A DNA stretch of 64,000 nucleotides from Candidatus Nomurabacteria bacterium (GTDB taxonomy: Bacteria; Patescibacteriota; Minisyncoccia; Phycocordibacterales; JACOZG01), in assembly GCA_020847275.1 (NCBI GenBank), contig JADLCI010000007.1, positions 108,272 through 172,271 of the forward strand, written 5' to 3'. This document shows positions 1 through 64,000 of this stretch, piece by piece. The position numbers and the translations under genes are program-made. The notes below the pieces were generated by a model. That model had not been told where the DNA came from. It made no database searches and saw only the letters and a list, made by a program, of their open reading frames with translations. Within the stretch, counting starts at the first letter, position 1. Each line of letters opens with the position of its first letter.

Positions 1-1688
1 CCTTTACCATTACCGACAGCACCACAGGTACCTGTAATTATACTGTTCAGAGTGGTGATACTTCCTCCGATCTGGACGCCTCGATCTCTGGAACAATTGC
101 CGATCAGTCTGCTAATGCGATGAGTAATTTCACCCCAGCGACGACTCTCGCGACCAATAAAGCACTTGTTATTGACACCACCGCACCGACGATTTCCACG
201 TTCTCGCCGGCCGATGATGCGACCGGAGTTTCTCCTACTGCTAACCTGGTTCTCACTTTCGATAGCGTCGTCAACTCAAATTCTGGCAATGTGACGATTA
301 AAAAATCTTCTGACGACACCACGGTAGAAACAATTGACATCACTGGTGGTCAAGTGTCAGGCAGTGGGAGTGACACGATCACCATCAATCCTTCAGTCAC
401 CCTCGCGAGTCTTACGGGGTACTATGTTCAAGTTGATAGTACGGCCCTCAGAGATGTGGCGACCAATAGTTACGCCGGGGTCAGCAACGCTACAACTTGG
501 AACTTCACTACTAGTGACTTAGACGCGCCAACAATTACAAGTGTCTCTTCTGATAAGGCAAATGGTTCTTACACCACTGGAGAAGTTATCGATATCGATG
601 TTACTTTTTCCGAAGCGGTAACATCAACCGGGGATGTGACCGTTACTCTAGAAACAGGCACCTCCGATCGTACTTGTACATTTTCTGTATCTAATTCATC
701 CTCTGGTACGTGTAACTACACAGTTCAGGCCGGTGACGCGAGTTCTGATCTAAACGTGAATACAATTTCTGGCACAATCGCTGATCAATCCAGTAACGCC
801 ATGACTGACTTTAACCCGGCTACCAATCTCGCGACCAATAAAGCACTTGTTATTGACACCACCGCACCGACGGCCTCTTCTCTTTTTCCGAGCGATAATG
901 CAACCAATGTTTCGGCCACAGTTAATCTGGTGGTGACCTTCGATGGTGTGGTGATTGTTAATAGTGGTAATGTATACATCAAGAAAACAAGTGACGACAC
1001 CACGGTAGAAACAATTGACATCACTGGTGGTCAAGTGTCAGGCAGTGGGAGTGACACGATCACCATCAATCCTTCAGTCACCCTCGCGAGTCTTACTGAA
1101 TATTATGTACAGATTGATTCCGGTATCGTACGAGACGTGGCCACCAACAGCTATACCGGAATCGCCGACACGACTAGTTGGAGTTTTACCACCAGTGATT
1201 CGGAGGTTGTAGCTGAAGAGGAAACTCTTCCGGCCTTTAATTCTACCGGAGGAGGTGGCGGAGGTGTTTCCGTGAATCAAAACGCCCTTGTCCCCAATAC
1301 TCCCAATGTTGCGCCACCAGCGCTAAATCTACCACCGGGTATAATTTCTCTTTTTACGCCCACTCAGCTGCAAGTAATTCTCATTTTTCTGCAGCAGCGA
1401 CTTCTCCTCCCGCCGATCGCGCCTATCGTTCCAGTTCCATCACGTGTTTTCACTAGACCGCTTGGTTACGGGGATAGGGGAGATGATGTAACAGCTTTAC
1501 AGAAATTTCTCACTGCACATCGTCCCGTAATTTATCCATCAGGTATTGTCTCAGGCTACTTTGGTCATCTGACAGAACTAGGCGTGATGCAATTACAGGA
1601 GCACAATGACATTGCTCATTTTGGTGAACCCGGTTACGGGTTTGTCGGTCCGTCGACTCGTGCCTTTTTGAATTCTCGTTCACTCTAA
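1..1688 (+). CDS. Surface protein, 5'-truncated by the window edge; tandem Ig-like ~227-aa repeats and a C-terminal peptidoglycan-binding domain
   Basis: The reading frame is open from position 3 upstream of the first ATG at 120. Repeated ATNKALVIDTTAPT...TITINPSVTLASLT units. A GGGGGG linker, then a C-terminal PG_binding_1-like motif (GDRGDDVTALQKFL...GYFGHLTELGVMQLQ). Confidence 0.6.
   Translation, partial: FTITDSTTGTCNYTVQSGDTSSDLDASISGTIADQSANAMSNFTPATTLATNKALVIDTTAPTISTFSPADDATGVSPTANLVLTFDSVVNSNSGNVTIKKSSDDTTVETIDITGGQVSGSGSDTITINPSVTLASLTGYYVQVDSTALRDVATNSYAGVSNATTWNFTTSDLDAPTITSVSSDKANGSYTTGEVIDIDVTFSEAVTSTGDVTVTLETGTSDRTCTFSVSNSSSGTCNYTVQAGDASSDLNVNTISGTIADQSSNAMTDFNPATNLATNKALVIDTTAPTASSLFPSDNATNVSATVNLVVTFDGVVIVNSGNVYIKKTSDDTTVETIDITGGQVSGSGSDTITINPSVTLASLTEYYVQIDSGIVRDVATNSYTGIADTTSWSFTTSDSEVVAEEETLPAFNSTGGGGGGVSVNQNALVPNTPNVAPPALNLPPGIISLFTPTQLQVILIFLQQRLLLPPIAPIVPVPSRVFTRPLGYGDRGDDVTALQKFLTAHRPVIYPSGIVSGYFGHLTELGVMQLQEHNDIAHFGEPGYGFVGPSTRAFLNSRSL
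107..1200 (+). repeat. Tandem direct repeat, period 681 nt, inside the surface-protein gene; 311-415 and 992-1096 are identical over 105 nt, and 146-194 is nearly identical to 827-875
   Basis: Direct comparison of the sequence at 151 vs 832 and at 311 vs 992. The antisense and alternative-frame ORFs in the track (104-343, 785-1024, 334-522, 1015-1212) are mirror artefacts of this repeat. Confidence 0.85.
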
Positions 1689-1705
1689 GATGGCGTTGTT
1701 TGGTT

Positions 1706-2395
1706 TTAACCATGTGCCACCGCTATTGCAAAGACTCTTCTTGCGCCAGTGGTGAGTAAAACTTTTCTTGCTTCAGAAATTGTTGCGCCAGTGGTAATGA
1801 CATCGTCAATCAAGATAACATTTCTATTTTTCACCTGATTCCTTCCAGATTCAGAAATAGCAAAAGCGTTGCGGGGATTATTTAAACGGGTATTACGATC
1901 TCTTGTTTTCATCTGGCTTGGTGTCTCACGGGTTTTTATTAAGATATTTTCCTGCAATTGCAGATTGGCAGGATCGAGACCGGCAAAATATTTTGCCAAC
2001 ACTTGCGCCTGATTGAAACCGCGTTCATTTTTTCGTTTTTCTGTCATTGGGACGGGGATTACGATGTAAGATTCTGGTTTGGGTATTTGTGGCGGTTGCC
2101 AGGCAGACAAACTCTCCGAGTAGTATTTGTATAGTGATTGGGCTAGATCATACGCCACCGCGCGAGCCCCACGATATTTAAGTTGCCAGATTGCTTGTTT
2201 AATTCGGACATCTTGATAATTAAATACCGCTTGGGTGTCCACGATTTCCAGTGGTTCGGCTTTGGGGATAAGCGCACGGCAGTTCGGGCAGAGGTAATAG
2301 TTTCTGGATCGACAGGATAAACAGCGGGCGGGTAGGACATAGTTGATAATTGTGGATAAGTGTGGCCACCAAGAGTAAGTCATTGCTTCTTTCAT
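1706..2395 (-). CDS. comF: ComF/ComFC-family competence protein with a phosphoribosyltransferase domain; start taken at the internal MKEAM
   Basis: N-terminal double Zn-ribbon CLSCRSRNYYLCPNC. C-terminal PRTase motif ILIDDVITTGATI. The longer ORF to 2632 would overlap pilM, so the internal ATG at 2395 is preferred. Confidence 0.6.
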   Translation of the reverse strand: MKEAMTYSWWPHLSTIINYVLPARCLSCRSRNYYLCPNCRALIPKAEPLEIVDTQAVFNYQDVRIKQAIWQLKYRGARAVAYDLAQSLYKYYSESLSAWQPPQIPKPESYIVIPVPMTEKRKNERGFNQAQVLAKYFAGLDPANLQLQENILIKTRETPSQMKTRDRNTRLNNPRNAFAISESGRNQVKNRNVILIDDVITTGATISEARKVLLTTGARRVFAIAVAHG

Positions 2396-2434
2396 GATAT
2401 AATAATTCAGTGGGCTGATGAAGCCTCCGTGTAA

Positions 2435-3547
2435 ATGGCTAATCCGTTTGAGAAATTTCTGAATTTCACCAAGTTTGCTCTTTGGCAGAAGAAAAGCGTT
2501 CAGGTTCTTGGCATCGATGTCGGCGCGTCTTCGATTAAGGTTGTGCAATTGCGCAAGGAACATGGTCGAGCGGTGCTCGAGACTTATGGTGAAATTGCTA
2601 CTGGGCCCTACCGTCAGCTTGCGGTGGGGCAAGCGGTTGTGCTTACACCAGATAAACTGGCGGAGGCGGTTAAGGACCTTTTTCGTGAAGCAAATGTGAC
2701 CACGGCTTCGGCTTCTTTTGCCATACCGCTTGGCTCCAGTTTGCTGGTGATTATCGAGATCCCGCGCGTGAGTAGCAATGTTCTAGACAAAGTGGTGCCG
2801 ATTGAGGCGCGCAAGTATATTCCAGTCCCGATTGGTGAGGTGGCGATTGATTGGTGGCCGATTCCACTTCAAGATATGAACCCCGAAGGTAAGAATCCTG
2901 ACAAGCTAGAGATTCTTGTGGCGGCGATTCATAAGGGTGTAATCAGTCAATACCAAGATTTAGCCACAAGGATTTCAGTTGTGCCGTCGTTCTTTGAGAT
3001 TGAAACCTTCAGTTCAATTCGCTCCGTCTTTTCTGGCGACATGACACCGACAGCGATTCTGGACATCGGTGCCGGCAGTACCAAGATGGCCATTCTGGAT
3101 TATGGCATTGTTCACGTGTCGCACACGATTCATAAGGGCTCACAAGACATCACCGTTGCTCTCTCCCGAGAATTGAATGTAGACTTTGCCAAGGCCGAGG
3201 AGGTGAAGAGGACGGTGGGGCTGTCGGAACGCTTAGTTGGTGGGGGAGTATCGTCGACCATCAATAATTTAATGGAATATATTTTTGCTGAGGCTAATCG
3301 TGTTATTCTGGATTACCAGGTTAAACAGAAAAAGACGATTGGTCGGATTATCCTGATTGGCGGTGGTTCGTTGCTACAAGGATTAATTGATGTTGCGACA
3401 AAGAATTTTGAAATTCCAGTAGTGATCGGCAAGCCTTTTAATAAGGTGGAGTCCCCGCCATTTTTAGAGCCAGTACTTAATGAAGCGGGACCTGGATTTG
3501 CGGTGGCGATTGGATTGGCGCTCCGTCACTTACAGAACTTGGATTAA
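2435..3547 (+). CDS. pilM: Type IV pilus assembly ATPase-like protein PilM
   Basis: N-terminal LGIDVGASSIKVVQL actin-like fold. Position at the head of a pilMNO-pilB-pilT-pilC array. Confidence 0.7.
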   Translation: MANPFEKFLNFTKFALWQKKSVQVLGIDVGASSIKVVQLRKEHGRAVLETYGEIATGPYRQLAVGQAVVLTPDKLAEAVKDLFREANVTTASASFAIPLGSSLLVIIEIPRVSSNVLDKVVPIEARKYIPVPIGEVAIDWWPIPLQDMNPEGKNPDKLEILVAAIHKGVISQYQDLATRISVVPSFFEIETFSSIRSVFSGDMTPTAILDIGAGSTKMAILDYGIVHVSHTIHKGSQDITVALSRELNVDFAKAEEVKRTVGLSERLVGGGVSSTINNLMEYIFAEANRVILDYQVKQKKTIGRIILIGGGSLLQGLIDVATKNFEIPVVIGKPFNKVESPPFLEPVLNEAGPGFAVAIGLALRHLQNLD

Positions 3548-3572
3548 TGTGATTTAATAAATAGAGTTCATC

Positions 3573-4235
3573 ATGGATCGAGAAACACAAACATCATTTA
3601 TTCCGAAGGCGGCTCTCAGTCGCAATATGGAGTTAGCGCCCCGGAGTGTCAGTTTCTTTACGGTCATCTCTATGTTCACCCTTTTTCTCTCAATCGCTTT
3701 CTGGGGGGGGACATTTGGCTACCGTCAGATATTGCAGAATCAGATTGAGGCACCGTGTTCTGAACGTTCCACAGTCACGGGCAATGAACAGAGTTGTGGA
3801 TTAAGAGAGAGTATTAACCGCGAACGCCAGAATCTAGATCAGGCCACAACGGTTTTTCTCAAGCGTCTGAGCGACAAACTTTTGATTGGTAACGATTTGG
3901 TGCGTACCCACCAAACAGTCCTACCATTGCTCACTATGCTTGAGGAGCTAACTTTGCCATCAATTTATTACACCCGTTTTGCTTATAATGGTAAGACGAT
4001 TACGATTGAGGGTCGCGCCTCGGGTTACGAAGATATTGCGGTCCAGACTCAAGTTCTTAGCCGTGACCGCGGAAGGATTAAGAGCTTTATCTTCTCCGAT
4101 CTAGATTTAGATAGTTTTGGGAATGTAATTTTCAGATTAATTTTGAATGTGGAGCCGGAAGTTATTTCTTATACCCACGCACTTGGCGATACCACTATTA
4201 ATAATTCTTCGGTCACTAATAATCCCTTGCCATGA
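3573..4235 (+). CDS. pilN: PilN-like pilus assembly protein with a single N-terminal TM helix
   Basis: One TM segment (FFTVISMFTLFLSIAFWG) followed by a coiled region. Synteny after pilM. ATGA overlap with the next gene. Confidence 0.5.
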   Translation: MDRETQTSFIPKAALSRNMELAPRSVSFFTVISMFTLFLSIAFWGGTFGYRQILQNQIEAPCSERSTVTGNEQSCGLRESINRERQNLDQATTVFLKRLSDKLLIGNDLVRTHQTVLPLLTMLEELTLPSIYYTRFAYNGKTITIEGRASGYEDIAVQTQVLSRDRGRIKSFIFSDLDLDSFGNVIFRLILNVEPEVISYTHALGDTTINNSSVTNNPLP

Positions 4236-4774
4236 AAAATTTTCTCCTTCCCCTTATCGTTTTGATTGCCGCCGTCGCCATTTTCTTCAGCCTCTCACGA
4301 CCTCTGCTCGCGGACATCGCCGTTTTGCGTCTAGAGAAAGCCAAACTAGAAACCGGTTTGGATAATGCGCGTAAATTACAAGAAGTTCGTGACGAACTTA
4401 TCAAGATTTCTCGCGAATTTCCCAAAGAAGACTTAGATCGTCTAAACAAAATGTTGCCTGACAACGTAGATAATGTCCGATTGATTATCGATATCAATAA
4501 TCTGGCGCGTGGCTCGGGGATGTCTATTCGTAATATTAAGATCAAGTCTGATCAGGGGGGCACTGATCCGCAGGTGATTGCTGACAGTGGACAGAAAAAA
4601 GGCGCTGTTACCCTTGCTTTCTCGGTCGCCGGCCCCTATGCAAACTTTGAAGATTTTCTGCAGCGGTTGGCGCGGAGCTTGCGTCTGGTCGATGTAACTG
4701 ACGTTTCCTTCAGCTCGAATGAGAAAAATTTCTACGAGTATAGCGTGGAGTTACAAACTTACTGGCTGAAATAA
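4232..4774 (+). CDS. pilO: PilO-like pilus assembly protein
   Basis: N-terminal TM helix then a coiled-coil. Synteny after pilN. Confidence 0.5.
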   Translation: MKNFLLPLIVLIAAVAIFFSLSRPLLADIAVLRLEKAKLETGLDNARKLQEVRDELIKISREFPKEDLDRLNKMLPDNVDNVRLIIDINNLARGSGMSIRNIKIKSDQGGTDPQVIADSGQKKGAVTLAFSVAGPYANFEDFLQRLARSLRLVDVTDVSFSSNEKNFYEYSVELQTYWLK

Positions 4775-4788
4775 ATCAACATAAAAAT

Positions 4789-5169
4789 ATGTCTGGAAAT
4801 AAAATTATAACTAATCTCGGACTCCTTCTTCTCGCCGCGGTTCTGATTTACTTGGGGTATGGTTGGCTGGGTGGTTCTGATTCGTCATCGGACGCAGGAC
4901 TGACAGCAGACGGGTTCAGTCAAGGGATTGATGGTGAAGATCCGTCCGACGAGTTTCTGGCAACACTTATTGGCCTACAGGAGCTCAATCTTAAGGGTGA
5001 TGTTTTCAAAAGCCCTGTTTTCAAGGACCTAGAAGATCACAGTACCGTTTTGGTTGATCAGGCGCCCGGACGCCCTAACCCCTTTTCGCCGGTTAATTTT
5101 GAAGCGGTTCGCTCTGTGGGTTCGCGTAGCGCCACCAGTTCTACTTCGACAAGCACCAGCTCGCGTTAA
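4789..5169 (+). CDS. Hypothetical membrane-anchored protein in the pilus cluster (PilP-like position)
   Basis: N-terminal TM helix and a Ser/Thr-rich low-complexity tail. Assignment is by position only. Confidence 0.35.
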   Translation: MSGNKIITNLGLLLLAAVLIYLGYGWLGGSDSSSDAGLTADGFSQGIDGEDPSDEFLATLIGLQELNLKGDVFKSPVFKDLEDHSTVLVDQAPGRPNPFSPVNFEAVRSVGSRSATSSTSTSTSSR

Positions 5170-5174
5170 AAACT

Positions 5175-6740
5175 ATGGATTCAACGATTACCGTTCCCGT
5201 CGCAACAATTGAAGAGGGGAGTCGGATTCCCTTAGAGGTTTTAGAATATGTTCCGAAGAGCTCGGCGACGTATTATCAATTTGTGCCCCTAAGGGTAAGT
5301 GACGGTGTTCTGGAGGTGGGGATGATGGACAGCAATAATCTCGAGGCGCGCGATGCGATCCAGTTCATTGCCTCTAAGATTGGTCTTCCCTTTAAAATTT
5401 TTTCAATTGGTAAGGATGACTTCGAGCGGGCATTGAAGGGGTACGAGGGTCTTACCAGTCAAGTGACAAAGGCGCTGGGTGACCTTGATTCGGAGATCAA
5501 AAACGAGGAAAAAAAACAGAAGACAGAGTCCGGTTCCGATAAAAAAGAAGTGAAGATTGTGGAGGATGCACCAGTAACCAAGATTGTGGCTGTGATTCTT
5601 CAACACGCTTCGTCTGGGAATGCTTCCGATATTCATATTGAGCCCACACCAGAAAATGTCCGGGTAAGGTTTCGGGTAGATGGTTCACTTCACTCTAGCC
5701 TTTTCCTGCCCAGTTCGGTGCTCGATGCGGTTGTGGCGCGTATCAAGATTCTGACCAACATGAGATTAGATGAGCGACGCAAGCCGCAAGACGGCCGTTT
5801 CTCTGCTCGGGTAGAGGGGAGAAAGATTGATTTCCGTGTTTCTACAATGCCAACTTATTACGGTGAGAAGGTGGTAATTCGTATTCTGGATTCAGAACGA
5901 CAGCTGCTCACCTTTAGTCAATTGGGTCTAACCCCAATCAATCTGAACACTTTCGAGCGCGCTCTTAAACGACCCTACGGAATGATTCTGGTTACGGGAC
6001 CGACTGGTTCTGGAAAAACTTCCACGCTTTATTCTATGTTGCAAGTGATTGATCGGGAGAGCAATAACGTGGTGAGCCTGGAAGATCCGATCGAATATAG
6101 CGTTCCGGATGTCAGTCAGTCCCAAGTCAGACCAGAGATAAATTATACTTTTGCTAACGGCTTGCGCAGTATCTTGCGTCAGGATCCGGATATCATAATG
6201 GTCGGAGAAATTCGTGATTCAGAAACAGCTAAACTCGCAATTCAGGCGGCGCTAACTGGTCATCTTGTGCTTTCCACTCTCCACACCAATAATGCAGCCG
6301 GAGTCATCCCTCGTCTTGTCGATATGGGCATTGATCCCTATCTTATCGCCGCGACCCTTATTCTCGCCGTGGCGCAGAGACTAGTTCCTACCCTTTGCGC
6401 TGAATCTAAGCAAGAGGTTCCGCTTGATGGTGGTCTTCGGGCGGTAGTTGATAAATATCTAGAAGAGGTACCAGAGGAAGTCAAAAAGACAATTGAGATT
6501 CCGAAAAGCATCTTTCGTCCTCAACCATCACCAACTTGTTCTGCTGGGGTTCGTGGTCGGATGGCCGTTTTTGAAGTACTTGAAATGGATCACGAGTTTG
6601 AGCAACTAATGCTCTCCACGCCCACCGAAGAAGCTATTTCCTCACTGGCAAGAAAGAAAGGTTTCCTCACGATGCGGGAAGATGCCCTACTCAAGGCGTT
6701 TAAGGGTCTGATTTCCTTTGAAGAAGTGAGCAAGTTGTAA
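5175..6740 (+). CDS. pilB: Type IV pilus assembly ATPase PilB (GspE family)
   Basis: GSPII_E N-terminal domain. Walker A GPTGSGKTST. Asp/His box. C-terminal Cys cluster (CSAGVRG). Confidence 0.8.
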   Translation: MDSTITVPVATIEEGSRIPLEVLEYVPKSSATYYQFVPLRVSDGVLEVGMMDSNNLEARDAIQFIASKIGLPFKIFSIGKDDFERALKGYEGLTSQVTKALGDLDSEIKNEEKKQKTESGSDKKEVKIVEDAPVTKIVAVILQHASSGNASDIHIEPTPENVRVRFRVDGSLHSSLFLPSSVLDAVVARIKILTNMRLDERRKPQDGRFSARVEGRKIDFRVSTMPTYYGEKVVIRILDSERQLLTFSQLGLTPINLNTFERALKRPYGMILVTGPTGSGKTSTLYSMLQVIDRESNNVVSLEDPIEYSVPDVSQSQVRPEINYTFANGLRSILRQDPDIIMVGEIRDSETAKLAIQAALTGHLVLSTLHTNNAAGVIPRLVDMGIDPYLIAATLILAVAQRLVPTLCAESKQEVPLDGGLRAVVDKYLEEVPEEVKKTIEIPKSIFRPQPSPTCSAGVRGRMAVFEVLEMDHEFEQLMLSTPTEEAISSLARKKGFLTMREDALLKAFKGLISFEEVSKL

Positions 6741-6766
6741 TATAATAATGGAGACGGAATAAATCT

Positions 6767-7159
6767 ATGAATATCTTAATCATTGATGACGACAAGTTCT
6801 TACTGGACATGTACTCGCTCAAGTTCAATGAGCTTGGTTTCCAGGTTTCCACCGCCACTGACGGCGAGGAAGCACTGGAAAAGGTCACAAATGGTCTCAA
6901 CCCGGATATCTTTTTGATCGATATTCTAATGCCGAAGCTGGACGGCTTTCAGTTTATTGCCAAACTGAAAGAAAAAAACTTACCTCCAGAAACTATTTTG
7001 ATAATTCTCTCCAATATGGGTCAACAGGCAGACATTGATCAGGGTTTGGCGCTTGGCGTAGACGGCTATATTGTGAAGGCGACGGCCACCCCCTCGGAGG
7101 TGGTGAGCAAAACGGTCGATATTGCCAATAGTAAGCACGCTAAGAATAAAAAAGTATGA
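6767..7159 (+). CDS. Stand-alone CheY-like response-regulator receiver domain (PilH/PilG-like)
   Basis: IIDDD...D...K receiver signature (MNILIIDDDKFLLD, DIFLIDILMP). Lies between pilB and pilT. Confidence 0.65.
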   Translation: MNILIIDDDKFLLDMYSLKFNELGFQVSTATDGEEALEKVTNGLNPDIFLIDILMPKLDGFQFIAKLKEKNLPPETILIILSNMGQQADIDQGLALGVDGYIVKATATPSEVVSKTVDIANSKHAKNKKV

Positions 7160-8220
7160 CCGATTACAAGCGAGATTTAGAGGAACTGGTTGTCACGGTT
7201 GTGAAAGAGGGGGCTTCGGATCTCCACCTCACCGTCGGTCGACATCCAACCATCCGCGTGTCTGGTGATTTGATTCCACTAGTTAATCGCCCGGTGTTAA
7301 AGCCAGAAGACACCATTGGCTTAATAACCGAGGTACTTTCACCGGAGAATAAGGAAGAGTTTTGGAAGAATAAAGAGATTGATTTTGCTTATTCTGCTTC
7401 TGCCAACGCGCGTTTCCGTGGGAATGGCTTCTTCCAACGCGGCTTTGTGGGTGCCGCCTTTCGCCTAATTCCGAATAAAATTTTGAGTCTCAAGGAGCTT
7501 AATTTACCCGAGCGTCTCGAGGAGTTTGCTCGACGGGAGCAGGGGTTCTTTCTCGCCGTTGGGCCTGTTGGTCAGGGTAAGTCCACCACGCTCGCTTCGC
7601 TTATTCAGATGATCAATCAGGAGAGAGCCGAGCATATTGTCACGATTGAAGATCCGGTTGAGTACCTCTTCCAGAATGACAAGTCCATTATTGATCAGCG
7701 CGAGGTTCGCTTTGATACTATGAGTTTTTCCAGAGCAATGCGCGGGATGTTTCGTGAAGATGTGAATGTGCTGATGTTGGGTGAGATGAGGAGTCCGGAG
7801 ACAATCGCCGCCGCCGTGACGGCCGCGGAGACCGGTCACTTGGTGCTGTCTACTCTCCATACCAACTCTGCTTCACAGACGATTGATCGCATTATCGATT
7901 CTTTCCCCGCGAACCAACAGAACCAGATTCGGATTCAATTGGCCGGTTCATTGGCGGGAATATTTTCCCAACGCTTATTGCCCCGTATTTCTGGTGGGCA
8001 GGTACCAGCCTACGAACTTCTAATCAACAATAATGCTATTGCCAACCTTATTCGTGAAGGGCGAACAGCTGAAATTGATGTGGTAATTGAAACTGGTTCC
8101 GAGAACGGGATGATCAATCTGAATCAGTCTCTATCGGATCTGATTCGTCGGGGCGAAATTACCCAAGAAACAGCTTATCGTTATTCTCTCAATCCCAAAG
8201 GTTTGGGGCGAATGATTTAG
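7156..8220 (+). CDS. pilT: Twitching-motility / pilus retraction ATPase PilT
   Basis: Walker A GPVGQGKSTT. PilT-family motifs (LVLSTLHTNSA). Size ~350 aa. Confidence 0.8.
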   Translation: MTDYKRDLEELVVTVVKEGASDLHLTVGRHPTIRVSGDLIPLVNRPVLKPEDTIGLITEVLSPENKEEFWKNKEIDFAYSASANARFRGNGFFQRGFVGAAFRLIPNKILSLKELNLPERLEEFARREQGFFLAVGPVGQGKSTTLASLIQMINQERAEHIVTIEDPVEYLFQNDKSIIDQREVRFDTMSFSRAMRGMFREDVNVLMLGEMRSPETIAAAVTAAETGHLVLSTLHTNSASQTIDRIIDSFPANQQNQIRIQLAGSLAGIFSQRLLPRISGGQVPAYELLINNNAIANLIREGRTAEIDVVIETGSENGMINLNQSLSDLIRRGEITQETAYRYSLNPKGLGRMI

Positions 8221-8227
8221 AAATCTC

Positions 8228-9439
8228 ATGCTATTTAATTATAAAGCGGTAACTAAGGAAAATCAGGCACAAGAGGGAAGCATTGACGCTCCGGGTTTGG
8301 AGTTGGCGATCTCCTCACTTCAACGTCGGGGTCTGATTATTCTAGATATCAAGGCGGCCGATGAAAGGGGGCGCGGTTTTCTCTCGCGTTACTTTATCTT
8401 TTCTCGTAAACCCAAGATGAAGGATGTTGTCCTGCTTTCGCGTCAGATTGCCACAATGTTTGAGGCGAAGGTCTCGGCCCTGGCCACCTTCCGCTTATTG
8501 GCGTCTGAAGTCGAAAGTCCGGTGCTGAAACGCGCCCTCACCGAGATTGCCGATGAGATCAATAGTGGTGTTCTTATCTCCACTGCGATGACCAAGCAGG
8601 AAGAAGTCTTCTCACCTTTCTATGTGAGTATGGTGAAGTCGGGTGAAGAATCCGGTAAATTATCGGAGGCGTTTAATTACTTGGCGGCCTATCTTGAGCG
8701 TTCTCACGGTCTGGTGAGCAAGGCCAAGAATGCGCTCATTTATCCAGCCTTCATCATCCTCTCCTTCATTGTGGTGATGATTTTGATGCTTGTTTTCGTG
8801 ATTCCCAAACTTTCAGCTATCCTGAAGGAAACCGGACAGGCTATCCCAATCTATACTCGGGCGGTAATTGGTTTGAGTCAATTTTTCGTAGATTATGGCT
8901 TCTTCCTCTTGGCGGGACTTGTGGTCTTGTCCGTCTTCGTCGGCCGTTGGCTCCGGACAGACTCTGGTCGCCGTTCGCTCTCTTCCTTCAAGCTTTCCAT
9001 CCCGTATGTGGGCAATCTCTATCAGAAACTCTATCTCTCAAGAATTTCCGATAACTTAAGCACAATGCTTACCTCCGGCATCTCGATGGTCCGCGCCCTG
9101 GAGATTACCTCTGAGGTTGTGGATAACGATGTCTATAAGGAAATTATGTTGAAATCAGCCGAATCGGTGAAGAATGGTAATCAGGTTTCTGCCGTAATGT
9201 CTAAGTATCACGAGGTTCCCTCAATTCTGGTTCAGATGTTTCGGGTTGGTGAAGAAACCGGTAAACTGGGCTCGATTCTAGAGACGATTGCCCGTTTCTA
9301 CCAACGCGAGGTCTACGATGCCGTAGATACTCTGGTTGATCTGATTGAGCCGGCAATGATTGTGCTTCTTGGTGCGGGAGTGGGAATCTTGCTTACCTCT
9401 GTTCTGGTGCCAATTTATAACCTGGCTAGCGGTATTTAG
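8228..9439 (+). CDS. pilC: Type IV pilus platform protein PilC (GspF family)
   Basis: Two GspF-like repeats. Three TM segments. About 400 aa. Confidence 0.75.
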   Translation: MLFNYKAVTKENQAQEGSIDAPGLELAISSLQRRGLIILDIKAADERGRGFLSRYFIFSRKPKMKDVVLLSRQIATMFEAKVSALATFRLLASEVESPVLKRALTEIADEINSGVLISTAMTKQEEVFSPFYVSMVKSGEESGKLSEAFNYLAAYLERSHGLVSKAKNALIYPAFIILSFIVVMILMLVFVIPKLSAILKETGQAIPIYTRAVIGLSQFFVDYGFFLLAGLVVLSVFVGRWLRTDSGRRSLSSFKLSIPYVGNLYQKLYLSRISDNLSTMLTSGISMVRALEITSEVVDNDVYKEIMLKSAESVKNGNQVSAVMSKYHEVPSILVQMFRVGEETGKLGSILETIARFYQREVYDAVDTLVDLIEPAMIVLLGAGVGILLTSVLVPIYNLASGI

Positions 9440-9458
9440 TTGTCCACAGAGGCGTCTT

Positions 9459-9546
9459 TTGCCCTTATTCTCCATTGCCGTATAATTAAGCCCGTGATGG
9501 TCAAGCAATTTCTCGACGTTGACCGTTCGCCCGGTTTTGTTATTAT
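9459..9546 (+). promoter_or_regulatory. Two tandem sigma70-like promoter candidates upstream of the first pilin gene
   Basis: TTGCCC-16nt-TATAAT (9459-9486) and TTGACC-16nt-TATTAT (9519-9546). Confidence 0.35.
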
Positions 9547-9582
9547 TAGAAAAGTCGAAAGATTATTAAAAGTTAATCATAT

Positions 9583-10044
9583 ATGATGAAATTGAATCTT
9601 AAGAAAGGTTTTACCCTGATTGAGCTCTTGGTGGTTATCGCCATCATCGGTATTCTGTCAGGTATTGTGTTGAGTTCGCTCAATACGGCGAGAGGTAAGG
9701 GTCGGGATGCCGCTGTTCAGGCACAAATGGCAAACATGAGAAGTCAGGCAGAGTTGTTTTACTCAAATAACAACAACTATGGCACGGCTGTTGCTCTGGG
9801 TGCTTGTGTAAGTGCCGCTGGAACATTGATTGATTCTGCCAATACGTCCAGCTTGCACGCTCTGGTTCTTACTGGGGCTATTGCCGGGCAGAGTCCACAG
9901 TGTGTTGTTAATACAACAAACGCTGCCTGGGCGGTGTCTGCGCTTAAGCCCACCAATGCAGCGGAAAGTTTCTGTGTAAGTAATACTCAAGCAGTCAGCT
10001 CTGGGGGTAACCACATCGCCCAAGCTGCTGGGACTTGCTCCTAA
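9583..10044 (+). CDS. Type IV pilin, candidate major pilin
   Basis: Class III signal MMKLNLKKG|FTLIELLVVIAIIG with E at +5. C-terminal Cys pair. A strong terminator follows directly. Confidence 0.8.
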   Translation: MMKLNLKKGFTLIELLVVIAIIGILSGIVLSSLNTARGKGRDAAVQAQMANMRSQAELFYSNNNNYGTAVALGACVSAAGTLIDSANTSSLHALVLTGAIAGQSPQCVVNTTNAAWAVSALKPTNAAESFCVSNTQAVSSGGNHIAQAAGTCS

Positions 10045-10068
10045 TTCGTATTCTTTCTGTTTTTCAAA

Positions 10069-10096
10069 CAAAACCCCTTATGGGGTTTTGTTTTTG
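10069..10096 (+). terminator. Rho-independent terminator after the first pilin gene
   Basis: caaaacccc-ttat-ggggttttg hairpin followed by TTTTT. Confidence 0.75.
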
Positions 10097-10138
10097 TCCA
10101 CACTTGTTGTTGAATGATTTTAATCAGGATGTTAGAAT

Positions 10139-10660
10139 ATGGTGATGATTAAAAAAGGTTTTACAATTTTGGAAATTCTCATAGTTATAGCCATTGTTGG
10201 TACTTTGTCTGGGATTATACTCGTCTTTGTTTCTAGTGCTCGTACCAGTGCTGCCGATTCAACGATCAAATCTAGCTTGGGTAGCTTACGTAAGGAGGCG
10301 AGTATTTATTTCAATGACAGTTCTTTGGGTAACGGTCGTTACAACACAACGACGTTTTTGAAAAATAGCGTATGCCTGATTCCTGGTAATTCTTTCTGGG
10401 ATGGTACATTTATTGCGAACGGTTCTCAGGGTGAAAAGTTGATAACCCAAGCTTTGAATGGTAGGGCGGCATCTTTGTCGAGATGTCTTATGGATTCTGC
10501 TGGTACTGGCTGGGCTGCCGCGGTAACTAGCGCGTCTAGTAACGGCCAGTATTTTTGTGCCGACCATTACGGCACCAATAAGATTACACAGACTGGTTTG
10601 TCACTGCTCACACTTCTTCAGGCGGCTTCGGGGAATGGAGGTATTCCCATTTGTCCGTAG
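10139..10660 (+). CDS. Type IV pilin paralog
   Basis: MVMIKKG|FTILEILIVIAIVG prepilin leader. C-terminal Cys. Confidence 0.75.
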   Translation: MVMIKKGFTILEILIVIAIVGTLSGIILVFVSSARTSAADSTIKSSLGSLRKEASIYFNDSSLGNGRYNTTTFLKNSVCLIPGNSFWDGTFIANGSQGEKLITQALNGRAASLSRCLMDSAGTGWAAAVTSASSNGQYFCADHYGTNKITQTGLSLLTLLQAASGNGGIPICP

Positions 10661-10708
10661 TTCTGGGGCTGGTTTTTGTCCGGGGTGCTATTATCTACAC
10701 ACAGTCTT

Positions 10709-11299
10709 ATGTCAGGAAAAGCAGGCTTCACTCTGATTGAAATCCTAATTGTCATTGCGATAATTGGTCTCTTGTCTGGAATTGTCGTGGTGTTCTTGTC
10801 GGGTGCTAGGGGTAGAGGATATGACGTGGCTATTAAATCTAGTTTGAAGGAGATTAGAAATCTGGCAGAAATCTATTATTCGGAGAATGGACAGTATGTC
10901 AGTATTCCCTGTGGTGTTTCTGGTATAACACCTGGTATCGCTGGGGCCCTAAGAAGTTGCATTCTTTCTACGGTCAGTACTTATTGTCGACATAGTTCCG
11001 TGACACCATTTAGCGTTTTCAAGGACGTTAATGTGCTTGCCCGCGCCAGAGAAGCTTGTAATGCAAGCGGAGGGTCAAATTGTGATACTTCTGGTGGGTC
11101 AACTGATAATACCTTTTGTAAGGCCAGTAATAATGACTGGGCTGTAGCGGTTAAATTGCGTTCGGATTCCAGTCAGTGGTGGTGTGTCGACAGTAGTGGT
11201 GCGAACATCCAAACATCTGGGAGCAATGCTGATAATGGTGGCTCTGGCTCACTAACTCCAATAAATAGGATCAATAGTGGGCCCGCCACCTGTCAGTAG
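10709..11299 (+). CDS. Type IV pilin paralog; start at the internal MSGKAG|FTLIE
   Basis: Prepilin N-methylation motif. The upstream 11 codons of the track ORF carry no signal. Confidence 0.7.
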   Translation: MSGKAGFTLIEILIVIAIIGLLSGIVVVFLSGARGRGYDVAIKSSLKEIRNLAEIYYSENGQYVSIPCGVSGITPGIAGALRSCILSTVSTYCRHSSVTPFSVFKDVNVLARAREACNASGGSNCDTSGGSTDNTFCKASNNDWAVAVKLRSDSSQWWCVDSSGANIQTSGSNADNGGSGSLTPINRINSGPATCQ

Positions 11300-11308
11300 A
11301 GTTTTCTT

Positions 11309-12103
11309 TTGTGTTATAATAATCCCGTGGCGAGCTTTCCTCATCTAACAGTTTTTGTTCTAGGGTTGATCGTTGGCAGTTTTCTTAATGTTGTAATTTA
11401 TCGTTACAATACCGGAAGGAGTGTGGCTCGTGGTCGTTCGCGATGTCTGGCCTGCTCGCGCAATCTGCACTGGTTTGAACTGGTGCCAGTGGCGAGCTTC
11501 ATTGCCCTGCGGGGGCGTTGTCGGCGGTGTTTGAGCGGTATCTCGTGGCAATATCCGCTGGTCGAGCTGGTTACCGGCTTACTCTTTCTTCTCGCCAGTT
11601 GGCAATTCGGCATCAACCCCGCTTCTTGGCCTCTGCTTGCGGTTTATCTTGTTATCCTCTCGCTCTTGGTGGTGATTACGGTCTATGACTTTCGCCACAA
11701 GATTATTCCGGACGGTCTCGTTTACGCCTTCATCATTTTCTCTATTTTACCTGTTCTTTTCACGCGGGAGGGTGTAATAATTTTTAATCATCTTCTTGCC
11801 GGCCTCGCTCTCTTTGCCTTCTTCTTCTTACTCTGGGCGGTTTCTCGTGGTCGGTGGATGGGCTTTGGCGACGCCAAACTGGCTCTTGGGGTGGGCTTCT
11901 TGCTTGGCTTAACTGGTGGTGTTTCGGCCATTGTGTTTGCTTTCTGGTTTGGAGCCTTGGTCAGCGTCTGCGTTCTCATCTACGGACAATTGTCTGGTCG
12001 GGCGAAGTTTGGTTTGAAGAGCGAGGTGCCCTTTGCCCCCTTTATCGTTCTCGGATTATTCCTGAATCTTTTCTTTCATCTCAATGTCATTGCCCTTTTT
12101 TAA
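11309..12103 (+). CDS. pilD: Prepilin peptidase / N-methyltransferase PilD (A24 family)
   Basis: N-terminal Zn-finger CLACSRNL...GRCRRC. Polytopic membrane protein with the catalytic Asp region (GFGDAKL). Confidence 0.8.
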   Translation: MCYNNPVASFPHLTVFVLGLIVGSFLNVVIYRYNTGRSVARGRSRCLACSRNLHWFELVPVASFIALRGRCRRCLSGISWQYPLVELVTGLLFLLASWQFGINPASWPLLAVYLVILSLLVVITVYDFRHKIIPDGLVYAFIIFSILPVLFTREGVIIFNHLLAGLALFAFFFLLWAVSRGRWMGFGDAKLALGVGFLLGLTGGVSAIVFAFWFGALVSVCVLIYGQLSGRAKFGLKSEVPFAPFIVLGLFLNLFFHLNVIALF

Positions 12104-12755
12104 AAACAAGAATTTACAGAGCGGCTTCACGCTTGTGGAGATGGTTACGGTCGTGGCGATTATTGTCATCATGACGATTGTCGTTCTCGCCAATTTTCCG
12201 GAATTTCGAGACCGTTCTTCTCTCGAGTTGGTGGCGCAAGAGGTGGCGTTGGTTGTTCGGCAGGCGCAGGCCTTTGGCACCAATACGAGGGCCGCTTCTT
12301 TCTCCACGCTGGAGTTTCCTTCCTACGGCCTTTATTTCAATGTGAATGCGCCACCCGGTGCCGTATTCCAGTCCAATGATTCATTCCGGTTATTTGCCGA
12401 CGACCCTAGCCAGACTGGCTCTATTGGCCGCTACAGTGATGGAGAGGTTCCTTGTACTCCGGGCACCACCGAGTGTCGGGAGGTGTATCGTCTTCCAACT
12501 GGAATAACTTTCACAAAACTGGAAACATGTCAGAGTTCTGGCCCTTGTAGCAATATTACGGCGACCAATGCTCTAAATATTGTTTTCGCCCGCCCCAATC
12601 CAGAGGCGGCCTTCGTCAGCGAATCGGGTTCGAATCTCTGCGGTGGTTCTTGCAGTTATGCTAAAATTACTTTGAGTTCCGTTCGAGCTGGTACGACACA
12701 GTGCGTCTACATTTGGGCCACTGGCCATATTTATACCAAACCATCATGTCCATAA
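12084..12755 (+). CDS. Minor pilin / pseudopilin (GspH/FimT-like)
   Basis: MSLPFFKNKNLQSG|FTLVEMVTV prepilin leader. Overlaps the pilD 3' end. Confidence 0.65.
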   Translation: MSLPFFKNKNLQSGFTLVEMVTVVAIIVIMTIVVLANFPEFRDRSSLELVAQEVALVVRQAQAFGTNTRAASFSTLEFPSYGLYFNVNAPPGAVFQSNDSFRLFADDPSQTGSIGRYSDGEVPCTPGTTECREVYRLPTGITFTKLETCQSSGPCSNITATNALNIVFARPNPEAAFVSESGSNLCGGSCSYAKITLSSVRAGTTQCVYIWATGHIYTKPSCP

Positions 12756-13309
12756 AAAAATCTGGCTTCACTCTGGTCGAGATAATGGTTGCCGTTTCCA
12801 TTTTTACCGTTGTGGCGGTGATTGCGACTGGCGCGGTGATAACCGCCAATAATATAAACAAGAGGTCCCAGGCAATTAAGCTGGTGGTGGATAACCTCAA
12901 CTTCGCTCTCGATAGTCTGACGCTCAAGTTGAAGCAGGGCGGGGGTTACTACTGCGATAGTGATGCCACCAATGTCTATCCGGTTGGAGCTGATTCCCGT
13001 AATTGTTCTGGGGAGTCAAGGCTTGCCTTTAGGGTTGAAGATGGTGCCGGTAGCTACGACTATTACATCTATCTTTTCTCTGGAAATAAACTTCAATTTT
13101 CGAAGGGTGTTGGATCAAGCGCGTCAATGTCGCCGCTTGTCCCGATTACGGCCGATGACGTGAACATTAATTCCGGTCGATTTTATGTTTTTGACAACGG
13201 CTTACCCGATAAACAACCCCGCGCGCTAATTAGTGTTTATGGTACTGCCACAGCGGGGAAGCAATCCAGTAGTTTCGCCGTTGAGACAACCGTTTCAGAT
13301 CGACGTTAG
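12746..13309 (+). CDS. Minor pilin (PilW/PulJ-like); start at MSIKKSG|FTLVE
   Basis: Prepilin motif at an internal ATG. The upstream part of the track ORF overlaps the previous gene. Confidence 0.65.
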   Translation: MSIKKSGFTLVEIMVAVSIFTVVAVIATGAVITANNINKRSQAIKLVVDNLNFALDSLTLKLKQGGGYYCDSDATNVYPVGADSRNCSGESRLAFRVEDGAGSYDYYIYLFSGNKLQFSKGVGSSASMSPLVPITADDVNINSGRFYVFDNGLPDKQPRALISVYGTATAGKQSSSFAVETTVSDRR

Positions 13310-13312
13310 AAT

Positions 13313-13891
13313 ATGAAAAAAATAAAGAAAAATTTGTCCACCGGTCTCACTTTGATTGAAACATTAGTTGCCATCACTATTCTTGTCGTTGGGGTGTTGG
13401 GTCCGCTAAATATTGCCTCCCGCGGAATCGGTGACGGTATCTTCGCGGCCAACCAATTAGCGGCGAACTATCTTGCCCAAGAAGCATTGGAAGTGATAAT
13501 CAACAAGCGCTATGCCACTATTCGTAAGGCGCAATACACCACGATTCCCGACTGGACTATTGATGCTGGTTTAAGCACTTGTATGTCATCTGGTAACCAC
13601 TGCGGTGTTAATTCTCTTACCGCTGCTCTTACGGCGGATTGTGGTAGTCTCACGGGGCCATCGAATAATTCCTGTGCACTGGTTTTCAATATCACTAATG
13701 GGATATATCAATCGCCCACAACTTTGCCGGTTGAGAATCGTGGCACCGTATTCAATCGCTCGGTGAAGATTTCGGCAGTTGACGCGGCGAGCCCCCCCAA
13801 CGAAATCAAGGTTACGGTGACGGTAAAATGGAACAATAAGAATGTTCCTAGAACGCTAACGATTGTCGAACACCTATTCAGTAAAGGATAA
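13313..13891 (+). CDS. Minor pilin (PilV-like)
   Basis: MKKIKKNLSTG|LTLIETLVAIT prepilin-type leader. Confidence 0.6.
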   Translation: MKKIKKNLSTGLTLIETLVAITILVVGVLGPLNIASRGIGDGIFAANQLAANYLAQEALEVIINKRYATIRKAQYTTIPDWTIDAGLSTCMSSGNHCGVNSLTAALTADCGSLTGPSNNSCALVFNITNGIYQSPTTLPVENRGTVFNRSVKISAVDAASPPNEIKVTVTVKWNNKNVPRTLTIVEHLFSKG

Positions 13892-13892
13892 T

Positions 13893-14429
13893 ATGGCAAA
13901 TAATTATCAAAAAAAACAAGGCGTGGTTATTCTATTCGCGATTCTACTCGTCTCAATTGTTTTAACGGTTGGTTTAACATTACTCAACATTACCTTACGA
14001 CAATTAATTTTGTCATCACTGGCGCGCGAATCGCAATTTGCTTTTTATGCGGCCGATAGCGCTCGAAATTGTGCCAGGTATTACGACAGTATTGATCCCG
14101 CCGACCAGAGGCCGTTTGGCTACTTTACTACCAGTGGCGGATTACTCTATGTTCCGCCGACGTCTACTTCTCTAACTTGCGGTGCTTCGTCCACAATGCT
14201 ACCAGCTGTTGATGGGTCAGACACCGTTACCTTCAAGTTCGTGGTTGCCTTCAATGATGGGGCTAGCCCGGCAAAAGAGAGTTGCGCGAATGTGACAGTT
14301 GTTAAGTTTAAGGCTACTGGAAAAACTGATATTAAATCTCGTGGTTACAATAGTTATGGGTCCAACAATTTCGACTGTTACCAGCCGGGGGATCGCACCG
14401 TGGAACGAGCTTCCTCTATGGTATACTAG
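13893..14429 (+). CDS. PilX-like minor pilin / pilus tip protein
   Basis: N-terminal hydrophobic helix QKKQGVVILFAILLVSIVL without E at +5. Last gene of the pilin block. Confidence 0.45.
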   Translation: MANNYQKKQGVVILFAILLVSIVLTVGLTLLNITLRQLILSSLARESQFAFYAADSARNCARYYDSIDPADQRPFGYFTTSGGLLYVPPTSTSLTCGASSTMLPAVDGSDTVTFKFVVAFNDGASPAKESCANVTVVKFKATGKTDIKSRGYNSYGSNNFDCYQPGDRTVERASSMVY

Positions 14430-16403
<1,974 letters not shown>

Positions 16404-16407
16404 AAAA

Positions 16408-16433
16408 ACAGCAGGGGAATCAACCCCTGCTGT
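16408..16433. terminator. Bidirectional hairpin terminator; the T-run is on the minus strand
   Basis: cagcagggg-aatcaa-cccctgctg. The A7 run on plus (T7 on minus) favours termination of the minus-strand small gene, and it also follows the ligA stop. Confidence 0.65.
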
Positions 16434-16444
16434 CCGTGGTGGTT

Positions 16445-16621
16445 TTATCGGCTGAGAAAGACTGTTAAACAGCAGATGACCGAGACCACGAGTCCAATTG
16501 TGCCCGCCAAGCTCGATTTGGCGTTATTCCTGCCGAAAGAAAGTGCGGTGTCAAGGCAGAAAACCAGAAACCCCAAAAGACAGACGACAAACAAAAATGT
16601 CTCGGCTCCTTCCGTTATCAT
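16445..16621 (-). CDS. Unannotated 58-aa two-TM small membrane protein, below the ORF-track cutoff
   Basis: The reverse-complement translates to MITEGAETFLFVVCLLGFLVFCLDTALSFGRNNAKSSLAGTIGLVVSVICCLTVFLSR. A GGAGG Shine-Dalgarno lies 8 nt upstream and a hairpin plus T7 lies downstream. Confidence 0.55.
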   Translation of the reverse strand: MITEGAETFLFVVCLLGFLVFCLDTALSFGRNNAKSSLAGTIGLVVSVICCLTVFLSR

Positions 16622-16684
16622 CCGTTAATCCTCCAAAGTGGAAAGTCCAATTGTCACAAGCCGTTTATATATTTATCAAATTTA

Positions 16685-16730
16685 TTGACAAAAGTCAAAT
16701 ACGAGAATTATCCTGACTTTGTGTTAAAAT
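16685..16730 (+). promoter_or_regulatory. Promoter candidate for gatC
   Basis: TTGACA (16685-16690), 18 nt, TATCCT. An extended -10 TGTTAAAAT lies at 16722-16730. The gatC GTG start at 16737 has almost no leader. Confidence 0.3.
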
Positions 16731-16736
16731 GAAATA

Positions 16737-16979
16737 GTGATTACCAATGACGAGGTAAGGAATCTGGCAAACCTGGCGCGGATCGGGCTAACCCCAGAGG
16801 AAGAAACAAAACTGACCAGCGAGCTGGGTCAGATTCTTAATTATGTGGGAGAATTAGGTGCCGCCGTGGGTGAGACGGTGAACGACCTAGGCGAGAATAA
16901 GAATAATTTACGAGAGGATGGTGAACCATTGCCGGCCCTAGAGAAAGGGGAGTTTGTGAAAGTGAAGAAAATTTTATGA
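16737..16979 (+). CDS. gatC: Asp/Glu-tRNA amidotransferase subunit C
   Basis: 80 aa with LTPEEETKLTSELGQILNYV. Overlaps gatA by ATGA. Confidence 0.75.
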   Translation: MITNDEVRNLANLARIGLTPEEETKLTSELGQILNYVGELGAAVGETVNDLGENKNNLREDGEPLPALEKGEFVKVKKIL

Positions 16980-18277
16980 GTTATCCGGAAATAGACAATG
17001 CGCAGCTGAACGCTTTCTTGGAAGTTTTTGCTGATGTCGCGGAGCAGAAGAGAGTTCAATCTGGAGAGACGGGTCCACTTGCCGGCTTGAAGATTGCGGT
17101 GAAGGATAACATTTTAATCAAGGGAAGGATTAGCTCATCGGGGTCCAAGATTTTGAGTAATTATATAGCAAGCTATGACGCGACGGTAATCAAGAAGTTG
17201 CGTGAAGCGGGGGCAGTCTTTGTTGGCCGTACTAATATGGATGAATTTGCAATGGGAGCATCAACGGAGAACTCGGCGTACGGGGTTACGAAAAATCCGC
17301 ATGATTTGAGTCGCGTGGCGGGTGGATCATCTGGTGGGTCAGCCGCGGTCGTTGCCGCCGGTCTGGCTGATGCGGCTCTTGGTTCTGATACCGGTGGTTC
17401 TATTCGCCAGCCAGCCAGTTTCTGTGGAGTAGTTGGGTTGAAACCAACCTATGGTCGCGTATCGCGCTTTGGTCTTACTGCCCTCGCCTCTTCTCTAGAT
17501 CAAATTGGTCCAATTGCTAAAACCGTGAACATGGTGGAGAAAATTTATCAGGTGATTGCTGGCTATGACGAGAATGATGCCACGAGTGTGGACGCTAAAT
17601 TTTTTGAAACAAAAAAAGATGAGAAGCTAAAGATTGGTGTACCTAGACACCTGCTCGCGTCTGGGGTTGATCCGGAAGTTCTTCAAAATTTTGAGGATAC
17701 GTTGAAAAAATTAGCTCGTTTGGGTCACGAAGTGATTGATATTGAATTGCCCGCCGTGAAATATGCCATTGCTTGTTATTACATCATTATGCCAGCGGAG
17801 GCATCCACCAACCTCTCGCGCTTTGATGGCTTGCGTTATGGCCTGAAGAAAGAGGGAGAGAATCTGCTTGATGATTATTTGCAAACACGAGGAACAGGGT
17901 TCGGCTCGGAGACGCGACGGAGAATAATTCTGGGTACCTATGTTTTATCCTCTGGCTACTATGACGCTTATTATGGTCAGGCGACACGGGTGCGTGGTTT
18001 CATCAAGCAAGATTTCGTCCGAGCCTTCCAGCGGGTGGACGCGATCGCTCTTCCAACCGCACCCACCACCGCTTTCAAAATTGGCGAGAAGGCGAATGAC
18101 CCACTGCAAATGTATCTGGCCGATGTTTTCACCTCTCCCGCCAATTTAGCCGGTTTACCCGCAATTTCTATTCCCTCCGGTAAGGATAGCAACAATTTGC
18201 CGATCGGTTTCCAGCTCATCGCTCCACCGTGGCGTGAAGACAGGTTGTTTGCCCTCGGCCTTCAAATTGAATCATGA
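16976..18277 (+). CDS. gatA: Asp/Glu-tRNA amidotransferase subunit A (amidase signature family)
   Basis: Amidase signature GGSSGGSAAVVAAG. Catalytic Ser/Lys context. Confidence 0.85.
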   Translation: MSYPEIDNAQLNAFLEVFADVAEQKRVQSGETGPLAGLKIAVKDNILIKGRISSSGSKILSNYIASYDATVIKKLREAGAVFVGRTNMDEFAMGASTENSAYGVTKNPHDLSRVAGGSSGGSAAVVAAGLADAALGSDTGGSIRQPASFCGVVGLKPTYGRVSRFGLTALASSLDQIGPIAKTVNMVEKIYQVIAGYDENDATSVDAKFFETKKDEKLKIGVPRHLLASGVDPEVLQNFEDTLKKLARLGHEVIDIELPAVKYAIACYYIIMPAEASTNLSRFDGLRYGLKKEGENLLDDYLQTRGTGFGSETRRRIILGTYVLSSGYYDAYYGQATRVRGFIKQDFVRAFQRVDAIALPTAPTTAFKIGEKANDPLQMYLADVFTSPANLAGLPAISIPSGKDSNNLPIGFQLIAPPWREDRLFALGLQIES

Positions 18278-18816
18278 TTATCAAATATTTTAATCTACAA
18301 TATTTCTACAATCTAATATATCGGCTAATCACCAGTCCGTGGTATTTAGAAGTGCCTGTCTGGTTTCCGCTCGTTTGGCTTCTTGTCATCATTGCCCTGT
18401 GGATTGCCATTGTCGCGATTGCCCTAAAAATATATCGACAACGCAAAGAAGAGTCGGCTGATCTAGAGTTTCTCTTGAAAAATAAGTCAGCCGAGCCGGT
18501 GGAGAAGAATGACCGGTGGGAGAAGGTTCTGAAATATTTGGAATCAGAAAATCCAGCAGAATGGAAATTGGCGATTATCGAAGCGGATACAATGCTTGAC
18601 GATTTAGTTAAGTCGCTTAAGCCGGTGGGGGAGAATCTGGGTGAAAGATTGAAAAGTATTGAACCGAGCGACTTCCTGACCATTCAAGAAGCGTGGGACG
18701 CACATAAGGTTCGTAATCGTATTGCTCATGAATCCGATTTTCAACTCTCTCGTCACGAGACCTCACGGGTGATCGGTTTATTCCGCCAAGTGTTTGAGGA
18801 GTTCAAATATATCTAG
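18274..18816 (+). CDS. Hypothetical membrane-anchored protein
   Basis: N-terminal TM helix then a charged helical region. No recognisable motif. Confidence 0.4.
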   Translation: MIIKYFNLQYFYNLIYRLITSPWYLEVPVWFPLVWLLVIIALWIAIVAIALKIYRQRKEESADLEFLLKNKSAEPVEKNDRWEKVLKYLESENPAEWKLAIIEADTMLDDLVKSLKPVGENLGERLKSIEPSDFLTIQEAWDAHKVRNRIAHESDFQLSRHETSRVIGLFRQVFEEFKYI

Positions 18817-18861
18817 TTCACCTAGCCTTTTTCATTCAATGTGCTAGAATGTAGTCCACTC

Positions 18862-18935
18862 TGCGGGGTAGAGTAACAGTAATTCGCGAGGCTCATAACC
18901 TTGAGATCTTGGTGCAAATCCAGGCCCCGCAACCA
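18862..18935 (+). tRNA. tRNA(CAU) with an atypical D-loop and T-loop; initiator-like A11:U24
   Basis: Acceptor TGCGGGG/CCCCGCA + A + encoded CCA. Anticodon stem CGAGG/CCTTG with loop CTCATAA (CAU). D-loop AACAGTA lacks GG. T-loop is TGCAAAT. Confidence 0.55.
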
Positions 18936-18948
18936 GCCAGAAAATTAA

Positions 18949-19024
18949 GTCGGCGTAGCTCAGTTGGTTAGAGCGTGGGACTCATAAGCCCAAGGTCGCT
19001 GGTTCGATTCCAGCCGCCGACACC
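18949..19024 (+). tRNA. tRNA-Met/Ile2 (CAU), elongator-type
   Basis: Cloverleaf GTCGGCG...CGCCGAC, closely parallel to E. coli elongator tRNA-Met. Anticodon loop CTCATAA. G1-C72 is paired. There is a 31:39 A/G mismatch. Confidence 0.75.
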
Positions 19025-19053
19025 GTTTTTTAATAGAATTTGAAAAACGAAAC

Positions 19054-19130
19054 GCGGCCGTAGCTCAACTGGTTAGAGCACTCGCCTGTCACGCGAGAGG
19101 TTGCCGGTTCAAGTCCGGTCGGCCGCGCCA
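19054..19130 (+). tRNA. tRNA-Asp (GUC)
   Basis: GCGGCCG...CGGCCGC acceptor with encoded CCA. Anticodon loop CTGTCAC. Confidence 0.85.
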
Positions 19131-19158
19131 ACGATATCTAGACCAACATACTTTTGAT

Positions 19159-19554
19159 ATGGATATTACTAATGAGTTCTCGTTTGTGCTAAAGCCATCG
19201 CAACATGGTATTGGAGTTTTTGCTGTTCATAAAATCTTGAAAGATACTCATCTTCGTCTTTTTGGAGATAATGAGACATTGGATTTGCGTTCCATTGCTC
19301 GTCCAAAAGAAAATGTTCCAAACCCATTTCACTCTTATTGTATGGAAAGAAAAGGTGCATTGATTTGTCCAGAAGATTTTGGGCGGATGCATGTTGGTTG
19401 GTATCTGAATCATTCAAAAAACCCGAATACCCGTCGGGACGAAGATTTTAAATGGTATTCTTCAAGAGATATTGAAGCTGGAGAAGAAGTATTGATTGAC
19501 TACAATTCTCTTGAAGAGCCAGATGAAGCAAAGGAGGATTATTACAAATCCTAA
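19159..19554 (+). CDS. Minimal SET-domain protein (vSET-like protein-lysine methyltransferase fold), 131 aa
   Basis: GIGVFAV (GxG), NHSKNPN (cf. NHSCxPN) and EEVLIDY (ELxF/YDY) SET motifs. About 37% GC versus about 48% in the flanks. Sits between tRNA genes. Confidence 0.65.
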   Translation: MDITNEFSFVLKPSQHGIGVFAVHKILKDTHLRLFGDNETLDLRSIARPKENVPNPFHSYCMERKGALICPEDFGRMHVGWYLNHSKNPNTRRDEDFKWYSSRDIEAGEEVLIDYNSLEEPDEAKEDYYKS

Positions 19555-19593
19555 GATGGCTTTTTCTCGCTTTTTATAGTAAATTTGTGGGGC

Positions 19594-19668
19594 GCCAGAG
19601 TAGTTCAGTGGTAGAACGCCATCTTGGTAAGATGGAGGTCGAGAGTCCGATTCTCTCCTCTGGCTCCA
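19594..19668 (+). tRNA. tRNA-Thr (GGU)
   Basis: GCCAGAG...CTCTGGC acceptor, T, CCA. Anticodon loop TTGGTAA. Confidence 0.8.
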
Positions 19669-19680
19669 GTTTTTTGAAAA

Positions 19681-19756
19681 GCCACCTTAGCTCAGCTGGT
19701 AGAGCACCACTTTCGTAAAGTGGGGGTCCCCGGTTCAATCCCGGGAGGTGGCTCCA
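19681..19756 (+). tRNA. tRNA-Thr (CGU)
   Basis: GCCACCT...AGGTGGC acceptor with encoded CCA. Anticodon loop TTCGTAA. Confidence 0.8.
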
Positions 19757-19767
19757 GAGTCAGAATT

Positions 19768-20631
19768 ATGAATAAACAAGAAATTAGTCAGAAAATAGAA
19801 GAGTTGGAGAGCGAAATGCAGAAAGCCGGTTTCTGGTCCGACAAGATTAGGGCGCAAGAAGTGATTAAGATGGTGGCGGAGATGAAGCAGGATTTATTGG
19901 GGGGAGAGAAGTATGATTCGGGTAATGCGGTGATTACCATTTTCTCCGGAGCAGGCGGAGATGATGCTGAAGATTTCTCGGCCATGCTATTACGGATGTA
20001 TCAACGTTTCGCTGAGAAGCGCGGTTTCGGTATGAGTCTCATTCATGAGAACCAGAATGACCACGGCGGCTATCGGAATATCACTTTCTTGATGCAAGGA
20101 AAAGGGGCTTATGGTATATTGAAGAATGAGTCTGGTGTTCACCGACTCGTTCGTGTCTCACCATTCAACGCCAAGCAGGCGCGGCACACCTCTTTCTCGC
20201 TGGTGGAAGTAATTCCCGAGATGAAGAAGAGTGAACTGGTGAAAATTTTACCCGATGATTTGAAAATAGAATTCTCTCGTTCAAGCGGTCCGGGCGGACA
20301 GAATGTGAATAAGCGAGAGACGGCGGTTCGGATTGTTCATCTGCCCACAGGACTCTCGGCTCACTCTGGGGCGGAGCGTTCTCAGGAACGTAATCGGGAA
20401 AGGGCGCTTCAGATTCTCTCTGGTAAACTTTATCGTCGTCAGGAAGAAGAGCGCGAGGCGAAGGAGAAGGGGATGTATATCTCCAAGACGACAGAAATTG
20501 AATGGGGGAATCAGATTCGGTCTTACGTTCTACATCCATACAAGATGGTTAAGGATCATCGTAGCGGGGTAGAAACCAATCAAGTTGATAAAGTTTTGGA
20601 CGGTGAGATTGATTTGTTTTTGTCTCAATAA
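19768..20631 (+). CDS. prfB: Peptide chain release factor, RF2-type, unusually short (287 aa) and encoded without the programmed +1 frameshift
   Basis: SPF codon-recognition motif (RVSPFNAKQ) and GGQ (SGPGGQNVNK). The true start MNKQEIS is 12 nt after tRNA-Thr, so there is no room for a frameshift window. Domain 1 is about 60 aa shorter than E. coli RF2. Confidence 0.7.
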   Translation: MNKQEISQKIEELESEMQKAGFWSDKIRAQEVIKMVAEMKQDLLGGEKYDSGNAVITIFSGAGGDDAEDFSAMLLRMYQRFAEKRGFGMSLIHENQNDHGGYRNITFLMQGKGAYGILKNESGVHRLVRVSPFNAKQARHTSFSLVEVIPEMKKSELVKILPDDLKIEFSRSSGPGGQNVNKRETAVRIVHLPTGLSAHSGAERSQERNRERALQILSGKLYRRQEEEREAKEKGMYISKTTEIEWGNQIRSYVLHPYKMVKDHRSGVETNQVDKVLDGEIDLFLSQ

Positions 20632-20642
20632 AAAATTTCCTA

Positions 20643-21323
20643 ATGATTTACTTTGATAAAGTCAGTAAGATTTATCCCGACAGCTCGGTTGGTCTTGAGG
20701 AGGCGACCTTTACCGTTGAGCCGGGACAGTTTGTTTCCATTGTTGGTCATTCTGGCGCTGGCAAGTCCACCCTTCTCAAGATGATTCTGGCGGAAGAGAA
20801 ACCATCGGCAGGTAAAGTCTTCTTCAACTCATTAGATATTCATGAATTGCCGCCAAGAGAGGTGCCAGAATTGCGCCGGCGTATCGGGAGTGTGTTTCAA
20901 GATTTCCGTCTCTTACCGAACAAGACCATTTTTGAGAATATCGCTTTCGTAATGGAGACGGCTGGTCGCACCGACGAAGAGATTGCCGCTGATGTGCCCC
21001 ACGTGCTTGAACTCGTTGGCCTTGAACACAAGATCTGGAGTTTCCCGTCGCAACTCTCCAGTGGTGAAAGACAAAGGGTCGCAATTGCTCGGGCAATTGT
21101 GAATCAGCCGGAACTTCTTCTTGCCGATGAACCCACCGGTAATCTTGATCCCATCAACACCTTTGAAATCATCGATATTATGAGTAAAATTAATGCGCTT
21201 GGTACGACGGTAATTATGACCACACACAATAAGGGGGTAATTGATAGTCTCGGACGACGTGTGATCACGCTGGAAAAAGGTCGGATTACTCGGGACGACA
21301 AATCTGGTAAGTATGTTTTATAA
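20643..21323 (+). CDS. ftsE: Cell-division ABC ATPase FtsE
   Basis: Walker A GHSGAGKST. ABC signature LSSGERQR. Followed by ftsX. Confidence 0.85.
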   Translation: MIYFDKVSKIYPDSSVGLEEATFTVEPGQFVSIVGHSGAGKSTLLKMILAEEKPSAGKVFFNSLDIHELPPREVPELRRRIGSVFQDFRLLPNKTIFENIAFVMETAGRTDEEIAADVPHVLELVGLEHKIWSFPSQLSSGERQRVAIARAIVNQPELLLADEPTGNLDPINTFEIIDIMSKINALGTTVIMTTHNKGVIDSLGRRVITLEKGRITRDDKSGKYVL

Positions 21324-21334
21324 AAAAATAACAA

Positions 21335-22252
21335 ATGCTAACTACTAAACTTCGTCGTATTGCTTGGTCGGGTTTCCTCAATTTCTTCCGGACACCGGTG
21401 GTGGCACTGGCTTCGGTGATTACGCTTACGGTTACCCTCTTTGTGATCGGCTCTTTGGTCCTTGCCAACGCTTTCTTCTCCGCCTCGATAGCGGAAGTTC
21501 AGAGGAAAGTAGATATAAGTGTATCGTTCAAACAAGATGTGGAGGAAAGCCGGATTCTGGAGGTGAAGAATTCTCTCGAACTTCTACCGGAGGTTAAGGA
21601 AGTGGCGTACAGTTCCCGAGAGCAAGAATTGGCCGACTTTCGTTCCCGCAATGCCAGCAATGCCCTAGAGCTACAGTTACTTGATGAACTTGGTAATCCT
21701 TTTGGTGCTAGGTTAAATATTCGTGCCGCCGACCCGGTTCATTATGAGAGTATTGCTAAATTTCTTGATAATGAAAGTGGTTCCGCCAGTAACCTCGCGG
21801 TGATTGATAAGATTAGTTTCAAGCGTGATGTGGTGGATCGTTTAATTTCTCTCGTCCGTACGGCCAAGAGAATTGGCTTCGCCACGACGCTTCTATTTGT
21901 CTTCATTTCGCTTGTCGTTACGTTCAATACAATTTCTCTCGCTATTTATATCTCACGAGAAGAAATTTCCCTAATGAAACTGGTTGGCGCGAGTCCGAAC
22001 CACATCCGTGGACCTTTTCTCGTCGAGGGGATTATCTCCGGTGTTATTTCGGCCTTGCTCGCGTTGCTCCTGCTTTACCCTGCGACTATCTGGCTTCGAG
22101 ATATCACTTCTAGTATTTACGGTGGTTTGAATTTGGCAACCTATTTCTCTAGCCACTTTGCGACCCTGCTTGGACTCTTGCTCGTTTCTGGGGTGATTCT
22201 CGGGGTGTTGGCAAGTTTTATGGCTACTCGACAGCACTTGAAACGACAATAG
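21335..22252 (+). CDS. ftsX: Cell-division permease-like protein FtsX
   Basis: Four TM helices, a large extracytoplasmic loop, and synteny after ftsE. Confidence 0.75.
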   Translation: MLTTKLRRIAWSGFLNFFRTPVVALASVITLTVTLFVIGSLVLANAFFSASIAEVQRKVDISVSFKQDVEESRILEVKNSLELLPEVKEVAYSSREQELADFRSRNASNALELQLLDELGNPFGARLNIRAADPVHYESIAKFLDNESGSASNLAVIDKISFKRDVVDRLISLVRTAKRIGFATTLLFVFISLVVTFNTISLAIYISREEISLMKLVGASPNHIRGPFLVEGIISGVISALLALLLLYPATIWLRDITSSIYGGLNLATYFSSHFATLLGLLLVSGVILGVLASFMATRQHLKRQ

Positions 22253-22253
22253 T

Positions 22254-22994
22254 TTATTGCTCAATCTGGGCGGTGATTCGATCTACAAGTCGATAAAACG
22301 ATTCACTCCGCTTTTCTCGTGGTCGAGGTAGGTCAATAGAGAAGGTTGCCTTCACCCTGCCCGGTTGAGGCGAGAAGACGATTATTTCATCAGCGAGGGA
22401 CACCGCCTCCTCAATTAAGTGGGTTACTAGTAGTATTGTCATGCCGTATTTCTGCCAAATTCTAGTAATATCTTCTTGCAGGTGTGTCGCATTAAAACTG
22501 TCGAGCGCGGAAAAAGGTTCATCCATCAAGAGAATTTCAGGGTGGACGGCCAGTGCTCTGGCAATACCCACTCTCTGACGCTGACCGCCAGATAACTCGC
22601 GCGGGTAAGCGTGGGAGAAATTGGTTAAGCCAACCTCTTCAATTTTGTTACGAACAATACGCTCCTGTTCGTGAGATGGGAGATTTCCCCGCATCTTGAG
22701 TCCGAATGCAACATTCTCGCGGACGGTTAGCCAGGGGAAAATGGCGAAGTGTTGGAAGACCATTGCCTCGGTCTCATAGTGGCGCACGATTTCACCGTGT
22801 TCGGCTTTAATTAGTCCGGCAATAATTCGCAAGAGGGTGGACTTGCCGCAACCGGAGGGGCCGACCAGAGCAACAAGTTTTCCAGATCGTACCTTGAAAC
22901 TCACATTGAGTAGACCCCTCAATTCCCGGCGGTGTTCATCGTGGAAAGAATGGGATACATTACTAACTTCTAAAATATGGTTTTTATTCTCCAT
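22254..22994 (-). CDS. ABC transporter ATP-binding protein (SsuB/TauB/NitT-like)
   Basis: Walker A GPSGCGKST. Signature LSGGQRQR. Walker B LLMDEPFSALD. Confidence 0.8.
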   Translation of the reverse strand: MENKNHILEVSNVSHSFHDEHRRELRGLLNVSFKVRSGKLVALVGPSGCGKSTLLRIIAGLIKAEHGEIVRHYETEAMVFQHFAIFPWLTVRENVAFGLKMRGNLPSHEQERIVRNKIEEVGLTNFSHAYPRELSGGQRQRVGIARALAVHPEILLMDEPFSALDSFNATHLQEDITRIWQKYGMTILLVTHLIEEAVSLADEIIVFSPQPGRVKATFSIDLPRPREKRSESFYRLVDRITAQIEQ

Positions 22995-23718
22995 AAGATT
23001 GTGCGCGACGAAGCAGTGGTGTCCAAATTGCCCGGTTTATCACGAAGACGAGAAAGAGGATGAGACCAATACCGGCCCAGAGGACAGCCGTTTCACCCTT
23101 CTCCCCAGCTTGAGTGAGGAAGACACCGATACCGTTGGGAAAGCCGATAATTTCAATTCCAATGATTGCCTCCCAGCCGACACTGATACCCACCAGAGAA
23201 CCAGTGATGATGGCGGGAAAGGAAAGGGGGATGAGGTAGTGCCAGATTCTTTTATTTCCCGTGGCGCCGAAGATGGTGGCCGCTTCATTGAGTTCTGCGC
23301 GGGCGAGGTGAATTGCGTTTAGGACATAGAAAAGGATTGGCCAGATGATTGCGGTGGCGGCGAAGACAACGGCCATAGTATTGGTATAGCCAAACAATAA
23401 GATAAAGACAGGGATGAGGGCGAAAGACGGTACATTTTGGAGGAGATCAAAAAGAGGGAGAAGAAAAGCGCCCAGTCTGGTTCCGCCGATTGTGACCGCG
23501 AAGCCGACGGCGATGACTAAGGAAATGGCGTAGGCTAGGATAAGTCGGGAGAACGAAAGCGCAAGACTGGTAAGGAGTTCGATATTTGTCGCCGCACCAA
23601 GTCGTCCGAGCCAGAAGAGAAGAGCGAGTGGGACGAAAAGGGCGATGACGATTAGCCACAAATGGAAGCGATGGCGGTAGATTTTTATACCATGTGAAGA
23701 GTGGATCATTACTGACAT
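22984..23718 (-). CDS. ABC transporter permease (SsuC/TauC-like); no cognate binding protein in the operon
   Basis: Six TM helices, EAA-like loop, canonical C-terminal ...INRAIWTPLLRRA. Confidence 0.75.
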   Translation of the reverse strand: MSVMIHSSHGIKIYRHRFHLWLIVIALFVPLALLFWLGRLGAATNIELLTSLALSFSRLILAYAISLVIAVGFAVTIGGTRLGAFLLPLFDLLQNVPSFALIPVFILLFGYTNTMAVVFAATAIIWPILFYVLNAIHLARAELNEAATIFGATGNKRIWHYLIPLSFPAIITGSLVGISVGWEAIIGIEIIGFPNGIGVFLTQAGEKGETAVLWAGIGLILFLVFVINRAIWTPLLRRAQSYGE

Positions 23719-23758
23719 TTTACCACTCTTGTGATATTGTGGAAATGTTTTTATGTAT

Positions 23759-23832
23759 TACCGGTTCGTCTAATGGTAGGACAGCGGCCTTTGAAGCCGT
23801 TAATTGGGGTTCGAGTCCCTGACCGGTAGCCA
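23759..23832 (+). tRNA. tRNA-Gln (UUG)
   Basis: U1-A72 acceptor TACCGGT/ACCGGTA + G + encoded CCA. Anticodon stem GCGGC/GCCGT with loop CTTTGAA. Confidence 0.75.
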
Positions 23833-23871
23833 ACACTTTTCAAGCGATAATTCATATTGTAAAATAAAAAT

Positions 23872-24063
23872 ATGTCAGGACCGTATATTATTGCAATCAC
23901 CGTTATTCTCGCCATGATTGCTTTGGCGTTGTCATTTAAGCCAATGAGAAAAACCATAGGATTACTCTTAATAATTCTTGGAGGCCTTGCGTGCATGACT
24001 TTTATCGGTGTAGTAATTGGTATACCAATGATTATTATTGGGGGTCTGATGATGTTTGTGTAA
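23872..24063 (+). CDS. Small 2-TM membrane protein (63 aa), about 40% GC
   Basis: Wholly hydrophobic with two predicted helices. Immediately downstream of tRNA-Gln. Confidence 0.4.
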   Translation: MSGPYIIAITVILAMIALALSFKPMRKTIGLLLIILGGLACMTFIGVVIGIPMIIIGGLMMFV

Positions 24064-24184
24064 TGACCAGAGAGGTTTCAACTTCGTGCCAGACAGTTAG
24101 CAGTCACATGCTAAGTCGAGAGACTGAGACGCAACAGGTCACTATTCCGAAAATTGCATACCTACTGAGAGCAGTAGCCAGGAC

Positions 24185-24212
24185 AAAAAATCACCTTAGG
24201 GGTGATTTTTTG
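24185..24212. terminator. Rho-independent terminator (A-run on plus before the hairpin, T-run after)
   Basis: aaaaaa-tcacc-ttagg-ggtga-tttttt. Confidence 0.6.
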
Positions 24213-24225
24213 TTAGAATCAAGTA

Positions 24226-24918
24226 GTGTCTACACCATCAACTAAAAAATCACTACGCTTCGGGATTGTAGATGACAGTGGCTTACGAGCTGCTACATGG
24301 AATTTGCGATATCAAGTAAGCAATAAAACCGGCCTGCCAGAGGTTTATTTACTTTGTCGAGAACTTCGAGGTGATATACATGCCAGTATGCATCCTTCCG
24401 GAAAATGGCATGTTGCATATCCAGAGGAAGTGTTTGCTCGAAACATTAAAGACATCAGTCCTGAGGGGACAGATAGATTTATCCAAAAGTGGATTAGGCC
24501 TAAGGAGATAAAGCCAGGAATCACCCTTGCTTTCCGTATCATTACACCTTTTAGTGCAGTAAAAACCAAAATCGCTGAGGATGAGAAAGAATTTTTTCGT
24601 ATAGCAAAAGCACCCAATGGCAAGGCGACCAACATCATGATTTTGTTTGTGTCGCCCGACGCCAATTTGTATACTATTAAAGGGTCTGAGGTTATCGGCC
24701 GGGTTTTACTAAATAATGGCGAGAAGGTTATTGCTATACACGAGGTCATAGATATCGTGCCCCCGTTCACCGAAAAGCATCGAGCCAGTCCTAGGTATCT
24801 AAAAGGTAAAAGCAAAAGTGATTTAAGTGGTCCAGATCTGAAGGCCATCATCTTCGGAGATGCTAGCGACGGCTCTAGAGTTATTTGGGATTGTGCTGTA
24901 AATAGTAGTCTTGATTAA
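24226..24918 (+). CDS. Hypothetical protein (230 aa), GTG start, no recognisable domain
   Basis: Long soluble ORF at about 43% GC. A TAGAAT -10-like hexamer lies 7 nt before the GTG, so a leaderless transcript is possible. Confidence 0.45.
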   Translation: MSTPSTKKSLRFGIVDDSGLRAATWNLRYQVSNKTGLPEVYLLCRELRGDIHASMHPSGKWHVAYPEEVFARNIKDISPEGTDRFIQKWIRPKEIKPGITLAFRIITPFSAVKTKIAEDEKEFFRIAKAPNGKATNIMILFVSPDANLYTIKGSEVIGRVLLNNGEKVIAIHEVIDIVPPFTEKHRASPRYLKGKSKSDLSGPDLKAIIFGDASDGSRVIWDCAVNSSLD

Positions 24919-24933
24919 TCTTAGCTTGCGGGG

Positions 24934-25104
24934 ATGTTTATTGGGACCCCAACTTGGGTAGGAAGAAGGATTATTGATTCTCAAAGTACCTACGAAATTA
25001 AGACTGTGTATGCTGTGATTTTACTCGCCGGCATACTTGGGTATCTTCTTAATTTACTTTTCCTGGTTGTGGAGAAAAGGGCATTACACTGGAATGGAAA
25101 ATAA
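24934..25104 (+). pseudogene. Remnant encoding only the C-terminal ~55 aa of an ABC transporter permease (TauC/SsuC-type)
   Basis: Translates to MFIGTPTWVGRRIIDSQSTYEIKTVYAVILLAGILGYLLNLLFLVVEKRALHWNGK, the canonical permease C-terminus. No upstream TM-coding portion exists. Same frame as 24226-24918 but separated from it by two stop codons. Confidence 0.55.
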
Positions 25105-25162
25105 GCTGGTACCGTTTGGTGGAGAATGTTTTCGGTTTTTTTAGAATTAACCACCGTTTTTT

Positions 25163-25816
25163 ATGATCGAAAAAGAAAATAAAGATTTATGTACTTTATA
25201 CATAATTCGCCACGGAGAGACGGAATGGAATCTAAAGAATATTGTGCAGGGACACTCTGACTCCGAACTCACCGAAGCTGGTATTATACAGGTTCAAGAG
25301 GCGGCCGAGGAATTGAAAGAGATTCATTTTGATGCCGTTTTTTCTTCAGATTCTCCTCGTACTGTGCGTACAGCAGAAATTGTTAGACTCGACAGGGAGT
25401 TGATAATTGAAACCTCGAAATTACTTAGAGAAAGAAATTACGGAAGGTTTGAAGGAAAACCCTCGTTTGAATTCAAAGAGGTTCTTCGGAAAAAGCTTGC
25501 TGAGCGCAAGGAAATGTCAGACGAAGAACACTGGGATTTTAGGCTTGCCGATGACATTGAAACAGATGGGGAACTAATGACTAGATTTATTACCCAAATA
25601 AGAGAGATCTCTGTGGCGTACCCCGGCAAGACAGTTTTGGTTGTAACTCATGGCGGGTGCATTAGAAATTTTCTTATCAGGACCGGGTACTTTAACCGGA
25701 GAGATCTCCCCTCTGGTTCGTTTAAAAATGCCGGATATGTTAAGGTCCTTTCAGATGGTGTAGATTTCTTTATTCAATTGGTCAGGGGGGTTGAGACACC
25801 CGGGGATAGCAAATAA
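25163..25816 (+). CDS. Histidine phosphatase family protein (phosphoglycerate mutase-like)
   Basis: RHGE motif (YIIRHGETEWN). Downstream His (TVLVVTHGG). Confidence 0.75.
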   Translation: MIEKENKDLCTLYIIRHGETEWNLKNIVQGHSDSELTEAGIIQVQEAAEELKEIHFDAVFSSDSPRTVRTAEIVRLDRELIIETSKLLRERNYGRFEGKPSFEFKEVLRKKLAERKEMSDEEHWDFRLADDIETDGELMTRFITQIREISVAYPGKTVLVVTHGGCIRNFLIRTGYFNRRDLPSGSFKNAGYVKVLSDGVDFFIQLVRGVETPGDSK

Positions 25817-25872
25817 GGGTCCCAACTTCGTATTGGAGGTTAGTAAGTAAGTTTTCTAGTATAATCACAAAC

Positions 25873-26133
25873 ATGTCTTTCAAATCAGAAAAGATCTCAT
25901 TACTAATATTGGGCATAACAGCTATCCTGTGTTCCAGGGCGATGTTCTGGTTTTTCGATGACCCTGAAGGACCAAATCTTCTAATCGTTATGGTGGTGGC
26001 CATGGTGGTATATTTTTTATCTTTGGTGGTGTCTTCCGTTTTTTCATTCACGGGCCTCAAGAGACTCTTGTCCACCATTTTAATTCAGATGATGACGGTC
26101 ACCAGTTTATATTTCTGTCTGTTATACTTTTAA
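25873..26133 (+). CDS. Small hypothetical membrane protein
   Basis: Three hydrophobic helices, 86 aa. Confidence 0.35.
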   Translation: MSFKSEKISLLILGITAILCSRAMFWFFDDPEGPNLLIVMVVAMVVYFLSLVVSSVFSFTGLKRLLSTILIQMMTVTSLYFCLLYF

Positions 26134-26134
26134 G

Positions 26135-26656
26135 ATGAAGGTTACATCAGATCTCACGAAGCTTTATCCGGAGATTGATATCAACAGCGATGGTGGTCCC
26201 GATGCATACAGAGAGGGGTTGCCCATTGTCGAACGTGATCCCGTGGCGGTCATTATCAAACATCCATCTGAAAATCAGTATCTCCTCGCAGAGTGGAAAC
26301 AAGCGGAATGGCGCGGATTTCTAACTGGCGGCATTGAAAAGGGGGATTCATTGGAGAAGACCGTTCGTAAAGAAATTCATGAAGAGACGGGGTACAAAAA
26401 TGTTTCCGAAATTATTGCCACAAATTTTGTCTCCCATGCTTTGTTTTTTCATCCGGTAAAGAATGTTAACCGCCTGGCGCACTATCGTCTTGTCTTTGCG
26501 AGACTGGCCGATCTTGAGAGGGAGAATGTTTCTGAGGAAGAAGGTAGGATTGCTGACTTTGTCTGGGTTCCCCACGATGAGGTGCTGGAAATACTGACAC
26601 GTAGGGACATGAAACTACTTTGGAATTTTTATATAAATAACCTAAAAGATTTTTGA
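26135..26656 (+). CDS. NUDIX hydrolase
   Basis: Nudix box GGIEKGDSLEKTVRKEIHEETGY. Confidence 0.7.
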   Translation: MKVTSDLTKLYPEIDINSDGGPDAYREGLPIVERDPVAVIIKHPSENQYLLAEWKQAEWRGFLTGGIEKGDSLEKTVRKEIHEETGYKNVSEIIATNFVSHALFFHPVKNVNRLAHYRLVFARLADLERENVSEEEGRIADFVWVPHDEVLEILTRRDMKLLWNFYINNLKDF

Positions 26657-26675
26657 CTGTGTTATCATACAAACA

Positions 26676-26909
26676 ATGTTGAACGATGAACTTAAAGCGA
26701 GGGTTAGAAACCAGACTACTGGCTATATTGCGGCGGCCCTTTCTCTGGTGGCCGGTCTTGCTTGGAATGACGCCATCAGGTCCCTGATTGAGGTTCTCTT
26801 TCCTCTGGATACGTCGGGAATTTTGATTAAGTTTGTGTACGCGATCATTATCACTGTGGTTGTTGTGTTTGTGAGCACTTCAATCCTGAAATCATCGGAC
26901 AAGAAGTGA
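26676..26909 (+). CDS. Small 2-TM membrane protein
   Basis: 77 aa with two hydrophobic segments. Confidence 0.35.
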   Translation: MLNDELKARVRNQTTGYIAAALSLVAGLAWNDAIRSLIEVLFPLDTSGILIKFVYAIIITVVVVFVSTSILKSSDKK

Positions 26910-27122
26910 TTTAATTGTTGGCTGTCTTTCTACGTGGTATGATTTAACACAATGAATAAGTTTCAGAGCCGTACTCCTGTTGTCGTGCGGGGCAGTGTTG
27001 GTTGTGGTTCGACCGGTGTTCGGGATTTCGGACTATTTTTAGCCTCGCTCTCGGTTGTGTTTTTCGGCCGAGATCGTTGGTCGGTCGACAGCAGAATCTA
27101 GTTTGTCGATCGTTAATCTACC

Positions 27123-27749
27123 ATGATTCTTTCTTTCGTTAATATGGTTACCGTCACTGTTCTAAGTTTCGGCGTGGCGGGGGTTTTTTTGGCTGGGGTG
27201 TTGGAGGAGGTTGTTGTGCCCATTCCTTCGGCTTTAACGATGATGGCGGCAGGCTTCTTTTTCCTGGGTGGGCAACCATTGGTCGAAAGCACGCTCATTG
27301 TTTTATTTGTTCGTGTGGCGATACCCCTTGCGCTTGGTTTAACTGTCGGGTCACTCTTTACTTATTGGTTGGCCTGGCGTTTCGGCCGTCCGGTCGTAGA
27401 GCGTTTTGGGCACTATGTCGGCATTAGTTGGACGGATATCGAGGGGCTAGAGAAGCGCTTAGAGAAAAATCGGAGTCAATCTGTCACCATTTTTAGTTTG
27501 CGAGTTTTTCCACTTTTACCAAGCGTGGTCATTAATATTTTTTGTGGCCTCACGAGGCTACCGTTTTGGCGTTATTGTTCCATTACTTTTAGTGGAGTGG
27601 TTATTCGGTCCTATATACTTGCTCTTGTCGGTTGGCAACTTGGTTCGGTCTACCACCACTATGCCCGCTATTTCGAGAAGATTGAGTTTATTGGTTTAAT
27701 TATCGTCGTCTTTTTTCTGGTTTTTTTCTACATCAGGCGTAAGAAATAG
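27123..27749 (+). CDS. DedA/SNARE-associated (VTT domain) membrane protein
   Basis: VTT-domain core (FGRPVVERFG...LRVFPLLPSVVINIFCGLTRLPFWRY). Confidence 0.75.
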   Translation: MILSFVNMVTVTVLSFGVAGVFLAGVLEEVVVPIPSALTMMAAGFFFLGGQPLVESTLIVLFVRVAIPLALGLTVGSLFTYWLAWRFGRPVVERFGHYVGISWTDIEGLEKRLEKNRSQSVTIFSLRVFPLLPSVVINIFCGLTRLPFWRYCSITFSGVVIRSYILALVGWQLGSVYHHYARYFEKIEFIGLIIVVFFLVFFYIRRKK

Positions 27750-27790
27750 GACTTCTTGCGCTTGCTCGGAGAAAAGCTATAATAATCCTT

Positions 27791-28567
27791 ATGACTGATA
27801 AACTAAAAAATTATTTGGGGTGGGTAATTATTATCGTTCTCTTTATCTTGGCGGGCGCCGCTTGGCGTTATTCGGGCGCCTACGCACGTTCAATTCAGCC
27901 GGGCTCCTTTCGAAGTTTTGCCGCTAGCGGTCAGGGCAAGGTCGTCATTGTGCCAGATGTTGCGGAATTCTCCTTCAGTGTTCTCACTGAGGGGTCGTTA
28001 GATATTGCTAAGTTGCAGGCCGATAACACCAGTAAGATTAACCAGGCGATTGATTTTCTAAAACAGCAAGGGATTGAGGCGAAGGATATCAAGACTGCCG
28101 GTTATAATCTATCACCCAGATATCAAACTGGTTTTTGTCGCGAACTTTGCCCGCCACCCTCAATTGTTGGTTATTCCATCAATCAGACGGTTGAGGTCAA
28201 AATTTTGAAGGATAGTTTTGTGAAGATCGGAGACATTCTGGCTGGAGTAGTTAAACAGGGTGCAAACAGTGTCTCACAATTGAATTTTACCGTGGACGAT
28301 CGCCTGGTCGCTGAGAATGAAGCAAGGTCAGAGGCAATTACTCAGGCGAAGACGAAAGCGAAAGCCATTGCCAAAGCGGCCGGTTTCTCACTTGGTGAGT
28401 TGCTGGCGATTGAGGAGGGATTTAATGATTTTCCCCGGTTTTATGGTTTAGAGGCAAGTAAGATGGGTATGGGGGGCGACATGGTTGCTTCTGCGCCTGC
28501 GCCCGTGGTTGAACCTGGGTCACAGGAAATTGTGGTGAATGTGACCCTTCGCTACGAGATTGACTAG
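27791..28567 (+). CDS. SIMPL-domain (DUF541, BP26/OMP28-like) periplasmic protein
   Basis: N-terminal TM or signal. KVVIVPDVAEFSFSV...GYSINQTVEVKI pattern typical of SIMPL. Confidence 0.65.
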   Translation: MTDKLKNYLGWVIIIVLFILAGAAWRYSGAYARSIQPGSFRSFAASGQGKVVIVPDVAEFSFSVLTEGSLDIAKLQADNTSKINQAIDFLKQQGIEAKDIKTAGYNLSPRYQTGFCRELCPPPSIVGYSINQTVEVKILKDSFVKIGDILAGVVKQGANSVSQLNFTVDDRLVAENEARSEAITQAKTKAKAIAKAAGFSLGELLAIEEGFNDFPRFYGLEASKMGMGGDMVASAPAPVVEPGSQEIVVNVTLRYEID

Positions 28568-28631
28568 GCTAGCGACTACTGCTAGTCTCAAGACAGACCG
28601 CTCATTTTAACAAGAAAGGAGGTGAGGTCTA

Positions 28632-29099
28632 ATGCCCTGGTATATTTGGGCGCCAGCCCTGCTGATTTCAATTGTGGTGACTGGTTTTGTCCTGTGGCCA
28701 CGCCTGTGGCCACGAAGTTATAGCCGGGCTGATCTTGAACCAGTTGCACAGCCCGATCCGGTCGTTGAACCGATCTCGATTTCTCCCGATTTCGTCTTGG
28801 TTGGTGGTCGGATGGTTTGTTTCCGTCGTCTACCTAAAGAGATGAATGATACCGAGATTCGTTCTATGTTGTCTGACCTGGGTTTAATCGAGTCTACTCG
28901 AGAAGTTTTGGAACGAGTGTTGGAAGATCATCCAAACTTCTGTCCTCGAGGAAGGATCCTTCTTCTGAAGGAAGACGGCAACAACGGAGCCGCTTTTGTG
29001 TTTATCAAACCGGAAAACGGGGGACTAGGGGTTAATTTGTTTCCTTCGGGTTTTCCCCGTATACACCCTGAGGGAGACTGGATTATCGCAATGGCGTAA
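28632..29099 (+). CDS. Hypothetical protein with an N-terminal TM helix
   Basis: Strong SD AAAGGAGGTGA before the ATG. No recognisable domain. Confidence 0.4.
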   Translation: MPWYIWAPALLISIVVTGFVLWPRLWPRSYSRADLEPVAQPDPVVEPISISPDFVLVGGRMVCFRRLPKEMNDTEIRSMLSDLGLIESTREVLERVLEDHPNFCPRGRILLLKEDGNNGAAFVFIKPENGGLGVNLFPSGFPRIHPEGDWIIAMA

Positions 29100-29112
29100 G
29101 GCCGTCCACAAA

Positions 29113-29144
29113 TGTGCCCACTGGTAAAACAGTGGGCATTTTTT
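29113..29144 (+). terminator. Rho-independent terminator
   Basis: tgcccactg-gtaaaa-cagtgggca followed by TTTTTT. Abuts the stop of the convergent yqeY-like gene. Confidence 0.75.
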
Positions 29145-29595
29145 ATAGTAAAATTTCGTCGACGGCCGCTTTCACATCTGCGCCGTCAGCCTTACCCTTC
29201 AGGTCTTTCATTAGGGCGTTCATTAGTTTACCGGCATCAGCTCTACCTGTAATAGCCAATTCAGTTTTCTTAGCCTCGGCAAGTTTCTTTATCTCATCGC
29301 GACCCATTAGTTGAGGGAGGTAAACTTCAATGAACTTTAATTCGGCCTTCTCACTTTCGGCCAGATCTGAACGACCGCCAGTCTCAAATTGAGAGATTGA
29401 GTCCTTGCGTTTCTTGGCTTCGCGACGGATGACGGCAAGTGCCGATTCATCGTCTAGCATTTCATCTGGTCTTTTCTTCTGGGACACCAGTTCATTGGTG
29501 AAGGCGGAGAGCAGACCTCTGATTACCCCAAGACGGACTGCTTCTTTGGCTAGCATCGCCTGCTTCATTTCTGATTTTATATTTTCGTGTAACAT
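29143..29595 (-). CDS. GatB/YqeY-domain protein; start taken at MLHENIKS
   Basis: YqeY-like helical domain (LSAFTNELVSQKK...DLAESEKAELKFIEVYLP). Confidence 0.65.
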   Translation of the reverse strand: MLHENIKSEMKQAMLAKEAVRLGVIRGLLSAFTNELVSQKKRPDEMLDDESALAVIRREAKKRKDSISQFETGGRSDLAESEKAELKFIEVYLPQLMGRDEIKKLAEAKKTELAITGRADAGKLMNALMKDLKGKADGADVKAAVDEILL

Positions 29596-29631
29596 AATCA
29601 CTAGTCTAGCAGATTTGCTATAATCCAATCA

Positions 29632-32394
29632 ATGACAAGTCGAGGCGACAAATTTGGACAGCTATATGACCAGCTCAACGAGGCCCAACAAGAGGCGGTG
29701 GACACGATTGAGGGGCCGGTCATGGTTGTGGCTGGGCCAGGTACAGGCAAGACCCAGGTGCTTACCCTCCGTATTGCCAACATTTTGCGGGAGACCGATA
29801 CACCGCCGGATGGAATTCTCGCCCTCACATTTACGCAATCTGGGGTTCATGCTATGCGAGAGCGTTTGGTGGAGATTGTGGGCGCCCGCGGGTATCGAGT
29901 GAACATCAACACTTTCCACGGCTTTTGTAATGAAGTTATCCAACGTTACCCAGAAGAGTTCCCACGTATTATCGGTTCGCGAAGTATTACGGACGTAGAG
30001 CAGATTAAGATCTTGGAAGGAATTATTCAGGATCCCAAGATTCGCTTGGAAGTTTTGAAACCCTACGGGGCACCGTTTTATTATTTGCCAGCTGCGCGGA
30101 GTGCGATTGAGAAATTGAAAAAGGATAACCTGAAGAAGTCAGATCATCCAGAATTGGATCTGATTTACCGTGAGTATGAGAAAGCTTTGCGGAAGGGCCA
30201 GTTATATGATTTCGCCGATATGATTATGGAGGTGATTGCCATCCTGCAGAAAAAGAAAATTTTTCTTCGGAAATTGCAAGAAGAATATTTGTATCTTCTG
30301 GCGGATGAGCATCAGGATGCTAATCGTTCGCAGAATGAATTGCTCGCCCTCCTGTCTAATTTTCATCAGAACCCCAATTTATTCATCGTGGGCGATGAGA
30401 AGCAGGCGATTTTCCAATTTCAGGGAGCCAGTCTAGACAACTTTAATTATTTTAAAAAATTATACCCGCAAGCGAAACTTATCTCCCTGACACACAGCTA
30501 TCGTTCGCACCAGATCATTTTAGATGCAGCGCACAGCTTGATTGATTCTGGTAAATTGTTGGCGGGAAGAAAGTTGGCGCCAGAGAAGATCAGAATTATC
30601 TCTTGCGTTAATAATTCAGCCGAGCAACAGTTTATCGCCCGAGAAATAAAGGCCAGATTAAAGGGGGGAATCTCTCCAGACGAGATTGCTGTTATCTATC
30701 GTGATAATGCTGATGCGGGCCCAATTGTGGAGGCGCTGGAGCGATCTCTTGTTCCCTTCGTCATTCACTCCCAATCGGATTTATTAGCGGACGCAACGGT
30801 GGGAAAGGTAATCCTTATTCTAGAGGCGGTTCATCACTTTGGCCGGAATGAGTATTTAACCCCGTTTCTTCACTTGGATTTTCTTAACCTAGACAGTTTG
30901 GCGGTTTACCAGACCAAAACTTATGACGATTTTAAAAAAGCGAAAGGTGAGCTGGGAAATATCTATCAGAAGTTAGAAAAATGGTATCGATTTGGTCACA
31001 ACCAGAATCTGACCGATTTGTTTGGCCTGATTCTTGAGGAGACGGGGTTGCTGGAATATCTCTTGCGCGAGCCACAGGCGGAGGAGAAATTGTCCAAGTT
31101 GCAGAGTTTCTACGAGGAACTGAAAGAATTATCAAGTAGTCATCCTCAGTTTCGGCTAGCCGACTTTATTGATTATCTAGAAACGCTACGCCGACATAAT
31201 TTAGGTTTACTACAAACAGTTCCATCTCAACGGAGTGGGGTGCGTTTACTAACCGCTCATCGGGCAAAGGGGTTGGAATTTGACGAGGTTTATATTATCG
31301 GGGCGGCGGACGGACATTTTGGTAATCGTCGGGCCAGGACGACTCTCGATCGAGAAAAAGAGAACGATGACAATAGTGAAAGGCGACTCTTCTACGTGGC
31401 GCTTACGCGGGCCAGGAAAAAGGTCACAATCACTTACGCGAAACAGGGTAGCGGCGGTAAACCAAAATTGCCAAGCCAGTTTGTGGAGGAGATTGATAAA
31501 GCTCTGGTGGAGAGAATAGATTTGGAGCCAGAGAAGATAAAACCAGAAGAAGTCCTGCGCCCAAAGCCGATTGCTAAATCATCTCTGGGAGAAAAAGCCT
31601 ATCTAAATAAAATATTTTTAGAGCGCGGATTGTCCGTGACGGATCTCAACAATTACCTCTCTTGCCCGTTGAAATATTTTTACCAGAATCTGTTGCGACT
31701 GACCCAAGTGCAAGAGAAGCATCAACTCTACGGTACGGCGGTGCATCAAACACTGAAGGAATTCTTCGACCAATATCGGGAAGGTAAGAAGTGGCCAGGG
31801 GTGAAATTGTTTACCAGATTTAAGTATCACCTTTCTCGCCAGGCATTCTCACCGAATGATCTGGAAGCTAGTTTGGAAAAAGGGGAGAAGGCGCTTGCTG
31901 GTTATCTTAAATTCTATAAATATCGTTGGCCGAATCGGATTCTTAATGAATTCAGTGTGCGAGGAATTTTTCTCAATGAAAAAATAAAATTGAATGGCAA
32001 AATAGACAAATTAGAGATTAGTGAAAGTGGTGAGACGCGCGTGGTGGATTACAAAACGGGCAAACCGAAAACTCGCAACCACATCATTGGTCTCACGAAA
32101 TCGGCTGGCAGTGGCGACTATTTTCGTCAACTGGTCTTCTATAAGATTCTTCTAGAAAACCTGGACCGCCAGAAATATCACGTTACCTCCGGTCTAGTGG
32201 ATTTCATCGAACCTGATGATAAAGAGAGATACAAACAGGAGGAGTTCGCGCTCAACGATTCAGATGTGGTGGGACTCTCGGAACAGATCAAACAAGTGGC
32301 GGAGGAGATTCTAAGTTTAGAATTCTTGGATAAGGGTTGTGGGAAAAAAGATTGCGAATGGTGTCGCCTAAGGCAACTGACGAAAGGGTCTTGA
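29632..32394 (+). CDS. UvrD/PcrA-family helicase fused to a C-terminal PD-(D/E)xK (Cas4/AddB-like) nuclease with a 4-Cys cluster
   Basis: Walker A AGPGTGKTQV and helicase motifs. C-terminal NYLSCPL...DYKTGKP...CGKKDCEWC. Confidence 0.75.
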   Translation: MTSRGDKFGQLYDQLNEAQQEAVDTIEGPVMVVAGPGTGKTQVLTLRIANILRETDTPPDGILALTFTQSGVHAMRERLVEIVGARGYRVNINTFHGFCNEVIQRYPEEFPRIIGSRSITDVEQIKILEGIIQDPKIRLEVLKPYGAPFYYLPAARSAIEKLKKDNLKKSDHPELDLIYREYEKALRKGQLYDFADMIMEVIAILQKKKIFLRKLQEEYLYLLADEHQDANRSQNELLALLSNFHQNPNLFIVGDEKQAIFQFQGASLDNFNYFKKLYPQAKLISLTHSYRSHQIILDAAHSLIDSGKLLAGRKLAPEKIRIISCVNNSAEQQFIAREIKARLKGGISPDEIAVIYRDNADAGPIVEALERSLVPFVIHSQSDLLADATVGKVILILEAVHHFGRNEYLTPFLHLDFLNLDSLAVYQTKTYDDFKKAKGELGNIYQKLEKWYRFGHNQNLTDLFGLILEETGLLEYLLREPQAEEKLSKLQSFYEELKELSSSHPQFRLADFIDYLETLRRHNLGLLQTVPSQRSGVRLLTAHRAKGLEFDEVYIIGAADGHFGNRRARTTLDREKENDDNSERRLFYVALTRARKKVTITYAKQGSGGKPKLPSQFVEEIDKALVERIDLEPEKIKPEEVLRPKPIAKSSLGEKAYLNKIFLERGLSVTDLNNYLSCPLKYFYQNLLRLTQVQEKHQLYGTAVHQTLKEFFDQYREGKKWPGVKLFTRFKYHLSRQAFSPNDLEASLEKGEKALAGYLKFYKYRWPNRILNEFSVRGIFLNEKIKLNGKIDKLEISESGETRVVDYKTGKPKTRNHIIGLTKSAGSGDYFRQLVFYKILLENLDRQKYHVTSGLVDFIEPDDKERYKQEEFALNDSDVVGLSEQIKQVAEEILSLEFLDKGCGKKDCEWCRLRQLTKGS

Positions 32395-32453
32395 CAAACA
32401 GTTCTCACTATGCTAGATTCTAGCCAGTAGTTCTTTTACACCTAACTTGCAAT

Positions 32454-32505
32454 GTGGTCATAGCCAAAAGGTGCTTATTTCTAGGCATTTTCTGGCTATG
32501 ACCAC
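32454..32505 (+). promoter_or_regulatory. Perfect 13-bp inverted repeat (gtggtcatagcca / tggctatgaccac) with a 26-nt loop, upstream of the GC-rich gene
   Basis: Read directly from the sequence. No T-run follows, so it is not a canonical terminator. Confidence 0.5.
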
Positions 32506-32562
32506 TACGGTCCATGGTGCCTCCTCGGCGTAGAGGGAAATTAAATACGAAAGGATGACACT

Positions 32563-33165
32563 ATGGCAACAACATTGGTATCAGAAATGTCGCTCGAGGA
32601 GATGTGTAGACAGTTGCTTTCTGTGGCGGTTCGTGATGGCTTGGTGAGCACCAGAGACGGAGTGGTGCCGACAGATCTCTCGTGTGGTGACTTGGTCGGC
32701 ATGGCCAACTACCTTTCCGTGCTGTTCACCGCGAACCTCACTGTCCGCAAGGTCAAAGTGAACCGCAACCGCTCTCCGCAAGAGGCGATCGAAGCCACTG
32801 GCCGCACGCAATACACGGACCGCCAGGTCGTGAATGCGATGCCGAAAGGTGAAGGCGATGAAGCCGAGATCGTGTTCTTCAAACCTGACCTCTCGGAGCG
32901 CAACAGTTTCATCTCCGATGACGACCTAGAAAAAGAGTTCGAGCTGCGTGGCCTCAAGCCCGCTGACCCAGTCTCTGTCGCCGCCGTGAATGAAGCCGAC
33001 CCTGCCTTTGCTGACCAGGTGCCTCACGGCACTCACTGGAAAGATGACAAGGGCAACTGGTGTCACGTCACGTTCCACCTTTGGTTCGACGAGCGCGAGG
33101 TGTGCGTCGGCCGCGGATACGGCGGCTGGCACGATGATGCGTATTTCGCCGGTGTTCGCAAGTAG
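32563..33165 (+). CDS. Hypothetical protein (200 aa), compositionally foreign at about 57% GC
   Basis: Codons are strongly G/C-ending, unlike the neighbours. Tail rich in His/Trp/Cys (HGTHWKDDKGNWCHVTFHLWFDEREVCVGRGYGGWHDD). An AAAGGA SD precedes the start. Confidence 0.5.
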   Translation: MATTLVSEMSLEEMCRQLLSVAVRDGLVSTRDGVVPTDLSCGDLVGMANYLSVLFTANLTVRKVKVNRNRSPQEAIEATGRTQYTDRQVVNAMPKGEGDEAEIVFFKPDLSERNSFISDDDLEKEFELRGLKPADPVSVAAVNEADPAFADQVPHGTHWKDDKGNWCHVTFHLWFDEREVCVGRGYGGWHDDAYFAGVRK

Positions 33166-33226
33166 TTTGCCGCCATTCCTTAGCTCTGTTCCGATTCGTC
33201 GGAGCGGGGCTTTTTTGTTCTAAAAA

Positions 33227-34402
33227 CTATCTCGTGTCTCTAAGACCAGAAGCGACGGGTAAGCCGATGATGAGGAATAAACCAAGGAAAGTGAAGAGAT
33301 AAGAAAGGGGAAGAAAAGAGAGGAAAATGCTCGCAATAATCGGCGCGAAGATGTAGGCAATTGGGTACATACTGCGGGAGATGAAGACAAGGTTAGCGTC
33401 GCGACCGTCGATAATCTTGAAGAGGTAAGTCTCTTTCATTGCTTCAACCGTCGCCGCACCGATGCGCGAGAAGAAGAGGACACTGGCCCAGATTACCACA
33501 CTGGCACTCGAAATCTGGGTGATAATCAGGCAAGCGATGATTATTATCGTCAGGCCGGCGAGAAGAAGTTCCCGCTCGCCCCACCAGAGATCGGCGATTC
33601 TGCCGAGCGGGAAATCTAGTAGCACGAAAGGGATGAGCATAATGGTGAAGATGACACCAATTTGGGTCCAAGCGAGACCAATGTGTTGGTGGAGATAGAT
33701 TGGCATGTAGATAACCATCATCGCAGAAAAGAAATTAAGTAGGAGATCTATTGTCATGATTCGTCGAAGATCGGGGTTATTTGATGCGAAAACTCGCCCT
33801 AGGCCACTAGCTAAGCTTAGATTCTCCCCACCTCTTTTTACCACCTCCTTCAGCTGGCGAACGGAAATGTAGATAAAGGGAAGTAGGGCGGTGGCGGCAA
33901 TGGTGTAGACCAAGGAGAAATCAGAACCAGACGTGAGACGACTGGCCAAAAAAGGGGAGATGAGCCAGGCTAGATTATTGACGGTCAGGAAAACACCACG
34001 AATCCGCCCAGTAATCTGATTGTCGGACAGCTCCTCCAGATAGATGTCTAGATTGATGGCGGTAAGGAAAGAGAGGACGATATAGGCCACGACCAACCAA
34101 ATACCGGAATAGTGGCCATTGCCGAGTGCCAGATTACCCAGAACAAGGAAATTGGTGACACCCAGAAAAATAATTGATCGACGATTACCGAAGCGACGAA
34201 ACAGGCGTAGCCCTTGCCATGAGGCGAGAAGTGAAATCGCGGCCGCGAACGAGTAGAGGAGTCCAACCCGTTGCTCGCCCACGAACTGGGAGATGAATGA
34301 GGAGTTGATGTAAGCTCCTATCGCCGTGGAGAAAGACAGGAAGAAACCAGCACCGTAGGCCAATAACCGTAATCGATGTTTCTCTGCTGGGGAATGGTTC
34401 AT
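33227..34402 (-). CDS. MFS transporter
   Basis: Twelve predicted TM helices. MFS loop motif (GRLADRFGRR-like: LRLFRRFGNRRS). Confidence 0.7.
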   Translation of the reverse strand: MNHSPAEKHRLRLLAYGAGFFLSFSTAIGAYINSSFISQFVGEQRVGLLYSFAAAISLLASWQGLRLFRRFGNRRSIIFLGVTNFLVLGNLALGNGHYSGIWLVVAYIVLSFLTAINLDIYLEELSDNQITGRIRGVFLTVNNLAWLISPFLASRLTSGSDFSLVYTIAATALLPFIYISVRQLKEVVKRGGENLSLASGLGRVFASNNPDLRRIMTIDLLLNFFSAMMVIYMPIYLHQHIGLAWTQIGVIFTIMLIPFVLLDFPLGRIADLWWGERELLLAGLTIIIIACLIITQISSASVVIWASVLFFSRIGAATVEAMKETYLFKIIDGRDANLVFISRSMYPIAYIFAPIIASIFLSFLPLSYLFTFLGLFLIIGLPVASGLRDTR

Positions 34403-34413
34403 TTTTTAATCTC

Positions 34414-36168
34414 TTAGACCTCGATCAACACGGGCAAGATAATTGGACGGTGGTGCGTTTTCTGGAAAAGGTAACGACCGACTTCTTCACGGATTACATT
34501 CTTAACATAATCAAAGTTTATCGGATGCATCGCCGCCGTGGATTCCTCGATTTTTTTCTTTGCGAGGGAGCGGGCATGATGGAGCAATTCTTGCGAATCT
34601 TTCAGATAAACGAAGCCGCGCGAGATAATATCTGGCGATTTACGGACACGGCCTGTCCGGGCATCCACGATGGCCACAATTACGAACATTCCTTCCTGCG
34701 ACAGCATTTGTCGATCACGGATGACGACTTCTTCGACATTATTTTGACCAAGGCCATCTACCATTACCACGCGGTTGGAGACACCTTCTTTTAGTATCTG
34801 GATTTTCTGTCCCTTGTCGGTAATCTCAATCACACTGCCATTATCAGGAACGATGATGTTTTTCTCCGGCATGCCAAGCTCTAGAGCCAAGTCTTCATGT
34901 TGGCGAAGCTTGTGGTGGGAACCGTGGATTGGTATGAAAAATTTCGGTTTGATTTTTTTGTGCAGCCATTCAATCTCGCCACGATTACCATGGCCGGAAG
35001 AGTGGATGTATACATCCGAGGTGCGGTAACTGATAATCTTGGCGCCTTGTCGGGCAATATTGTCTTTCAGTTTCTGTACGGCGATTTCGTTTCCGGGAAC
35101 AATAGAAGAGGAGAGTAAGACGGTGTCGCCCTTCTTGAAACGGAGATATTTGTGAGTTTTATTGGCCATGCGCATTAAGGCCGCGAATTCTTCTCCTTGA
35201 GCGCCTGTCGCAAGCACAACCACCTTATCTTCAGGGTACTTACTCGCATCTTGCATCGAGATGACGGTATCTTTCTTCAGTTTCCAGAGCCCGGCCAGTT
35301 GGGAGATTTCCATGTTGGTCTTCATACTTCTTCCCTCAATCACTAATTTTCGACCATATTTTTCTACAATCTCCACAATCTTAATCATTCGTTCTAGCTG
35401 GGAAGCGAAAGTACCGATGAAAAGACGCCCCTTGATACTTTTGATGATTTCCTCAAGGTTTTTATGAGTTTCGCGTTCGGGGACGGAGAAACCGGGATTT
35501 TCAATATTGGTGGAGTCGGCCAGGAGCAAAAGAGTTTTTTCTTTCTCAAAGATGCCGTAGCGCTTTTCTTCTTCGTTCGTTGGTTTACCATCGACTCCGT
35601 CCAGATCTAATTTGTAATCACCCGGATTAACGATTAGGCCGTAGGGTGTTTCTATGATTATCCCGAAAGAATCCGGAATAGTATGCGTGACACCGAAGAA
35701 CCGGACGGTAATCTCGCCCAACTTAATCTTGCTTTCGTTTTCCACTACCCGCATATCAAGCGGTGGAAGGTGGGGGAATTCATCCATTCGTTTTTTAATA
35801 AACAGGGAGGTCAAATTGCGGGTATAGAGCGGTGGATTACCGATTCGGCCCATTATGTAAGGAATCCCGCCGGTGTGATCGAGGTGTCCGTGGGTGATCA
35901 CTACCCCCCGAACTTTCTCTTTATTTTTTTCAAGATAGGTGACATCGGGGATAATGTAGTCAACCCCCGGCATTTCTTCGGTGGGGAAAGCGAAGCCGAT
36001 GTCGATCACGACGATGTCGTTTCCCATTTCGATGGCGGTCATGTTTTTCCCGATTTCTTCCACGCCGCCCAGTGGGATTATCCGAATATTTCCCTCAGCA
36101 AGTGGGGGTACAGTTTTCTCTGCTGATGTGGCTCGAGGCGCTCTCCTCATTCTTGGTGGTGGTTTCAT
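34414..36168 (-). CDS. rnj: Ribonuclease J (metallo-beta-lactamase / beta-CASP)
   Basis: HxHxDH (VITHGHLDHTGG). Beta-CASP motifs. About 580 aa. Confidence 0.85.
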   Translation of the reverse strand: MKPPPRMRRAPRATSAEKTVPPLAEGNIRIIPLGGVEEIGKNMTAIEMGNDIVVIDIGFAFPTEEMPGVDYIIPDVTYLEKNKEKVRGVVITHGHLDHTGGIPYIMGRIGNPPLYTRNLTSLFIKKRMDEFPHLPPLDMRVVENESKIKLGEITVRFFGVTHTIPDSFGIIIETPYGLIVNPGDYKLDLDGVDGKPTNEEEKRYGIFEKEKTLLLLADSTNIENPGFSVPERETHKNLEEIIKSIKGRLFIGTFASQLERMIKIVEIVEKYGRKLVIEGRSMKTNMEISQLAGLWKLKKDTVISMQDASKYPEDKVVVLATGAQGEEFAALMRMANKTHKYLRFKKGDTVLLSSSIVPGNEIAVQKLKDNIARQGAKIISYRTSDVYIHSSGHGNRGEIEWLHKKIKPKFFIPIHGSHHKLRQHEDLALELGMPEKNIIVPDNGSVIEITDKGQKIQILKEGVSNRVVMVDGLGQNNVEEVVIRDRQMLSQEGMFVIVAIVDARTGRVRKSPDIISRGFVYLKDSQELLHHARSLAKKKIEESTAAMHPINFDYVKNVIREEVGRYLFQKTHHRPIILPVLIEV

Positions 36169-36198
36169 ATATTTAATTATTCAATTTATTTTAATTTT

Positions 36199-37896
36199 TT
36201 AAATCTGATTATTTTTATTCGCAAAAATTGGCCAAACCCTATCGGTTTTAATATGCCAGCGATAGATATTTAGAAATCTATCTGCCGCCGTATTAATTGT
36301 TGGAAAGGTTACGTTTTTTATCTCGGTCGGTAAAAGATAGAGAAATTCCGGGGCGTAGACGAAAATTGCTGGTGTGTCAGACGATACGGTGTCATTAAAT
36401 TTCTGGTAAAGGGAGGCGATTTTCTCCTGGTCACTTGACCGTCGTACCTCCTCCAGGATTTTATCTGTCGCGCTATTTGTGTACAATGCGATGTTTAATC
36501 CCGGGTCTAGCCTTTGTGAAGAATGCCAGAAGGCGAAGGTGTCCATATTGCGTCCCAGAATTTCTCCGAAAAAGAGGGCTTCATACTGTCGTGGACGGAT
36601 TACATTCTGATTCAAGTCGCCGATTTCAAAAATTTTCAAATCTACCGCCACCCCTAGTTGTTTCCAAGTGTCGCGAATAATTTCCGCCGCTTTCTTCAGC
36701 TCCGGGGTGTCAGAGGTCGTCAGTGTAAATGAGAGGGTGAGGGTTTCTTTCTTTGTTTTTTTCTCCCAAGTTGTGCTCGTCTCATTAAACTCCCAGCCGC
36801 CATTCTCTAGAATGGCACGAGCTTCGCTAATACTTGAGGTTGACATCGAAGAAGAAAAATTTGGCAGGGGCCCGGTAATTGGCTGACCGTAACCGGAAAG
36901 CGCGCCGTCAATAACCACACTACGATCAAGGGAGAGATTAAGTGCCTTGCGCACTTCGGGATTCGCCAGAACTGGAGCACGGCTTTGGTTCAAGAATACA
37001 CCAAAAACCCGGGGGAGAGGTGAGCGTAGCACGCGAGATCCCAGCGCCTCTAATGCCTTGGCGCTCTCGGCTGAAATGAGGCTCGCAGATGTAATTTTGC
37101 CTTGACGGTAGGCATTCATTAATTCCGTTTCGTTTGGGTAGAAAAACAAACGCAGGTTACTGATCTTTGCTTTCCCGAGCGCAAAATTTTCGAATGGTAC
37201 GAAATCGTAATACTCAGGAATTCCAAGAGCGTCCTTCTTAATATTTTTTACTTTGTAGGGGCCAGAACCAATACCCTCGATATTGAATTGGTTGAGGGCG
37301 AACACCTCTGGGTCTAGACGACCCCAGATGTGCTTAGGCAGAATTCCCATTGTGGCGTTATCCAGAAATGGTGGGTAGGGTTGTTTGAGGTGGAAGCGGA
37401 TTATCTTATCATCAACCCTCTCAATCCTTACTCCCTCCCATGAGGCACGCTTAACACTCTTTATAATTGGGTTTAGGGTGCTTGTGATTGTGAACTCAAC
37501 ATCCGCGGTGTTCAGTGGCGCACCATCGTGCCAGGTTAGGTTGTCTTTCAAGGTGAAAGTGTAGGTAAGTCCGTCTTCGGAAACTTCAACTTTTTCTGCC
37601 AGATCTGGTTCTGGCTTATTTTTCTCATTTACTCGCATCAATCCAGAATAGACAAGAGTGGAGAGGTCTCGATCAGCGTCCGAGATTGCCAGAAGTGGAT
37701 TGATAAAGCGCGGTGATCCAATGATGCCCTCACTGAGACTGCCACCGGGAGCAGCAACGGTAATAGAGAAAATCTGGTTGATTCCGCCCAAGAGCCAAAG
37801 CGTCCCGACAACACCGACGAGCGCAAGAGTGATAAAGAGTCGCCACTGGCGTCGCGAGAGCGAACGAAGGGCAAGGATAATCTTCTGACTAGACAC
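36199..37896 (-). CDS. ABC transporter substrate-binding protein, family 5 (oligopeptide/nickel type), membrane-anchored
   Basis: SBP_bac_5-like length and motifs. N-terminal TM anchor. No adjacent permease or ATPase. Confidence 0.7.
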   Translation of the reverse strand: MSSQKIILALRSLSRRQWRLFITLALVGVVGTLWLLGGINQIFSITVAAPGGSLSEGIIGSPRFINPLLAISDADRDLSTLVYSGLMRVNEKNKPEPDLAEKVEVSEDGLTYTFTLKDNLTWHDGAPLNTADVEFTITSTLNPIIKSVKRASWEGVRIERVDDKIIRFHLKQPYPPFLDNATMGILPKHIWGRLDPEVFALNQFNIEGIGSGPYKVKNIKKDALGIPEYYDFVPFENFALGKAKISNLRLFFYPNETELMNAYRQGKITSASLISAESAKALEALGSRVLRSPLPRVFGVFLNQSRAPVLANPEVRKALNLSLDRSVVIDGALSGYGQPITGPLPNFSSSMSTSSISEARAILENGGWEFNETSTTWEKKTKKETLTLSFTLTTSDTPELKKAAEIIRDTWKQLGVAVDLKIFEIGDLNQNVIRPRQYEALFFGEILGRNMDTFAFWHSSQRLDPGLNIALYTNSATDKILEEVRRSSDQEKIASLYQKFNDTVSSDTPAIFVYAPEFLYLLPTEIKNVTFPTINTAADRFLNIYRWHIKTDRVWPIFANKNNQI

Positions 37897-37904
37897 GGGT
37901 TTAT

Positions 37905-38135
37905 TTAGAGGAAAAGATTGAGAATGTTCGCAATAATAAATAGTCCCGCCAAGATAATCGTGCCCAGGAACAGGGTTTTTTCAAAACCGCGTTTAGCATG
38001 GAAGACGCCGCCAGAATTGCCGCCACCAAAAGCGCTTCCAAGACCCTCGCTGGATTGTTGCAGAAGGATTGCCACGACCAGAAGCACGGCCAGCGCAACC
38101 TGCAACCAGGGCAAGATATTAGCGAAGAATAACAT
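37905..38135 (-). CDS. secG: Preprotein translocase subunit SecG; start at the internal MLFFANILPW
   Basis: 76 aa, two TM helices with a Gly-rich loop (LLQQSSEGLGSAFGGGNSGGVF). The longer track ORF (to 38396) has no support. Confidence 0.7.
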   Translation of the reverse strand: MLFFANILPWLQVALAVLLVVAILLQQSSEGLGSAFGGGNSGGVFHAKRGFEKTLFLGTIILAGLFIIANILNLFL

Positions 38136-38189
38136 TAGCAGTGAGTATAGCAGAAGATAAAAATAGAGCAAGTGATCCTTAATATTATC

Positions 38190-38226
38190 TTGACTCGGCT
38201 TTTTTCCCGAGTATAATGTCGGCACT
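38190..38226 (+). promoter_or_regulatory. Near-consensus sigma70 promoter for groES-groEL with an almost leaderless start; no CIRCE operator
   Basis: TTGACT (38190-38195), 16 nt, TATAAT (38212-38217). The groES ATG at 38227 lies only ~10 nt after the -10. No TTAGCACTC-N9-GAGTGCTAA element was found. Confidence 0.55.
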
Positions 38227-38526
38227 ATGAGTAACAAAATAAAACCTTTGGGTGATAGAGTGCTAGTTGAGTTGATTGATGATTCAACTAAGAAGACAAA
38301 ATCGGGAATTATTACCCCAGACACCGTAAATAAAGAAAGGGGTGAACAGGGGAAGGTGGTGGCAGTGGGAGAGGGGCGCCGCACGGACGATGGCAAACTG
38401 ATTCCCGTTGCGGTAAAAAAGGGCCAGCAAATAATTTTTTCTAAATATGGCCCGGACGAGGTAAAGATTGACGGTAAAGAGTACTACATTATTAGCGAGT
38501 CCAACATTTTAGCGATAGTTGAGTAA
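38227..38526 (+). CDS. groES: Co-chaperonin GroES
   Basis: MSNKIKPLGDRVLVE start. 99 aa. Confidence 0.95.
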   Translation: MSNKIKPLGDRVLVELIDDSTKKTKSGIITPDTVNKERGEQGKVVAVGEGRRTDDGKLIPVAVKKGQQIIFSKYGPDEVKIDGKEYYIISESNILAIVE

Positions 38527-38535
38527 ATAACAATT

Positions 38536-40197
38536 ATGACGAAACAAATTATTTTTGGTGATGACGCACGGAAGGCACTCAAGCGGGGCATTGATCAGGT
38601 GGCAGATGCGGTGCGAATTACAATTGGTCCCAAGGGACGCAATGTCATTCTAGACAAGGGTTATGGCACGCCAACTATTACCAATGATGGTGTTTCCATT
38701 GCGAAGGAGATTGGTTTGAAAGATAAGGTTGAGAATATGGGTGCCGAAATTATCAAAGATGTGGCCCAGAAGACAAATGATGCGGCGGGTGACGGCACAA
38801 CGACGGCGGTTGTCTTGGCGCAAGCTCTAATTAGTGAGGGCTTTAAGAAAACGACACTTGGTGTCAATGCGATGGGTTTACGAATTGGAATTGAGCACGC
38901 GGCTCGTGAAGTGGTTGCGGCTCTCCGTGATCTGGCTAAACCGATTAAAAACAAAGAGGAAATTAAACAAATTGCAACAATTTCAGCCGAATCAACCGAA
39001 TATGGCGCAATTATTGCCGAAGCAATTGAGAAGGTTGGGAAGAACGGTGTGGTGACAGTGGCAGAGTCTCAAAGTTTCGGCGTGGAGTCAGAATTAGTAG
39101 AGGGGATGCAGTTTGAAAAGGGTTATCTCTCGCCCTATATGGTGACAGACGCTGAAAGGATGGAGGCGGAATATCGAGATGCTCTGATTTTAATTACCGA
39201 TAAAAAAATCTCGAGTATTAAAGACATCCTACCACTCTTGGAAAAAGTCGCGCAGGGTGGAAAGAAGGAGTTGGTAATTATTGCCGAAGATGTGGACGGT
39301 GAGGCTCTGGCCACTCTGGTTGTTAATAAATTACGCGGGACATTCAATACCCTTGCCCTCAAAGCACCGGGTTTTGGTGATCGGAAGAAAGAGATGTTGG
39401 AAGATATTGCGATACTAACTGGTGGGCAGGTAATCTCTGAAGAGGTTGGACGTAAGTTGGAAAGTGTCGACTTGAAAATGCTTGGTCGGGCTCGGAAGAT
39501 TGTGGCGACGAAAGAGAATACGACAATTGTTGGTGGCGCAGGGAAGAAGGCGGATTTGGAAGCACGGATGAGTCAGATTAAAAAACAAATTGCCCAGAGT
39601 GACTCCAAGTATGATCAGGAGAAGTTGCAAGAGCGCTTGGGTAAGCTTGGTGGCGGTGTGGCCGTAATCAAGGTTGGTGCCGCAACCGAGGCGGAAATGA
39701 AATATTTGAAACTGAAAATGGAAGACGCCGTGGAGGCAACCAAGGCGGCGATTGAAGAAGGAATTGTCGCTGGTGGCGGTGTGGCCCTAGTACGGGCAGG
39801 AGTGAAGGTTGCGGGTAAGACGCTCAAATCACCGTCCGCGGATATCGCTCATGAATTTGAAGTTGGCGTGAAGGTGCTTCTTAAGTCATTGGATGCGCCT
39901 CTTCGTCAGATTGCGATCAATGCTGGGAAGGATGATGGCGAAGTAATCTTAGACAAAGTAAAAAACGGTAAGGGTAACGAAGGTTATGATGCTAATGCCG
40001 ATAAGATTGTGACCGACATGTTCACGGCGGGGATTATTGATCCAGTGAAAGTGACTAGGACTGGACTGGAGCGGGCGGCAAGCGCGGCAGCGATTCTTCT
40101 GACCACCGAGGTGGCGATTACGGATGAGGTCAAAGAAGAGAAGGAGAGTCCAATGGGTGGTGGTATGCCAGGCGGAATGGGGAGCATGGGCTACTAA
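38536..40197 (+). CDS. groEL: Chaperonin GroEL
   Basis: AAGDGTTTA ATP-binding motif. C-terminal GGM tail. Confidence 0.95.
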   Translation: MTKQIIFGDDARKALKRGIDQVADAVRITIGPKGRNVILDKGYGTPTITNDGVSIAKEIGLKDKVENMGAEIIKDVAQKTNDAAGDGTTTAVVLAQALISEGFKKTTLGVNAMGLRIGIEHAAREVVAALRDLAKPIKNKEEIKQIATISAESTEYGAIIAEAIEKVGKNGVVTVAESQSFGVESELVEGMQFEKGYLSPYMVTDAERMEAEYRDALILITDKKISSIKDILPLLEKVAQGGKKELVIIAEDVDGEALATLVVNKLRGTFNTLALKAPGFGDRKKEMLEDIAILTGGQVISEEVGRKLESVDLKMLGRARKIVATKENTTIVGGAGKKADLEARMSQIKKQIAQSDSKYDQEKLQERLGKLGGGVAVIKVGAATEAEMKYLKLKMEDAVEATKAAIEEGIVAGGGVALVRAGVKVAGKTLKSPSADIAHEFEVGVKVLLKSLDAPLRQIAINAGKDDGEVILDKVKNGKGNEGYDANADKIVTDMFTAGIIDPVKVTRTGLERAASAAAILLTTEVAITDEVKEEKESPMGGGMPGGMGSMGY

Positions 40198-40228
40198 TCT
40201 AACAAGGGTTGTTGTATTATTGGGGTAA

Positions 40229-42922
40229 ATGTCTAATCCTTCATTGCGTCGAAGGGACGAGTTTATTTTGGGTGTTTTATTGGTATTTATTGTTGTATTT
40301 GGGTTTTATTATTTTTCTAATTCTTCGACGCCCGATGGATTATTTCCTAGTTTGCAACTGGCACAGATTAGTGGCCAGAAGGTTGAGGTTGTGGGACAAG
40401 AAACTATCCCGCCCACGACCCAGATTACTTCTCCTGGTGGTGGGGAAGTATTGTCTGGCCTGGTAACTGTCACCGCGACGGCCAGTGACAATGTGTCGGT
40501 GAACAGGGTCGAGCTTTGGAAGGATGAATCGCTCTTTAGAAGTACGGGTTCTCGTCCATACAACTTTATTTGGGACACAACTGCCTCTTCCAATTCTACC
40601 CATACACTACAAACAAGAGCCTATGACGCCGCCGGGAATGTTGGATTGTCGCCGACGGTGACGGTCAGCGTCTCTAATACTGGGACTCCGCCGCCAGCGG
40701 GGGATAATCCTGGCGGTAGCTCCAATTCTGATCCGAATAATCTCGCTAACGGTTCAAGTGTTCTCTTCGTTGATAAAAATAATTCTAATTGCAGTGACCA
40801 GCACTCTCGAAGTCAGGCACTTAACCCGCAGACACCGTGGTGTGGTCTCGCTGGCTTAACGGAAAATCACGGTTTAACCGTTCGCCCTGGCGACACGGTC
40901 TACTTTCGAGCGGGAGATTATACCGGACGCGAAGCGGGAATTATTTCTGACGGCACTCCGAGTGGTCGCATCACTATTAAGCCATATCCTGGCGATATGG
41001 TGATTTGGCGTGGCGGGTCTACTTCTTATGAAAGATTGTTTTCAGCAACAACAGACTATCTAACACTAGAAGGATTTACCATTGTTGGACATATTGATAC
41101 ATCGGAGGGCTCATTATACATGCCCGTGCTCCTATCTTTCTCTAATAACACTGGACTTGAACTGCGTAACCTAACCATAGAACCCTTCCAGTCTGTTAAC
41201 GATATCGGATTCGGTAATCGCTGGCCGAGTGATCATAGTAGGGAAGGTTGGGGACACGCGGTTAAATTATACAATTCTGATAACTTCAAGATTCAAAACA
41301 TAAAGATAACCTGTCAGGCCAGTACAGATGTTTACCCCGCCTTGAAATTCAACGGAGACGGACTCCAGCTTGATAACGTGAGAAATGGCGTGGTTGAGAA
41401 CAGTGAGTTTAAGGATTGTGCCCATATTCCACTGACTACAAGATTCAATTCCTATGGCGTAACGATTCAGAACAATGTCATCTCTAACGTTTTTCACACG
41501 GGCATGGCATCTGGTGTTGGCAGTCACAATAATATAATTCGCAACAATATTATAAAAAACTATAATTCTATTCCCAATGATCTATCCAACCGCTCTCACG
41601 GGATTGAACTATTGGGTGAGAATGACAGCTTAATCTACAACAATATTGTCTATAATGGAGCCAACAACGGCAATGGGATTTCTTTGGGAAATTCTCAAGA
41701 TTCCAATTTTTCACAGAACAATAACAATAAAATTTTTCATAACACTGTCTACTCTACCAATTACAACAATATCAGCTTGGGGAGCAATGGCCTGTTTGGT
41801 ACCAATAATTGGGTTAACAATAATCAGATAAAGAACAATATCACTTATGGCATCCAGCAGTATCAAAGTGAAGGACAATTCCTGCACGGGGAAATTCGAG
41901 TGTATGGTTATGACTATGAGGGTAACAACGGTTACGGCAATATTTTCCAAAATAATTTGGTGAAAGATTTCCGTCCCGAAGAAAAGCCAATCGTTAGTCG
42001 TAACTTTAGAAACAACACCTATAATCGTTACTCGGTTGCTGAATTCAATAGTTTGCCCTGGGCTTCGGGAAATATCGAAGGCGATCCCAAGTTTATTAAT
42101 CCCAGCGCGGGAGATTTTCACCTGCAAGCGACGAGTCCCGCTATCAATGCGGCACCTTGTTTGCCTGAGGTCACTGTTGATTTCGACGGCAGAAGTCGTA
42201 GTGCTGGTGGCGGTTGTACGATTGGCGCTTTCGAACTTGATCTGGTAAATCCGCCCCCGCCCCCGCCAGTTTTGGAAGAGGAACCGGTAGTTGAGGTTGA
42301 GCCACGGACCGAGGACGAGGAACCAGAATTAATCACCCCCGCTGCTTGTGGGGACGGTGTTCTCGATGCCGGAGAACAATGTGACGGTAATCTGATGGGT
42401 GGTTTAAGTTGTCGGTTGCTTGGTTTCTTGGGCGGCGGGAGTTTGCGCTGTTATTCGGGAAGTTCACCGCGGGCTTGTCGGCTTGATGTTGAGAAATGTT
42501 TACTCGCCCCCAATCAACCACCGCCAGTAAGGCAAGTCCCCGAGACAATCCCAGCCACAAAATCATCACCAGTGTCCGGTACAACCGAATCGCCAGAATT
42601 GTCCACCTGCCGAGAACGTTGGCTGTGTCGACAGGGCTGGAGTGAATGCGTGGATGGTAAGCAGACCCGTGAGTGCGTGGAACTGACCCAGTATGGCACC
42701 ACCTCTTGTCGGCCAAGGGTGGAACGAGCTTGTAATGAGAACGATCTAGCTTCGGATGTATTAGATACGAAGGCGATTGGTGAACAGGAAAAAGGGTCTT
42801 CTGTTGTTGCTAAATTGAATTTAACTCCTGTTCAGACCAAGGCCTTAGCGGTACTTGTTCCCACCTTCTTCGCAACACTAGCGATACTTGCAACGGTGAT
42901 TATTCGAACTTTTATGCTATAA
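40229..42922 (+). CDS. Large surface protein: N-terminal TM, Ig-like domain, right-handed parallel beta-helix (PbH1) repeats, Cys-rich module, C-terminal TM
   Basis: Asn-rich repeats (NNIIRNNIIKNYNS, NNNQIKNNITYG). CGDGVLDAGEQCDG cysteine-rich repeat motif. PPPPPP linker. Hydrophobic C-terminus. Confidence 0.6.
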   Translation: MSNPSLRRRDEFILGVLLVFIVVFGFYYFSNSSTPDGLFPSLQLAQISGQKVEVVGQETIPPTTQITSPGGGEVLSGLVTVTATASDNVSVNRVELWKDESLFRSTGSRPYNFIWDTTASSNSTHTLQTRAYDAAGNVGLSPTVTVSVSNTGTPPPAGDNPGGSSNSDPNNLANGSSVLFVDKNNSNCSDQHSRSQALNPQTPWCGLAGLTENHGLTVRPGDTVYFRAGDYTGREAGIISDGTPSGRITIKPYPGDMVIWRGGSTSYERLFSATTDYLTLEGFTIVGHIDTSEGSLYMPVLLSFSNNTGLELRNLTIEPFQSVNDIGFGNRWPSDHSREGWGHAVKLYNSDNFKIQNIKITCQASTDVYPALKFNGDGLQLDNVRNGVVENSEFKDCAHIPLTTRFNSYGVTIQNNVISNVFHTGMASGVGSHNNIIRNNIIKNYNSIPNDLSNRSHGIELLGENDSLIYNNIVYNGANNGNGISLGNSQDSNFSQNNNNKIFHNTVYSTNYNNISLGSNGLFGTNNWVNNNQIKNNITYGIQQYQSEGQFLHGEIRVYGYDYEGNNGYGNIFQNNLVKDFRPEEKPIVSRNFRNNTYNRYSVAEFNSLPWASGNIEGDPKFINPSAGDFHLQATSPAINAAPCLPEVTVDFDGRSRSAGGGCTIGAFELDLVNPPPPPPVLEEEPVVEVEPRTEDEEPELITPAACGDGVLDAGEQCDGNLMGGLSCRLLGFLGGGSLRCYSGSSPRACRLDVEKCLLAPNQPPPVRQVPETIPATKSSPVSGTTESPELSTCRERWLCRQGWSECVDGKQTRECVELTQYGTTSCRPRVERACNENDLASDVLDTKAIGEQEKGSSVVAKLNLTPVQTKALAVLVPTFFATLAILATVIIRTFML

Positions 42923-42971
42923 TCATCCTAATATGAATAAATCAGACAATTTAACAAAAGAATAAAATATT

Positions 42972-43520
42972 ATGTGGTTACTTATAATCATTGCAGTCGT
43001 TCTCGCTTGGTTAATCTTTAGTTACAACGGGCTTGTCACATATCGCCTGCGGGCTGATGAGGCGTGGAGCGATATTGATGTACAGATGAAGCGTCGTTAC
43101 GATCTCATTCCCAATTTAATGAACACGGTCAAGGGTTATGCCACACACGAACAGACAGCGTTTGAGAAAGTGACCCAAGCTCGCAGTGCGGCGATGGGGG
43201 CAACGGGGCTGGCGGCCAAGGGTGAGGCCGAGAATATGCTTACTGGTGCCCTGAAATCAGTTTTCGCTATCGCCGAAGCTTATCCGGAACTGAAGGCCAA
43301 TCAGAATTTCTTGCAATTACAAAACGAGTTGTCAGATACGGAGAACAAAATTCAAGCAGCCCGGCGATTCTACAATAGCAATGTTCGCGACCTCAATATC
43401 AAGATTGACACTTTTCCCTCCAACTTGGTCGCCAACCTTTTCCACTTTGTGAAGAAAGAATTTTTCCAATTGGAGGCGGGGGATGAGGTGGCCCGGAAAC
43501 CAGTTGAGGTGAAGTTCTAA
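42972..43520 (+). CDS. lemA: LemA family protein
   Basis: N-terminal TM then the LemA helical domain (RLRADEAWSDIDVQMKRRYDLIPNL). Confidence 0.75.
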   Translation: MWLLIIIAVVLAWLIFSYNGLVTYRLRADEAWSDIDVQMKRRYDLIPNLMNTVKGYATHEQTAFEKVTQARSAAMGATGLAAKGEAENMLTGALKSVFAIAEAYPELKANQNFLQLQNELSDTENKIQAARRFYNSNVRDLNIKIDTFPSNLVANLFHFVKKEFFQLEAGDEVARKPVEVKF

Positions 43521-43523
43521 ATA

Positions 43524-44417
43524 GTGGCAACTCTCTATACTCATCAAGCAAGTAATGTTCGGAAGACCTGGGCGCTGATGCTCGGCTTTTTCCTCTTTCT
43601 TATCGTGCTTGGGTGGGTTTTTTCTCAAGCTTATGATAATCCGCTGATTCTCTATGTTTTTGCGATGTTTTCTATTTCTCTAAACCTCGTAAGTTACTGG
43701 TATTCTGATAAGATTGCCCTTGCTCTGGCCCGCGCTCGGCCCGCCTCTCGCGAGGAATTCTTCGATCTCTTTACGGCGGTAGAGAATCTGGCGATTACTG
43801 CTGGACTGCCTCGACCGGCGATTTATGTGATTGATGACCCGGCGCCAAATGCTTTCGCTACCGGTAGGAATAAAGAGCATGCGGCCGTGGCAGTGACAAC
43901 GGGCCTGCTTCAGATGATGACCAAAGTAGAACTGGAGGGCGTGCTGGCCCACGAATTATCTCATATCGGCAACCGCGATATTCTTATCTCAACGGTCGTT
44001 GTGGTGCTTGTTGGACTTGTGGCCATGATCTCCGATATCTTCTTGCGCTCAATGTTTTGGGGTGGGAATCGTCGTCGTGGTGATGACGATAGGGGGTCAG
44101 GGGTGTTTCTGTTTTTAGGGATTATTGCGGCAATTATCTCGCCGATTGTGGCGACGCTTATCCAGCTCGCCGTTTCTCGCCGTCGAGAATTTCTTGCCGA
44201 TGCCTCTGGAGCGCTTCTCACCCGTTATCCTGAAGGCCTTGCTTCCGCTCTGGAAAAGATTGGGCATTATTCGTCACCGATGAAGAGGGTTAGCACGGCA
44301 ACCTCACATCTTTTCATTTCCTCTCCGCTTGGAGGTAAATCTGGTGGCCTATCAAAACTTTTTCTCACTCATCCATCGATTGAGGAAAGGGTCAAGATGT
44401 TGCGAGAAATGGCCTAA
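43524..44417 (+). CDS. htpX: Zinc metalloprotease HtpX (M48 family), GTG start
   Basis: HELSHIGNRD (HExxH). Four TM helices. Usual LemA-HtpX pairing. Confidence 0.8.
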   Translation: MATLYTHQASNVRKTWALMLGFFLFLIVLGWVFSQAYDNPLILYVFAMFSISLNLVSYWYSDKIALALARARPASREEFFDLFTAVENLAITAGLPRPAIYVIDDPAPNAFATGRNKEHAAVAVTTGLLQMMTKVELEGVLAHELSHIGNRDILISTVVVVLVGLVAMISDIFLRSMFWGGNRRRGDDDRGSGVFLFLGIIAAIISPIVATLIQLAVSRRREFLADASGALLTRYPEGLASALEKIGHYSSPMKRVSTATSHLFISSPLGGKSGGLSKLFLTHPSIEERVKMLREMA

Positions 44418-44437
44418 TTTCGTATCCTAGGGTAACG

Positions 44438-44522
44438 GGAGGGTTCGCATAGCGGTCTAGTGCGCACGCTTGGAAAGCGTGTGTGGGGCAACCCACCGAG
44501 AGTTCGAATCTCTCACCCTCCG
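44438..44522 (+). tRNA. tRNA-Ser (GGA), type II with a long variable arm
   Basis: Acceptor GGAGGGT/ACCCTCC + G. Anticodon stem CACGC/GCGTG with loop TTGGAAA. Long variable arm. T-arm GAGAG-TTCGAAT-CTCTC. Confidence 0.75.
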
Positions 44523-44649
44523 CCCACAGTATTTAGTATCGGCAGACGCGAGTGCCCGCAATATAGTTAGATACTTACCTGGGTTGACATTTGCGATACA
44601 AACTCTAGGATTAGCTCCGGCTGCACTTTTACAGAAAGGAGTGAAAATC

Positions 44650-45753
44650 ATGTCTAGGCCCGTGGTAGTAACATTGCCAATTACACCCCGCCATACTCCC
44701 GGACTCGGCCTGATGCTGATACCGCTGGTAATGGACATTATCAGACAGCAGATGGACGGCACCGGCGTGTTGGCCCTAAACGTCAATGGCTCAAAACTTG
44801 GAAGCGTTAATGTTGAGCCACACGTACTCGGATATCTCAAGGTCTGCCAGCAGGTTGGTATCGTACCGAACGTTGTTTGGCGCGACGATCAGCAGGAAAA
44901 CGTTTATTGGATCAACCAATTCTTCAAGCAACTTACCGACGCCGGACTAATCTTCCGGGCCAAAAGGGCAGTTAAGCGCTGTCCCTGCCGGATTGTAGAG
45001 ACTCTAGCCAATGCCGAGAATTTTTCGGATGCCAGAAAGTTGTATCACTGGACTGGCAATGTTTGCTTGTGCAAAATTTGCCAATTGCCAGTGTATGAGG
45101 AAAGTGATGATGTCTACCTTTTTAGGCTACCAAAGCCAAAGAAGGGGTTTGTCGTTACACCCGAATTTACTCAAGGGGAAATTGCAAATCTGGCCAGTAG
45201 ATTTACTGGAGCAGAGTTGCTGATCTCTCGAACACGTCAATCGGCCATACCTTTATGGGTTGGTCGGGAGCGAATTTTCCTTGACCCCGACTTTACCTGG
45301 CAGCTATATCTCCCGATTCTGTGGCATTGTGGTCATCGTCCAACGGTCATGATCGGTAGCCAGAAGAATCTCTTTGGTTGCTATTTGGCCATGCTTCTGT
45401 TGGAAATCTTGGTTGGTGATCAAGTAAACTTGGTCATACCAGCTTACTGCCAGACCAAAAGTCCGGCGGATGCCACAATCATGGGACGCTTCCTTGAGTG
45501 GAACAGATCAACTGTTCGTTTGTTTCTGGCCGCTCACGTGGCCTACCATGTCAAGGATACTCGTTTTGATGTTTCGCTCTTGCGGAATATCCAGAACCTT
45601 AGTCTCATCCTTGGTGGCCAAGTAGCTACGTCATCGGGAGCTCGATCGCTCGAACAAAGCCTGTCTCGGTCAAGCGCTCGGCAATTGCGTCAGCGTCTGC
45701 TCGAGGCTCGGCGATCAGGTGTAATTGATTCACTAATCTTGGAACTTTCGTAA
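44650..45753 (+). CDS. Degenerate class-I aminoacyl-tRNA-synthetase-like protein (MetRS-like catalytic core, 367 aa) lacking an intact HIGH/KMSKS and an anticodon-binding domain
   Basis: PITPRHTPGLGLMLIPLVMDIIRQQMDGTGV aligns to the aaRS P-x-x-x-G-x-x-H-x-G-H...D.I.RY..M.G region, with HLGH replaced by GLGL. CPC...CLCKIC Zn knuckle as in the MetRS CP domain. KMSKS position reads QTKSP. AAAGGAG SD before the ATG. GC-elevated. Confidence 0.5.
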   Translation: MSRPVVVTLPITPRHTPGLGLMLIPLVMDIIRQQMDGTGVLALNVNGSKLGSVNVEPHVLGYLKVCQQVGIVPNVVWRDDQQENVYWINQFFKQLTDAGLIFRAKRAVKRCPCRIVETLANAENFSDARKLYHWTGNVCLCKICQLPVYEESDDVYLFRLPKPKKGFVVTPEFTQGEIANLASRFTGAELLISRTRQSAIPLWVGRERIFLDPDFTWQLYLPILWHCGHRPTVMIGSQKNLFGCYLAMLLLEILVGDQVNLVIPAYCQTKSPADATIMGRFLEWNRSTVRLFLAAHVAYHVKDTRFDVSLLRNIQNLSLILGGQVATSSGARSLEQSLSRSSARQLRQRLLEARRSGVIDSLILELS

Positions 45754-45763
45754 GGAGCCAGTG

Positions 45764-46492
45764 ATGAAAGAATTGGAATGGTTAGTAAGTGGATGCGAAC
45801 GTGTCTTTGGAAACAACTTGCGTTGCATTCTTCTCTTGGGTTCGGTTCAGCACGGCGACACAACGCCGTTCTCCGACACCGATCTCGTTGTCGTAATTGG
45901 CAGCATGAGTCTGGCGGAGACGACACAGTTTCGGACGCTGGTCCGATCAGCCGAGATGTTGATTGATTGTTCCCTGGTTTGCCAAGATGAACTTCCGGTC
46001 AGTTCAGACCATTTTCATCTTGGTTCGCATGGTTGCTATCACCTAGAGTTGGTGCTTAAACACACCCGCTGTCTTTGGGGCAGAAATATCCTTCTGGACT
46101 TACCCAGTCCAACTGAAGAAGCCATACGGCATAGTGTGGCCGAGAAAATCTCTGAGTACACTTGGTGGGTTCGGCGAATGTTCGTTGAGTCGAATCGCCA
46201 GCGTTCGCTTGAGACAAACTACCAACTGAACAGCCGTCTGATCAAGGTGGTGCGAGATCTACTCTATCTGACAGACCACCACGGTCTCGACCAGTCCTTG
46301 GGGGAAACGATTGGGTTGTTTTTGAACAAGTATGGAGAACAGCTCAGTGAAGCAGAGCGGTTGGCCTTGCTTGGGCTAGCCGATTCTGGTCGCATTGCCA
46401 GCAATGTTGCCAACATGAGCGAGGGATATCTCGCAACACGATATTCACTGGTCAATTTTGTCTACAAACGAATGACCGAATTGGCCCTCTGA
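45764..46492 (+). CDS. Nucleotidyltransferase of the minimal Pol-beta fold (ANT/AadA-like architecture: N-terminal NTase plus C-terminal helical domain)
   Basis: GS-x10-DTD motif (LLLGSVQHGDTTPFSDTDLVVVI). AAGGAG SD overlaps the upstream stop, so the two genes form an operon. Confidence 0.6.
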   Translation: MKELEWLVSGCERVFGNNLRCILLLGSVQHGDTTPFSDTDLVVVIGSMSLAETTQFRTLVRSAEMLIDCSLVCQDELPVSSDHFHLGSHGCYHLELVLKHTRCLWGRNILLDLPSPTEEAIRHSVAEKISEYTWWVRRMFVESNRQRSLETNYQLNSRLIKVVRDLLYLTDHHGLDQSLGETIGLFLNKYGEQLSEAERLALLGLADSGRIASNVANMSEGYLATRYSLVNFVYKRMTELAL

Positions 46493-46496
46493 ATCA

Positions 46497-46530
46497 AGCC
46501 CGAGACTTGCGAGTCTCGGGCTTTTTCTTT
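46497..46530 (+). terminator. Strong Rho-independent terminator
   Basis: gcccgagact-tgcg-agtctcgggc perfect 10-bp stem, then TTTTTCTTT. Confidence 0.85.
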
Positions 46531-46542
46531 ATTCTTACTTAT

Positions 46543-47265
46543 ATGATTTACCGTGGCCGTCAAGGCGACATCGTATTTGAATTTTCTGTTTCCCCGGCTT
46601 CACGGGCGACAATTATTCTTTGTGACGGTCTACCTAGTGTACCTAAACAGCGTCAAGTGATGGATTTGTTGCAAGCTAAGGGCTACAATGTTTTTTTCCC
46701 ACGATATCGTGGAACTTGGGAAAGCGGCGGTAATTTTCTGGCCCAGTCTCCAGCCCTAGATATACTAGAGTTGGTCGCCCTGATTAAAAGCGGGTCGGTA
46801 ACGGAGCTGTATAGCAATCAAAAATTTAGTACCAATCCTAGGCTTTATTTGGTTGGAAGTAGTTGGGGAGCTACGGTGGCGTTGTCTTTGGCCGACAACC
46901 CTGATGTCGCCAGAGTTATTGCCTTTTCACCGATTGTTGACTTTGTTTCCCATCAACAGAACAGCCAAGGCCAAAATCTGCAGTGGCTTAAGCAGTTTAT
47001 TCGGCGAGCGTTCTATCAGGGATACCGCTTTGAGGATAAAGATTGGGAGCGAATGTTGTCTGGGGAATTATTTAAGCCATCGCTTAAATTGAAACCGGAA
47101 ACAACCACCATTGTTTATGACCGGTCTGACGAAGAAATTAGTTCTACCGACATAGAAACGTATTGCCAAATCGGCGGAGCCACGGCCGTTCAAGTTACTG
47201 GTATTGGCCATTTAAGTTTTTCTAAAATACCACCAGAACTTTGGGACCAAGTTCTGGTGGGTTGA
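46543..47265 (+). CDS. Alpha/beta hydrolase (esterase/lipase fold); start at MIYRG
   Basis: GxSxG nucleophile elbow (VGSSWGA). C-terminal His region (GIGHLSF). Confidence 0.6.
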   Translation: MIYRGRQGDIVFEFSVSPASRATIILCDGLPSVPKQRQVMDLLQAKGYNVFFPRYRGTWESGGNFLAQSPALDILELVALIKSGSVTELYSNQKFSTNPRLYLVGSSWGATVALSLADNPDVARVIAFSPIVDFVSHQQNSQGQNLQWLKQFIRRAFYQGYRFEDKDWERMLSGELFKPSLKLKPETTTIVYDRSDEEISSTDIETYCQIGGATAVQVTGIGHLSFSKIPPELWDQVLVG

Positions 47266-47282
47266 GAAGTTGGCTGTCGGCT

Positions 47283-48599
47283 TTATTCAATAGTCACCAC
47301 CTTTTTGGTTAACTTAATCCGCGATTTGAAGCAGCTCATAAGTTCTCGTTTCTCCTCGTTAGTGCCATCTTTGAGAATGTACTTGGCATAGGTTTTGAGA
47401 TCAATTTCCTCATGCTTGGCTTCGGGATCACGTACGCCCAGCACGCCAGACTGAAATCGGTTATGCCGTTTCAGCTCTTTCTCAAACTTTATCTGCACCC
47501 CAGTCTGATTCAGGTCGATCTGGTCAAGTGTTTTGGTTAACTGTTCGGTTAGCTCCTCCTCCCGCAAGTATGGATTCTTGCAACTTCGGTCTTTGGAGCG
47601 ACCGCAGCCATAGTAAATATACTTAGCCGTCGTGCCATCCTTGAGTAGCTTGTATTTCTCCTCGGCCGAAATGCCCGAGCCACACAGGCCACAAATCATG
47701 AGTTTGGTGAAGGCGAATTCGTGACTCTGGCGGACGATATTGTCCCGCTTTAACTGCTCCTGCGTCTTGTCGAATAGTTCTTTCGTGACTATCGGCTCAT
47801 GTTTGCCCCGATACCAGTTGCCGCTTCTTTTTGGATATTCAAAGGTGCCATAGTAAAAAGGGTTTTGGAGGATTCGAAATATATTACCAAGTGCTAAGTT
47901 GTGGTTACCGACTGTCTTGAAGTTGAGCTCAAATTTGAGCCAGTGGTGAATCTTCCGCCCGCTCCACTTCTCGTAGGCCATTTTCTCAAAGATTTTCTTG
48001 ATAATGGGAGCTCTCGTGGCATCCACTATTACCTGACACTTTTTATCCATCAGTTTCTGGTTCAGATAACCGGCGGGAGCCACTCCTGGCCATAACCCCA
48101 TCTCCACTCGCGTTCTCAAACCACGCTTCACATTGATGCCTCGATTGTCATTCTCCAACTTAGCCTGCGATCCCAGAATCATTAGCAAGAACTTCTCATT
48201 TGGATTGTTACTAAAACGCTGGCCAAAGGTACGGATTTCCATGAGTTTACCGGAGTCCATTAAGTCCACGATCTTGCCGAGGTCACCAGCGTTTCTTGAT
48301 ATCCGATCTGGCGCCCAGGTGAGAATGCCATTAAACTTACCCTCTTTTATCTCTTCAACAATTTCATTGAAGACTGGTCGCTGACCAGTCTCTTTGGCTG
48401 AGTGCGATTCTCGCTTCATGGTGACGACCTCCAGATTCTCTTTCTCGGCCAGCTGGAGCATCTCCTTGATTTGGCTATCAATGCTCAAGATTTGGCGTTC
48501 TTCGGACTCTGAACTTTTACGGGCATAAAGGCAGTATTTTACCCTTACAGGGATTGCTACTTTGGCCGCTACCCCTAACGGCGATATGGCTATGGTCAT
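47283..48599 (-). mobile_element. Large serine recombinase (resolvase domain + recombinase domain + Zn-ribbon), phage-integrase type
   Basis: Catalytic Ser context YARKSSESEERQILSIDSQ. Recombinase-domain and CxxC...CxxC zinc-ribbon segments. 438 aa. Confidence 0.8.
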
Positions 48600-48708
48600 A
48601 CCCTAAGGAATGACGCAACCGCCCGAAGGAGTCCAGAGCGTCCCGAGTAGGTAACCTGTTGGTAACTAAATTGCCCTTATTTTGCAACGCAAGCTAGGAT
48701 ATTGACCT

Positions 48709-50454
48709 ATGAAGACCTATGAACACTTGACTTGTTATTTACGTTCTGATAGGATGGCCCGTATCAGCATGCGCAAGGATATCCAAGCAAAACTTAAAGA
48801 AATGCCAGAGTTACTTTCCATCAGCCAGGTGGCAGAAATTTTCTCTATCCACCAGGACACCCTCCGCAACTGGGAGAAAGAAGGCATCCTGGTACCGCTC
48901 CGAGCTGGTAAGCGCGGGGACCGCAAATACCGCCCGCAAGACATCCAGACAATTGTCGACAAGATGGGTAGCAAGCTCACCCTCCCGCAACTCGAGCAGT
49001 TTCTCTGGAAGAGCGCCGACATCCTTCGGGGCAAAATCGACAGCTCTGACTACAAAAAATATATCTTCGGCCTCCTCTTTTACAAACGTATCAGCGACGT
49101 CTGGGACGAGGAATACGCGAAGGTGATGGATGAGTTCAAAGACGAGACGATTGCTCGTGCCGATTATAATCACCGCTTTCAGGTGCCGAAGGAGTGTCGC
49201 TGGTCGGTCGTGGAGGAGCGGGCAGAAAATATCGGCAAGAAGCTCAACGAGATTTTTGAGAAGCTTGCCAACGCGAACAGCCCGAAGCTCGACAGGATTT
49301 TTGAGGACCTCGATTTCGCCAACAAGGATCGTTTCCCGAATGAGACGACCCAGCGACTCATCAACCACTTTTCCCAATACAATTTTGGCGACACTTATAT
49401 AAACTCTGACCTCTTGGGCGACGCATACGAGTATCTCATCAAACAGTTCGCGGCGGACGCCGGCAAAAAAGGCGGCGAGTTCTACACCCCGCGCGAAGTC
49501 GAGCGTGTCATCATCGAGATCCTCAAACCCCACAAGAAAGACCACATCTACGATCCAACTGTCGGCTCTGGCGGCTTCCTTCTCGAGGCTTTCCATTACC
49601 TCAAAGAAAAAGAGAACGAGCAGGTGGCACGCACTCTCTATCTCTACGGTCAGGAAATAAACATCGGCACCTTTGCAATCGCTAAAATCAACATGTTCCT
49701 CCACGGTCTTGATAGCGCCGATATCCAGCGTGGGGATACGTTAGCCAATCCGCAGTTCCTTAATCCGAACGGCTCTCTCAAAACATTCGACATCTGCGTA
49801 GCCAATCCGCCCTACTCAATCAACGACTGGGAATACGAGATGTTCAAATCCGACAAATACGGTCGGATAGACGGGTACGAACTACCGCCAAATAAAAATG
49901 CGGACTACGCCTTCGTCCTCCACATTATAAAGTCCATGAACTCAAATGGTCGCGCGGGCATCGTACTCCCGCACGGTGTGCTCTTCCGTGGCGGTTCCGA
50001 GGGGCGCATCCGCGAACAGATACTCAAGAACGACCTTATAGAAGCCGTCATCGCGCTCCCGCCGAAGCTCTTTTATGGCACGGGCATCCCTGCGGCCATC
50101 CTCATTTTCAACAAGAACAAGCCGAAGGAACGTCAGGGCAGAGTGCTTATTATTGATGCCGAAAAGGATTTTTCCGAAGGCAAGAACCAAAACTCACTCC
50201 GCTTTCAAGACATACAGAAAATTGTTAAGGCCCACGCTGGGTACAAGGATGTAGAAGGATACGCTCGCGTCGTCGGCTTCAAAGAGATTGAGGAGAACGA
50301 ATTCAACCTCAACGTGCGGCGCTACATCGAGAACGGCGACAAGGAGGAAGAGGTAGATGTGTCAGTGGTCCGAAAGGAGCTCGCCGTTCTCGAGAAGGAA
50401 CGTGAGGAGATAGGTAAAAGGGTTGAAAAGTATTTAACAGAGTTGAAGTATTAA
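48709..50454 (+). CDS. hsdM: Type I R-M methyltransferase subunit HsdM with an N-terminal MerR/excisionase-type HTH extension
   Basis: Motif I DPTVGSGGFL and motif IV NPPY (VANPPYSINDW). The canonical HsdM N-terminus (LEQFLWKSADILRGKID) begins at about residue 85. Residues ~20-80 form the HTH (LLSISQVAEIFSIHQDTLRNWEKEGILVPLR). Confidence 0.85.
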   Translation: MKTYEHLTCYLRSDRMARISMRKDIQAKLKEMPELLSISQVAEIFSIHQDTLRNWEKEGILVPLRAGKRGDRKYRPQDIQTIVDKMGSKLTLPQLEQFLWKSADILRGKIDSSDYKKYIFGLLFYKRISDVWDEEYAKVMDEFKDETIARADYNHRFQVPKECRWSVVEERAENIGKKLNEIFEKLANANSPKLDRIFEDLDFANKDRFPNETTQRLINHFSQYNFGDTYINSDLLGDAYEYLIKQFAADAGKKGGEFYTPREVERVIIEILKPHKKDHIYDPTVGSGGFLLEAFHYLKEKENEQVARTLYLYGQEINIGTFAIAKINMFLHGLDSADIQRGDTLANPQFLNPNGSLKTFDICVANPPYSINDWEYEMFKSDKYGRIDGYELPPNKNADYAFVLHIIKSMNSNGRAGIVLPHGVLFRGGSEGRIREQILKNDLIEAVIALPPKLFYGTGIPAAILIFNKNKPKERQGRVLIIDAEKDFSEGKNQNSLRFQDIQKIVKAHAGYKDVEGYARVVGFKEIEENEFNLNVRRYIENGDKEEEVDVSVVRKELAVLEKEREEIGKRVEKYLTELKY

Positions 50455-50457
50455 CAT

Positions 50458-51264
50458 ATGACAAACATGGACATACAACAAGAAAAAGAGGAGAAGTTCG
50501 TCGACAAACACGATTTTTACTTTGAGGCACCTTTGTATGAAGCTATCGAAGTGAGCAGGTTGGAGGGTGACATATTCAGTGGTGATGTGGATGCGTACAA
50601 CACCGCAAGTGGTTTTGACACCACTTATGAAATAAAAACGGGTCATATCGGGTATCACGATAACGACTTCCGAGGTTTTTATACAGTTGTCCTAACCTGC
50701 AAAAGAAAGGGTGAAGATAAGTTGCGTTTTTTTGTTTACAGAAGTAAAGAGTTAGTTATTAAACTCGGTCAATTTCCGTCTTTGGCAGACATACAGTTCG
50801 CTGAAATCGGAAAGAAATACGACAGCGTGTTGCCGAAAGAAGATTTAAAAAATCTCAAGAAAGCTATCGGCCTCGTTGCGCACGGCGCGGGTGCCGGGTC
50901 ATTCGTATATCTTCGGCGGATTTTCGAGAATCTTATACTCGCAACATTCAAACAGAACATGGCTGCTGTCGGTGTCTCCGAAGCGGACTTCAAGACCAAT
51001 CGTATGGAAGATAAAGTGGAGGCGCTGAGGACGTTTTTGCCTAGCCAGCTCCTTGAGATGAAATCTATCTACGGAATTCTGAGCAAGGGCGTGCACGAAT
51101 TGAGCGAAGAAGAGTGCCTCAAGTACTTCTCCCCGTTGAAGCTCTCAATTGAACTCGTCCTCGATCAAAAGATAGAAGAGGCGACAAAGCGCGGACGGGA
51201 CGCGCTTGTTAAAAAGCAGCTACAGAATATTCATCAAGAGCTTTCTAACGGTGAGACTAAATAA
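50458..51264 (+). CDS. Hypothetical 268-aa protein inserted between hsdM and hsdS (possibly DUF4145-like helical domain)
   Basis: No catalytic motif recognised. C-terminal helical region AIGLVAHGAGAGSFVYLRRIFENLI. Gaps of 3 nt or less to both neighbours. Confidence 0.4.
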   Translation: MTNMDIQQEKEEKFVDKHDFYFEAPLYEAIEVSRLEGDIFSGDVDAYNTASGFDTTYEIKTGHIGYHDNDFRGFYTVVLTCKRKGEDKLRFFVYRSKELVIKLGQFPSLADIQFAEIGKKYDSVLPKEDLKNLKKAIGLVAHGAGAGSFVYLRRIFENLILATFKQNMAAVGVSEADFKTNRMEDKVEALRTFLPSQLLEMKSIYGILSKGVHELSEEECLKYFSPLKLSIELVLDQKIEEATKRGRDALVKKQLQNIHQELSNGETK

Positions 51265-51266
51265 GT

Positions 51267-52373
51267 ATGGCTACTGCGCCCCAAAAAAATATTCCCAACG
51301 GTTGGCAACAAGCAAGACTCGGGGATATTTCTGATATCACAAATGGAAAGACCAATACGCAGGATGCTGTTACTCACGGGGAATATCCTCTCTTCGATCG
51401 CTCGGTCGCAATAAAGAGGAGTAATAAATATCTTTTTGACGACACCGCCGTCATCCTCCCGGGTGAGGGAGCAGAGTTTGTGCCCCGCTACTACAGTGGC
51501 AAGTTCGATCTGCATCAGAGAGTGTATGCTATTTTCCCGAACGAGACGGTTTATCCTCTATTTTTATATCAATATTTGTACGCAAATCGTGCAGTCTTCG
51601 CACAAAATGCAGTCGGGAGTACGGTGAAGTCTCTCCGCCTCCCAATTATTCAAGCGGTCGATGTTTTACTGCCCACTCTTCCCGAACAAATGAAGATCGC
51701 GGAAATTTTATCCGCGGTCGATGCAGAAATTCAAAAGACAGACGAAATAATCACCTCTACAGAGAAACTCAAGCACGGGCTTATGAAGCAGTTTCTCTCG
51801 GCCAATAAAAGTTCTACAAAGAAGAGGTTCTCAGAATTGGCGAGTCTCAGAAAAGAAGCCTTCGATCCGAAGACAGAAGCGTCTGAAAAGTATGTTGGGT
51901 TAGAACATATTGATCAAAACTCAGGAGCATTGCTCGGATTTGGTGACTCCATTGAAACGGCAAGCATAAAAACAAGATTTTATGCCGGTGACATTTTGTT
52001 TGGGAAGTTGCGCCCCTATCTACGGAAATACTGGAAAGCAAACTTTAGTGGAGTTTGTACTACGGAGATACTCGTCTTCCAGCCTAAAGAAAAGAGAGAC
52101 GCCGAGTTTATTTTTTACCTTACTCAGTCGGATCAGTTTATAAATCATTCAAACTCGAAATCGTTTGGTACCAAAATGCCTCGAACAGATTGGAATATCG
52201 TTTCCGAGTTTGAGTTTTTCGCTCCCTCTCCAATAAAGAGACAGGAAATTGGGACCTTGCTGACTCTTATCGATCAAAGAACCTCAATCAACCGAAAAAT
52301 GAGAGGACGGTTAGTTCTCCTTAAGAAAGGTCTTATGCACGATCTTTTGAGCGGTAAGAAAAAAACAATATGA
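51267..52373 (+). CDS. hsdS: Type I R-M specificity subunit HsdS
   Basis: Two target-recognition domains separated by a conserved central helix (LPTLPEQMKIAEILSAVDAEI). C-terminal conserved helix. Confidence 0.8.
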   Translation: MATAPQKNIPNGWQQARLGDISDITNGKTNTQDAVTHGEYPLFDRSVAIKRSNKYLFDDTAVILPGEGAEFVPRYYSGKFDLHQRVYAIFPNETVYPLFLYQYLYANRAVFAQNAVGSTVKSLRLPIIQAVDVLLPTLPEQMKIAEILSAVDAEIQKTDEIITSTEKLKHGLMKQFLSANKSSTKKRFSELASLRKEAFDPKTEASEKYVGLEHIDQNSGALLGFGDSIETASIKTRFYAGDILFGKLRPYLRKYWKANFSGVCTTEILVFQPKEKRDAEFIFYLTQSDQFINHSNSKSFGTKMPRTDWNIVSEFEFFAPSPIKRQEIGTLLTLIDQRTSINRKMRGRLVLLKKGLMHDLLSGKKKTI

Positions 52374-53653
52374 CCACTGAAACGCTAAAGAATAAGACAA
52401 GGACGAAGGAGATATATCATGCGGCTAATACCGACCCCGTTTTCGATGTTAAGTCTCGTGAGGTAATGAGAGGGAAACTTTACGAGATCGTTTTTCCTTT
52501 CAATCGCCAGGGTAAGCAGAAGTACTCACTCATCTCGGAAATTCACTTCGATGGGGTGAGCCGTCTCGATCTCAAGGGTATGAGGGGTATGACGCGCGGC
52601 TATGGCTTCACGCAGGACACCGTCCCCATTGTATCGACTTTGAACGAAACTTTCCCCGGTGTCACAAAGATAATAATTTCTACTAAAACAACATCGATAA
52701 ACCTACGGAAGAGCGAGCTCGTGTTGAATGTCGACGACTATAAGACTATTTATTCCACAATCCGTCCTAAAAATCAGAAGCACTCTAAGGATCAGAAGGT
52801 TACGATCCATAATATTTTGGCACAAACAGGTGGACTAGGTCTTAAGGCAAAGAAAATTCCTTACGTTGCAGGCACAATTAAGGGAATTTTGAGAGAAGTT
52901 TCTTCCTCGGGCGGGAAGTTATCAGATGTCGACTCCGGCGCGCTACTTGATTTTGCGCAGAACAAGATTGAAAACTATGACGTCGACGCCGCTACGCTAA
53001 TCCATACGAAGGAAAAAATAGACAAGGTCTATTTTGAGAAAGTCATCGCGCGGTTTGAGAAACTGCTTGCCCTCAAAAAAGGGGTCGGCGCAAAGAAGCT
53101 GGAACAACGGTGGCACAATTTCTTCAAAGATAACTCTTGGATCTTCTCGTACTTGTTTGCCGCGCCCCATTTTCTTTTCCAGGATGAGTATTATGTTGGT
53201 GGGCAAAAAGGCACGGGCAAAGAAGCGCGATATGCCGATTTCATTTATAAAAATAAGCTGACGGGCAGCGCAACCATAATCGAAATTAAAACTCACAGAA
53301 CGAAAACGCTTCACAACACAGCCTACCGCTCTGCCGGGAAGGTATACCCGATTTCTTCAGATATCACGGGAGCAATAAATCAGGTCCTAGATCAAAAGAA
53401 TACCCTCCTCAAGAATTACTCGACCGTAGCGCAAGGCGATTTTGAGATCTTTGATCCGCGCTGCGTCATCGTTGTTGGCAACACCAAAGATATTCCGAAG
53501 GAGAGGGTAAAGAATTTCGATATGTTCCGATCGAATTTGAGGAATATAGAAATTATTTGCTTTGATGAACTTCTAGAAAAAGCGAAGCTGCTTTTGAGCC
53601 ATTTCATTAAGCCAAAGGGCTCCAAGAAGAAGAAAAATAAGAAGATAAAGTGA
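52370..53653 (+). CDS. Shedu/DUF4263-like PD-(D/E)xK nuclease with an unknown N-terminal domain, embedded between hsdS and hsdR
   Basis: C-terminal YADFIYKNKLTGSATIIEIKTHR (D...ExK), then AINQVLDQ, CVIVVGNTKD and terminal IEIICFDELLEKA, matching the DUF4263 layout. ATGA overlap with hsdS and a 1-nt gap to hsdR. Confidence 0.5.
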   Translation: MTTETLKNKTRTKEIYHAANTDPVFDVKSREVMRGKLYEIVFPFNRQGKQKYSLISEIHFDGVSRLDLKGMRGMTRGYGFTQDTVPIVSTLNETFPGVTKIIISTKTTSINLRKSELVLNVDDYKTIYSTIRPKNQKHSKDQKVTIHNILAQTGGLGLKAKKIPYVAGTIKGILREVSSSGGKLSDVDSGALLDFAQNKIENYDVDAATLIHTKEKIDKVYFEKVIARFEKLLALKKGVGAKKLEQRWHNFFKDNSWIFSYLFAAPHFLFQDEYYVGGQKGTGKEARYADFIYKNKLTGSATIIEIKTHRTKTLHNTAYRSAGKVYPISSDITGAINQVLDQKNTLLKNYSTVAQGDFEIFDPRCVIVVGNTKDIPKERVKNFDMFRSNLRNIEIICFDELLEKAKLLLSHFIKPKGSKKKKNKKIK

Positions 53654-53654
53654 T

Positions 53655-56561
53655 ATGAAATTCAACGAACAATACACGGTAGAAAATCACGTCATCAAGT
53701 TTCTCAAGGAGAGGCTCGGTTACGAATACATCAAGCCGCAAGAGTTTGCTAAGCTCCGCGAGTTTGAGAATGAGTACATCATTACCCCCCCACTGCTTGA
53801 GGCGGTCAAAAGGATCAATGGCATTGACGAAGATGGGGCGCTCTCTGTCGTTCGTGAGGTGAAGAAGATTGATAACAACGAGGCGTTTCTTGAAGCGCTT
53901 CGCTATGGCGTAAATCTCAAGGATCCGCAGACCGGCAAAATGCGGGACTATCTCATTGTTGACTTTGATAACCCTTCTAATAACCATTTTGTCGTCACAA
54001 ACCAGTTCTACTTTGAGGGCAACTCCGAGAATATCCGTCCAGACGTAATGGTGTTTTTGAATGGACTCCCGGTTGTGGACATCGAAGCAAAAAGTCCGAC
54101 AGCCGCAAGTAGTGTGGATTACTCGAAGGCCGTAGGGCAGATAAAACGCTACGAGCGCAATGCCTTTAAGCTCTTTTGGACTAACTGTTTCAACATTGCG
54201 ACCGACGGGCTCCAGACGGTGTACGGCGCGACCCATGCTCCTGCGCAGAATTTTCTGCACTGGAAGGACGAGGAACTTGAAAAGGCCGAGGGTGGCGAGC
54301 TAGAAATGACGCTGGTGGCTCTGCTTGAGAAGAATCGTCTCTTGGATGTTGTCCAGAACTTTATCGTCTTCGAGAAAGAGAAGGAGCAGACGGTTAAGAA
54401 AATAGCCCGCTACCAGCAACTTCGCGCGACGAACAAGATCGTCGAGCGAGTACTTGGTGGAGAAAAAAAGCGTGGGCTCATCTGGCACACTCAAGGGTCA
54501 GGCAAATCGCTCACGATGTACTTTACTGCCTGGAAACTGCGCTTCAATAAAGAACTCAAGAACCCTAAGGTGTTTATTCTCGTTGACCGCATCGACCTGG
54601 ACGACCAGATTTACGAAACATTTATTAATTGTGGCGGGAAGAATGTGATACGCGTCGAGTCACGCGTCGATTTGGAGCAGAAAATCCAGTCTCCCGAGCG
54701 CGGGATTTTCATCTCTACGATCCAGAAGTTCTCGGAGCTCGGTGATTCGATAAAGAGTTTTGATGAGAATGTGATTGTGCTCTCAGACGAGGCCCACCGT
54801 GATAACGAGGGTATCTCCGCTATTAATTTGCGGAGTGCCATGGGCAGTGCCTTCTTCTTTGGCTTCACCGGAACGCCCATCGACCGCGTCACTCTCAATA
54901 CACACCGCAATTTCGGGCAGGACGGCGAGCGATATTTGGATTACTACTCTATTCAGCAAGCGATTGACGACGGTGCGACGCTTCCGGTTACCTACGAGGC
55001 GCGACTCTCAAAATTCTTCATTGACGAGGAGAAGCTCGATAAGCAGTTTGAAGAGCTGACTCAAGGGCTCTCAGAAAAAGAAAAGGACGCGGTGGCTAAG
55101 AAGTACGGCAAGAAGGAAGCAATCGTGAAGCTCGACAGACGCATGGAAGCCGTCGCCCGCGATATCGTTGAGCACTACCGACTCTACGTAGAACCGGCGG
55201 GATTTAAGGCACAGATTGTCTGCTACGACCGCGAAGCGGTAGCGAAGTATAAGAAGCTCTTGGATCAGCTGGTACCCAAGGAGTGGTCGGAGGTGGTGTA
55301 TTCGCCCGGCGATCCAAACACCGACACGGAAGACCTGCGCAAGTACAACACGACCAAGGCAAAGCGAGAGAAGATTATCAACGAGTTCAAGGACCCTGCA
55401 AGTCCTCTCAAATTCCTGCTGGTCTGCGACATGCTTCTTACGGGCTTCGATGCTCCGGTTGAACAGATAATGTATCTCGACAAGCCGCTCTGGGATCACA
55501 ATCTCCTGCAAGCAATCGCTCGCACAAACCGCGTCTACCCAAACAAAGGCGCAGGAAAGGTAATTGATTACTACGGCGTCACCAAGAGTCTCTACAAAGC
55601 GCTCGATTTTGACGAGAGTGTGGTCGACTCGGCCATGATCAACATCGATAAGCTCAAGGAAGAGTTTGTTGAAGTGCTTGAGGAGATTATGAATATCTTT
55701 ACGGGCATCAATATCGAAGACCCGTCGATTGATAACCTGCGTCGCTGTCTCAAGATATTTGCTGAGAATTTGGACAAACAGAAATTTCTGCGTAGCAAGT
55801 ATGCGCGGCTCAAACTGTTGTTTGAGATACTCTCTCCCGATCCGTTCTTGAAGGAACACGTGCGCGCCTTTGAGTGGCTTACCAGCGTGTATTTGGCTTT
55901 CGATAAAGAATATGGGGCAAAGATGTCCGATGCAGAACTTCTCGCTGAATATGGTGAGAAAGTAAAACAGCTCATCCAGCAACGCGTTGACTACGAGGGT
56001 ATCACTAAGAACTTCCGCGAGCTTAACGTGAACGATCTCTATGTGATGGAACGGCTTAACAAAATGGACGATGAGGAGAAAGCTCTCAATCTTGAGAAAA
56101 TGCTCAAGCAGGAAATCTCCATCAACGTCGATACCAATCCAGCGTACAAAAAATTCAGCGAACGACTTGCCCTCATCCGCAAGGAGTTTGAACAGCACCA
56201 GATTGACCTCTCCGAGCGCATCAAGCGCTATCAGCAACTCCTCGAGGACATAAAGAAAAAAGGAGACGAGGCAAAAGAGCTTGGATACTCGCTCAAGGAG
56301 TACGGACTATATGTCATTTCTACCGAATTTATTGAGGGGGACAAGGATGTGATTCGAGAGTTCATTAAGGAGATGACGAAGCGGCTTGAGGATATACTCG
56401 ACGAAGGATGGCAGGAGTCGTCTAAGCGTGAAGAATTTCTCAAGGAGGTAAAGCGTATCGTGCAGGAACTTGTGCTCAGAGAGTATAAGGACCGCATAAA
56501 AGCCGCCGACTTCCAAAAATATCTCAATCGGCTGGTTGATATTGTGATCAAAAAATTCTAG
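53655..56561 (+). CDS. hsdR: Type I R-M restriction subunit HsdR (SF2 helicase-nuclease)
   Basis: N-terminal nuclease region. Walker A HTQGSGKSLT. DEAH box (LSDEAHRD). 968 aa. Confidence 0.85.
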   Translation: MKFNEQYTVENHVIKFLKERLGYEYIKPQEFAKLREFENEYIITPPLLEAVKRINGIDEDGALSVVREVKKIDNNEAFLEALRYGVNLKDPQTGKMRDYLIVDFDNPSNNHFVVTNQFYFEGNSENIRPDVMVFLNGLPVVDIEAKSPTAASSVDYSKAVGQIKRYERNAFKLFWTNCFNIATDGLQTVYGATHAPAQNFLHWKDEELEKAEGGELEMTLVALLEKNRLLDVVQNFIVFEKEKEQTVKKIARYQQLRATNKIVERVLGGEKKRGLIWHTQGSGKSLTMYFTAWKLRFNKELKNPKVFILVDRIDLDDQIYETFINCGGKNVIRVESRVDLEQKIQSPERGIFISTIQKFSELGDSIKSFDENVIVLSDEAHRDNEGISAINLRSAMGSAFFFGFTGTPIDRVTLNTHRNFGQDGERYLDYYSIQQAIDDGATLPVTYEARLSKFFIDEEKLDKQFEELTQGLSEKEKDAVAKKYGKKEAIVKLDRRMEAVARDIVEHYRLYVEPAGFKAQIVCYDREAVAKYKKLLDQLVPKEWSEVVYSPGDPNTDTEDLRKYNTTKAKREKIINEFKDPASPLKFLLVCDMLLTGFDAPVEQIMYLDKPLWDHNLLQAIARTNRVYPNKGAGKVIDYYGVTKSLYKALDFDESVVDSAMINIDKLKEEFVEVLEEIMNIFTGINIEDPSIDNLRRCLKIFAENLDKQKFLRSKYARLKLLFEILSPDPFLKEHVRAFEWLTSVYLAFDKEYGAKMSDAELLAEYGEKVKQLIQQRVDYEGITKNFRELNVNDLYVMERLNKMDDEEKALNLEKMLKQEISINVDTNPAYKKFSERLALIRKEFEQHQIDLSERIKRYQQLLEDIKKKGDEAKELGYSLKEYGLYVISTEFIEGDKDVIREFIKEMTKRLEDILDEGWQESSKREEFLKEVKRIVQELVLREYKDRIKAADFQKYLNRLVDIVIKKF

Positions 56562-56563
56562 CC

Positions 56564-57133
56564 ATGAAAAGAGAAATCGCTCTTCAAAATAAAAAGGTCA
56601 CCTACACTCTCCGGAAGAGCAAGCGAGCTCGAAGAATGCGTCTCGCCGTGTATTGTGACGGTACAATAGTTGTTACTACGCCGTTTGATCTCAAAGAGAC
56701 GGTTGCGGAGAGGTTTATCCGAGAGAAAAGCCAATGGCTTTTCTCAAAGATAGCGTTTTTCGAGCAATTCAAGGGTCTTGCAATTACTCGTTACTCACAC
56801 GAGGACTATCTTAAAAATAAAGACCGCGCTTATGAGCTTGCGATTGAGCGAGTGCAGTATTTCAACAAAAAGCATAAGTTCATTTTTAACAAGATCAATA
56901 TAAAGAATCAGAAGACTCGCTGGGGCAGTTGCTCTAAAAAAGGAAACCTAAATTTTAACTATAAAATTGTGCTGCTTCCGCAACGGCTTGCCGACTACAT
57001 CATCGTTCACGAACTATGCCACCTCAAGGAATTTAATCATTCCAAGAAGTTTTGGAATCTAGTCGAGAAAGTAATTCCTGATTATACAAGGATTAGAGAT
57101 GATCTGAAGAGAAGTGGCGTCACTTTTTACTAA
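56564..57133 (+). CDS. YgjP-like / DUF45 M48-family metallopeptidase, often linked to type I R-M
   Basis: HExxH (IIVHELCHLKE) in the WGSCSKKGNLNFNYKIVLLPQ context. Confidence 0.7.
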   Translation: MKREIALQNKKVTYTLRKSKRARRMRLAVYCDGTIVVTTPFDLKETVAERFIREKSQWLFSKIAFFEQFKGLAITRYSHEDYLKNKDRAYELAIERVQYFNKKHKFIFNKINIKNQKTRWGSCSKKGNLNFNYKIVLLPQRLADYIIVHELCHLKEFNHSKKFWNLVEKVIPDYTRIRDDLKRSGVTFY

Positions 57134-57134
57134 C

Positions 57135-57665
57135 ATGATTCATAAAATCAGAAATTTTATCCAAAGTTTAGAGAAGAGGCAGATTATCGCTTATATCGTC
57201 TTTTTGCTACTCGCCACAATCGTGTTCGTTGGAATGACCTTCTTTAAGGAGACGTTTCAAAAGATTGGATACACGTTACTTCTCATTGAACTCATTCTTC
57301 TAGTGACCGTTGCTTGGGCATTGGCCGGGCATGCGGTAATGAAATCACTCTTTGTTGTCGGCGCTAGTTTATCGCTGATCATTTTTCTCTCGCAAGCATA
57401 CTGCGGAGCCCCCAATCTTTCTCAGGCAGGTAACGATGCGCTCAAGACACTTATTGCTTTTGGTTTTATATACATCGCCACAAATTTTCTCCGAGCACTA
57501 TACAAAGAAGTCACTGATAGGACCAAGGTCCTGAGGCAAGTAAATGGCGGGAAGAGCCCGTGGTTCTTTCTTGTGCCATTTGCGTTGTTTGTCGGCTTGT
57601 TTGTATGGCAGATCGTTCAGATCATTATGCCAATTTTACAAAACCTCTGTATTTACCAAATTTGA
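57135..57665 (+). CDS. Hypothetical polytopic membrane protein
   Basis: Four or five TM helices. Starts 1 nt after the ygjP-like stop. Confidence 0.4.
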   Translation: MIHKIRNFIQSLEKRQIIAYIVFLLLATIVFVGMTFFKETFQKIGYTLLLIELILLVTVAWALAGHAVMKSLFVVGASLSLIIFLSQAYCGAPNLSQAGNDALKTLIAFGFIYIATNFLRALYKEVTDRTKVLRQVNGGKSPWFFLVPFALFVGLFVWQIVQIIMPILQNLCIYQI

Positions 57666-57769
57666 ACCTGTTGGTAACTAACGCTTCGCAATATCTCCTG
57701 ATTAAGCTAGGATGCTTCACGATAGCCAAATGTGCTATCATGCTCCTGACAATTGAATAAGCAAAAGTA

Positions 57770-57915
57770 GCCTAAACTCGGCGTTGCCGGGCATGGTGAA
57801 AAGTCCTATCAAGCCCAGAAAACCCATCATGGGGTCGCTTGATAGGCCATATCGGGAAACTGATATGAGTGGCCGAAAGGCTGCTACCCGTGGTGGGCTT
57901 TCTGTTTTTAAATAA
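57770..57915 (+). ncRNA. Candidate structured RNA (sRNA or cis-regulatory leader) with nested hairpins and a terminal U-run
   Basis: 10-bp stem cctatcaagc/gcttgatagg (57804-57846) enclosing cccat-c-atggg. catatc-N8-gatatg. gcc-GAAA-ggc tetraloop hairpin. ccc-gtggt-ggg then ctttctgttttt. No plausible ORF. Confidence 0.35.
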
Positions 57916-57959
57916 AAACAGAGGTTCATCTCGGCAGATTATTAGTAATTTATAAAACT

Positions 57960-58883
57960 ATGCCGAGAAATAAACTTTTTAGTTTGATTATAGGAATTGG
58001 AGTTTTCATTCTAGTTGCTGGCGGAGGATATTATTATTGGTGGGCCGGAACTCCTCAATACTCGCTCATCCAAATCAAAGGAGCTGTTGATAACAAAGAC
58101 GTTACTACAGCTCTTTCTTATTTCGACACCGACGCTATTTTTGAGAATCTCTGGACAGATATCCAGGCCCAGGTAGCCGAATCAGCAGTTAAAGATTTGA
58201 AAGACAATCCTTTCGGGGCTCTCGGTGCCGCCCTGGGACAAAGCATGTTGAATAATATGAAGCCAGCTATGAAGCAGAAATTCTCGGATAGTCTTAAAGA
58301 GTCTCTGACAAATCCGTCAACAGCGACTAGCAGTATTGCAACGACAATCCAAGGCAAGAGAACTATTAAGGTAAACGGAGACACTGCTATTGTTACCGTC
58401 GAAAATGGTTTAGAGATGAGGATGCTAAAACAAAGTGACCGCCGGTGGAAAATTATTGCTTTGAAAGGATTGCCTAGTATCGATAATCTAATGTCTAAAG
58501 ACACCGCCCAATCATCTGAACCAAGCAATGATTTAAGCAAGAAAGTTAGTCTGGAAATTACTAAGAAGGGATTCTCTGATGAAAATTATCAAACCAAAAA
58601 TACGCTTGTCTTACAGCTCAACAATCTTACTGGCAAAGATATTCAGGGTGTGAAGGGGAGCATTGTTATTAAAGATCTTTTTGGAGATGCGATTAAGCAC
58701 ATCGATATTTCCTATGACGGTGGATTAAAACAGGGAGAGAGCAAACTCTATTCTATTGGCGTCGAATACAATCAATTTATGGAAGAAGATATTAAGTTGC
58801 GTCAAACTGCATTAGAAAAACTGCAATACGATTGGGAACCAAGCACTATTATCTATGAGGACGGGACAAGAGAAAATTCCTAA
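57960..58883 (+). CDS. Hypothetical membrane-anchored (lipoprotein-like) protein
   Basis: N-terminal TM helix and a Ser/Thr-rich extracytoplasmic region. Confidence 0.4.
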   Translation: MPRNKLFSLIIGIGVFILVAGGGYYYWWAGTPQYSLIQIKGAVDNKDVTTALSYFDTDAIFENLWTDIQAQVAESAVKDLKDNPFGALGAALGQSMLNNMKPAMKQKFSDSLKESLTNPSTATSSIATTIQGKRTIKVNGDTAIVTVENGLEMRMLKQSDRRWKIIALKGLPSIDNLMSKDTAQSSEPSNDLSKKVSLEITKKGFSDENYQTKNTLVLQLNNLTGKDIQGVKGSIVIKDLFGDAIKHIDISYDGGLKQGESKLYSIGVEYNQFMEEDIKLRQTALEKLQYDWEPSTIIYEDGTRENS

Positions 58884-58884
58884 T

Positions 58885-59376
58885 ATGTCAAAGAATGGCA
58901 ACGGAAGATCATTCAGCCGAAAATTTGTATCGATAGTTTATTATTTGCCGTCGATCTTTCTCATTATTTTGGGTTTTGTTTTTGCCTCTTCTGGCTCACC
59001 TGGATTAGGAACAGTCGTGTTTGTTGTTGGTGTTTTTTCCTGGCCCCCTCTTGCTAGAGGGGTGAGAAATATAAAATTTCCGTCAATGCCGCGACGGCTG
59101 ACTAACAACGAGAAAAAGGAGCTTCATAGAAATAAAGAAGTCCGCGAAACCAAATGTACCTGTGTGGCTTGTGATAACGTGTGGTTTTACGGAAAATCAG
59201 ACATTCGATTAGAAAATCAAAAGAAGGCCGGGAATCAACTAAAGGTCATGGCCTGTTGTAGTGGTTGTTGGTTACCCGCGATTGCCCTGCCACATCAACG
59301 GGTAATAGATCTTGATAAATGTCCTAAGTGCGGTTCTAAGTCTGTGAAAAAAGAGGAGGTGGTTCATTATGTCTAG
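58885..59376 (+). CDS. Hypothetical membrane protein with a C-terminal Zn-ribbon
   Basis: CTCVAC...CPKCGSK Cys pairs. Two TM helices. Confidence 0.35.
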   Translation: MSKNGNGRSFSRKFVSIVYYLPSIFLIILGFVFASSGSPGLGTVVFVVGVFSWPPLARGVRNIKFPSMPRRLTNNEKKELHRNKEVRETKCTCVACDNVWFYGKSDIRLENQKKAGNQLKVMACCSGCWLPAIALPHQRVIDLDKCPKCGSKSVKKEEVVHYV

Positions 59377-59587
59377 CTTTCTTGTCTATTTAATAATCGT
59401 CTACCAAAACACCCTGTCTCCGTTTCTTTACCATCGTGGAGTAAGATGTCGGTTTTATCCAAGTTGTTCTGAATATGGTATCTTGGCGATAGAAAAATAC
59501 GGGTCTGTCCGAGGCACCATCAAAACATTTAGGAGAATCCATTCCTGTCGTCCCAATAATTTTAGTAGTTGCATTGACTTTCCCTAA
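59369..59587 (+). CDS. yidD: YidD-like membrane protein insertion efficiency factor
   Basis: VYQNTLSPFL...CRFYPSCSEYGILAIEKYG...RIHSCRP matches the YidD/PF01809 pattern. Confidence 0.6.
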   Translation: MSSFLVYLIIVYQNTLSPFLYHRGVRCRFYPSCSEYGILAIEKYGSVRGTIKTFRRIHSCRPNNFSSCIDFP

Positions 59588-59613
59588 TACTACGAAGGCG
59601 CAGAGGACTATCG

Positions 59614-61086
59614 CTAGCCAATCCACGCCGACCCGCCATTGCTGTCGACAAAATCAAGCCAAGCGTTGAATGACCTTTGATTCTCGCTCGTTTCGATAGA
59701 CCCCATGACCGCCATCGCAAAAGCGTCCGCAAGATCATCGTGGTGTTCGACCCCGAACCCAGTTAGTTGGGTAATGAGCGCCTCTGCCCCGCGAGCGGGA
59801 AATTGAATCATTCCGCTTTGGACGTATTGGGAGGTGAGAGCCAGTCTGGTGCGCTTGTCAGTCGTATTCTTGACTGACTCGACCTCAATCCCTTCTATGT
59901 CTAACTGGTCGGCATAAATCTGCTGGAAACCATTGGATTCGACTACCACAGTCGGCGCTACCTCATAGTTAAGGTTTTTTACAACGGCCTTGATTGTCTG
60001 AATCGTTTCCGGATAGGTCATCCGGCGATTCACGACATTGGGCAGAACAAAGAGTTTGAGTTCTCCTTTGTGGCTATAAAGAATAAGGGTAACAATGGCT
60101 GTATAATCGGCGGTTTCTTTCTGTGAAATGGCAAGATCAACACCGACATAGACTCCAACCACTCGCTCTTTCGCTCCTTTCGGCAGCTCAGCGTAATACT
60201 GAATCCATTCGGGGAAAATCACCCGGCTGGAGTCGGAGACGATTCTCAGGAGATATTCCTGTTGCCAAGCGAATTCGTTGGCAACACCCCGCCTGAGGGT
60301 GTCGATTTTTTCTGGCGCATCGAATTTCTCCGGCCAGAGACAGCGGCCTTCTTCATCAAGCAGAGGAAACCAGCGATAGACACCTTTTATGTCCCCGGTA
60401 TCCATCTTCTGCTTCAGGCGCATCATCAGAGAATCTTCATGGAGCAAATTGCCCACTAGAACGACTCGCGTCCCGATATCGCCGAGCGGGATGACCTCGC
60501 GAGTGAACCAATCGAAAACCTTGTTTCGCCCCTCAATGGTTTTGGTGGAATTTAAGTCTTCGACATCATCCAGAATCAGCAGATCGGGACGATGTTCATG
60601 GTGCCGAATGCCACGGATGCTTTGCTCGGCTGAAGCAATCATGATGCGAGCGCCGGTGTTCTGGAAAACCAAAGACGAAATTGCCCAGTCGCCGCCGCCC
60701 GTTTCCTCCCGAAATGGGCCTAAGTCGCTTTTTAACAGCCGGTTATTTTCTAGCTCGAATTTCAGGTTAAGCATCTGTTGGCGAGCCTGAGCCTGAGTGC
60801 GGCAGATAATGAGCACGAATTTCTTCTGCTGTTCGCCCAGAATCGACCATAGGGAATACGACAGAGTAATTAGGGTTGATTTGCCCGAGCCTCGGAAGGC
60901 GACGATACAGGTCAGATTGTTGGAACGGTCTTCGGTCAGTCGGAAAATATCTTTCTGAAATTCGGCAGTCGGATATTTCACATAGTGGGGCAGATAGATG
61001 TGGAAGAACATCAGATGGCTTTGCTTTGCGACCTGTTGTCTGACTAGCCGGTCCCGCGCCAGCGACTCAAAGAGATTAGCTTCCAT
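59614..61086 (-). CDS. Phage terminase large subunit
   Basis: Walker A FRGSGKSTL. Walker B LLILDDVED. C-terminal RNaseH-like nuclease (VGVDLAISQ...D). 490 aa. Confidence 0.75.
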   Translation of the reverse strand: MEANLFESLARDRLVRQQVAKQSHLMFFHIYLPHYVKYPTAEFQKDIFRLTEDRSNNLTCIVAFRGSGKSTLITLSYSLWSILGEQQKKFVLIICRTQAQARQQMLNLKFELENNRLLKSDLGPFREETGGGDWAISSLVFQNTGARIMIASAEQSIRGIRHHEHRPDLLILDDVEDLNSTKTIEGRNKVFDWFTREVIPLGDIGTRVVLVGNLLHEDSLMMRLKQKMDTGDIKGVYRWFPLLDEEGRCLWPEKFDAPEKIDTLRRGVANEFAWQQEYLLRIVSDSSRVIFPEWIQYYAELPKGAKERVVGVYVGVDLAISQKETADYTAIVTLILYSHKGELKLFVLPNVVNRRMTYPETIQTIKAVVKNLNYEVAPTVVVESNGFQQIYADQLDIEGIEVESVKNTTDKRTRLALTSQYVQSGMIQFPARGAEALITQLTGFGVEHHDDLADAFAMAVMGSIETSENQRSFNAWLDFVDSNGGSAWIG

Positions 61087-61468
61087 TTTTTTCTAGGTTA
61101 ATTCTGGCTAGGGCCAACGCTCGGCGAATCAATTCTTTTTGTGGTGAGGACAGTTCCTCGATTACCTCCAGTTTACCGGCCAATTCGAGGCGCGTGCGGT
61201 AGCTGGGATGGTGGTTCTTTAGCCACATATTCACCGCCCGCAGGTCACGATTCTTGATTGCCGCAATCAACTGGCCCTCGGCCATATCGTTCATCAGCAA
61301 CACGCCATCAGTCATGGCCCGATCGACCTCAGCAGAAAATTCAGGATCATCTTTTTTCCACTGATAGAAGCTGGTCCGTCCGACCCCAGTTTGTTTACAG
61401 GCAATCTCCACGATTGGTGTCTTGCGTAATTGTTCAAGCACGGCACTTTTTAGTTTATGCCTTTTCAT
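61076..61468 (-). CDS. HTH protein, terminase small subunit-like
   Basis: N-terminal HTH (PIVEIACKQTGVGRTSFYQWKK). Overlaps the large terminase gene by 11 nt. Confidence 0.5.
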   Translation of the reverse strand: MKRHKLKSAVLEQLRKTPIVEIACKQTGVGRTSFYQWKKDDPEFSAEVDRAMTDGVLLMNDMAEGQLIAAIKNRDLRAVNMWLKNHHPSYRTRLELAGKLEVIEELSSPQKELIRRALALARINLEKNGS

Positions 61469-62819
61469 GGATCAGTTTCGGCTTGAGCCCAGTTAGTTTC
61501 GACCAACGGTGCAGAATGACTTCAGCATAGACCGGTGATTTTTCCATTAGGTAACAGCGCCGCTTCATTTTGGCGGCCGCGATTAGAGTGGAGCCACTGC
61601 CGCCAAACGGCTCCAAGATAAGATCGTCGCGCCTGGTCAGCACCTTGATATACGGAATGAGAATTTCCAGGGGCTTGGTGCCGAAGATGATTCCTTGTCC
61701 GCTAGACTTTTCATCGGCGGCCTTGTAATCAATGAAGTCAGTCGGGCAGATTTTCTTGCCCTTTTCATACCCTTCCCAGTGCGGTTTACCGCTGGTGGCG
61801 AACAGAGCGTTCTCATACTCGGTCTGAAGTAGCTCGTCCGCTTCCGGTTCAGGGTTCTTTAACTTCAGGCCCGGGCTGCTACCAACTAGAGCAATATCCT
61901 GTTTATTGAAGAATTTGTATTTGGCCGCGAACCCTTGAACGCGGTTCGGCAGATGCCAAGTAATGGTGTTGCGGTATTTCCAGTGCTTCTCCAGCTCGTT
62001 CCAGATCGTCCGCAGGTTCTTGGGGTGCTCGAAGACGATAATGGAGAAGTCCGGCTTTTGGACTTTGGCGACGTTGGCCATCCAGCGCTCGGTGAAGTCC
62101 GGCGGCAGGATATCGGTTTCCAGATAGCGCCGGTTCTTCTTGGAACCGAAACCGACTGTCGGTTTGCCGTTCCTGGTCTTGCCTCGCAGATAGTCGAGAA
62201 TATATGGCGGGTCGGTGAAGCACATATCAGCTCGTTCGTTCCCCATCAGCGCTAGCATATCCGCTTCCACCGTGGAGTCACCGCAACGCAATCGGCTACC
62301 GCTCAAGTCGTAAATGTCGCCCTTCTTAACGTTGATTTTCTTGATGTCCAGTTTGGCTAGTTCTTTTTCTAGGTCAAACTGTTCCTCGTTGTCGCCGATC
62401 CCGAAGATGTCATCCAACTCTTCCGAGTCAAAGCCAATGTCAGCCAGCAGCTTCTCGTCAAATTCGGCCAGGAGCGCTAGATCAAACTCACCGGAATTTT
62501 TGTTCAAGCGCAGGTTTAATTCTTTTTCCTTTTCAAGGTCAGGGATATTGACGTAGACTACCGGCACTTCTCTGATATCCATTTGTTTGAGCACTGTGGC
62601 CCGGAAGTTGCCACCGACAATGATTCCCTGGCGACTGGGCGCGGAGTTAACCACCAGTGGGTCAACTACGCCGTAACGAGTAATGCTTTCTTTTAGCTGT
62701 TCGGTCGCTTCCTTTGACCAGCGGCGAGGGTTGATCTCGGGGTGGCGTAGGGAAGCAAGGGGAACATAGTCAATCTGGAGATTCTCTGACGGAACCTTAG
62801 ATTTAATTGTTTTATTCAT
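61455..62819 (-). CDS. ParB-like nuclease domain fused to a beta-class amino (N6-A/N4-C) DNA methyltransferase; phage-type orphan MTase
   Basis: ParB N-terminal motif (GIIVGGNFRA). Motif IV DPPY (CFTDPPYILDY) precedes motif I (LEPFGGSGST). Confidence 0.7.
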   Translation of the reverse strand: MNKTIKSKVPSENLQIDYVPLASLRHPEINPRRWSKEATEQLKESITRYGVVDPLVVNSAPSRQGIIVGGNFRATVLKQMDIREVPVVYVNIPDLEKEKELNLRLNKNSGEFDLALLAEFDEKLLADIGFDSEELDDIFGIGDNEEQFDLEKELAKLDIKKINVKKGDIYDLSGSRLRCGDSTVEADMLALMGNERADMCFTDPPYILDYLRGKTRNGKPTVGFGSKKNRRYLETDILPPDFTERWMANVAKVQKPDFSIIVFEHPKNLRTIWNELEKHWKYRNTITWHLPNRVQGFAAKYKFFNKQDIALVGSSPGLKLKNPEPEADELLQTEYENALFATSGKPHWEGYEKGKKICPTDFIDYKAADEKSSGQGIIFGTKPLEILIPYIKVLTRRDDLILEPFGGSGSTLIAAAKMKRRCYLMEKSPVYAEVILHRWSKLTGLKPKLIHEKA

Positions 62820-62849
62820 TTTATTAACTTAATTGACTAATAAATGGAC

Positions 62850-62907
62850 GCAAAAACGCCCGGACATAAGCTCGTGCTGTTTTGGCACAAACGTATGTCC
62901 GGGCGTT
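62850..62907 (-). terminator. Hairpin terminator on the minus strand
   Basis: Perfect 14-bp inverted repeat aacgcccggacata / tatgtccgggcgtt. Reads as hairpin + TTTTTG on the minus strand. Confidence 0.5.
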
Positions 62908-62948
62908 CCGAACGATGCTCTATCTAATTTTCAACCAACGATTCTATT

Positions 62949-63254
62949 TTACACCCCCGAATCTTTGTTAGCAAGCACCTTGACGCTATCTCTAATCGAC
63001 AATGATTCCCGAAACTTTAGGTGGGCAAAGCCCCGTCCGCAAACTGGGCATTTGACCCTAATCATGTCGCCGAAATCAACATTGATTTTGACTGGCTTGC
63101 CGTTGTGGAATCTCATTATTTGGTAACTGCCGTCTTCCATTTTGCGCGCTAACGGGATACCACAGTTACAAACGAAGAGTCCACCTGGTTTGACAAAGCC
63201 GGTTGTTGGGGAAAGTGGCATGGCCGTTTTATTTTTTATCCTTAACCCACTCAA
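62949..63254 (-). CDS. Small Zn-ribbon protein (phage-associated, hypothetical)
   Basis: CNC...CPVCGRG Cys pairs. 101 aa. Confidence 0.4.
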   Translation of the reverse strand: MSGLRIKNKTAMPLSPTTGFVKPGGLFVCNCGIPLARKMEDGSYQIMRFHNGKPVKINVDFGDMIRVKCPVCGRGFAHLKFRESLSIRDSVKVLANKDSGV

Positions 63255-63394
63255 CTTTGCCGGGGTGATTCTCGGCGTAGCGCCGCGTGGTGATTTCTCC
63301 TGTGTCGACGTGGTGCGGCTTTTCCTTAGTCCAGTTATGATTTTTCTTGCCCATAATTAATGTTTTAATTAGTTATTAATTTTCTTACCTAATC

Positions 63395-63703
63395 TTACTT
63401 ACCGACCTTATTATACTTCGGCTGGTACTTTTTTATTTCCTCCGCCTCGTGCCGTTCGGCTTCCGCCACAGTATCACAGCGGTGATAACCAAAGTGGGTA
63501 GCGTCCGGCCAGTAGTCATCACGAAGATGATCTAGTAACCGAACCCGTATTCCGCCATCGCTCGTTCCCTTGCCGATGTACAGAATGGTCAGTTTCCCGT
63601 CAGTCGTCAACATACCACAGTAATAAACGCCAATCGCACTTGAGTCCCACCCCTCGACCACCTTGGCTGTATAATGGTAGGGATACTTAAATGGGTAAAC
63701 CAT
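63395..63703 (-). CDS. GIY-YIG domain protein (homing-endonuclease-like, minimal)
   Basis: GVYYCG...LYIGKG GIY-YIG motifs. Conserved Arg/Glu downstream (RLLDH, EAERHEAEE). Confidence 0.55.
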   Translation of the reverse strand: MVYPFKYPYHYTAKVVEGWDSSAIGVYYCGMLTTDGKLTILYIGKGTSDGGIRVRLLDHLRDDYWPDATHFGYHRCDTVAEAERHEAEEIKKYQPKYNKVGK

Positions 63704-63836
63704 AATTTGCTATACTTAACTAGTAATCACTGATCTGCGGTGACAATCGCTCGACCCCCAGTTGCCATTCCGCTAACCCAAGTATAGCAATATGATAATG
63801 CTTGTCAAATCATTACGAAAAGTGTAAGCTATCAGT

Positions 63837-64000
63837 ATGAAAAACGACCAAAATAAGCCATTTTTTATAGGTGGCCGTATTCGGGAGGCGCGAGAGGCTG
63901 TGGATATCTCACAACTGGACCTGGCCAAAGCCTTGGGGTACGAGTCTGCCACAGCCATATCACTGATTGAAAGTGGAGCGCGAAACCTTCGAGCGGAGGA
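63837..64000 (+). CDS. XRE-family HTH transcriptional regulator (phage repressor-like), 3'-truncated by the window
   Basis: LDLAKALGYESATAISLIESG helix-turn-helix. Upstream TTGTCA...TAAGCT promoter-like hexamers. Confidence 0.55.
   Translation, partial: MKNDQNKPFFIGGRIREAREAVDISQLDLAKALGYESATAISLIESGARNLRAE

Follow-up and report, generated by a model that had tools for sequence, protein, structure and literature searches.

A Patescibacteria type I restriction-modification operon with two cargo slots, holding a Shedu nuclease and an uncharacterised HEPN-like protein

Within a 64,000-nt stretch of DNA from Candidatus Nomurabacteria bacterium (GCA_020847275.1, contig JADLCI010000007.1, 108,272-172,271), hereafter the window, two further genes separate the subunit genes of a type I restriction-modification (R-M) operon, and the question is whether they encode partners of the restriction enzyme or independent defences carried as its cargo. 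The original prediction placed hsdM, a 268-aa gene (here orfX), hsdS, a 427-aa gene (here sduA), hsdR and a ygjP-like gene in this order on one strand, with tight gaps or an ATGA overlap between them; the ORF list and our reading of the junctions bear out both order and coordinates. The features of the locus, in window coordinates, are as follows.

47283-48599, minus strand: large serine recombinase with Resolvase, Recombinase and Zn_ribbon_recom domains, divergent from the operon
48653-48669, no strand: left 17-nt direct repeat, AACCTGTTGGTAACTAA, in the recombinase-hsdM intergenic region
48709-50454, plus strand: hsdM, type I methyltransferase subunit
50458-51264, plus strand: orfX (268 aa), uncharacterised, occupying the hsdM-hsdS junction
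51267-52373, plus strand: hsdS, specificity subunit with two target-recognition domains
52370-53653, plus strand: sduA (427 aa), assigned as Shedu nuclease, occupying the hsdS-hsdR junction
53655-56561, plus strand: hsdR, restriction/translocase subunit
56564-57133, plus strand: ygjP-like, HExxH metallopeptidase
57114-57665, plus strand: hydrophobic 183-aa ORF from the ORF list, overlapping the end of ygjP
57665-57681, no strand: right 17-nt direct repeat, overlapping the 183-aa ORF by one base, the final one of its stop codon

Going from hsdM to ygjP, successive genes lie 3 nt and 2 nt apart, then overlap by ATGA, then lie 1 nt and 2 nt apart. Because scans for promoters and terminators, internal ones included, gave counts at or below the shuffled expectation and were uninformative, we infer from gene spacing alone (gaps of 1-3 nt or an overlap) that the six genes form one transcript. 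The 183-aa ORF, which had no family match in Pfam/NCBIfam-type HMM searches, is possibly the final gene of this unit; in the related operon L161, ygjP is followed by a 172-aa ORF that is 36% identical to it.

As judged from scores above the curated cut-offs and intact motifs in all its subunits, the type I R-M operon is complete and apparently active. In HMM searches HsdM scores 272.4 bits against TIGR00497 (cut-off 242.75) and matches PF02384 (E 1e-108) and PF12161, and it contains methyltransferase motifs I (DPTVGSGGF at residue 282) and IV (NPPY at 366); a MerR-type HTH (PF13411, residues 35-82) is fused to its N-terminus. Since the orthologues, which likewise have MerR, HsdM_N and N6_Mtase domains, are called at 561 aa, and since a promoter-like element (TTGACT-17-TAGGAT, 48727-48755) falls within the longest hsdM ORF, the true start of hsdM is probably M21 at 48769. 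HsdS contains two target-recognition domains (PF01420 in two stretches; PADLOC Specificity_I, E 7e-60) and is just 26-33% identical to its counterparts in most related operons (60% over 168 aa in L165/L166), as expected because these domains are variable. HsdR, with 564.5 bits against TIGR00348 (cut-off 284.55) and HSDR_N, SWI2_SNF2 and T1R_D3-like domains, carries both the nuclease motif (D130...E144-A-K146) and those of an SF2 translocase (GSGKS at 281, DEAH at 378). The YgjP-like protein (PF01863, 152.8 bits, cut-off 26) has its HExxH motif, HELCH, at residue 149, and the gene comes after hsdR in all related operons whose sequence reaches that far; the peptidase thus consistently accompanies hsdR in this backbone. 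A preference for G/C-ending codons had been claimed for the operon as a whole: it is present in hsdM (GC3 0.66) and hsdR (0.62), compared with 0.49 ± 0.06 in 49 other ORFs, and absent from orfX (0.51), hsdS (0.45), sduA (0.53) and ygjP (0.47), whose values are ordinary.

Sequence and fold identify the 427-aa protein as a standard Shedu nuclease (SduA) of the PD-(D/E)xK type. The C-terminal PD-(D/E)xK/DUF4263 assignment made beforehand is confirmed by PF14082 (SduA_C, 83.4 bits, cut-off 27, E 2.5e-23, residues 243-402), by 17 PADLOC SduA models, the best being a subfamily model (E 6e-66) over residues 72-422, and by similarity to solved Shedu structures. The catalytic residues E245, D290, E305, K307 and Q338 are all present and invariant in 27 homologues, and their spacing equals that of B. 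cereus E204/D249/E264/K266/Q295 (PMC10441436). The motifs quoted originally are likewise present (D290, E305-I-K307, Q338-V, VIVVGN, ICFDELLEKA), with two corrections of detail: the spacing is D-x14-EIK, not x13, and ICFDELLEKA is not terminal, being followed by 23 further residues. We find no support for the idea that the N-terminal half is a new sensor. The best PADLOC model includes much of it and full-length homologues of ~420 aa extend down to 30% identity; therefore this half is not new. The N-terminal domain of the window protein belongs to that ~420-aa subfamily, whose overall shape resembles E. coli SduA more closely than B. cereus Shedu.

Nor is a nuclease co-transcribed within an R-M operon new, since such an arrangement is already published (PMC10441436; bioRxiv 10.1101/2024.01.29.577857) and common: among the 5,499 Shedu genes counted by Gu et al. 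2023, 602 lay within R-M systems, some of them type I (PMC10441436). Like theirs, the window gene is a single-gene DUF4263/PF14082 nuclease, complete in motifs I-IV, within a type I operon; it is a further instance, in a Patescibacteria genome. Of 31 metagenome loci of the SduA subfamily that have 3 kb or more of sequence on both sides, 8 (26%) lie within type I R-M, at junctions that differ between loci; ~70% of the subfamily have no R-M neighbour.

Related operons, in which we call the hsdM-hsdS junction slot 1 and the hsdS-hsdR junction slot 2, bear directly on whether the two inserted genes belong together. The backbone occurs in many Patescibacteria; a large serine recombinase adjoins it, and a ParB-methyltransferase is often close by. 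L004 carries both inserts, its SduA being 93% identical to that of the window although the backbone is only ~70% identical; elsewhere either orfX or SduA is present without the other, or different defence genes fill these junctions. L006 has orfX only, with hsdR directly after hsdS. L161/L162, whose backbone is 90% and SduA 95% identical to those of the window, have slot 1 filled by a 214-aa gene that is unrelated (hhalign rejects the L161 gene as a diverged orfX, with a probability of 0.2). In L163 slot 1 holds an AriA/OLD-like ATPase and SduA is 81% identical, and in L165/L166 HsdM and HsdS are fused and SduA is 69% identical. L002 combines orfX and a PD-Lambda-3_A-like gene in slot 1 with a SEC-C protein in slot 2, L010 has a CBASS cyclase with orfX, and L014 has NYN, Bro-N and orfX genes together with PDC-S01 in slot 2. 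Both junctions are thus cargo slots that swap unrelated defence genes, both PADLOC-listed systems and PDC candidates, and orfX and SduA assort independently, each being present without the other on a shared backbone. They are therefore cargo, separately acquired, and not partners, contrary to the original prediction, which had cast the 268-aa protein as an unknown partner of the nuclease; its broader view of a layered defence locus, in which two genes are inserted into a type I R-M operon, is supported.

The whole locus reads as layered defence, and the explanation that we favour, with a probability of about 0.75, is an R-M operon with two exchangeable slots in which the Shedu nuclease and the HEPN-like OrfX are independent layers; the GC3 mosaic, with values raised in hsdM and hsdR only, agrees with it. 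Defence genes embedded in multi-gene systems, type I R-M included, were surveyed as 'guilt-by-embedding' by Payne et al. 2024 (bioRxiv 10.1101/2024.01.29.577857), and precedents include TgvAB in the type I R-M system of V. cholerae VPI-2 (PMC11411939) and the Campylobacter rlo genes. There, too, co-oriented extra genes are nested among hsd genes; the nested genes are independent systems that complement restriction, as the inserts of the window would. Two differences are that orfX is absent from the HEC/PDC models of PADLOC v2.0.0 and that here two junctions of one backbone each swap cargo among close relatives.

A different relationship is known for PrrC, a HEPN-type anticodon nuclease in a type IC locus that is activated by R-M inhibition (PMC12707154). 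One or both inserts could be tied functionally to the R-M complex, after the model of PrrC and EcoprrI, held latent under HsdM/S/R and freed when a phage anti-restriction protein disables the enzyme. OrfX resembles PrrC and RloC in being a HEPN-type protein between hsd genes; it lies directly 3' of hsdM in 9 of the 9 type I loci that have it, and at other loci it follows type III Mod genes. In L163 the slot of orfX holds an AriA-like ATPase related to PARIS, a system that senses anti-restriction proteins, and the 26% embedding of the SduA subfamily points the same way. Nevertheless, we consider such coupling improbable: orfX and SduA are each found without the other on near-identical backbones, most members of both families lie away from R-M, Shedu proteins protect as single genes (PMC10441436; 10.1101/2023.08.10.552762), and OrfX is a 268-aa protein with no ATPase domain, whereas PrrC/RloC have an N-terminal ABC-ATPase and are almost exclusively R-M-embedded. 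As a concept, PrrC/RloC nevertheless show how abortive infection can back up restriction (PMC12707154).

Under the favoured reading of independent layers, the inserts would be translated off the R-M transcript and act outside the R-M complex. The R-M enzyme would cut unmethylated DNA, and SduA, presumably a tetrameric PD-(D/E)xK nuclease restrained by its N-terminal domain, would attack free-ended DNA as E. coli SduA does, thereby catching phages that escape restriction; it may also degrade leftover restriction fragments. OrfX would most likely be a stand-alone abortive-infection effector that acts through a divergent HEPN domain, its N-terminal domain binding the trigger, in a manner mirroring RAZR. 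This is the weakest step of the scheme.

The OrfX family is the unexplored part of the locus. At 50% identity it falls into at least 2,370 clusters; it is patchy over many phyla with its architecture fixed as single-domain, and shows 57-69% identity across Patescibacteria lineages, unusually high for a defence gene. The 268-aa protein had been described as uncharacterised, and so it proves: no Pfam family matches the window protein at E ≤ 10 or 29 diverse homologues at E ≤ 1, and there is no match to NCBIfam or to any PADLOC model. DUF4145, a member of the HEPN superfamily, had been put forward as a candidate family; HEPN, DUF4145 and PD-T7-4 HMMs match none of 30 OrfX members, window protein included, yet the fold is HEPN-like. 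A profile of 30 homologues found nothing among PDB sequences at E ≤ 10, and a Foldseek search of the OrfX model against the PDB gave no significant match and did not return RAZR. (Some GenBank/RefSeq records of the family are mislabelled 'short-chain dehydrogenase'.)

In the predicted structure, the C-terminal domain has a four-helix, up-and-down HEPN-like fold and the N-terminal region is a beta domain, which in distant homologues is a zinc ribbon. At the equivalent position these homologues have CxxC...CxRxxxH (C3H), where the window protein has lost the CxxC cysteines and keeps only C81, so that it lacks a Cys4 ribbon. The invariant H213 sits in the loop that leads into the last long helix, the position of the HEPN catalytic histidine. 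The arginine of the Rx4-6H motif is absent: the sequence is ILSKGVH, with I, L and S at positions -4 to -6 and K210 at -3, and the invariant R153 and R154 are located on another helix. Glu residues are invariant as well, and there is a Gly-rich loop.

This architecture recalls RAZR/PD-T7-4 (accession RRL46918.1; PMC13017515; PMC9519451), with which we compared OrfX through profile models and Foldseek; homology was not detected. Both would be single small proteins in which a conserved linker joins an N-terminal zinc ribbon (in OrfX, that of the distant homologues) to a divergent HEPN domain at the C-terminus, and HEPN proteins of the DUF4145 type occur within R-M operons and as zinc-ribbon fusions (PMC3710099). 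However, neither the DUF4145 nor the PADLOC PD-T7-4 profile recognises OrfX, RAZR has R146 and H154 where OrfX has a conserved His with no Arg 4-8 residues upstream, the RAZR ribbon is Cys4 whereas the window protein lacks the CxxC cysteines, and OrfX is ~45 residues longer.

The genomic context of orfX is mixed. About 80% of the homologues sit away from R-M systems, some beside housekeeping genes (groEL, lepA, gatB, rpoB). The commonest immediate neighbours are DNA methyltransferases (13 methylase-domain matches among 124 neighbours at 76 loci); the other neighbours are unrelated, and no conserved partner gene is found at the 76 loci. No tblastn match was obtained in 50,697 phage records, one PHROG matches orfX, and orfX is found in only five plasmids, one of them 9.7 kb in size, where it adjoins a superinfection-exclusion gene and a BrnT/CopG toxin-antitoxin pair.

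From these observations, it is conceivable, and we would give it well short of even odds, that OrfX is no effector at all but a regulator, a nucleic-acid-binding accessory or an addiction/selfish gene, an inactive HEPN-like scaffold hitch-hiking in the slot. The missing Rx4-6H arginine, the high conservation, the lack of any HEPN or other defence HMM match, the many copies by housekeeping genes and the scarcity in phages and plasmids would fit this; the first three, along with the location mostly outside R-M, the housekeeping neighbours and the lack of a significant Foldseek match in the PDB, also count against the favoured reading. On the other hand, the same slot elsewhere carries recognised or candidate defence genes, the distribution is patchy with a fixed architecture, an active site is suggested by the invariant His, Arg-Arg and Glu together with the Gly-rich loop, some documented HEPN families likewise conserve the His and lack the Arg (PMC3710099), and on a small plasmid orfX adjoins a superinfection-exclusion gene and a toxin-antitoxin pair. 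We keep the effector role as the most likely one. Only tentatively, as a bolder proposal that we think has a lesser chance of being right, do we extend it to the whole family as unannotated single-gene abortive-infection effectors, with a zinc-ribbon-derived, trigger-binding N-terminal domain and a His-only divergent HEPN RNase, distant cousins of RAZR that assembly on a phage protein might activate, and to the Patescibacteria R-M backbone as a platform with two slots for exchanging such genes, carried by a phage-like element linked to the recombinase.

The related operons form a clean natural experiment, in which two junctions of one backbone exchange defence cargo independently. This swapping supports embedding as a discovery filter in candidate-phyla bacteria, whose defences are poorly charted, and the filter singles out OrfX as widespread, well conserved, HEPN-like and undescribed in databases. 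Should OrfX prove to be an RNase-based defence, it would add one more single-gene system to those known and give the design of a zinc ribbon joined to a divergent HEPN domain its second case.

The serine recombinase is 56-73% identical, and similarly divergent in position, in L002, L004, L006, L010, L161, L163 and L165. A role as an hsdS phase-variation or shufflon switch was rejected, there being one hsdS and no hsdS-derived inverted repeats in positions 43-64 kb. The 17-nt repeat is perfect, occurs just twice in the window, 9,012 nt apart, and has a chance expectation of ~0.013 per 21-kb region; its copies stand exactly at the two ends of the 9-kb block from hsdM to the 183-aa ORF. One could thus picture this block as a discrete mobile cassette moved by site-specific recombination, perhaps through the adjacent recombinase, and the atypical GC3 of hsdM and hsdR would agree with this. 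We regard it as very unlikely. The recombinase lies outside the bracketed segment and remains next to hsdM in all relatives, no flanking direct repeats are found at equivalent positions in seven related loci, and the att sites of serine recombinases do not normally leave perfect 17-bp direct repeats. Moreover, both copies of the repeat are followed by AAGCTAGGAT (~21 nt after the left one), and this shared sequence fits a repeated promoter/operator element equally well.

The open reading frames (ORFs) of the window and the junction sequences between them bear out the gene order, common strand and tight spacing of the six-gene operon of the original prediction, to which a seventh, overlapping ORF is added here.

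Features of the operon and its surroundings (operon genes and lengths from the ORF list)
47283-48599, minus strand: large serine recombinase, upstream of the operon
48709-50454, plus strand: hsdM, 581 aa
50458-51264, plus strand: orfX, 268 aa
51267-52373, plus strand: hsdS, 368 aa
52370-53653, plus strand: sduA, the second of the two inserted genes, 427 aa
53655-56561, plus strand: hsdR, 968 aa
56564-57133, plus strand: ygjP-like gene, 189 aa
57114-57665, plus strand: hydrophobic ORF overlapping the end of ygjP, 183 aa
59614-61086, minus strand: terminase large subunit, downstream
61076-61468, minus strand: small HTH protein, downstream
61455-62819, minus strand: ParB-N6/N4 methyltransferase, downstream

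The gaps are 3, 2, 1 and 2 nt, with an ATGA overlap between hsdS and sduA. As consensus scans for promoters and terminators gave counts at or below the shuffled expectation, we infer co-transcription of the operon genes from their spacing only. The longest hsdM ORF is probably over-extended at its 5' end, since orthologues are called at 561 aa and a promoter-like site (TTGACT-17-TAGGAT, 48727-48755) lies just 5' of the ATG at 48769. Codon usage had been described as G/C-ending throughout the operon; this holds for hsdM and hsdR, whose GC3 is raised (0.66 and 0.62), but not for the two inserts, hsdS or ygjP, which are ordinary, so that GC3 is mosaic along the operon.

The restriction-modification (R-M) core is complete by sequence: each of its three subunits, HsdM, HsdS and HsdR, scores above curated NCBIfam and Pfam thresholds; HsdM contains DPTVGSGGF and NPPY, HsdR contains D130...E144-A-K146, GSGKS and DEAH, and the enzyme would restrict unmethylated DNA. 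The YgjP-like protein carries HELCH, and in all the related operons examined its gene comes after hsdR. A MerR-type HTH fused to the N-terminus of HsdM (residues 35-82; 48709-48960), which is kept in the related loci L161, L163 and L165, might act as the operon's own expression regulator.

The 427-aa protein is, on sequence grounds, an ordinary Shedu nuclease with an intact active site, as the original prediction had proposed from its Shedu/DUF4263-like layout. PF14082 matches residues 243-402 with 83 bits, and 17 PADLOC SduA models match the protein, the best of them over residues 72-422 (E 6e-66). Most of the N-terminal half, previously taken as unrecognised and a potential new sensor domain, therefore belongs to a known Shedu subfamily. 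We found 62 homologues, most of them full-length (~420 aa), with identities down to 30% and some annotated 'Shedu immune nuclease family protein'. Residues E245, D290, E305, K307 and Q338 are invariant in the alignment (n=27), and in B. cereus Shedu their counterparts, almost identically spaced, form motifs I-IV (E204, D249, E264/K266 and Q295; PMC10441436); the PD-(D/E)xK motifs had thus been read correctly, but their spacing is D-x14-EIK. The window is part of a 296-kb Candidatus Nomurabacteria contig, whose record has two identical proteins under the names 'hypothetical protein' (P0001) and 'DUF4263 domain-containing protein' (P0121). E. coli SduA is reported to recognise free ends of DNA and to nick close to them (10.1101/2023.08.10.552762); by analogy, the SduA of the window would do likewise, with linear intermediates of phage replication, and possibly also restriction products, as its targets.

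Finding a Shedu nuclease within a type I R-M operon is common and has been described before. Shedu genes lie inside R-M systems of types I-IV in 602 of 5,499 cases (Gu et al., PMC10441436), and the ~420-aa subfamily lies between hsd genes, at varying junctions, in eight of its 31 metagenome loci that have flanks of at least 3 kb on each side. A catalogue by Payne et al. of genes nested within BREX, DISARM and type I R-M systems lists 17,432 of them and yielded 145 candidate systems, now in PADLOC (10.1101/2024.01.29.577857); experimental precedents are TgvAB in V. cholerae (PMC11411939) and PrrC (PMC12707154).

Loci of relatives, fetched through homologues of either orfX or SduA, reveal a common backbone in many Patescibacteria: a divergent serine recombinase, HTH-HsdM, slot 1, HsdS, slot 2, HsdR and YgjP, often with a ParB-N6/N4 methyltransferase after it.

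Contents of slot 1 (hsdM|hsdS junction) and slot 2 (hsdS|hsdR junction) in related loci (L handles), with identities to the window
Window: slot 1 orfX; slot 2 SduA; reference for backbone identities
L004: backbone ~70%; slot 1 orfX; slot 2 SduA (93%)
L006: hsdM 90%, hsdR 85%; slot 1 orfX; slot 2 empty
L002: hsdM 90%, hsdR 87%; slot 1 orfX and PD-Lambda-3_A-like gene (6987-7427); slot 2 SEC-C protein
L005: hsdM 74%, hsdR 70%; slot 1 orfX; slot 2 448-aa protein matching no family
L010: hsdM 75%, hsdR 69%; slot 1 CBASS-type cyclase (E 1e-165) and orfX; slot 2 248-aa ORF, no family
L014: hsdM 74%, hsdR 70%; slot 1 NYN, Bro-N and orfX; slot 2 PDC-S01 ATPase (12403-13833)
L161/L162: ~90%; slot 1 unrelated 214-aa gene (weak PDC-M14B match); slot 2 SduA (95%)
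L163: hsdM 85%, hsdR 81%; slot 1 AriA/OLD-like ATPase (4687-6495) and 128-aa gene; slot 2 SduA (81%)
L165/L166: hsdM 79%, hsdR 72%; slot 1 none (HsdM-HsdS fused); slot 2 SduA (69%)

Operons with orfX only, with SduA only and with both inserts all occur, and the identities of the inserts do not track the backbone's. The slots exchange their contents and the two inserts assort independently of each other and of the backbone: they are independent cargo. The proposal of a nuclease with a partner is therefore unsupported, while that of a layered defence locus is supported, and the operon is a tidy example, in candidate-phyla bacteria, of a single R-M backbone with two slots for cargo. A PrrC-like relationship, in which the inserts would guard the R-M enzyme, is possible, but is made less likely both by this independent assortment and by the many copies that occur free of R-M genes. 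The inserts would be expressed from the R-M transcript and work as distinct layers of defence.

Several further features of these loci were observed. The 214-aa slot-1 gene of L161/L162 was considered as an orfX relative and rejected (hhalign against orfX, 0.2%). In L165 (5723-7993) and L166 (4112-6382) the fused HsdM-HsdS protein has 756 aa (MerR HTH, HsdM_N, N6_Mtase and Methylase_S), with SduA directly 3'. The CBASS-type oligonucleotide cyclase of L010 lies at 8652-9953 with no obvious effector called, and embedded genes of 260 and 248 aa there match no family. The conserved 3' part of hsdS recurs in L010 as three direct-orientation repeats (12087-12117, 12702-12741 and 13491-13554), which suggests extra partial hsdS copies and perhaps specificity switching.

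OrfX itself has no match in NCBIfam, in PADLOC (in a release that contains the HEC and PDC candidates) or, even at E 10, in Pfam, and 30 diverse family members matched no Pfam or PADLOC family. Its sole profile match is phrog_25239 (E 3.7e-11), to which that resource assigns no function. The family is nevertheless large: it has 1,408 matches in a 90%-clustered database and at least 2,370 clusters at 50% identity (1,061 at E <= 1e-30), nearly all of 250-300 aa, in Patescibacteria (57-69% identity within the group), Bacteroidota, Bacillota, Pseudomonadota, Planctomycetota, Chloroflexota and others. In the structure model (pLDDT 85) a beta-rich N-terminal domain (~29-106) precedes a helical C-terminal one (109-264), and Foldseek returned no significant match to the model in the PDB. 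Invariant residues are G143-x-G-x-G147, V150, Y151, R153, R154, E157, Y205, H213, C81 and C220, with S148 and L152 kept in at least 90% of members. In the model H213 lies in the loop that leads into the last long helix, the place of the HEPN catalytic histidine; the arginine sought 4-6 residues before it is absent (ILSKGVH), and His-only HEPN families are documented (PMC3710099). Distant homologues have a CxxC...CxRxxxH zinc ribbon in the N-terminal domain, of which copies from Patescibacteria and Bacteroidota have lost the CxxC. We conclude that orfX represents a widespread, unannotated HEPN-like family, flagged by its embedding. Some homologues are named 'short-chain dehydrogenase' in GenBank/RefSeq (L167 4977-5774, NZ_CP065917.1; L168 5725-6561, NZ_CP045607.2; proteins P0026 and P0046), presumably a misnomer prompted by the Gly-rich GxGxG loop; neither sequence nor model supports the name.

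The gene directly follows type I hsdM in 9/80 genome loci, and elsewhere follows type III Mod, lies between an SNF2 helicase and Mod, or follows a SIR2 protein. Among 124 immediate neighbours from 76 loci, the commonest families are DNA methyltransferases (N6_Mtase, 6; N6_N4_Mtase, 5; C5 methylase, 2). Most copies are solitary, some adjoining groEL, lepA, gatB or rpoB. One, on a 9.7-kb Pelagovum plasmid, has the rep gene on one side, a superinfection-exclusion gene on the other and a BrnT/CopG pair nearby, and another lies among phage genes on a B. cereus megaplasmid. The closest known analogue is RAZR (PD-T7-4), a zinc-finger HEPN RNase of matching architecture, and R-M operons are known to include genes for DUF4145 proteins (PMC3710099). 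Pfam and PADLOC profiles (30 members) and Foldseek all gave negative results for homology to RAZR or DUF4145, the latter a relationship that the original prediction had put forward for testing; we therefore do not file orfX as a RAZR member. By analogy it may work like RAZR, and would be an effector of abortive infection that acts on its own and probably targets RNA.

In L004, L006, L010 and L165/L166 the ParB-methyltransferase keeps its syntenic position, and its recurrence with the recombinase around the same backbone in other Patescibacteria suggests that a phage-like integrative element carries the R-M backbone as cargo. A perfect 17-nt direct repeat, AACCTGTTGGTAACTAA, occurs just twice in the window, at 48653-48669 and 57665-57681 (9,012 nt apart), and brackets exactly the block from hsdM to the 183-aa ORF, leaving the serine recombinase outside; AAGCTAGGAT follows each copy by ~21 nt. 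The 168 fetched loci contain no copy of the repeat, nor do seven related loci have an equivalent flanking repeat. An att-like site, an operator common to both places and mere coincidence are candidate explanations. L161, a 13.8-kb metagenome contig carrying the recombinase and the whole R-M/SduA operon, has a perfect 16-nt direct repeat near both ends (48-63 and 13622-13637), possibly the sign of an element that is circular or was excised, possibly a coincidence.

Elsewhere in the window, the strongest compositional outlier among the ORFs is one of 200 aa at 32563-33165 on the plus strand (GC3 0.70, GC 0.58). Two long mechanical ORFs extend into a tRNA-Ser(GGA) gene at 44438-44524, one at 44457-44840 (minus strand) and one at 44470-45753 (plus strand, 427 aa); because of this overlap at least the 5' part of the latter is likely non-coding.
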